A stretch of 55,879 nt of DNA, filler included, from Dugesia japonica (Eukaryota): the NCBI GenBank assembly GCA_001938525.1. It is 5 parts of 5 records of this genome, joined end to end, with 100 filler letters (N's around TTAATTAATTAA, not from the genome) between each part and the next. Parts side by side here need not be neighbours in the genome. Positions count along the whole stretch, not along the records: positions 28,645 to 40,433 come from MQRL01606323.1; 4 more parts are not named here. The stretch is one strand, 5' to 3'. Every line of letters begins with the position of its first letter. Positions within the stretch are counted from its first letter, which is position 1. Made by a program: the position numbers and the translations under genes. This document shows, piece after piece, positions 1-55,879 of this stretch. Below the pieces are notes generated by a model, which did no database searches, had not been told where the DNA came from, and was given only the letters and a program-made list of their open reading frames with translations.

Positions 1-354
1 GAGAGACATTGAACGTGTATGAACAATTGAGATGAATACAATGTTGTATTTGATGATTATTTGACTATCACATAAATTAATAATGATCAACATAGTCTAC
101 TCATAAAATACGAGCCGGATAAAAATTGAAATCAAAGACGGAAAACAGCATAGTCCCGCTGAATCCGGGAAAAAGGAGGATCGTGTTACTAGAGAGAGTA
201 ACACAAATTTCTGTGGTTGCTGGGTATAATCCCCCAGACAGAAAAGATATTTGAAAAAAGAAATAGTGGAGATCGAGAGTGATAATGAAGATCAATATAA
301 ATGCAAACAACATCAAAAAGCCTAGCAACCNAACAGTATAAATTATACGTATAA

Positions 355-650
355 TACATCACGTCTCAGACGTTGTACTATTTAACTACTGTATTTTGAA
401 TATATGCTTCACTTTAAGAATGGCCATCAATTTGAATCATTTGATAAAGTCAAAGAGGCGTGCCAATTTGTCTTGTATTCAAAGAAGTGAGATTGTAACT
501 TTGAACAGATTCAGAAATTTGCAACCGATTGTAGAAGTTTGTGAATAATGATCACTTGCACTTTGAATAGTAGTTATTGTTTTGAAATTCAATAATATAA
601 TCTTTTTGAATTTTTTTGCAGATGTAACAGAACTTTTCGGAAAACCTAAC
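355..650 (+). mobile_element. Mariner transposon 3' remnant (transposase C-terminus and right TIR)
   Basis: Manual translation gives MLHFKNGHQFESFDKVKEACQFVLYSK...EQIQKFA...KFVNNDHLHFE*, matching the mariner C-terminal pattern; followed by a TIR-like AACTTTTCGGAAAACCTAA at about 630-648. Confidence 0.7.
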
Positions 651-669
651 ACAAAAGAAATTTCAAAAC

Positions 670-1700
670 TCTTTTAGCACAATCTATACAATGACTCAAG
701 ATGATCTGGATATGATAATTATCTATTTTTCAAAGAATTATTATACAAACTTTTATAATTACAATTAATGTGAGAATAATTGATGGACTTAACCATTGAT
801 CATATTTGAGATTTCATTAAAATAAAGAAAAAGCTTCGATCGAAGCTTTTTCTTTATTTTAATGATATTATACAAATATCCAAACAAAGTTAAGCAAATA
901 ATTCCTTACACTGTTGAAGTTTACATTTCATTCTAACTTGAAAATATTAAATTTTTAGATTCATCAAGAATGAGTCCATTTATATCGATTGATAAAATGA
1001 GTGAAATGTTACAACAATCTAGAAATTATCTAGTTTTATGATCCAAAAATCTTGAACCAAAGAAAGCATCATTTCCACATGATTATTTAAAAGGGAAAAA
1101 TANNNNNNNNNNNNNNNNNNNNNNNNNNNNNNNNNNNNNNNNNNNNNNNNNNNNNNNNNNNNNNNNNNNNNNNNNNNNNNGAATATCAGAAAATGATTAT
1201 ATATTTGTACAAAATTTACAACAATTTGGAAATATGGATGATTATATTTTACATTATTTGAAATTAGATGTTTTAAAATTAGCAAATTTCTTAGAAAACT
1301 TTAGGGAGACATGTTTAAATAATTATGAAATAGATCGAAGTTATTGTTATTCTGCACCAGGTTTAACTTGGAATGCATGAATGAGATTTACACAAATAAA
1401 ATTAAAATATGCACAGAAAAATACATATTACACATTAAAAAAATATAAAGATGTGTCAGAGGTGGGTATTCTAAAGTTTGTGGTGAAAGACAACATTTTA
1501 ACCATAATAACAATAATAATCCAAACTTTAAAAAATCAATAAAGCTCAAAAAGATGATTTATTAAATTTATTAAAATAAGGTAAAACAACTCATCAAGAA
1601 TATTTCAAAGATGCATTTATAAAATATTTAGATGAAAACTCATTATATGCTTCATGCATGACAAAACCTCTACCAACAGAGGAAAAATTAGAATCTATTG
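670..1700 (+). pseudogene. Polinton protein-primed DNA polymerase B fragment (group-2 type)
   Basis: Motifs in order: HNL..SGYDNYLFFKEL, KFLDSS, KASFPHDYL, YLKLDVLKLANFLENFRETCLNNYEID..YCYSAPGLTWNA, RGGYS, LDENSLYASCMTKPLPT. Contains stops and frameshifts and is truncated at about 1700. Confidence 0.9.
814..865. repeat. Perfect 52-bp palindrome, part of a small dispersed MITE-like repeat inserted in polB
   Basis: TCATTAAAATAAAGAAAAAGCTTCGA|TCGAAGCTTTTTCTTTATTTTAATGA; related sequence at about 48820-48998 and 41000-41030. Confidence 0.85.
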
Positions 1701-2109
1701 ATTTGACTTATATCTCAGTACCAAACCTTAATTTAATTTATTTTAATTTCTTGATTAAATTATGACTTCCAATTATCAAAAAAGAGATTTTTAAATAAAT
1801 AATTCACAATCAAAGCACAAAAATTTCAACTAGCTTCAAAACCACTCACAGTAAAGATTTCGACGAATAACTTTCATTCCATCATTTAATTCTAAATTAT
1901 AATTACTGAAAAACTTGCTTCTTCTGTTTTTTCATTCTCCAATCTCCAATCTTTAATGTACTGTTCTGATTTTCTGCTTTATTTTCTTCTGAAATCTGTT
2001 TACTCTTTTCTGTAATTCTTTCCCTTTGTTTTTTAAAGTTATTCTGAAAATTCATCTTGTCAATTTCTATATTTGCTGTCAAAATATCTGGTTTCAAATT
2101 CATATTATT

Positions 2110-2760
2110 TACAAATAAAATTTCGTAAGGTGAGACCTATAATTTTTATTATTTGATATAATACTTAGTTCAACAAAAGGAATTTCTTTAACACACGATC
2201 AGTTATGTGACTTACAGCATGCAAATTATTTGTTCTGGCTGTTCTAAATACACGTTCTAGAAGTCCATAACCCTGATGATAATATGGTGCTGAAAATGAT
2301 TGCTTTATTTGAAATTTATTACCAAATTCTTTTATTATTTCCGATTTAAATTATGTTCCGTAATAAGAACAAATTATCCTTGGAATCGCAAAGTGCTCTA
2401 TCCATCTTTCAATTAATATTTCTGTAACTGTCTTTGCAGAAATATCCTTCAAGGGAATAAACGCTATATATCCAGAAAAAACATCGATAATTACTAAAAT
2501 ATATAAATATTCCTCGGAATTTGGTAGCGGTATTGCAACATATCATTTCAAATGATTTTGTCGTTGTAAAAGAGCTTTTGATATTGCACCAAATTTTATT
2601 TGACTACTTTTTCTCAGCACATGGCGTACAATTTGCCACAAATTTTTTCGTATCTTTTTCCATGTTTATCCATTTATAATATCTCTTGATATTAGACAAA
2701 GTTTGTTTAGCGTTTGGATGGCCTAATTAACCATGAAAATATTTTAAATATCATTATTTT
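2110..2760 (-). pseudogene. Gypsy integrase (HHCC zinc finger and rve core)
   Basis: HG*LGHPNAKQT...YKWINMEKDTKKFVANCTPC; YILVIIDVFSGYIAFIPLKDISAKTV; SAPYYHQGYGLLER. Confidence 0.9.
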
Positions 2761-2889
2761 TCTTTTCATTATACTCTTTATGGATATCTTTTAATTTATT
2801 GATTTATAGATAACTATTATCATCTGAATCCCTCTTGTTGGACTTTGACGCTTTGAAATTTCGTCTAGTTTTTGGGTCGATATGTTTTA

Positions 2890-3260
2890 TTTCAGGCATC
2901 ATCTGTATCCGATACAAAAAAATTATTCCTATTTGAAAACGATAAAATTGGTGCGCTTGTGAGAACATATTTCAGACTTTCAAAATATTCCTTATGAAAT
3001 TCTCCCCATGTTAAATCTATTTTTATTCCATTTTTCGTGATGTTCCCATCTCTTTAAAAATCTTTTAGAGTTTTAACAATTTTAGCATATCCCGAAATAA
3101 ATGTCCTGTAATAATTGCAAAACCCTAAAAAACTTGATAATTCTTCATTTGTATTACTCAAAATTTTTATAGCAATAATTTTTCTGGATCAGTTGTCACT
3201 CCTTCGTTTGACGATATTTAACCCCAATATTTAACTGAAGTTTTCCAAAAAACGCATATC
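2890..3260 (-). pseudogene. Gypsy RT thumb/connection fragment; YxDD core and most of RNase H deleted
   Basis: CVFWKTSVKYWG*ISSNEGVTTDPEKI..LSSFLGFCNYYRTFISGYAKI..LTSAPILSF..DTDDA. Confidence 0.85.
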
Positions 3261-3950
3261 TTTAAATTCTGTTATTATATTTATTACTGTAATTTTCGCA
3301 TTTTTATCTAAATCAGCCGAACGTCTGTTCATAATTGTGTCCATTATACATTGGATATGTCCGGCATTTTGATATATTCTATAAATATTCCCAGTATTAT
3401 CTTTTGTATCATCTAGAATCTCAAGAAAACCTAATCCTGTATTTCTAAACATTTTAATATCATTATTTTGTAAGCTAATTATTTTTTCTGGATATTTACC
3501 AGTTCTTCTAACATAAGACACACTATTCGTGGCGACAAGCCCTTTATTCCTAAGCATATTTTTATGAGGACTTAATAAAACTTCTTTCAAACAAAAAGTA
3601 TTTCTATCTACACTCGCTAAAACAGTTACTTCTTTTCTCAAAATTTTAAGTGTATTGTTTAATATATCTATAACTACACACATTTTAATCTTCTTCACAC
3701 TTCTCGCACTATTTTCTGGACCCTCGGATACAGTGCCNTTTAGTTTTCCGTTAACTCTCTTATTTTGAATATAAAAGTTACTTTTATTTTATCTGCAGTT
3801 ACACAGTCTAATTTTGGTAAAATCAAAATGTTCATCTTTTTCATATATCTTAATCCTTTTATGACTTTTGGGAACAATTTATCTACAATAGTCATCCTGA
3901 TTCTATTAGTTTTATTTCCTAGTTACATTTATAAAAGAATATACAATTAC

Positions 3951-4160
3951 CTAAATCGGTGAGCTATTTGCACATGTTAACGCCTTGTTTGATTGAAACA
4001 ATTTGACTTTATCTTTTTCTCGGATCGTATGAAACCGTTTGAAATCCTTGATGCTGGACTCTGCTCCTGAATCTACAAAAATGTTCTTTACTTCTTGTTC
4101 TACTTTGCCTTTAATTATTGGTTTGTTTGCTGCGGGTTCGCTTCTGATATCTGATATCAT
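3951..4160 (-). pseudogene. Gypsy aspartic protease fragment
   Basis: ORF-track peptide contains IFVDSGAESSI. Confidence 0.85.
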
Positions 4161-4439
4161 TGTCTTTGTCCTTTATGGATTGGATATTTGTGTCTTGAAC
4201 CTCGAATATATTCATCCTAACTTAAAAATGTTATATGGGTAATTGATATTTCTTTTTGTTTTCTTTTGTCTTTCAGTTTTCCTTTCTTTTGAAACAATTT
4301 TGAAAAATTCATTATTATCTTCAGATTCCTTTTCATAATTACAACTGGCTTCATTATATTCAATATTCGAATTGTCATTTGTTTCTTCTAGTCTTTGAAA
4401 AGTTTCTTTCGGAATAATGAATCTTTTTGCTGCTTAACA

Positions 4440-5237
4440 AAATTGAGACATATGCCGGAATTTGTTACAGTTCCTACATAGTAATTGTTTCTTACAATTT
4501 CTAGCAATATGACCTTTCCCATTGTAATTATAACATTTTATTTCTTGTTAGATCTTTTGAACTGGATACTTTGAATAATGTTTCATGGTTTCTTTCCAAA
4601 TACTTTATACAATTTTAAAGCTCAATTATTTTAAGATCCGTTTTAAGATTTCCATTTCTTGCCATTTTCTGTGTTAACATCATTGCTAATAATTCGCAAT
4701 TTATCATTATATTAAGTTTTATCTTTCTTTTTTGAAATTAAAATCTTTTTCCAGAGTGTTTGCTTTCATAATTTAATGATTATTAACCCCTTTCAAAAAT
4801 ATTGATATAAAAGTTTTTTCTCTATCAAATTCATCATAATCTGACATTTCTCGAATTTCAGCAACTTTAATGACAGTTAGATACTGTCTAAGAGTCATAT
4901 CTTCCTTCTTTAAGGATGATATATTAATTATTGGAGTTACATGGGTTGAATTGATCTGATATAATTCAATTAATTTTGTCTTTAGCNATTTATAATTTGA
5001 TTTATTAGATTTAAACTTTGGAATTTATAAGAGTTCAAAAAATGCTTCTTCTTCTAAACTTTTCAATAACTTCTCTGAGCGTTGGGTTGGATCCCCGATT
5101 CTTTGTTCTTCGGCAAAATTTTCGAATTCGGTAATGTGAAATGAATATTTTCTCCAATTGTAAATTTCTTGAAAAATATCTTTTTTTCATTTAACCAGTC
5201 GATAAGTTCCTCAAGCAAACATGATGCCATGATCATG
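4440..5237 (-). pseudogene. Gypsy gag
   Basis: Starts just after the PBS; two zinc knuckles CYNYNGKGHIARNC...CRNCNKFRHMSQFC at about 4445-4535. Confidence 0.8.
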
Positions 5238-5243
5238 ACGCCA

Positions 5244-5381
5244 TGTTATTGATAAGCAATAAAGTAACTTGAAAAACTAAAATTTATTTAAAAACTACAC
5301 TAATTAATTAATATTACACTTTATTTTATTAAATTCTTTTTCTGAAAGAATTAAATGATCATTTGTCATTTATTTATTACA
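5244..5381 (-). repeat. Putative short (138 bp) 5' LTR
   Basis: Minus strand reads TGTAAT...ATAACA and is immediately followed by TGGCGTCATG (PBS); no partner LTR seen. Confidence 0.55.
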
Positions 5382-5383
5382 TT

Positions 5384-5848
5384 CTATTTTGTAGTTTTTA
5401 ATTTTTCAAATTCAGAATTAATTTTATCAACTTTTTCAGGATAACATTTACTAGATAAATTATTAATTTCCTTTTCCAATTCTATTATTTTATCATTAAT
5501 ACTCTTAACTTCTTTATTTTTCATATTTTCATTCAACTTGTTTATTTTAATTAAATCAGTCTTGGTTTTTATACATGATTTATTATTCTTGAATAATTTA
5601 TTGATAATTAGATCATGTTTTGTAATTTGTTTAGTAATTTGTTCTTTTATCATATTTAAATATTTTAAATTAACTACATCAAATTCATTTTTAGGATCAT
5701 GAATAATTTTCAAGTTGGTAAATGTATCTTCACATTCATTAACAAACCTTTTATCATTCTTTACAAATTCTAATTTAAATTTCACTTCAACATGATTTAA
5801 TATCTCTGTATTATTTACACTAATTAAAGTTTCACCACACAAGTTCAT
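5384..5848 (-). CDS. Polinton family A fibre/spike-like protein, N-terminal part
   Basis: Homologous to 22030-22254; carries the FV..(G)DT...L...DP....DVVNLKY motif typical of fibre-neck repeats, then a coiled coil. Confidence 0.55.
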   Translation of the reverse strand: MNLCGETLISVNNTEILNHVEVKFKLEFVKNDKRFVNECEDTFTNLKIIHDPKNEFDVVNLKYLNMIKEQITKQITKHDLIINKLFKNNKSCIKTKTDLIKINKLNENMKNKEVKSINDKIIELEKEINNLSSKCYPEKVDKINSEFEKLKTTK

Positions 5849-5849
5849 T

Positions 5850-6200
5850 TATTTTAACTAATTCATTAATAATTTCATCAAAATTTTATTTGGTAAAGAA
5901 TATAAAAAATATAAACATAATATTCCACAAAGTTTAGTTCAAAAAGGTTGAACTTGAATTTTATTATATACTTTTATATATTTCTCAATATCTTTAAAAG
6001 GTTTTAATCAATATAATCAAAATAATAACCTTTGTGAAAAACAACCCAATCACTTCCTTTTTGATTAGTATTTTGATAATTATTTTTATTTTTAGTATAA
6101 AACATTTTAGGTAATTCATCTTTCATTAAAACCTCAATTTCCAAATTTAAAAAATCTGCAATAGAATATAAATCAAAATTAGTTGTAGTATTAAATCCAA
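5850..6200 (-). pseudogene. Polinton adenain-like cysteine protease, family A copy 1
   Basis: TTNFDLYSIADFL..MKDELP..NTNQKGSDWVVF..YYFD..YNKIQVQPF..LCGILCLYFL; homologous to 21577-22026. Confidence 0.85.
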
Positions 6201-6239
6201 AGGTTTTGGGAAAATCTTATATCGTGTCGTTTATACTGT

Positions 6240-6410
6240 AAGATATTTTCTTTAATCAACTATTAAAGAAATAGTTTGTCCATTAAAATCTATTGAATTA
6301 TAGTTTTCATCTATAACACTAAATTTTAAAGAATCAATACACCGATAATTTAATCTTGAATAAATAGGAGAAGAAGTCTTTCTATAATTTTATTATTTTT
6401 TCTCACCCAT
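6240..6410 (-). pseudogene. Penton (minor capsid) C-terminal fragment, family A copy 1
   Basis: KIIEKTSSPIYSRLNYRCIDSLKFSVIDENYNSIDFNGQTISL aligns to 21211-21489. Confidence 0.8.
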
Positions 6411-6639
6411 AACTTCTGTTTCAAATTTAGGTATAATTGTGTCAGGTAAATTGTTTTTATTTAAATCAAGTGTAGAAAAGAATGGAATTCTATTTTCAAA
6501 AGGACTTTTAGTAAGTTTAGTAGGTTGTAAATTTTCAATAGTTTTAATAGGAGGTTGTTATTCGAAAGTTAGAGTATCTTGTAATGTTTTTGATTTAGTT
6601 ATATTACCAGTAAATAAAATATTATAATCTTCTTGAGGT

Positions 6640-7300
6640 TTAATTAAGTCTTTCAAAAGTTTTGAATTTGGTAAAGTATTTTTTAAATATTCATGTATAG
6701 CAGATAATTCATAAGATTTAAAAAAAACGTCCTGATCATTCTTTTTAGAGTCTTACTTATTTTCAAGTTCCATTTGGTTAAGATGTTCCTGTTTTTGTAA
6801 TTCTACTAATTCAGTTTCTTTTTGTTGTTTAATTATATCCTGAAATTGAGCTTGGGCTGATCTAGAATTACTTACAGTTGAAGCTACACCTGAAGCAATT
6901 CCAGCTGCACCTGATAATCCAGCTATTATTCCTGGAATTAATGCTAATAATGGAATTACTCCACCAGTGTGGTTGTTAATTGCTTCATTAACCTTTCTAC
7001 CTATCCAATTTTTTATATATTTGTTGGGGTTTTATCTAGGGAGGCTTGATCGGCCTAATAAAACCCCGCCAAGAATTTTATCTGGTGTCCCCAAAAATCC
7101 AGATCTTCAGAATGGAGCCGTTGACTCGGAATCCGAGTACAGACTCACATTCCTTTGGTTTGGGTTCATATTTCGTGATACACGCTTTAATTTCTTTTTC
7201 GTCAGATATGATTTCCCACTATCTATTTTCTTATTAGCCCTTACTTTATCGATTTTAACGTTGAGGAGTCGTTTTATAGTCTGCTTTGCACCGTCTAATT
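6640..7300 (-). pseudogene. Polinton pX-like core/membrane-active precursor, family A copy 1
   Basis: TGG followed by hydrophobic PLLALIPGIIAGLSGAAGIASGVASTVSNSR; paralogous to 13149-13756 and 19185-19720. Confidence 0.7.
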
Positions 7301-9034
7301 AAATCTGAATTAATTATAAATTTTCTGGTTAAGTATTAAATTATTTATTATAGAAACAAAGAAAACGAAATTTTTACCCGCAAAATTATATTAAACTGCT
7401 AACCTTACTGGTGGTACATTAACCTAACAATTAAAACAATCAATAACAATAACGCGGTCTGGATCCCGATTCGGAGCAAGCTCTCATGGTATTCATTTCC
7501 TCCATGGTTAATAATGACTCGAGAGGTCCTTCATAATGTCTCATGTTGAAATCAAGCCGGAAATCGTTGCATCATCAATTGAATCGCCTAAATAATCACC
7601 TTTTGTGTTAATTGAAAAATTCTCGTTTTATTTCCTTGATAAAAAGAGTGATTTTTGGTGAAAATTACATCGGTATTTATACCGGTTTCTCTTCACACCC
7701 TCGTTCTTTTCATTGGTTAATCGTCATTTTGGCTTTTCTACTGGTTAATTATTTCAATTTTGTCACATGATTCCTTTTTATTAGTTGATATTTTTAGATT
7801 ACAAAACCATTGTTCAATCTTCTAACCCTTATATCTTCTTCCATGGTCTTGCTATGATCTTTTAACTTAGATTTTCGAAATCTCCGATTTTTTCGAGACC
7901 ATAATTTTCTTATCTGCCAATTTTAACTCAAGCAGAAACCTTCATTTTTCTTATTTTTGACAAAATATTTATTTTCTGCTTCAAAATAAATCACTTTAAT
8001 TCATATTTATTTTATTTAAATAAATAAATAGTTTTATTTTATTTTCTTCATAAAATTTAATTACATGTTCATTTCTTTGTTTTTCTGATCTTAAATTAAT
8101 TTAAGTTCGTCGTTTTTTCTTTCATTAATTATTTTAATAAGTTCCTTTAATTTCTTTTCTCATTCTTCAATTATTAGTTCAATATGATTTTCTTAATTTT
8201 GTCGAATGAACTAATTGTTATTCGTGATTTTCTTTATCTGGGTGATAGCTTCTATTTCTTCTTTTCTTCCTTTTGGCTATCTTAATTCTGAGTTGTTTCT
8301 TGTTGTAACTTTAGGGTTTGCTGGTTATTACGTTGAGTTTAATTATCAGCCTGGGTTTTTCTTTTATTTATTTATTTCCTTCAATGAATTGTGACTTTCG
8401 TTGTCTGGATTCTTTGTCTCCCCATTTGGTGACTATCTTTTTAATTCCGGCTTTACCTACCGCCAGTTTTATTTTCCATACCAAGTGTTTCACCCCAACA
8501 TATTTACATTTGTCTGAATTTACCCAAGTCAATTAATTCTTGTTTTGTTAATGAAGTAATTTTCTTAAGCAAAATTTTATTTTTATAAAATGGAAGAAAA
8601 AATTGAAGAAACAAATTATTAAATGTAAATAATATGATTACACAGATTCTTATGTTTATAAATTAATAAAATATTATTATTTATGTCTAAAATATCAAAT
8701 CTTATTTCACTGTACTTTACCTTGTCATCAAATTCGTAAACATTTAATTAAAATTAAAGAGATATTAGAAGACTTAAAAAACATAATAAAACACCAATTT
8801 TCGATGTATTAATTTTAAATGGTAAAGAAGAAGAATAAAAAAGTGGAGCATGTTCCACTATTTCTAAACTTTTAATTTAACCTTAAAAATTCAAACTCAT
8901 AGTTGCATAAACTCATCATGCATAAACTCTTAATAAAAAATCAAAACTTCTAAACTTGGGGAACTGTAGTTCCTGTAAATGAAGAAAATTAAAAAACTTA
9001 AAACATGAGGAACCGCGATTCCTCATTTTAATCA

Positions 9035-9420
9035 GGAATTGTTATTTTGGTCAATTTTTGGCTAGTTCGGATAAATTTGGTCAATCCTTTTCTCGGGAAT
9101 GGAAAGTAATTTTTGGATGATTCAGTAAAGTTATTCCTCGGGAATGGTTAATTTGGTTCATTTTTGAGCAATTCGGCTGAAACTTTCCTCGGGATTAGTC
9201 AATTTGGGTCAGTTTTGGACAATTTGGTCAATTATTTACTCGGTTTAGGTAATTTTGGTCAATTATTTACTCAATATGGACAAGTTTAGTTAATTATTTG
9301 ATCACAAGGGTATTTTATAAGTGAATTTGGTCAATTTCTTTCTCGGGAATGGTCAAGATTGGTAATTTTTGGGCGATTTGGTCCGTTATTTTCTCGGAAA
9401 GGTCAGTTTGGATGAATTTA
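9035..9420. repeat. Degenerate tandem array of about 44-bp units (CTCGGGAATGG...AATTTGGTCAA)
   Basis: Recurrent CTCGGGAAT and TTTGGTCAATT sub-motifs. Confidence 0.7.
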
Positions 9421-10231
9421 AGGAAATTCATGTAAAAAGTTGGATTTGTTTAAATTTTAAAGTTTTTAAAAACTATTTTATAGGAATCCGGGCAAAACCA
9501 TTCATGTTGTTTAAATAATATAAAAATTTAAAAATTTTAAATGAAATTTTTATGGGAATCCGGAACTTCTCAAATTTTTGAAAAATTATGTTTTATATCT
9601 CGAATTTCAAAGATTTTTATACCAAACTGCTGAGAATTTTACTGCGATTATTTTACACAAATAAAAATTTTCGAAAATATTTTCCTTCTCAAATAAGTTA
9701 AGAAAGTATCTTTTAAATAGAGAAATTTTTGTTGATTCCAAATATGTTAACCTAAAATCGTCAAATTTAATACTTTATGAAATAAATGGGGTTTTGTCAT
9801 GTAAAAATATCAAATTTTGAATTTTTATACTCAATTTTCTCTGCGTGCATAACTCGTATGGTTTCAAACTTGGTATCATTTTACTCAGTAGGAAAAAGTT
9901 ACTGTACAAAGTAAAAATATCGTCTCGTTAAAAATGCTTCCTAACGAATATGTACAACCGCCCACCTGGATTTGGTATCATTTTTCTAAAATATCAAAAG
10001 TAACTCAAAATTTATAATAAAATCATCTATTCGATAGGAAACTTTACGGTGAGTACGAAAAACATGGTTAAAAAACAACAAACCTTATACATAAAAAGTT
10101 ATATAGAAAAAACAAGTACTTTATTTTGAAGTCCCCGACGAACAGGAAATAGTTTAATAATTTACTCGATTCAGACTAATTTTGCATTGGTTTTCCCACA
10201 TCTCACTAGTACTCCGTTATCAAAGCTCTAA

Positions 10232-10330
10232 TCACAGTGTTCTGATTGCTATGCACTAGATTTCAATAATCTTATCGCTGCGCACTGGATTTCAGTGTTC
10301 TGATCACAGTGCACTGGATTACAGTCTTCA
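10232..10330. repeat. About 29-bp tandem repeat, 3 copies
   Basis: CAGTGTTCTGAT...GCACTGGATT units. Confidence 0.65.
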
Positions 10331-10825
10331 ATCATCTTACTGAATACTGGTCTTTTCTATTACTAACTGGTTTGAATCCACTATTTGCAGGTTTTTACTA
10401 GTAGTAAATGTGCTGTTTTATTAATATTTAATTATTTAACCTGTTCTAAATTTTCACTTGTAATTTTGATTAATTTAATTAATGTTTAATTTACGATAGG
10501 AATTTTTAACTAAGTATTGGTAATTTTGAAAGAATTTGTAATTATTTATAGAAAATATCTCCTATAATTGATTGAATAAATTAAGTATTATGAATTGATT
10601 AATTTTTAATGTGTAATTGAATTAAAACTATACTTTTATAAGTAAATGTTTATTAGTGTTTTGAAAATAAATTAGATTTCAATTATATATTTTTATGATT
10701 AAATTTAAAATTTTTTACGGTTAAATTAAAATTATAAAAGAAAATGTTTATTAATTGTGAGATGTGATTAATTATAATAATGATAACTAAATATTTTATG
10801 TTATGTAATTGTATGTTTGCATGTA

Positions 10826-10925
10826 NNNNNNNNNNNNNNNNNNNNNNNNNNNNNNNNNNNNNNNNNNNNTTAATTAATTAANNNNNNNNNNNNNNNNNNN
10901 NNNNNNNNNNNNNNNNNNNNNNNNN
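10826..10925. other. Artificial contig linker
   Basis: N44-TTAATTAATTAA-N44, with stops in all six frames. Confidence 0.95.
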
Positions 10926-13009
10926 ATTTATTATATAAGGAATTTCTTTAACTAATACTATTAGACAACCATTTAAAAAAGAAAAAATATATATTTCCTA
11001 TAGAGCTGATGGATATAGCATCAATGTTATTATTTAACAAATCATTTATTAATACAGTGAACGATGGAATATTATATGAGTAAGGACTATAATTATAATC
11101 TAACTAATGAATATTATTATTAATAAGAGATTGATTTGTAATTTTGGCTGAAAATTATGATTAAAAACTATAGTGAATTTTTGATCTGGTAGTAATTTAA
11201 ATAAATTTTGTCATTTCTCAAATTTGTGTCTTAATCTTTATGATTCGAATTTATAATAATCTTATAATATTTTGTTCACTTCAATAAAATGATTTAGTGG
11301 AAGCATAGTTGAAATAATTTTTATGGTTATAATGTAGGAATTATTAAAAACGTTTTTGAGAAACCAAATGAATTTGAATTAATGATTAAAATAAATTTAC
11401 TGCTTTCATCATTTAATTAAAATGTTACTTATAAATTAAAATATTAACTTATAAATTTTATATTACAAAATGAATTAAAACATACTTTTCATAAACCTTT
11501 TCATAGAGTTCGGATTCGCCATAGTCATAATGTTATTATCCGTACTTTTTAAACATTAACATTTTAAATCTTTAATAACTCGACACCAATACGTCAAATT
11601 GAAATACCAAGATAGTAGTTATGTTCATCAAGCTTTTACGAGTTCAAGAATTTCAAGTTTTTCATCATAGCATGTATGTACTTGATTTAATCTTGATTTT
11701 AAAAGTGATGATTTTAAGTGGTTTCATGCTGACAAGTCTCACTAAAAAAATTGAAAATAAAAAATATAAAAAAATTGTAAAAGAATCATTCGAAAAAAAT
11801 TTTCCCTGGGAGGAGGGGTTTCAGAGTGAAAGTGGTTTCATGCTGAAATATCTCACTACTAATGTGAAAAGGATCATCAAGTATTATGGTTGTAAGACCT
11901 TTTATTTTCTATGTTATTTGATGTTTTTTATTGTTGTTAATTAAATTTATTGAACAAAATTTTGCTTTTTTAACATAAAATTAAAGTAAGTTTTTTAAAA
12001 AATAATTAATGTCATTTAAAATAAAATTTTGTTGTTATATATCGACGGATCAACCGTCATCATCAGACAAAAAATGAGTTTATTTCAGTCTATATTATTT
12101 AAACAAAGATTCAAGCCATTATACTGAATATAATATGGTTATATTCATAATTCTTAATTTTTTAAAGTTTAACAATTTTTCAATAAAAAATTTATTTATA
12201 TTCTAATAAAATTATTCTATAATACTTTATTAAAATTGTTAGGCTTAAACAGCTCAGTTAGAAAATAATTTTGAATAAACTGAGGCAAATTAGAGATAAA
12301 GAAAAAAAAATGATTAAAAGTAGAAATTAAAAGAAAAGATATCAAAGAAATAAATACTAATAAAACATTAATGAATAATTAATGAATTAAATGGTAAATA
12401 ATAAAAAGAAATATTAATAAACGAACGTACAAATTGAAATCAATATTAGAAAATGAGAAGTGATATAAGAATTCCGAATAAAACGAATGTTTAGGCAAAG
12501 AATAAAGTTGTAATTAGAACAACGATGCCCTAAGAAATACTTATTAAAACAATAAATAATTGAAGGAAATGATTGTAAGAAATGTTAATTCAGCAATAAT
12601 AAGAAAAGCCGAAGTGATTAAAGTTGGAAGAATTAAAGATGAACAGATGGATAAATTAAAATAACAATTAAAGAATAAATTAAAGGCGAACAATTTGGTA
12701 AATTAAAATAATAATGGAAGAATCAACTAAATAGAAGATGAATGAACTGCTGAAATAAAATATCAAAGAAAAGTGAATAAATCTCAATTCTGTGAATATA
12801 TATTAATGCTCAAGAAAATAATGATAATCGAATTAAAGCTCAGAAACCGCAACTATAAAAAATCAGAAATAGAAAGGGCTCGACTTGAATAATTAGTGAT
12901 CAATTTGAAGATCGAAAGAAATGTCGAATATTTATTATTATTTACAATTTATATGATTGTTATATAAGTAGAGTTATAAAGAAATTATTATTATAATATA
13001 AAAAAAGAT

Positions 13010-13157
13010 TTTCATAGTAGGTTGTTGTTGAATAGTTAAAATATCTTTTAAAGTTCTTGATTCAATTACTCTTGTAGTAAATAAATTATCATAATCATCT
13101 TGAGCTTTAATTAATTCTTTCTAAAGTTTTATTCTTTCTGTTATTTGTTCAGTGTCC
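13010..13157 (-). pseudogene. Family A conserved ORF, N-terminus (homolog of ORF at 19747)
   Basis: MDTEQITERIK..ELIKAQDDYDN..VIESR versus MNTKEVENRIKELKALIKGQEKYND..VIESR. Confidence 0.7.
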
Positions 13158-13756
13158 ATTTTTAAAGGGTTTTAAATACAAACCATCTCCTTTTACTTTA
13201 ACTTGTATTCCATTTTTAAAGTTTTTAGTAATCATTTTCAATTCTGAATTAGGTAAACTATTTTTAAAATATTTATGAATAGCAGAACCTTGATAAGGTT
13301 TTAAATATAATCCACTTCCAGTTTTATTTTCTTGTGCTTCTTCTTTTTTAATTTTATTTTCTAAATCCATTTTGTCACGAAGTTACCTTCGGTCACGAAT
13401 GTCAATGAGTTCCTTTTTCTGTAATTCAACTAATTCTGTTTCTTTTTGTTTTTAGATTGCATCTCTTGAATTACTAACAGTTGATGCTATTCCAGTCGCA
13501 ATTCCAGCTGATGAAGCTAAACCAGCAATTATAGCTGGTATTGCAGCTAGAAAAGCAAATCCCCCTTCATGTTTTTTCCTAGTTTCTTTTTTATTTCTTC
13601 TTTAACTTGTTTACCAATCCAATAGCTTTTACCATTAATCTTTACAGACTTACTTTTATTTGAATTTATCAAATCAATTAATTCTTGTTCTGTCATTGAA
13701 GACATTTTATTTACTTGTAATTTGAAAAAATAATTCAATTCCTCTTCTCCTTTCAA
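13149..13756 (-). pseudogene. Polinton pX-like precursor, family A copy 2
   Basis: MTEQELIDLINS.K.KSVKI, GG-FAFLAAIPAIIAGLASSAGIATGIASTV, GSGLYLKPYQGS, GDGLYLKPF; frameshifted and carrying a 27-bp insert. Confidence 0.8.
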
Positions 13757-15264
13757 TTTAAGAGGTAGGAAGATTTTAAAGTGGCGGGGGGATTTTTAAA
13801 AGAGGAGAAATCTTAGAGAGTCTTTTAAATTACTCATCTTACGTTTCGAATAAATGATCCATTAAAACTTCAGCTTCTCTATCTAAATAATATTAATTAT
13901 ACTGTTGGGCTAGAACGAGTATAGAATAGCTGTAACTCAAAAGAAAATGTAAAAAATTGAAATTTGAATCAATGGTTAAATAGAGAAACGAAGGAAACTA
14001 TAAATGTGAGAGAGAATGAAAGCCAACTGATGATGATCTGGGTTTCTACTCTTGATTTTCTTTTAATTCGAATGTTTAATGGTCGTAAGATTGTTTTATT
14101 TGATTAATATGTAACGTACACGTACTAGTATTAATTTTATATTAATTACATTATTTAATTTTATTGACTTGGTTATATTTTGATTTTTCATTAATATTTT
14201 AATTTGTTTTTGACTCTATTTAATGTAATTTGTTAATTTGGTAATTTGATGAAAATGCAAAGTATGCTATTAATTAGGACTCATTATGATGGAAACTATT
14301 ATAAGGATTTTAATGATATTTTAATTATGAAGGTTTTATTAATATTGACATCGAATAAAAATTTTCTAAATCATTAATTTGATTATTTAACTGCTATGGA
14401 ATAAGATTTATATCATTAATTATATATATTTTATTAATTGAACTTTAGTACGAGACTTTCATGATTTACGACATTGCTTTGATTTTAATTTTATATCGAA
14501 TTTAATAGTTAATGTTTTCGAATGAATATAACGTATTGGCACCTAAATTGATCACCGATTAAATGAATTAAATGGAATACTTCCTATCGAAAAGGAATTT
14601 TTGGATACAAGGTCTTGAGTATAACTTATAAGATATTTTGTTTATGAACTGGTATTAAATTTTGAGTTTCGATTTAGAAAGATTTGTTAAGGTACAAAGT
14701 TATGAATATTAACAATTTTAGTCAGGACCAGTTTATTAATAACTTTACTTAACTATTATTTTAATTATTATTTCATTATTATTAACTTGTCGATATTTCG
14801 AATAATTATTTATTTAATTTCGGTTATCTGGAATATTTGAATTATTGCTTAAAAAATTAAGTTATTGATACTTCGTATGATAGTTGTGGTTACATAGAAT
14901 GTTTATAGTAAACTTTTTCCTTTTAATTTGTTTGATAAAGAATGCATCTTATAATTTAATATTTTATTCACAATAGTTTGATGCTTATTTTTAATGATAA
15001 TTGTTTGGATCGAAATTTTAAATTGCAGTTTAAATGAATTACGTGACTCAAAATCAAGCCTAAAAATAATAAACGCATAGCGAAGGGGAAGTAGAATTTC
15101 CTGAGAACAATAAGCGATGAAGTTCTCACAGCTGAACTCTAACTCCTGTTTCGCTGGAATAGTAATAATTATATGAGAAATCGATTGTATAGTAAATGAA
15201 TTAAAAATCACTCGTGAACCAATGCAACTGATTATTATTTAAATATGCAATTGTTACGATTTAG

Positions 15265-15736
15265 ATGACGAGAAAAACATCTGCAGCAGAGGCCATGCAA
15301 TCTCTACAAAAATGGTGTTTCACTTCTCCACCTCCCAATCAAATGCCAGTGTTGTATGATTCCTGGAATGAGGCTGGAGCGGATCGAGACCCTTGGTGGA
15401 TATTTGAAGACAGGATAAGGACACAAAACAGAAATCAAGAAGCAAAAGGAGGAAATAATGAGGCTACGAACTCATGTTGAACAGTTAGAGGGGCAGCTCA
15501 ATCATCAGGAAAAGGATCGACAACAACAGAATTCGGTACTAGCTGACTTGTTGTCCCGAACCGTGGAGCATCTAAGACGAGTGCCAGCCATCAAGGATCG
15601 ACATACGGCGCTGGAGAACAATCTACTCTCCCATAATCAGGACAGTAGTAGGATACGTCAACAGATCGAGCGGGACATGCCGGCGCTCACAGATCATTTA
15701 GAGACATTGGAGGAGGTATTAGAATCGGCGGTGTGA
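15265..15736 (+). CDS. Two overlapping ORFs (probably one frameshifted gene) encoding an unknown coiled-coil protein
   Basis: Clearly higher GC than the flanks; heptad-rich second ORF; no recognisable domain. Confidence 0.45.
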
Positions 15737-16020
15737 TTTCCTGTAAATAGATTAATATATTTTATGAATCAATCGTTGTTAACACTTACTGTTGAATCAC
15801 ATAAACGATAAATTATTTGAAATGAAAGAATTAATTAAACGATAAATGATTCCAGATAAAATGTTTGAAACAAGTATGTCGAAGCAGACTCAGACTTGAT
15901 GAAATTAAGAATTCACTAAATAAAGCAGTCTTTGTCAAAGCAACCCCTCGACACTAAAATTATTAAAACTTATATTATATAATTGCCAGTTAAATTAAAA
16001 TACAAATTTCCTGAATTAAT

Positions 16021-16233
16021 TTGTATACAGATATCTCAACCCGAATTACAAAACCCACCAGAGAAGAGTTACTAATCGAACAACAGAGTACTCGAACGGA
16101 AATGAAGAGATTGCGAAAAGAGAATCGCGAGTTGCGAGAGACCGCAGGTGAACTTAAAAAGAAGGTGTCCACATTGAAAGAAAGATTTTTGTTCATTTAT
16201 TTAAATAAGACAATACCTATTAATAACACTTAA
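16021..16233 (+). CDS. Small coiled-coil (bZIP-like) ORF, function unknown
   Basis: EMKRLRKENRELRETAGELKKKVSTLKERF heptads. Confidence 0.35.
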   Translation: MYTDISTRITKPTREELLIEQQSTRTEMKRLRKENRELRETAGELKKKVSTLKERFLFIYLNKTIPINNT

Positions 16234-16949
16234 CTTATAAAATACATACTACAGCTTAACAATAATTCATTTTGTTATTTAAAAAAAATTATTTTATATG
16301 TAAAATAAGTGTTTGCGTATGTATTTATTTATTATTTGACACGTTTTATTATCAAATTTGAAAAATTCTAATTATGAAATATATTATAATCATACACACA
16401 TACTCGTATCTCATTGGATACTTGACAAACTATGATAAAATAGTAATTATTTATCACAATTAAAAAAATATTAATTTAATTGATTGAATTTTGACGGAGC
16501 TAAAAAAGGAAATTAATAATTTTTTTATTTTTTAATATTAATTTTTTATTTTTAGATGAATAACAAATTGTATAAACAATGTGGAAGAAATTTCAATTCA
16601 TCTATGAAAATGTAAATTTATTATTATTAATAACTATTATTTAATTAAATTTCTTTAGAACTTTTTAACAATAGAATATAAATTATATGGAGACAAAGGA
16701 TCAAATGTAGATTCGCGTTAGTTTATTTTTTTGATTTTTTTATGAAAATAAAATAAAAGATTTTAAAATAATATTTTAAAAATATTGTAAGAAATAAAAG
16801 CTATTATTAAGAAGAAGATATGTTTTTTTCCACTTTGATTTATGATTAAAATTTCTATGCTTATGATTATTTAAAGAAAACATCTATGAATTTATTTAAA
16901 GAAAACAATATGCTTTATGAATATTTCAAAGACAACATCTATGCTTTTA

Positions 16950-17090
16950 CAAAAAGTTCCACACTAATGAAATTTTTTCTAAAAGGTTCCATTGTAATGA
17001 ATCTTTTTTGTAAAATGTTCCACTGTAATGAATCTTTTTATAAAAGTTTCACTATAATGAATTATTTTTTTAAAAATGATCTACACTTAT
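16950..17090. repeat. About 30-bp tandem array (AAAAGTTCCACTGTAATGAATCTTTTTT)
   Basis: 4-5 units; same unit at 45453-45600. Confidence 0.8.
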
Positions 17091-17340
17091 AAAATATAAA
17101 AAACATTATTATTGTAAAATTATTTATCATTTATAATATTTAAATGCTATTTATTTTAGGAGCGTGCTAACTATACAAAAACCATGAGACACAATGATGA
17201 TTGTCATAGTATTCTGGAAAAATACTATGGTCAATGGTTTCATGCCGTATGTCCTAATTGTAGGACATTAGGATAAGATAAATATCGAAATTTTTATAAT
17301 ACCCATAAGTACCACCTATCAGGGTTTACTAAAAAAACAA

Positions 17341-17691
17341 CTATTAAAATAAATTATAGATAGTGACTCAAATAGAAATATAGATGTAGCACATAAGAGA
17401 ATTAAGCTAGAAGTTATAACTATTGAATATGAACCAAAAATTATTACAATTAAGGAGGAACCGATAGAAGTTATAACTATAGAAGATAAGCCTGTAGAAG
17501 TTATAATTATTGAAGATGAACCAAAAATCATTACCATTAATGAAGAAACTATCAACATAGTACCAGAAGAAGAAGAAATTAGTAATGAAATAGATATAAC
17601 ATCATAAGATTGGAATAATTTTGAACTAATTGATGAATTAGACGAAGAATTCATTGTTGAAAAAAAATTAATCAAGTTGGTGGCGCATTAA
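17341..17691 (+). pseudogene. Poly-SIM (SUMO-interacting motif) acidic ORF
   Basis: KRIKLEVITIEYEPKIITIKEEPIEVITIEDKPVEVIIIEDEPKIITINEE; two in-frame stops; not in the ORF track on this strand. Confidence 0.55.
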
Positions 17692-18042
17692 ATTCAGGTA
17701 TTAATAAGTATTAATAGGTATATAAATGTACTGAATACATTCAATGTATAGAAGTCTTTGAATGTATGCTGTTAATTGTTTCATTGAGTGCATTGGATTT
17801 ATTGCATGATTTTAATGAATGTATTGATTTTTCATAACTCTAGTAAATTTTTCAGAAAAATAGAGTAAATATTTAGAAATAATTGCCAGATCTCTTGTAA
17901 CTTTTAAGAAACATTTTAAGGACCTCTGGTAACTTTTTTGAAATAATTACCGGATCTCTGAGAAGATAGATAATGGTGCAAGGAAACAACCCCCCAGGGA
18001 AATTTTTTTTTCGGAAGATTTTTTTTTCGACCGTTTTTTTCA

Positions 18043-18200
18043 TTTTTTTGTTTAAATGAGGTGAAATTATTGATTTTTTGTTTAAATTAAGTCAAAGTAA
18101 TTATTTTTGTTTAAATTTAGTGAAATTATTGATTTTTTGTTTAAATTAATCGAAATTAAATGATTGTTTGTTTAAATTTAATGAAATGAATAATTTTTGA
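18043..18200. repeat. About 30-bp tandem array (TTTTTTGTTTAAATT.AGTGAAATTATTGA)
   Basis: 5 units visible. Confidence 0.8.
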
Positions 18201-19021
18201 GTTTCTTCATGGAAAAGTTATTGAAAAGCTTATGTTTCGTTTAATTAAAAAAAAATTATTGAATGTGATTTTCTCTTCAGAAACACATTACGCTTGAGCT
18301 GCGTTTTTTTGTCATGATTTTTGTGCTCTTTTTTTTCTAAGATTTAAGCAATCATAAAATTTTTGATCGGATCAGTTTTTTTATCCTGGGGGGTGTGTAT
18401 TTTTAAATTTTAAATTTTGTATTTTTGGTTGCTAAGGTAGTTTTTAAAAAGTAGGTCAAGTTGAGTTTGTGTGTGTGGTTGTGTGTGTGTGAGAATGGAA
18501 AAAACGAGGAGGAAGAGGAGCTGGAGATCTTTGAAATAATTTTTTTGTAGTTTTAAAGATTTGTTTGTGGTTGGACAAAAATTTAGTCTATATATTGTCT
18601 AAAAGACTTATGAGTTTGGATGGATGGTTTTCGCTACAAGGGTAGTAGCGCGCGGGCACAGTCGTATGAGTTATCGTGGGTTGTTTTTAGGGAGGCTGTA
18701 GGTTTGTATGTGGTTGATGGAATTTGTTGGTTGATGGATTGTTGGAAAGGTAATGTGATGGGAAAGATGGTGGTTGTTAAGTGTGCTTTGATTTTTTATT
18801 TTAAGGGCTTAAATTTGTTTCGTTTATTTTGTAAGTAGTTAAAGTGTGTTAAAAAATTTTCGAGAGGTGGAGGTTAGTATGTGTGGAAAGAAAATTAATT
18901 ATCAGATTTTATAAGATTTATTTGAAATTTTTCTGTTTTGTGCTTAAGAAGTCATAATTTTTTGAAATCTTAATTTTGGTTAAAAATGCTGTATTTTGCT
19001 TAAATTGATGAATTTAATGAA

Positions 19022-19121
19022 NNNNNNNNNNNNNNNNNNNNNNNNNNNNNNNNNNNNNNNNNNNNTTAATTAATTAANNNNNNNNNNNNNNNNNNNNNNN
19101 NNNNNNNNNNNNNNNNNNNNN
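19022..19121. other. Artificial contig linker
   Basis: N44-TTAATTAATTAA-N44. Confidence 0.95.
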
Positions 19122-19184
19122 ATTAGATTTAATAAATAATAATTTACCATGTTTTTCTAATTAAAAATAGCGACAAGCAGCATA

Positions 19185-19720
19185 ATGATGAGTGTAACAA
19201 GTACAACGAATCCAACAAGTACAACGAGCGTAACAGAAGAAGAATTAGAGAAAATAATAAATTCAAGAAAATTTAAATCAGTGAAGATTGATGATAAAAA
19301 TTATTATATCAGTAAAAAAGTGAAAGATGAACTTAAAACAAAGAAATCAGAAGGCAGCAAAGCCCATAAAGAATAATTTGTTTTTCTAGCGGCAATCCTC
19401 GCTATCATAGGGGCTTTAGCCGGCACAGCGGAAATAGCCTCGGAATAGCATCAACAGTTATAAATTCAAGACAAGCGATAAAAGCACACAAAGAAATTGA
19501 ATTAATTGATAAAGCCCATAAAGGAGAAAGCAAAGCTCATAAAGGATCTGGTATTTATTTAACACCTTATCAAAGTTCAGCTATACATAAATATTTAAAG
19601 AATATCACTGATGATCCAAATTTTAAAGAATTAACAAAAAAATTTAAAGGTGAAGTTAAATTAGAAATAGAAGGAGATGGATTATATTTAAATCCTTACA
19701 ACAAAAATAATTTTAGAAAA
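19185..19720 (+). pseudogene. pX-like precursor, family A copy 3
   Basis: TEEELEKIINSRKFKSVKI, FLAAILAIIGALAGTA, GSGIYLTPYQSSAIHKY, GDGLYLNPY. Confidence 0.8.
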
Positions 19721-19746
19721 GTATCCTTATAAAAATTCTTAATGAA

Positions 19747-20620
19747 ATGAATACAAAAGAAGTAGAAAATAGAATTAAAGAATTGAAAGCATTAATTAAA
19801 GGACAAGAAAAATATAATGATTTTTTTACTGGAAATGTTATTGAATCTAGAGAATTACAAAGTGATTTATCTACTTTACAAAAACCAATTATTTCAGCAA
19901 TAGAATATAATAACCTAAATACTACGGAAAATATTTAACCGGAAACAGAAAATATTAAACTGGAAACAGATAAAAAAATCCATTATTAGATAGTAATAAA
20001 ATTAAAATAGATGTAACCCTTAAAGAAGAAAAATTTATCGAATTTTTATTAGATGATAATACAACATCATTTCATCTTAAGGATATGGTATTTAATGAAA
20101 ATAAAACATTATCACCAAGAATAACTCCCATAATAAGCATAAAAGATATTGGGAATGATAAAAAATTTACATTAAATTATAAAGAAAGTCAAGTGAATAT
20201 ATTTTTCTTTAATGTTGATGGGAAACCACATTTTTCAGTTAATGGAAAAATTTATATTTATTCAGAAAAATGTAAGGATATAATTATGGGAAATAATATA
20301 AAAATACGAGATGATGATGATACAAAAAGTTATGTTGAAATATATTTAAATGAGATAATAAAACATAAACCTGTTAATAATCAATAATATAATTTTTTTA
20401 AATCGAAATTAGTAAAAGGCCATAAAGGTAGAGCGAGAAGTTTACCAAAAAGTAAACAAATAAAAGAAGAAGGTATCAATCCTTTAAATTTATTTGAAGA
20501 GTTAACATTATTAATATCAGCAACAAAATTTGAACATGATAATGTAGATGAAGAAATAAAGAGTTTATGTAAAAAAATTAAAAACTATGGGTTTACTATC
20601 TTACATGATTTATGATAAAT
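19747..20620 (+). pseudogene. Family A conserved ORF of unknown function
   Basis: In-register ORF pieces 19747-19938 and 20085-20387, C-terminus NLFEELTLLISATKFEHDNV; homolog at 13010-13157. Confidence 0.6.
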
Positions 20621-20820
20621 ATAAAATTAAATATTTTAAATAAAAACCGCTCATGCATGAGCAACTTATTTTAGATTTTACATTTAGGGACTTAAAATTT
20701 AATATTTTAGATTTTACGGGTCCCTTTGGGCATTTTACATCTGTACACTTAACATTTAAGGACTTATACGGGTCCTTTTGGGTAAAGCTTACTACGTAAG
20801 CTAAAGTTTATTTATAAGAA

Positions 20821-21489
20821 ATGTCACATCAATTTTTAGTAGTTGGTAAAGAACAAGATTTAAAATTTCCTAAAGAATTAGATTCAGAATATAAACTTGG
20901 ATTGATTTGCTTTACATGTTAAAATATTATTTTTAACATTAATAATTTAAATAATAAATTTATCCATAATACTAAAGAAGAAAAGATTGAACCTGGAGCC
21001 TATGAAATAAACGAAATTTCAAGTAGATTAGAAAAATATGGAATAGAAGTTATAGCTGACACCTCAACAACAAAATGTAATTTAAAAACAAAAAACTTAT
21101 TAACTTTTGATGATAAATCTTTCTTTCATAAAATCTTATGTTTTAAAGTAAATATTTATCCACCAGGAAATTATTATTCAGATAATAAAATTGATATTTC
21201 AAATATTAACATGATAAATATTACATGCAATATTGTTAAAGTTAATTATGTAAAATCCTCAAATTCATATGACACTCAACAAATAAATTTATTATATTCA
21301 TTTCCAATTAATACGGTTCGTTTTGGATTTAAAATTATAGAAAGACCATCTGTAACAATTTATTCTAAAATTAATACAAAATATATTGATAGTTTAAAGT
21401 TTAACATTGTAGATGAAAACTTTAACACGATAGATTTTAAACAAGAGATGATTTCAATTTTGGTTCATTTAAGAAAATATAGACACTAA
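20821..21489 (+). pseudogene. Penton / minor capsid protein
   Basis: FPKELDSEYKLGLICF..NIIFNINNLNNKF, IEPGAYEI, INITCNIV, LLYSF, GFKIIERP, DENFNTIDFKQE; one stop. Confidence 0.88.
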
Positions 21490-21576
21490 TATTTTGCGCC
21501 CCGCGGGGCGCATGTTTTAGGTCCCTTTTGGTATTTAACACCTTACATGTCACATTTTATATTTTACACTTAAAAA

Positions 21577-22026
21577 ATGACCTCTTTAAGATTAAACAAG
21601 CCTGCTACGCTAGCATCATTTTTATTAATTGATTTATTAAAGACATTTGGAATTAACACAACAACAAATTTTGATTTATAGTCAATTGCTGACTTTTTAG
21701 AAATGGATTTAGAGATTTATATGAAAAATAAAATACCTAAAATCTTAAACAAAGGTAATTACATTTTTAATTATTAAAATACAAATCGAAAAGGATTTCA
21801 TTGGACAGCCTATGTCAAAGGCACATATTATTTTGATTCTTTTGGTTTAAAACGTTTTGATAAACTGTCTAGAGTTATCACTAAATATAATAAAATTCAA
21901 GTTCAACATTTCGATTTAAAAGTTTATGTGGCGTCTTGTGTATTTATTTTTTATATAAATTTAGAGATAAAACATTTGATGAAATAATAACTGAGATGAA
22001 AAAATTATATGATAATTTAATTATAG
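21577..22026 (+). pseudogene. Adenain-like cysteine protease
   Basis: GFHWTAY..YYFDSFG..YNKIQVQ..LCGVLCIYFL (His/Asp/Gln/Cys set). Confidence 0.9.
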
Positions 22027-22029
22027 AAA

Positions 22030-23190
22030 ATGAATAAGTTTGGTGAAAGTTTATTTGGTGTAAATAATTCACAATTAATTAAACATGTTGATGCTAAAAT
22101 TAGAATATCAAATGCGGAAAATGAAAATAAATATGTAANNNAAACAGGTGACACAATAACATCTTTAAAAATAAAAGATGGCCCTAAAGATTTAACAGAT
22201 GTAGTTAATTTAAAATATTTCAATAAGTTAAAAGAACAAGTTGAAAGGCATTAATTAATTTTCACAAAACATTTGAAAATTGATATTTACACATCTAATA
22301 AAATTCATTTACAATGTAGAGTAGATGAATTGAAAAAATTTTTTATTATTTAATTTAGAAAATAAAGATATTATTGTTGAACTTAAAAGTATAAATGATA
22401 AAATTAATAATCTAACAAAAACATGTAATTTAAAAGAAGTTGAAAAACGAGTATTATTATTAGAAAATAAAATTTATGGTTTAATCTCAAGTATTATAAC
22501 TGAAAAAAATAATAAACAAGAAAAAATTAAAGATATTAAATCACATCTTAAAAACCAAGAAAAAATAGATTATCCTTTTCTTTCTTTAGTTATTGAATTT
22601 GAAAATATAAAGAATGTTCTTCATGAATTAGATCTTGATTTAATTAATAGTTTAATGATAGAATATAAACAAAATAAAAAACCTCAAACATTAAATAGTT
22701 TAAGAAAAAGAATTTATAATTATTAACCATATAAAGACCCGATAGTTTTATTCCCTGAACTTTGTCAAAAACGAAGTATTGATGTAAATCCGATTACTGC
22801 ATTAGTTGTCTTAATAAAAATGATAAACTTCCATATGTAACATTTGAAAAATATAGAGATAATTATACTATAAAGAAATATGAAATTAAAAGAAAAGGAA
22901 GATGGGAAACCATAAATGAATTTTTATATTGTTATCTTGAAGAACCTTTAGAAATTAGTTTTACAGGAGAATTTCATTATTTTTAAAAATTTTTATTTTT
23001 AGGATATACTGCACTTAAATCTTTTGAAATTATTATATTAGTTGATAAAAGAAAAGTTATTATTCCTCAATCTTCTATAATTAGATATAAAAATAAATTC
23101 AAAATTCAATTAGTTAGTGCCGAAAATCATGCTTTACCAGTAAATCTTTTTGAAATGATTTTCCCTAAAAAATATTTACATTTCTAAAAT
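22030..23190 (+). pseudogene. Fibre/spike-like protein
   Basis: KYV..TGDTITSL..GPKDLTDVVNLKY neck motif, coiled coil, then beta-rich fragments; several stops. Confidence 0.5.
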
Positions 23191-23298
23191 GTTTGTTTCA
23201 TTTATAAAAATAATGCTTAATTATTATAATTTTACTTCTTTACAAAATGAGCTACTATTAAAAAAAATAAAAGTAGTTTAAATTTTATTTATAGAAAA

Positions 23299-23910
23299 AT
23301 GGAAAGTGAAAAAAGTATTTATCCTAGTTTAGATGAGTATACTATTTTAGATTTAAAAAATAAACTGTCAATGTCTAGAATTAGAGATTTTGAAAATGAT
23401 CTTTACTTTATAAACGATAAAATAAAACATTATAAAAAAATCATAGAATATGGGAAAAGATTGATTCATCAATAAAATATACACAAATATTTGTTAGTGC
23501 TGGCATTGGAATTGGAGGTGTAATTTTGATTACGCCAATTGGCGCCGCTGTTGCCACCATAGGCGTTTCGGTTATTACAGGCGCAATTTCAGTATTACCT
23601 ATAATCGGTACATTAAATTTGACATTAATAAAATCAAGAAAAGAAAGATATAAAAAATTAATTCAGAAACTTGAAGCTGTTAAAAATAAATTATTTTTAT
23701 TTCAACAGAAAGCTTTTAATGATGAAATTTTAACTGATGATGAATTAACAATAAGTAATAATATGGTAAATGAAGTTCATGAAATAATATCGGCAACAAA
23801 AAAACAAGAAAAAATAGTGATGATGTTAATTTAAAAATGTTAGTTGAAAATCAAACTAAAGTTATTAATGAAATGAAATCAAAATTAGGAATGTTAAATT
23901 ATACCAATAG
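23299..23910 (+). pseudogene. Polinton membrane protein with N-terminal YPxL motif
   Basis: MESEKSIYPSL..., two hydrophobic Gly/Ala-rich helices, then KAFNDEILTDDE; one frameshift. Confidence 0.6.
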
Positions 23911-23975
23911 AGATTAACCATGTTCCGACCAGAATAATTTTGTTCCAATGATTAAATTGTTTTTATAATAAAAGT

Positions 23976-24836
23976 ATGAATTATTCTAAATGGTGTAATA
24001 TAGGTCTTAAATATGATTACTTTAATCAACGAAAAAAAGTTAAAGCAGAAAATAAAATACTAACAGCAATACCAAGAGAATGTAAAAGAATAGTACCAAA
24101 AGAAGCTTCAACATCAAATTATATTGGTGAAACTATTGTAACAACTGAAACAGAATTTAATAAAATAAAAAAAATAATAAAAGAAAATGGAATGTAAGGT
24201 AAAATTAAAATAAGTTATTTACATGATAAGAATAATCCACCAACTTCACCAAGAAGAAAATTAATAATACCAAATGAAAATGAAATTCTTGTAAAAAATG
24301 AAGACCAATATATTAAACATCAGAAAACTTTAAAAGAAAATCATCTAGAAAAAAAATTATACATTTAAATATATTAAAGATAAAGAAAAAGAAAATGAAA
24401 TCAAAGCTATAAAAAAAGTTTTTTAAATTCACTACAAAATGAAAATAATTTATTAGCAATAACTAATTCTGAAAGTGATGATGATGATTATGATGAAGAG
24501 TTAAAAGAAATAAATTGTAATGCTAGAGAAACATATTTTCAATTAATGAAGTGTTATGTATTCACTTTAAATAATAGTGCTGTATTGGGTAGAATATTAG
24601 AAAAAATGAAAAGTAAATTTAAAACTAATAAAGAATTTGAAGATAATTTAAAAAATCTTCATATAAAATATAAAATAAATTATGTTAATAAAATAATAAA
24701 GTTTAATAAATTAGTAAAAGAATATCCACAAATTTTAAAATCGAATTGGCCATTTACTAAAATTCAAAATAATTATCCAGAAATAAAAAGTATTCTACCA
24801 AGTGAATTTCCTACTACACTAAAACAAATCATCTAA
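23976..24836 (+). pseudogene. Family A ORF of unknown function
   Basis: ORF pieces 23976-24197 and 24546-24836 with coding-like sequence between them. Confidence 0.45.
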
Positions 24837-25571
24837 CATTTCATCACTTTCTTTATTCAGGTAAAAATAATTATATTTAGTTTTCCAATGATAATTGACC
24901 TCATAATAATATTCTGATTTGTTAGTAAAAATATTAGAAAACAATTCATGATAAACATTATTCCTATCTGTTTTATTTAATTTAAAATAGATGTAACAAT
25001 TTGAATTGTTCCTTATAGAATTTTTATCCAGATAATAATATGTTTGGGAAATATAAATTACATTACAATTTGAATGTCTCCCACAGGTGAAATAACTTTT
25101 TTGAATTCCTTGATTCTTTTCATTAACTACATCATCGAATATTATTAAATTTTTCTTTTCTTTTGAAAGTCTATCACATGAAATTATTTCATTAGGTTTA
25201 TTACTTAATGTTACAATTATACTTCTAGGTTTTTTAATTAGTAATTTTTTCTCTAGATAATATTGTAAAACTTGATATGGTGTAATACAAATATTTGGAA
25301 CAATATTTAGATTTTCAAACATTAAGATAATTTCTTGTTTAGTTAAACCATTTTCAAAACCAACGTAAAGTAATTGAATTTCAAATTGATTGATTGTTGT
25401 TGAATAAAAAATTAAAACATCATTATCTAAAAATTCAGGTGTCAATAACATTTTCATTAATAAAGCAATTTTCCCACAACCTGAAGATCCTATCATTAAA
25501 AGTCTAAAATTATTTGTTAATACTTTATTATTAAAAGTTGTTATATTCTTATTCCAGATTAGATTTGGCAC
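24819..25571 (-). CDS. A32/FtsK-like genome packaging ATPase (family A)
   Basis: Walker A GSSGCGK, Walker B LIIFDD, GRHSNCNVIYISQTYY..SIRNN. Confidence 0.93.
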   Translation of the reverse strand: MPNLIWNKNITTFNNKVLTNNFRLLMIGSSGCGKIALLMKMLLTPEFLDNDVLIFYSTTINQFEIQLLYVGFENGLTKQEIILMFENLNIVPNICITPYQVLQYYLEKKLLIKKPRSIIVTLSNKPNEIISCDRLSKEKKNLIIFDDVVNEKNQGIQKSYFTCGRHSNCNVIYISQTYYYLDKNSIRNNSNCYIYFKLNKTDRNNVYHELFSNIFTNKSEYYYEVNYHWKTKYNYFYLNKESDEMLDDLF

Positions 25572-25709
25572 TTGCGAAGCATGGCCATTTTTTATTCTAA
25601 ATTTTTAAGATTTCACATTTTACATATTTTCCGAGACATGCATGCCTTTACATTTTACACTTTAATTAAATTGGATTAAATAAGCTTGCTATCGCAAGCA
25701 TTTTATAAT

Positions 25710-26480
25710 CATGATTTTTGGAATTCATTACTATAGAATCTTCATAACATTTTGTTGCCGTTTAAATTACTAATTTCAAATGTATAAGGTTTTCCATAAT
25801 ATATTTTTGTAATAATATAAATTCTTTTTGACCATTTAAATTTATAGCCTTTAGGAAATGTTTTTCCAATTTTAGTAATCCTAACACGATCTCTTATTTT
25901 AAATTTAAGTTTCTCAGGAAAAGTTTTTGGGATTTCTAATTTAATACTTTCTAGATTTATTGAAGCTTCTTGAGGTGTAACATTAATTGTTGAATGTATT
26001 GTGTTATTGTAATCATTTACAATTTGTTCTAGTAAATTTGAAGTAAAATTTTGATTCCCAACGGCAGTAAAATGTTTAAAGTGTTTATTTTTAAGTGTTC
26101 TGTTAAATCTTTCAATGACAACTGCTTTACTTTTATTTTCAGTTGAATACAAATAACATCATTATCTTTACAAAAATATTTAAATGTTTCATTATAAAAT
26201 TGTTTACCTTTATCTACCCATAATTTATTTGGTGTCCTAAAGCTTTTTTCTAGAATTCTTTCAAATGCTTTTGTTGTTGTTGGTCCAGTTTTATTTTTAG
26301 AAAGTTCAATAAAAGCAAATCTTGTGGATAAATCAATTACAGTTAAAATTCCATTTTTCCCTTTTCTTTCTATTCCTTGAAATATTAAATCTGCTGACCA
26401 AATATTATCTTTTTCATATACAATTACTTTTCTAAAATGTTTTTGTCTTCTATATTCTTTATGAAGTTCTTTACTTTCAA
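25710..26480 (-). pseudogene. Polinton rve integrase (family A)
   Basis: ELHK..FRKVIV..DNIWSADL..ILTVIDLSTRFAF..LWVDKGKQFYN..KAVVIERFNRTLK..YNNTIHSTI..FPKGY..WS. Confidence 0.93.
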
Positions 26481-27017
26481 TTTCACTCGGGTCATTTCAT
26501 CTCCAGATTCTTCTTCACCAATAGTACTTTTCTTATAAGGATCTTTTCTTGTCCCACCTCCACCAAACACTATTTTTCCTTTCATTGCTAATTTTACCAA
26601 AGCTCTTTGTAATTTTTCACTTGTGGTTGGATTTTGGATATTATTTAGATCATGTATTAAATTTACATCTGCAATATGTCGATCTCTAATATTTTCTGAA
26701 TGATAAGCTATGTCATGTCTAAATGCGGCATTATCAACTCTATTAATAGGTTCTTTGCCTGGATTTGGCTCTTGCATTTCATGTAATCTAATATCTAATC
26801 GTGTTCCAGGTCCAGTGTAATTATGTTTAAATAAATGTTTTTCACCTTGATACTTTTCCCAAGTAAATGGTTTTAATAATGCTGATGTTAATTTTAAATT
26901 TTTTAGGTCGCCTCCATATTATTTTACTTTGCTTACACACAAATCTAAATGTCGTGATTAATTTTTCTTTAAAATTATTTTACCACAATTTTCACATATA
27001 AACTTTTTTGTGGGCAT
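26424..27017 (-). pseudogene. Zinc finger plus parvovirus-type phospholipase A2 (PLA2X-like)
   Basis: CENC..RHLDLC, MGG, HNYTGPGTRL, PINRVDNAAFRHDIAY, RHIAD, VFGGG; one stop near the N-terminus. Confidence 0.9.
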
Positions 27018-27109
27018 TCATTTTTTTTTAAATTTAACATTTTACGGGTCCTTTTGGGTATTTTAAAAATGGAATTAAATTTAACACACGCTTGTTTAGC
27101 AACACATTT

Positions 27110-28167
27110 TTAAATATCCAATCCCCTTATATTTTCAATTATAAAAATTTTACTATTTTCTAATTTCATTTCAACATGTTTTTCTTCAAGTATACATCAA
27201 TAAATATTACCTTTAAAATCTGGATCTTTTGTTATATGAAGTTTGACATCAACATTATTAATATTCATTTTATTATCATGAGCACTTACATGAAAACAAA
27301 ATATTGAATATAAATTACCAAAATCTAAAAGTGATAATTGTGGTTCTGTTAAAAACTCATGACAACAGTTTATATAATTTTAATAAGGATAAATCATTTC
27401 ATTATTTTGCATATTAAATTTACATTCATTAATTGGGTAATAAGTATTGTTCAATTGTATCTGTATACTTTTAACATAATTGGTGGTGATTTTTTGTATG
27501 AATAGATTATTATTTTTTTCATATGGAATTTCTACATCTTTTAAGCAAATGAAAACATATCTAGGTTGATATGCTAGACTACTAATTTTTATTGAATAAT
27601 ATCCACCTGGATCTAAATTTGATTTAGCGGTTATTCTATTTAAGTATGAAACTTTTATTGGTTTATTTTTTGCTATTCTTTCTAATAAGAATAATTCTGT
27701 TTTTGGTAATAATCTAAATTCTGGAATATGAAATTCAAGGGTTAACACTTTTAATGTTGCTGTTGATGAGGCATCTCCATAAAATAATAGTTTACCATTC
27801 ATTTGTCTGTTACATGTAAACTCTATCATTGTATTGTATAAAAGTCAATTATAATTTGCCATAAAACCAAATAAGTTTCTCAATTGAAAGTATCCTTCTA
27901 ATTTCCTTGTGCTATAAAGTTTCTTTCTAATTTTATAACCAGGATTAGTTTTTATATCTCTATCATCTATATCAGGTATCCAACCTGACATTTGACTATA
28001 TTCTTTTTTCCATGTTTCTGTTGTTAATATTAAATTTAGCATCGTAAATATAACACCTTGATCATTTATTGTTTCTACATCTGTTGAACACAATGCTAAT
28101 CTCATGGATTTGAAGAAACTTGGAAACAAGTTTGTTTCTAATGTTATTTTATCTTTTCATGCTTCTG
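27110..28167 (-). pseudogene. Major capsid protein (family A), 5' end cut by a nested Polinton terminus
   Basis: Collinear with 28917-30247: ITLETN.FPSFF, VETINDQG, PRYVF, IQLNNTYYP, YSIFCFHVS. Confidence 0.85.
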
Positions 28168-28544
28168 AGTAGATAGATCCTAGCGCACTGGATCACCCCC
28201 TCCCCCCTCTCAAGGTCAAATTTTTTAAAAATCACTGATCTAGTATACTCGATTCTGATTGGTTGAGTCATTTCAAGGTTGATTTTTTTCAAGGTCAAAG
28301 TTATTCATTTAATATTTCAATGTCAAATTAATGTAGGTCAAGGTTAATTGAATGTAGGTCAAGGTAATATCCATAGCAACTATCGTCAAGGCAGATTTAA
28401 TATTTAAATTTCCCGCGCAATTTTAATATTTAAATTTCATGCGCAGATTTAATATTTAAATTTCCCGCGGAGATTTAATATTTAAATTTCCTGCGCAGAC
28501 TTACTATATAAATTTTTTAATGTTTCGAATTTTTTTTTTATTTT
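28168..28544 (+). mobile_element. Polinton-type terminal repeat inserted into the MCP gene
   Basis: Begins AGTAGATAGAT exactly where MCP homology stops; resembles the termini at 45091 and 47646; contains AAGGTCA motifs and a 26-bp tandem array (28391-28500). Confidence 0.75.
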
Positions 28545-28644
28545 NNNNNNNNNNNNNNNNNNNNNNNNNNNNNNNNNNNNNNNNNNNNTTAATTAATTAA
28601 NNNNNNNNNNNNNNNNNNNNNNNNNNNNNNNNNNNNNNNNNNNN
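28545..28644. other. Artificial contig linker
   Basis: N44-TTAATTAATTAA-N44. Confidence 0.95.
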
Positions 28645-28689
28645 TCCTTCAATGAGATTATATCGACACCTATAACACTCACAAGCAAA

Positions 28690-28866
28690 GTGTTGATAAA
28701 TCTCTTTGTAATATTTTTTCAAGTAAATGGTTTTAAAATTGCTGAAGTTAATTTAGAAGATTGTAAATCACCTCCAGTTTTCTTTATACATATTTTTAAA
28801 TGTCTAGCTTTATTTTTTCAAAGTAATATTTTGTTACAATTTTCACAAATACATTTATTATTCATT
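28690..28866 (-). pseudogene. N-terminus of the zinc finger-PLA2 gene, second copy
   Basis: MNNKCICENCNKILL..RHLKICIKKTGGDLQSSKLTSAILKPFT aligns with 26860-27017. Confidence 0.8.
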
Positions 28867-28916
28867 TTATTAAAAATCTAATTAGAGAATAAAGGACTAC
28901 TGCAGCGGTTAAAATA

Positions 28917-30247
28917 TTAACCTAAACTTTCTCCTCGTTTATTTTCAATCATTACAATTTTACTATTTGATAATTTCATTTCAATATGTTTTTCTTCTAA
29001 AATACACCAACATAAAGATCCTGTAAAATCACTATTTTTAGTTATATGTAACGTTATATCTACGGTATTTATATGTAATTTATCGTCTTGGGAATTAACA
29101 TCAAAACAAAAGATTGGATACAAATTACCAAACTCTTGTAAAGATAATTGTGGTTCAGTTAAAAAGTCTTTACAACAATTTAGATAATTTAAATATTGAA
29201 AAATCATTTTATTATTTTTAATATTAAATTTACATTCATTTATAGGATAATATGTATTGTTTAATTGTACTTAAATACTTTTAAGATAATGTTTTGTTTT
29301 AAATTTTTCTTTCTTTTCATTTTCAACAGTTTTACTAATTTGTTGAATAAATAAATTATTATTCTTTTGAAATGTAATTTCTGAATCTTTTATTCCAATA
29401 AATATATATCTTGGTTTAAATTTATAAGTTAAATTACTCAGTTTAACTGAATAATAATTTCCTGAATCTAAAGTTTTTTTTTAAGTTATTCTATTTAAAA
29501 ATGAAACTTGAATAGATTTATTTGTGTTAATTCTTTCCAAAAGAGTTACTTTCATTTTTGGAACTAATCTGCATTCTGCTATGTGTAGTTCTAGACTCAT
29601 TAATTTTAAAGTAGCAGTTGTACCTGAATTCCCATAAAGTATTAAATTATCATTCATTTGTCTATTACAAGTAAATTCAATCATTGTGTTATATAATAAT
29701 ATGTTGTAACATTGTAAAAAACCAAATAAATTTTTCAAAAGAAAATATCCCTTAAATTTCTTTTTGGAGTAAAGTTTATTTCGTTTATAAAAACCTAGAT
29801 TTGCATCAAGACCTTCTACATCAACATCTTCTTTATTTATATCTGGAATCTATCCTGATAATTCACCTTTTATCTTTTTATAAGTTGAACTAGTTGTTAT
29901 AAAAGTTAACATTGTTGAAGCTGTTCCAGGATCATTAATTACTTCTACACCTGAAGAACCTAAAGTTAATCTCATTGTTTTAAATAAACTTGGAAACCAA
30001 TTATTTTCTAAAGTTATTTTATCTTTATGAGCTTCGGCTGCACCAAATTCTAATTCAACTTTAAAATATAACATTGAATTACAAATGTCTAATGGATTTG
30101 AAGATTTTAAAGATTGAAAAGTTATATCACCAGAAGACATTAAATTATTAATTGTTCCAGTTGAAGGTGAAATTCTCAAAACATCATTTTTCAAATATAA
30201 ATGTTGAAAATTAATATTATTATCAATTATAATTTTGTTGTTTCCAT
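28917..30247 (-). pseudogene. Full-length major capsid protein pseudogene (family A, second copy)
   Basis: MENNKII..ISPSTGTINNLMSSGDITF..SMLYF..ITLENNWFPSLF..VEVINDPG..YPIFCFDVNSQ; a few stops. Confidence 0.88.
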
Positions 30248-30397
30248 TTTCTTTAATAATAAAATAACAAAATTAAAAATAGCAAAACTTCAACGTATGA
30301 GATGGTGATTTATTTATTATTTTTTATAGAACCGGTTCTTCACTATCTCATGCATCGTTAATCATCTAATTTACATGCAAATCAAACCATTAACCCA

Positions 30398-30531
30398 AGT
30401 AGTTGTAAAACTACGGTTTCCACGCGGTTTTTTGCCTTATGATATTTTACTATTTAATTTACGAAAGTAAACCGATGCATCNNNNNNNNNNNNNTACAAC
30501 CTTGCGTGGAAACCGTAGTTTTACATATACT
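30398..30531. mobile_element. Small inverted-repeat element with AGT...ACT ends (spans a gap, true size unknown)
   Basis: TGTAAAACTACGGTTTCCACGC / GCGTGGAAACCGTAGTTTTACA perfect 22-bp inverted repeat; similar end at about 40388-40412. Confidence 0.6.
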
Positions 30532-32058
30532 GATATGTGTGTTCGGGGAAATGAAGAGATTGACGTTTAAATGTTATTTAATAAATTTTGTTTAATAAAT
30601 GTAGTTTTTATGATAGTTATTTTTTTGTAAGATTAATTATACATAAGCAAATTATTTATTACCTTGATTATTTGTTACAAGTATTTCACGATTATTGTCG
30701 GAATAATTAATTTGAACGATTTCTATCATGTCATTTATATTCGAATCTAAATTCATTATTATTAATAATAAAAGGGGAAAAAATTTTTGTTTATAACTAA
30801 TATGTCATTGTTTTGCATGGTATTTGTTGAATTTGACTACATATTGTCTCTGTTTATTTTGTCTTTGAACTGTATTTCTTTGTTGAGCTTGCACCTGAAT
30901 TGTTCTTTGTTAATAATGCATTTGTGTTGCATTTCTTATTTCAAAGTATAAATGAATATATTTGGTACTAAATAGTACCCATACGTTATGAATATATAAT
31001 GTTTTATAGATAATAAAAAACTAATTGTAAGTAAACTAATAATATACGAATATGTAGTTTATTTACATCAGGCGAATACCATTTATTTTCGCCTGAAGGA
31101 CGAAAATACGCGCCGGCAGGCTTGAAAATATTTTTTTAATAATAGGTGCCCCTCATATATATATTTTATTTTGTGTCATATGAAGGGAGGAAGGTTAATA
31201 TTTCAAAAAGAAATAATTAAATGTTACAGAATTATTACATTAAGAAAAAAAACTGAACGAGGTATATATATATATATATACTCAATTAATCAATAGTATA
31301 TATTTTCTCAGTTACTAGTTATTAGTATTTATAAAAATAAAAGTCATAATAATAATAATAATAAAATTAACTAAAAAGCAAACTCTATTTAAAATTAATA
31401 ATATCCATCAAATTAATAAAATAGAAAACCCTAAGTTAAAAAAAAACTCAAATAAAAATTAAACTNTATTAAATAACTACTAAATTTTAAAAATTACTTC
31501 AAAAAAAACTCAATTAAATAATAATAATCAACAAAGTAAATAACAAAAATAAAACACAATCTTGAAAATAAGATTTATTTACAAATATTGATGAGCCTCT
31601 CTAGTAGAGCGTATCTGCATATATTGCATTCGCAATGCGCATGAAGATACATCTCTTTGTAGTATTGACTAGTATTGTTTCATAATCTTCTTTATTTATG
31701 ACCTTTTTCTGACGAAATAAAACTATTGCGATAATATCTAGAAATCATGAATAATTAAAAAAAATAATAATAAATAAATAAATATTACTCTTTTCATTAA
31801 TCAGATCCTCCTGGCTATTTGATTCCGCTGATTCTTCACATGTCTTTCGAATATTTTCTACTTGAATTGGATACATATTTTTTTTAATTAAATAAACCAC
31901 TGATTAAAATGAAATATGTAATGTGTTATATACAATTCTCTGTTTAACACAAATCGACCAATTGAAATCGACCAATGAAAAACAAGTAATAATCAAACAA
32001 GGAAAAGCCTTGCTATACTTGCATTCATATTGCAACCATGTACATTCATGTTGTGAAA

Positions 32059-32495
32059 TTAAACAATTAAATTATATAAATCAGAAATTATATTATCTAC
32101 ATATCCTTGATAGTATAAAGTCTTTATACCGAGTATTACAAATTTTCCTGAGGAAAATACGTTTAGATATACAGGATCATACTTTGTTAGTCGTAATGCA
32201 GGAAACAATTATGGTTCAAACCAACATTTTGTTATTTTTACTAATTTATACAAATTGATTACTTGCCCAAAATTGATTACAATTGTTAATGATTGAAACG
32301 AATATCTTTTATATCATACTGTAACTTTTCCATTTTCAACGGTTGTTTACATTCCTTTATTCGAAAATTTCCTGATTTAAAGAATATAAATGTATATTTT
32401 TCACTTTTTTCCACATATTAAGAAGGTTTACCGATAGGAAACTTCATTTTGACTGTTACATCTTGTGACACTTTGTAATTAATATTAACTAACAT
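32059..32495 (-). pseudogene. Compact TATA-binding-protein-like gene next to the Polinton family B ATPase
   Basis: MLVNINYK...KYTFIFFKSGNFRIKECK...QSLTIVINFGQVINLYKL..WFEP*LFPALRLTKYDPVYLNVFSSGKFVILGIK; matches the two TBP repeats (LIFSSGKMVCTGAK; YEPELFPGL; LIFVSGKVVLTGAK); 2 stops and 1 frameshift. Confidence 0.8.
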
Positions 32496-32499
32496 TATT

Positions 32500-32715
32500 A
32501 ATAAAGAAAAGGACTTTAATAAATTATTTACAAAAATAAGCAGACATTGTAATGTGACTACTATATTCATTACTCAAAATTTATTCCATCAAGAAGTCAT
32601 AGGACACGTAATTTAAATGAACAATACTTGTTCTGTTTAAAAATCTAAGAGATCAAACAATTGTTGATTTTCTAGCAAGACAGGCTTATTCTAATAATAG
32701 ACAATTTCTTATTGA
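32500..32715 (+). pseudogene. Packaging ATPase fragment (family B copy 1, N-terminus deleted)
   Basis: KEKDFNKLFTKISRHCNVTTIFITQNLF; close match to 39230-39445. Confidence 0.85.
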
Positions 32716-33108
32716 NNNNNNNNNNNNNNNNNNNNNNNNNNNNNNNNNNNNNNNNNNNNNNNNNNNNNNNNNNNNNNNNNNNNNNNNNNNNNNNNNNNNN
32801 NNNNNNNNNNNNNNNNNNNNNNNNNNNNNNNNNNNNNNNNNNNNNNNNNNNNNNNNNNNNNNNNNNNNNNNNNNNNNNNNNNNNNNNNNNNNTTGATCAG
32901 ATCAAAAGTATTTCTAAAATGAAGAAAGATAAACGATCAAAAAAGCGTATTGTAAAAAAGAAAAAGGGTTGGAAAGAGGAAACAAACTAAGTAGTTGAAC
33001 ATTTTCAAGAAACTTTCAAAACTGTATGGTAAGAAAATTTCGAACGTAAACGTAAAATGGAAATCATTATAAAAAAAATACGGGTAATTTATATTATTAA
33101 AATATATA

Positions 33109-33425
33109 ATGAAATTACAACGAAATATTTCATCTTTTACATCATTAATTAAATCTTCAAAATCTGCGAGAATGCAAATTTTGAAATCATTTCCAACGTT
33201 TGTTATGGATTATTTAATTGAAACTCTTATAAATATTGTTCGTGGAAATGTAAATGTGAGTAATGCTAGAAAGGAAGTATTGAAAAAACATAAAAGAACA
33301 CTATTAACACTTATAAATACAAAAAATAGAAAATTGATGTAATACGAGATAATCAAGGAGGTGATTTTATTGCAGCATTACTACCAATTGCATTAGCAGC
33401 ACTAGGATTAACTCATTTCAAATAA
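33109..33425 (+). pseudogene. Maverick PW-like core protein (family B copy 1)
   Basis: R..ILK..LIE..INIVRGNV..LKKHK..L..QGGDFIAALLPIALAALG. Confidence 0.75.
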
Positions 33426-33479
33426 AAAATTGTTGGTTTTATAGAAGCATTATAATGATAAACTGATTCAAAATAAATA

Positions 33480-34307
33480 ATACGTTTTGTATTGATGACT
33501 TATGGTAAATGGATTTGATGGAGATGATCCCGTTTTCAAAAATAAATAAAAGATACAAGTATATTTTAACAATTATTGATGTATTCAGTCAATTTGCAAG
33601 AGCCTTTCCGAATGAATCAAAATCTGCTAATGATATGGAACCGGCAATTAAATCAATGTTCAAAGATGGACATCCAGATAATTTACAAACAGATTAAGGT
33701 AAGGAGTTTTACAACTCTAAAGTCAAAAATCTTTTATCATATCTATCCATAAAGCGGCACATGTTGANAGATTTAATCGAACATTAAGAGATGCTTTGAA
33801 AAAGTACTTTGTGCATACTGGTAATAAAACCAGGATAAATGTGTTTTCAAAATTGATTTATAGTTATAATCATTGTAGTTATAAAGGTTCAAATAGAGCA
33901 AGACCGGCTGATGTAAGTTCAAACAATGAACTAAAATTGTGGCTATCGCGTGATTAAAGTAAAGTAAATAAAAACCAAAATATAAAGTCAGTGACCATGT
34001 TAGAATCTTAAAATTAAGTCCATCTCCATTCATTAAAATGTTTGATAGTAATTGGAGTGATGAAGTATTTCAAATAACGAAAATCAATACTAAACAAAAT
34101 CCAGTCATGTATGTAATTAAAGATTATGAGAATAATATCATACAAGGAACGTTTTATGAGCATGAATTACAAGTCATTCCATCTCCTACTATATTTAGAT
34201 TCGAAAAAATAATAAAATCGAAAGGAACAAAGAAGAATAAATAATATTATGTAAAATGGCATGGATATCAAAACCTTACTTGGATATTAGCATCACAGTT
34301 AGTTAAT
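33480..34307 (+). pseudogene. rve integrase with C-terminal chromodomain (family B)
   Basis: MDLMEM..YKYILTIIDVFS..LQTD*GKEFYN..RFNRTL..NWSDEVF..GTFYEHELQ..YYVKWHGY..TW. Confidence 0.92.
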
Positions 34308-34308
34308 A

Positions 34309-34690
34309 ATGAACAACGTGAATAATTTCTATACACTTTTAACTAGTAATAGCTGTCCTCTTATTCATCCGAATAATAATGCTAGTAAATTCATTGTTGA
34401 GCTTCAAAATTCGATTTATATGGATGGTAGTTGGGAAGTAGAATTGTTGAATTTTACGCTTGTATATCAAACATTTCCATTATATAGCAAGTCTAAAATG
34501 CAATACATGTCTACACGAAATTTATTAAATGAAATAACTATTAAAATTTATCACAAAAACAATCCTTAAGTGTAAGTAAAAATGAAAATAATAATGTCTA
34601 TATAATGTCTATTTAGTGGTTATTTAACTATTAAATGTGAATATCCATATTTTGCCGTATTTGAAAATGAAATAATTACCTTGAAATGAA
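34309..34690 (+). pseudogene. Minor capsid protein, N-terminal part (family B)
   Basis: FYTLLTSNS..HPNNNASKFIVELQNSIYMDGSWEV, the typical Maverick minor capsid start. Confidence 0.8.
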
Positions 34691-34699
34691 ATAATTACA

Positions 34700-34933
34700 T
34701 TGAAATCTAATGCATTGGCAGAATTTGGTGATGTAGTGTCTTCGTTACCTAGTGGAGTAACTAATATGATTACTAAAGTAGCAGACATGTTACCATTCAG
34801 TATAACAAATAGAATTCCACCGGAAATAAGTAATATGATAACAAAAAACAGCAAAACATTCAAAAAAAAGCGTAAAAAAATCAAAACCAGCAGGTATAAA
34901 CAAACGAATGAAAGGACATGGAACAAATTTTGA
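34700..34933 (+). pseudogene. Small basic core-protein-like ORF upstream of MCP
   Basis: Lys/Arg-rich C-terminus (KKKRKKIK); position matches Maverick core genes. Confidence 0.35.
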
Positions 34934-36155
34934 AAATGATTTGCGGTAAAACTGAGTTATGTATTTTTGATCGTCTATCACCTCAAGCAGTAATTGAAAA
35001 TGCTGCATTTGAAGATTTGTTTCCAATGAATTCAATTTCTGAACTAAAAAGCGATGTAGAATTTTTTATAAATGGATCACAAACTGAATATTTAGATTTG
35101 AATGATACTTTATTGTATATTAAACTAAAGGTAGTTAATAAGGCAGGCAAAGATTTGACTGACGCTCATGATGCAGTTTCTAGTAACTATATGTTACATA
35201 CACTCTTTAAGGATGTAATTCTTTCATTTAATAATTACAAAATTGAAGGTGGAAATGGAACCTTTATTCAAAAAGCATTAATTAAAACTATATTGAATTT
35301 TAATGGCGATAGTAAGAATATTTGTCTTACATCAATGGAATATGGGTAAGAAGAAAATAGAAAAGCTTCTATTAAAAATCTAAACCATTGTCTCTATGTG
35401 GTTCATTGCAATTAGATTTTATGGATCAANNGAAATATCTTATTCCTGGTGTCAATGTTCACATTCGAATGAAAAGAGCAACTTCTAACATTTGTTCGGA
35501 ATCTGCAGTCAAGGAACCTACATATGTATTGTTAGATGCAAAATTAATGGTCAGACGTGAACGCGTTGAACCTTCAGTATTGGCTGGTCATTAATTGGGG
35601 TTAAATAAGAAAAATGCAATTGATCCGATAAGAAAGAAGGAAATTGTTGCGTTTGAAAGTAGTAAAGATAGTACATCATTTTATAAGGAGTAAATCTTTG
35701 GTGATCGTCGTTAACCCAACTTTCTTTTAATTGCATTTCAAAATGGAGGTCAATATAATGGTAATATTAAAACCTGTACTTCAATATTTTAACATTTATA
35801 TGCCACTTCCATAAATTTATCGAAAAACATTAATTATCGAGAGACATATATTCAAGATTTTGAAAACGACGATTATAGTACAACATATATGCAAAGCATT
35901 GTTGGAAATATGGGATATTTGGATAAGAATATGAATTGTGGAATAACATTTGAGAAATTTAAAAGCAAATATCCGTTTTTTACATTTGTACTTGCTCCAT
36001 ATTTTGATATTAATCAGAGTCAATTGCCTCAACAGGAAAATTTGAGATAAGATATAAAGTTTGCTAAATATTTGACTGCGCCAGCATATGTTATAATATA
36101 TGGAGTATTTGAAAGCAAAATTCATCTAAATGCTAATAGAACAGTACTAGTGTAA
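34918..36155 (+). pseudogene. Major capsid protein, vertebrate-Maverick type (family B)
   Basis: ELCIFD..PQAVIE..P..VEFFINGSQTEYLDLNDTLLYIKLKV..LHTLF..LQLDFMDQ.KYLIPGV..FFTFVLAP. Confidence 0.92.
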
Positions 36156-36229
36156 ACAACATCTATCTAATATAATCAAATAATAAAAATTATGAAGTAA
36201 GTTTTGTATTTAATTTCAATATTTTACTT

Positions 36230-36540
36230 TATTAGTTCTTTTCGAATTAATCAAATCGGATCAAAATTGTTGGGGTGTATCCATTAGACAAGCCACCATA
36301 CTTTCCAGTTAATAAAGCCTTAATCGCAAATACTGATACATCAAATCTTGTTGGAAAACATTGGATAGCAATTTATCATAAGACTGCAATTATTTCAGTT
36401 TTTAATCCCTTGGATTTTATTATTCACATATATTGGTCTCANNNNNNNNNNNNNNNNNNNNNNNNNNNNNNNNNNNNNNNNNNNNNNNNNNNNNNNNNNN
36501 NNNNNNNNNNNNNNNNNNNNNTGTCTATTGTGGCTTAAAA
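36230..36540 (+). pseudogene. Cysteine protease fragment (family B)
   Basis: GVYPLDK..IANTDTSNLVGKHWIAIY..FNPL. Confidence 0.85.
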
Positions 36541-36849
36541 ATCAACATTCTAACTGAAAATTGACATTATGTGAAAAATAATCAACATTGTAATTGAAAA
36601 TGTAAATGTTGTATGTAAATAAATGTTTGTTTGATTTATTTCTATATAACTTTAAAAATAGTTAATTAATCTTTGTTAAAACCATTAAAATATAAAGCAG
36701 TTAATTGACCTTTTTTATAATTAAAAACATGTCTTTGTTATTTTCATGACTAATAACTGTGTAAATGTAACAATATACTACATTGCAGAACTTTAAAATT
36801 ACTTTATCAAAAAAAATTATTTCTTTTTACAACTAAATATACTACGTTG

Positions 36850-49542: not shown

Positions 49543-50477
49543 ACTAATCTATTTTCCTCTATAATAATTTTTCTTTAAAGACTAATTAAAATTATAAAAA
49601 ATTCTTCTAAAGATTTTGTCTTCTATTATCGAATATTTAAATAAATATTTATAATCTATAATATTAACACCCAAATCTCACATGGACTAACTCTGGAACA
49701 GAGATATATATTATTGACAATTATCAGTAACTAAATTTATTAAAATTTATTCTTTCTACATGAAATAATTTGGATTCAAATTTGTCTTCGTCACTTGAAT
49801 TTTCCAACAGGCATTTTAATAAAACTTTATCTAGATTAGTTCTGAATGTATCGAAAGATTCTTTGTTTTCCATATTGTGTTTTTCTAAAAATTTCCTGTA
49901 ATTTTAATAATTATAAATTACTTATTCGGAGGAGTAAAACCAATATATAGAAAGTGCATATATAGATAAAAATTATTATGTAATCTGGTGTTAGATTAAT
50001 TATGTAATTCTGATAGATTAATTTTTGTTTTATGTGATTAGTAAAATAATAACTACTTAATCTTTAATGTTTGGTGCATTCCAAGTTTTTCAGGTAATGA
50101 TTTTATGTCGATTTTTTGGTAACATACGTTTTAATAAAAAACAAGATATTAATAAAGCAATACATTTAAAAAATAAATGAAAAACAAAGTCGCAGAAGAA
50201 AATAAACACCTATTGATAATTTTTGGGATAACAATGGAAATATTAAAAGATAATATATTTTCAAATTGAATGAAAATTCCAAATTTTAGCTGAATTTTCT
50301 ATGTAAGATATTTTATATAACGCTTGATACTTTGTTTCTTGGGATAGTAATTTCTTAAAGAAGGTTTTAAGTAGATGGAATTACTGTACCAAGGCAGCCA
50401 AAAATACAAGTTAATGATTTACTTTTAAATTCCGGTGTAATGGTTTCTTTTAAGTCTATATATTTTGAAATATTGTT

Positions 50478-50856
50478 TATTAGTTAAATTTAAAGTTTCC
50501 ATAAATTGTTCATTGATTATTACAAGTCTTTTCTTAAAAATAAAAATATCAAATAACAATTCACAAATTTCAAATAAATAATCTGAAAAATCTTAATAAA
50601 ATATTTTTCAAAAATATTGGTTTTTTAAATTCCAAAATAATTATTTTTAAACCTCATTTTAGAAAATAATCTTTAAAATTTTATAATTTAACAACATGTA
50701 AAATTTTATCTTTGTTTTACATATATATTTATTTATTTTTCAACCTTACAATTTTTCAAATTTTATATTTTAAAATTTTCAAAAAAACCAATCTTAATAT
50801 TAAATATATAAATTAAAAAATCTCAGACATCCGAAATTCATGAATCGATACTCACA
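50478..50856 (-). repeat. 3' LTR
   Basis: Direct repeat of 54362-54761; preceded on the minus strand by PPT AAAGAGGGGGA. Confidence 0.92.
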
Positions 50857-50879
50857 TCCCCCTCTTTAAAATTTTTTTT

Positions 50880-53400
50880 AATTTTTCCACATTTCTTTCA
50901 ATCATCTTGCCTTCTGAACTCTTCAACAGGTATCGTCTTTCATGAATCTCTTTTATCACCTCGTAAGGGCATGTGTATCTTTTTTGTCTTTTGATCGGTT
51001 TTCTGCCTTGATTAGCACCTCGTCTCCAACTTGAAAATGTATCTTTGTTGGTGTCAATTCTTCCGATTCTTCCTTCTTTTCTCCATTATTGAACCATCGT
51101 TCTCTATGCATCTTCCTACTGAATACCACTTCTGCTGGACTTATGCCCAAAGTCTTCTGGCTTGTTGAATTTAGAGTATATTCGATTTTTTATATTAACT
51201 CTGCCCAATTTTTATTCTTTTTATCTTTTAATGTTGTATTGATGTAATCTCTGATCGTTCTGAATTGACGTTCTACTATTCCGTTTGTATTATGTCATTT
51301 CTTTGAAGGCTTTCGATTCGAAGATCTTCCCACAATCTACATGTATCTTCATTGGAGCACCAAATCTTAGTATCCATTTATCCATAATCGTTTTCTTTAT
51401 TGTTTCCTCATCTTGTTTAAGTAGGACTGTTAAGCAAATTTATCTGCTAAATTTATCTATTATGGCACATATATATCTGTTTCTTCCTACGTTTTCTTGG
51501 AAGGGCCTACAGATATCAATATAAATACTCTCAAATGGTTCATTAGCCTTTAATTTTATAGTTTCCTCCTTTGTTCTAATTGTTGTTACTTTGTTCATTT
51601 GTCATGCTGTACATTCTTTAATTATTTTTGACACAGTGTCTCTCAAATCTTCCATATCATATTCATTTTTCAAATAATTTATGACTTTTTCCGTGCCTGC
51701 TGGCACCAATAATTTATGGATTTCTTTTACCATTTGAATTTTCTTTTCTGTTGGGATCCATATTTTGCCGTCTTTTGTTTTTCTTATAACTTCTATTAAT
51801 CGAAACTATTTACATGTTCCATTTTTTATATCATTCTTTATCTGTTCAATTTCTTCTACGTTACTTTGCCATTTATATGTATNNNNNNNNNNNNNNNNNN
51901 NNNNNNNNNNNNNNNNNNNNNNNNNNNNNNNNNGATTCTCATGATCTGTTAAGCATTGTACACACGTACCACAATTCATTCTTGACAGCATATCTGCATT
52001 AGTGTGTTTCGAATCTTGTCTAAATTCCAATACCATATCTAGAATACTAAGAAAATTCATCCAAGTGTGAAATTGTGGAGTAATTGGCTTGTTTGTCTTT
52101 TTCATAAATGCTATAACCTTGTTATCTGTTCTCACCAAAAATCCTTTTCCATACAGATAATGTTTAAAATAGTTACAAAAATAGTAAATGGCCAATAATT
52201 CTTTTTTTGTTATACAATATCCCTTTTCATGAGCTGATATTGCATGTGACCCATATGCAATGACTTGTTCTACACCTCTTCNNNNNNNNNNNNNNNNNNN
52301 NNNNNNNNNNNNNNNNNNNNNNNNNNNNNNNNNNNNNNNNNNNNNNNNNNNNNNNNNNNNNAAACTCAATATTGGTGCTTTTGTTAATGCCTCTTTCATC
52401 ACATTAAAAGCTTTATCACAACTTTCCGACCACACAAGTTTAGTATTATTACTTTCAAGCTTCTAGATTTCTTTAAATAGTTATTGATAAACCGTCTATA
52501 GTAATTGCATATTCCCAAAAAGCTTCTCAAGTTCTTTACACATTTAGATCTTCCAAAATGTTTTATCGCTTCAATTTTTGTTGGATCAGTTCGAACTCTA
52601 TTCTTGTCTATGATATGTACTAAAAATTTGACTTCTGCTCTCAATAAATGACATTTTTCCGGATTAATTCTCAATCCTGATTCTTGAATTCTTTTAAAAA
52701 CTTAGTCTAAAATTCTATATTTCTGCTCTAAATTTTCTGATAAAATCAATATATACCATCGTTCCTTTCAATCTTACTTAGATTTTTGTCATTAGTTCTT
52801 GAAACGTTCTAGGTGCTGCAGCTATACCGAAAGGCATTCTTGGGAAACAATACTGTCCATTTTTCGTAGAGAATGCTGTTTTCTCTTGTGAATCTTTATG
52901 TAACGGAACTTGATAATNNNNNNNNNNNNNNNNNNNNNNNNNNNNNNNNNNNNNNNNNNNNNNNNNNNNNNNNNNNNNNNNNNNNNNNNNNNNNNNNNNN
53001 NNNNNNNNNNNNNNNNNNNNNNNNNNNNNNNNNNNNNNNNNNNNNNNNNNNNNNNNNNNNNNNNNNNNNNNNNNNNNNNNNNNATTAACGGAGTGTTCCA
53101 TTGCGAATTACACTTCCTAATAATGTCATTGTCAAACAAATTCTTGATAGCTTCATCGATTTTATTCTTTAAATGCATTGGTTATCTCCATGGTTTCGTA
53201 TTTATTGTTTCTCCATTTGCAATTATTTGATGTTCTGCCATTGTTGTTCTGCCGATATCCCAGTTGTTTGCCATGAATATTCCTTTATGAATTATTATAG
53301 CTTCCTCTAAATTCTCATTTGATTTGTTAATCAATATTTTTATTGCTCTCTGTACTCTATCTTCATCCGTTGTATCATGAAATAACGTGATTTCCATTCA
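50880..53400 (-). pseudogene. Gypsy pol (RT, RNase H, integrase)
   Basis: KTAFST..RMPFGIAAAPRTFQ; LRSFLGICNYYRRFI; YCITKKELLAI..TDNK..ADMLSR; IDICRP..FGAPMKIHVDCG..GIVERQFRTI. Confidence 0.93.
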
Positions 53401-54275
53401 AATTTGTATAATTATTCGTATTATTTGAATAATATCTTTGTTTGCCATTTCCNNNNNNNNNNNNNNNNNNNNNNNNNNNNNNNNNNNNNNNNNNNNNNNN
53501 NNNNNNNNNNNNNNNNNNNNNNNNNNNNNNNNNNNNNNNNNNNNNNNNNNNNNNNNNNNNNNNNNNNNNNNNNNNNNNNNNNNNNNNNNNNNNNNNNNAT
53601 CCACAAGCATAGCACTTTCTTTTTCTTTCTTGACAATTTCTGCTTGCATGACTTATTTTGTTACAGGTCCAGCACGTGATTTCTCGTCTTTCGTGGTTTC
53701 TGTTCTGTTGCATTCCTTCATTGCGATTCATGTTGAAATTTCTTTGTTATGGGCTTCTGCGAACGGGATCTCTGTAGTTACGAGCTACATTTATTCCTTC
53801 GGTTTTTACTTTGTCTTGTATGTCTTTCCATTCTTTTATTGCTTTAAATACATCGTCTACTTTTTCTATTTTTCCTGATTTGATTTTTTGTTTAATGTTT
53901 CTGTCGTTGCAACTATTCATTATTAGCTCTTTTGTTAAGTCCTCTTTGTTCTATTTATGAGACATTAACTTTTCTACCAATCCTTCAATCTTCTTCTTAT
54001 AGATATTTATGTGCTCTTTATTCTTTCGATAATTTAGAGCTTCCTCCATATCTTTAATTATTGTTGATGGTCTAAAGAAAGTCTTTCTGAATATTTCTTC
54101 AAATCCCAATGATTCATCTTCATTTTCATAGATTTCACGCAATTCTTTATCTATGAAAGCAACTACAATCAAACTCCTTTGGCCTTTCTTTATTCCGGTT
54201 ATATCAAAATATTTCGTTGTCTTCAAAATAAATTTTTCGACATCATTGCCTCATTTGAAAATTCCAGGGCTCATG
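53400..54275 (-). pseudogene. Gypsy gag
   Basis: CWTCNKISHASRNC zinc knuckle; ORF 53951-54226. Confidence 0.85.
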
Positions 54276-54361
54276 GCNNNNNNNNNNNNNNNNNNNNNNN
54301 NNNNNNNNNNNNNNNNNNNNNNNNNNNTCTTTTAGCAAATCCAATGATGCGTTGGTCGCCA

Positions 54362-54761
54362 TATTAGTTCAATTTAAAGTCTCACAAGTCTCCATAAATT
54401 GTTTATAGATTATTACAAGTATTTTCTTAAAAATAAAAATATCAAATAACAATTCACAAATTTCAAATAAATAATCTGAAAAATCTTAATAAAATATTTT
54501 TCAAAAATATTGGTTTTTTAAATTCCAAAATAATTATTTTTAAACTTCGTTTTAGAAAATAATTTTTAAAATTTTATAATTTAACACCATGTAAAATTTT
54601 AACTTTAATTTAAAATATCTTAGTTTTACATATATAATTATTTATTTTACAATCTTATAATTATTAAAATTTTATATTTTAAAAATTTCAAAAAAACCAA
54701 TCTTAATATTAAATATATAAATTAAAAAATCTCAGACATCCGAAATTCATGAATCGATACA
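54362..54761 (-). repeat. 5' LTR
   Basis: Direct repeat of 50478-50856, adjacent to the PBS. Confidence 0.92.
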
Positions 54762-54769
54762 TTGTTAAA

Positions 54770-55600
54770 ATCAACATTTTTTGAAATTATCTATGATGTA
54801 AATAGGGCATTTCTTTTCCACCAAGAATATAGTCTGTTTTTCAACATTAGTAATTACTAGATCCATTGAAGGGCTATATTTAGAGATTTAATTAATAGCA
54901 ATAAAAGATGAAGAATTTACAATTATAGATCGAGTGAATTCTCATGGAGTTGTAAGAAGTTTAAAAAACCTTGTACTATCGATTGAATACTATATTCGTT
55001 GCGTAAATTGGTTAGTCCAACATCGCCATTATGAACAGATGCAAATAGAGAATATTTCTCAGAATGATTATGAAGGTTTAAAATTTTTCGAAATTGAACT
55101 ATGAGTTTGCTATTTAAATTAAGTTTGATATTGTTATTACTTTTAGTGTTTTTGAATATTGAGATCTTATTTTAACTTGTTCTGAAAGCGAAACTTATTC
55201 GTGAATGTAAGAACAATTTATAGACAAGAAATTTTTACCAGTTAGTTAGTTTTTCGGTGTCATCAACCAGTTTATTTAATAATTTCGTAAGGAGACTGGT
55301 CAATATTCAGACCTTTTGGAACACTTAAATAGTTATAACATTCTTTATTAGATCTATTTTTGATATGGGAACCATGAATTTGTAAAATAGTATTTGGAGT
55401 TTTACCAATTTCTACAAATGTTCATTTTTCAGGACAATAAAACATTCCAAATTTTAAGAGATGTAAACTGCTTGATTGATAAGTTTTTGTAAATTCGTAG
55501 AGTTATTCGCAATAAGTACAATATCATCAGCATATGCAAATCGTTGTAATTCATTTGAACCTATCATTAACACAAAAAACTATCAAATGAGTTTTTTGCT
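54770..55600 (-). mobile_element. Non-LTR retrotransposon remnant (NeSL/R2-like RT)
   Basis: RFAYADDIVLIANNSTNLQKLI (YADD at about 55523-55534), YNYLSVP.G, W*KF..K.FLHSR, RKILNL..LFAS..GDVGL..L..EYSIQ. Confidence 0.8.
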
Positions 55601-55879
55601 TCTTGAACTATACAATTAAGAAATTATAATTTGATTATAGAAAAAGTAAATTGTAACTATTTATATGTTAATATAAAATTCAATTATTCCATATGTTGTA
55701 GATCTTGTATGCAAATACTGGAATTTTTTGTTAGAGAACTTCGCGATTAAGAATTTCTATTTATACTTTTTGTTTCTAAATTCATAAATTATTCTGGATC
55801 TAGTTAAAGATTTATTCTCTGGGGTAGATTATTCACTAGTTTAGTTTTGGTGTAAATCTTTTACCACAGTGGTGGGCAA

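What the first reader, a model, noticed from the sequence alone, without database searches (positions are those of the whole stretch)
32059..32495. Polinton-linked TATA-binding-protein-like gene missed by the ORF track
Seen: joining across two stops and one frameshift gives an intronless protein of about 145 aa with both TBP saddle repeats (IFFKSGNFRI.CK; FEP(E)LFPALRL; VFSSGKFVILGIK) and a shortened first repeat. It sits head-to-head with the family B packaging ATPase, and the same N-terminus (MLVNINY, ATG at 38831, minus) precedes the second ATPase copy, so it travels with the element. Known: the Polinton core is pPolB, integrase, ATPase, protease and capsids; TBP homologs are known in large NCLDV viruses, and I do not know of TBP as a described Polinton gene. 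Inference: this endogenous virus lineage encodes its own basal transcription factor, to redirect host Pol II to viral promoters or to act as a TBP decoy.
Basis: partly seen in the sequence, partly recalled or inferred. Interest (0 to 1): 0.88.

Follow-up and report, generated by a model that had tools for sequence, protein, structure and literature searches.

The report
Polinton's own rewired TATA-binding protein
This is a broken copy of a gene from a virus-like transposon (Polinton) for a shrunken TATA-binding protein with an altered DNA-reading face; intact relatives sit in many such elements and likely switch on the capsid and packaging genes through a matching non-standard TATA box.

Summary
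Confirmed. 32059-32495 (minus) is a decayed TBP-family gene inside a Polinton/adintovirus. Intact 144-152 aa relatives are 64-77% identical, and one models as a full TBP saddle (pLDDT 95; Z 13 to yeast and human TBP). Relatives lie beside core Polinton genes in 26 of 32 contigs of 3 kb or more, form one clade apart from cellular TBPs (about 22% identity) and show purifying selection (median dN/dS 0.24), so this is not a host retrocopy. The family keeps three of four intercalating Phe and the acidic TFIIB stirrup, loses most of helix H2, and has fixed changes on the DNA face. New here: ATAAAC lies within 70 nt before 66 of 78 virion-module genes (shuffled 6), mostly 30-45 nt up. The box is absent before all 51 TBP genes, which have host-like TATA/initiator elements. 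A Polinton with a canonical-faced TBP lacks it. Likely mechanism: an early viral TBP reads a late box and recruits host TFIIB/Pol II; binding is untested and no TBP-less control was obtained. A TBP label appears in a 2021 MELD-virus figure legend. This scan reported the same system on other genomes.

The parts
32059..32495 (-). Decayed gene for a short-form Polinton TBP: two in-frame stops, one frame change, a two-codon gap, and three further departures from residues nearly invariant in the family
32500..32715 (+). Middle fragment of the packaging ATPase, joined directly to the TBP start (promoter and ATPase 5' part deleted)
   Evidence: read ends pile up at 32499-32503
33109..33342 (+). Small conserved virion-module gene (putative core protein; label inferred), copy 1
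33482..34304 (+). Integrase, broken
34315..34545 (+). Start of a putative penton/minor capsid gene (label inferred from gene order)
34895..34901 (+). TATAAAC box, 41 nt before the major capsid ATG
34936..36152 (+). Putative major capsid protein, broken (50-54% identical to L012; label inferred, only a weak Capsid_N hit in a relative)
36266..36421 (+). Adenain-type protease fragment
37138..38785 (+). Protein-primed PolB fragments, partly duplicated
38796..38831 (-). First ~12 codons of a second TBP copy, cut off by the PolB fragment
38832..38955 (.). Divergent intergenic region: TATATATA about 37 nt and TCATT 9 nt before the TBP ATG (minus); TATAAAC at 38923, 33 nt before the ATPase ATG (plus)
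38956..39577 (+). Packaging ATPase, copy 2 (71-74% identical to L012), broken
39566..39572 (+). TATAAAC box, 33 nt before a short lysine-rich ORF
39797..39803 (+). TATAAAC box, 40 nt before the small conserved gene, copy 2 (39837-40154)

Best explanation
The stretch is a decayed copy of a Polinton/adintovirus gene for a small TBP-fold protein that likely acts as the element's own early-to-late switch, predicted to be made from a host-type promoter and then to bind the (T/C)ATAAAC box in front of the virion genes and recruit host TFIIB and RNA polymerase II. Shown: homology and predicted fold, element linkage, purifying selection in relatives, the residue changes, and the two promoter classes as sequence patterns. 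Inferred: DNA binding, TFIIB contact, timing, and escape from TFIIA/NC2 through loss of helix H2. This copy cannot make the protein.
For: Fold: the model of intact relative P0003 has mean pLDDT 95.3 and aligns 147-148 residues to yeast and human TBP, Z 13.0-13.2, rmsd 2.7-2.9, against 6.8 for the first non-TBP row. Linkage: a core Polinton gene in 37 of 80 loci and in 26 of 32 of 3 kb or more; L085, found by its integrase alone, also carries the family TBP. TBP distances track ATPase distances (rho 0.82, 21 loci, 0 of 999 permutations). One clade, 99/97. Median dN/dS 0.236 over 83 pairs with dS<1.5. Residues (yeast numbering; 108 short / 30 long sequences): kept F116 108/30, F190 107/29, F207 108/30, E188 108/30, E186 104/22, N69 106/27; changed F99P 107/28, V122R 107/30, T124M 108/30, L205N 108/30, V161T 95/27, and I194R 107 and V203C 108 in the short form. 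Positions 194, 203 and 205 are the ones that give yeast TBPm3 an altered specificity (PMC1636458). Positions 122, 124, 161 and 205 are also changed in KSHV ORF24 (PMC12529657 Table 1). Box: ATAAAC in 66 of 78 upstream windows of six gene classes (shuffled 6.2; reverse strand 0); YATAAAC in 0 of 51 TBP windows. TBP genes carry TATAWAD in 23 of 50 (shuffled 4.2) and TCAYT/TCATA in 36 of 50 (6.2). L089, a Polinton whose TBP keeps F99, V122, T124, N159, V161 and I194, has the box within 70 nt of 0 of 11 starts.
Against: No binding, TFIIB-contact or timing data exist. No Polinton lacking a TBP was obtained as a control (searches found none), so the box may be read by another factor; the contrast rests on one element (L089). 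L085 has the box although its TBP differs at positions 69, 122 and 124, so the residue-to-box link is not one-to-one. The box is scarce before pX (1 of 6), protease (1 of 5) and integrase (5 of 11, at 53-62 nt). The six classes were chosen after looking, the loci are related, and the shuffle is a simple two-letter-block shuffle. An exact box also lies 39 nt before an ORF start of the other Polinton type in the window, where no TBP was found. RNA reads from related copies lean to the same strand over both the TBP and the oppositely oriented ATPase, so they do not show a dedicated TBP message.
Confidence: 0.65

Rival explanations
1. The box is a promoter read by host TBP/TRF or by another viral protein, and the viral TBP is a decoy that ties up TFIIB or dampens host transcription.
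For: TATAAAC is one letter from a canonical TATA box. The TFIIB stirrup is the best-kept surface while one intercalating Phe is lost. Some loci carry other candidate DNA binders (C2H2 finger, KilA-N).
Against: The DNA-face changes are nearly invariant rather than drifting, across sequences down to about 27% identity. The element's TBP genes use ordinary TATA boxes and never this one (letter after TATAAA is C in 42 of 47 virion cases and 0 of 16 TBP cases). The element with a canonical-faced TBP uses other boxes.
Confidence: 0.17
2. The protein binds and bends element DNA for replication, integration or packaging, or serves a helper virus's polymerase, rather than host Pol II transcription.
For: The short form has lost nine residues of the first repeat and most of H2. 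Replication-initiator and poxvirus factors share the fold.
Against: The acidic TFIIB stirrup is kept. The box sits at TATA-like spacing before start codons, on the coding strand only. No RNA polymerase gene was seen in the long loci inspected.
Confidence: 0.1
3. The gene is real but the box is a poly(A) or termination signal of the upstream gene, or a by-product of coding sequence, and has nothing to do with the TBP.
For: TATAAA and CATAAA are known poly(A)-signal variants (recalled). Many boxes lie in the end of the upstream ORF, nine of them overlapping its stop codon.
Against: AATAAA is not enriched (14 against 14.0). Spacing is tight to the next ATG (sd 5.0, within an imposed 25-60 nt window) and loose to the previous stop (sd 201); without that window 56 of 81 distances are 30-44 nt. 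The box occurs in divergent intergenic regions with no upstream same-strand gene (window 38923; L049).
Confidence: 0.06
4. A host TBP retrocopy or passenger that landed in the element by chance.
For: The gene has no introns and this copy is broken.
Against: About 22% identity to cellular TBP against 61-79% to element-type relatives; own clade; repeated linkage; purifying selection.
Confidence: 0.01

Closest known systems
Cellular TBP (Pfam PF00352; yeast, human, plant, archaeal)
   Same: Full two-repeat saddle in the model; three intercalating Phe, N69, P191 and the acidic stirrup kept.
   Different: About 22% identity; F99 lost; polar or bulky residues at 71, 122, 124, 159, 161, 194, 203, 205; first repeat 9 residues and H2 region 13 residues shorter in the short form; no N-terminal extension.
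Beta/gammaherpesvirus vTBP (KSHV ORF24; EBV BcRF1 and HCMV UL87 recalled) with the TATTWAA late box (PMC12529657)
   Same: Viral TBP mimic with a polar DNA face changed at some of the same positions (122, 124, 161, 205); variant box before structural genes; host-like promoters on early genes.
   Different: ORF24 is a 752-aa multi-domain protein in a six-protein complex, keeps all four Phe, lacks the TFIIB acids and binds Pol II directly. The Polinton protein is a bare ~150-aa saddle that keeps the acids, so it is predicted to use host TFIIB. Most likely convergent.
'TBP' label in MELD viruses with adintovirus-like PolB (Starrett et al. 2021, PMC8502044, Fig. 5 legend)
   Same: A TBP-like gene in a Polinton-class genome was annotated once.
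   Different: Only a legend abbreviation, in the section on non-animal datasets; the figure could not be seen, so element and family are unknown. No family, residue or promoter analysis in the sections read, and no TBP among the labels of supplementary Fig. S2.
NCLDV and mirusvirus TBPs; poxvirus TBP-fold factors
   Same: Viral TBP-fold proteins found by structure search (7amv and 8p0j).
   Different: NCLDVs mostly encode their own RNA polymerase (recalled); the viral-contig TBPs tested fall outside this clade.
Second Polinton TBP type (L089 here; TATAAGA box in scan note e1-8577431)
   Same: Polinton with its own TBP gene (Pfam 124.7 bits).
   Different: 185 aa, canonical DNA face, outside the family in the tree, TATAAG rather than YATAAAC before 3 of 11 starts.

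Membership tests
TBP superfamily (PF00352) | Profile score above the curated cut-off | tested here: met
   Window C-piece 31.7 bits; relatives 47-57 bits; cut-off 22.9
TBP superfamily (PF00352) | Two-repeat saddle fold | tested here: met
   Model of P0003, residues 1-150 on yeast TBP 66-240, Z 13.2, rmsd 2.7; a prediction
Canonical TATA-binding TBP | Four intercalating Phe | tested here: not met
   F99 replaced in 107 of 108 short and 28 of 30 long members; the other three kept
Canonical TATA-binding TBP | Hydrophobic DNA face with the two Asn | tested here: not met
   N69 kept; N159, V122, T124, V161, L205 changed
Canonical TATA-binding TBP | Acidic C-terminal stirrup for TFIIB | tested here: met
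   E186 104 of 108, E188 108 of 108; the contact itself is not tested
Canonical TATA-binding TBP | Helix H2 (TFIIA and NC2 contact, PMC2577341) | tested here: not met
   No helix of 4 or more residues there in the short-form model; present in the long form, H63-74; spacer 19 against 32 residues
Canonical TATA-binding TBP | Binds and bends TATA DNA, supports initiation | not testable with these tools
   Needs biochemistry
Herpesvirus vTBP (ORF24 type) | Large protein with Pol II-binding N-terminal domain and DNA-binding C-terminal domain | tested here: not met
   Family members are about 145-170 aa
Herpesvirus vTBP (ORF24 type) | Variant box before structural genes, host-like promoter on early genes | tested here: met
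   Sequence pattern only; timing not tested
Polinton/adintovirus element | pPolB, integrase, A32-type ATPase, adenain protease | tested here: met
   Pfam on relatives, matched to the window by tblastn; rve and DNA_pol_B_2 hits in the window
Polinton/adintovirus element | Double jelly-roll major capsid and penton | tested here: inconclusive
   Only a weak Capsid_N hit (E 0.007) in one relative, none for the penton candidates; labels rest on size and gene order
Polinton/adintovirus element | Terminal inverted repeats and target-site duplication | tested here: inconclusive
   No long inverted pair flanking 32-40 kb among the 25 of 34 pairs shown; the copy is rearranged
TRF2/TBPL1 | Grouping with animal TRF2 | not tested
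   No TRF2 sequence was fetched

The most novel reading that the evidence does not exclude
A lineage of animal Polintons/adintoviruses runs a one-protein late-transcription system: a minimal TBP stripped of the host regulators' docking helix reads its own (T/C)ATAAAC box and plugs into host TFIIB, while other Polinton lineages pair different TBPs with different boxes. That would show these elements are autonomous nuclear viruses with a timed gene cascade, and give a natural orthogonal TBP-promoter pair.
Probability: 0.5. Interest if true: 0.9.

Novelty: new variant of a known kind. Interest (0 to 1): 0.76.

Why it matters
How Polintons, which have no RNA polymerase, switch on their capsid genes is not settled (my reading; 10 library searches found no promoter described for animal Polintons). 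A paired factor and box makes this directly testable with one 150-aa protein and a 7-bp site. It would be an independent solution, much simpler than the six-protein herpesvirus one, to hijacking Pol II, and a natural experiment on which TBP surfaces are dispensable.

Tried and rejected
No whole genome is held, so copy number and intact copies in the host genome are unknown. Viral-contig scans found no family member: nothing, four unrelated TBPs. Scans for TBP-independent controls in viral contigs found nothing. The long-form alignment was too divergent for a pattern scan. The run search listed no RNA holder among indexed runs, and the best DNA holder has 0.30 of the words, so organism A need not be the window's source. 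Transcript starts in the divergent promoter remain unexamined. The ESM Atlas returned only TBP clusters, recognition 2057, below its threshold; the exonuclease-like neighbour could not be looked up there and has no Pfam hit. No TFIIB-like neighbour was detected by Pfam in the 37 and 11 ORFs scanned. The origin of the family is not resolved: the outgroup is not one side of a branch, and no TRF2 or full animal TBP was included. Three picked loci (L031, L032, L049) were left out of the tree for lack of an intact ORF of 130 aa; the L048 row is a partly out-of-frame ORF. Window-wide counts of the box (15 plus, 10 minus) are no more than AT-rich DNA gives by a hand estimate; only positions are informative. 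No complex prediction was run: no host TFIIB was at hand. Searches of earlier notes by sequence and place found nothing, nor did a search for the ATAAAC box.

Full report
OBSERVATION. Six-frame translation shows the quoted motifs on the minus strand between ATG 32495 and the stop at 32059-32061. The gene is in two frames, each with one internal stop. The C-terminal piece passes the Pfam TBP cut-off (31.7 against 22.9 bits), and all 35 PDB sequences it matches at E<=1 are TBPs or TBP fusions. The N-terminal piece has no TBP hit but is 59% identical to an intact relative; the C-terminal piece is 77% identical. The copy also has a two-codon gap and departs from family-invariant residues at three more sites, as expected of neutral decay.

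SURROUNDINGS. The window is AT-rich eukaryotic DNA with Ig-domain and TRAF/MATH exons and an LTR retrotransposon; an animal host is inferred. No genome is held. From 32.5 to 40.2 kb lie ATPase, a small conserved gene, integrase, penton-like, capsid-like, protease and pPolB pieces, then a second TBP start, ATPase and small gene. In copy 1 the TBP start abuts ATPase residue 93, so the promoter is deleted; RNA reads of related copies stop fitting at 32499-32503. Copy 2 keeps the 124-nt divergent region but only about 12 TBP codons.

FAMILY. A 70-aa query found 4 intact proteins of 144-152 aa among 22 candidates. Their profile found 889 proteins among 1758 candidates; the best 120 are mostly 144-165 aa. 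A 108-sequence profile gave 57 representatives at E<=1e-30 and 772 at 1e-10, the latter including cellular TBPs. A metagenome scan gave 85 hits, 80 kept; four of these (L077-L080) are a different TBP type but stay in the counts. A core Polinton marker is present in 37 of 80 loci and in 26 of 32 of 3 kb or more; the six long ones without carry neighbours that lie beside core genes elsewhere. Markers came from the loci and were checked by Pfam: ATPase, integrase, protease, pPolB and PLA2 pass, capsid is weak, penton has no hit. L012, L013, L055 and L059 are near-complete with open frames. Of 11 loci found by integrase alone, the two long Polintons both carry a TBP: L085 of this family, L089 of another type.

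EVOLUTION. Among L001-L076, 64 TBP ORFs are intact at 130 aa or more. Of 256 measurable pairs, 83 with dS<1.5 have median dN/dS 0.236 (maximum 1.14, a pair with two synonymous changes); pairs are not independent. In a 69-row tree the 51 family rows form one clade (99/97) and the window's nearest kin nest among Polinton-context loci; in a 37-row tree support is 100/99 and L089 lies outside. TBP distances follow ATPase (rho 0.82, 21 loci), integrase (0.82, 12) and capsid (0.68, 8 loci, 30 of 999 permutations), largely through one deep split. The donor is unresolved.

STRUCTURE. The model of P0003 has pLDDT 95.3 and matches TBPs over its whole length (Foldseek E 1e-9; Z 13, rmsd 2.7, 148 residues); viral TBP-fold proteins follow. 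A long form of about 167 aa keeps helix H2; the short form, to which the window gene belongs, has lost it and nine residues of the first repeat. H2 contacts TFIIA and NC2 (PMC2577341, passages). Yeast numbering was set through an Arabidopsis TBP chain and agrees with the letters in Table 1 of PMC12529657. Kept: N69, F116, F190, P191, F207 and the stirrup glutamates (186 and 188 here; that paper writes E184 and E188). Changed almost without exception: F99, V122, T124, N159, V161, L205, and in the short form V71, I194 and V203. The last repeat's 194/203/205 trio is the altered-specificity trio of yeast TBPm3 (PMC1636458, passages). KSHV ORF24 is polar at 122, 124, 161 and 205 but keeps four Phe and lacks the TFIIB acids (passages and sections 4 and 15).

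PROMOTER PATTERN. In 187 de-duplicated 70-nt upstream windows, YATAAAC stands before ATPase 18 of 19, small gene 15 of 15, penton-like 8 of 12, capsid-like 6 of 9, exonuclease-like 10 of 14, PLA2 8 of 9, pX 1 of 6, integrase 5 of 11, protease 1 of 5, pPolB 1 of 3, TBP 0 of 51, and five other neighbour classes 4 of 33. For the first six classes, picked, ATAAAC is in 66 of 78 (shuffled 6.2), never on the reverse strand; AATAAA is at background. TBP genes instead have TATAWAD (23 of 50; shuffled 4.2) and an initiator-like TCAYT/TCATA (36 of 50; 6.2) ('initiator-like' is recalled). The window shows both classes back to back in 38832-38955, and boxes 33-41 nt before four starts; four other starts of the element lack an exact box. 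Against a tidy code: L085's TBP differs at 69, 122 and 124 yet the box is there, one exact box precedes an ORF of the window's other Polinton type where no TBP was found, and no TBP-less control was obtained.

EXPRESSION. Four RNA runs (three studies) laid 9, 502, 48 and 72 reads, nearly all under 95% alike, so they come from related copies. In the deepest run 54 of 55 and 16 of 16 reads differ from the window at the two stop codons, and 15 reads at a depth of 31 differ in length at the frame change, so unbroken relatives probably exist in that organism. The strand lean is the same over TBP and ATPase and no DNA control was laid, so this is not evidence of a regulated TBP message.

MECHANISM. 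Most likely (0.65): host TFIID/Pol II transcribes the TBP gene early; the protein binds YATAAAC through its polar face, bends DNA with three Phe, docks host TFIIB on the stirrup and drives the virion module, out of reach of H2-binding regulators. Every step after the sequence patterns is inferred. That the gene is an element-borne, selected TBP-fold protein is near certain.

LITERATURE. Ten searches (seven aimed at Polintons with TBP or promoters) found one mention: the label 'TBP' in figure legends of Starrett et al. (PMC8502044: passages, sections 8 and 10, first part of the supplement; preprint 10.1101/697771: passages). The figure, the slide files and the cut part of the supplement could not be seen and may name the element. 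PMC10675990 mentions TBP in mirusvirus-like elements (one passage). Other papers were seen as listings only, and subscription journals are not covered. This scan holds 61 notes in at least 6 genomes with the same words, several reaching the same reading; my reading was noted before that search, and those notes are not independent support.

VERDICT. Real; a new variant of a known kind (viral TBP mimic), with a concrete and testable promoter pairing.

Noticed in passing
window 19200-30800: A second, different Polinton type: A32 ATPase, integrase, PLA2-like gene and two tandem double-jelly-roll capsid genes about 70% alike; no TBP detected.
   Followed up: partly
window 5600-7300 and 13100-13800: Inverted, diverged relatives (68-74%) of parts of the 19-22 kb element, and pPolB scraps at 1186-1431, 44692-44976 and 47727-47918: a cluster of decayed Polintons.
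   Followed up: no
window 50478-54760: LTR retrotransposon with RT/RNase H and terminal repeats 89-95% alike; an older one at about 2200-5000.
   Followed up: no
window 42262-42669 and 49060-49539: Host exons with Ig and TRAF/MATH domains.
   Followed up: no
window 16943-17105 and 45414-45604: The same 31-nt minisatellite at two places 28 kb apart.
   Followed up: no
L089:11568-12122: A Polinton with a canonical-faced 185-aa TBP, TATAAG boxes, and two flanking ORFs of unknown function that look alike.
   Followed up: partly
L012:9591-10052, L041:5870-6352 and relatives: An acidic-motif, exonuclease-like gene with no Pfam hit in 22 of 80 loci, often directly next to the TBP gene.
   Followed up: partly
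L012:225-719, L017:4008-4316, L024:1918-3327, L059:7145-8002, L061:4091-4558: Accessory genes in TBP-bearing loci: E2 ubiquitin-conjugating enzyme, dual-specificity phosphatase, LRR protein, KilA-N, C2H2 finger.
   Followed up: no
L085, L086, L089 and others: Polinton contigs filed inside bacterial genome bins, probably mis-binned eukaryotic virus DNA.
   Followed up: no
c2 and c19 gene classes (e.g. L009, L017): Upstream windows look like AT-rich introns ending in AG, so some neighbour genes may be spliced and their starts mis-called.
   Followed up: no
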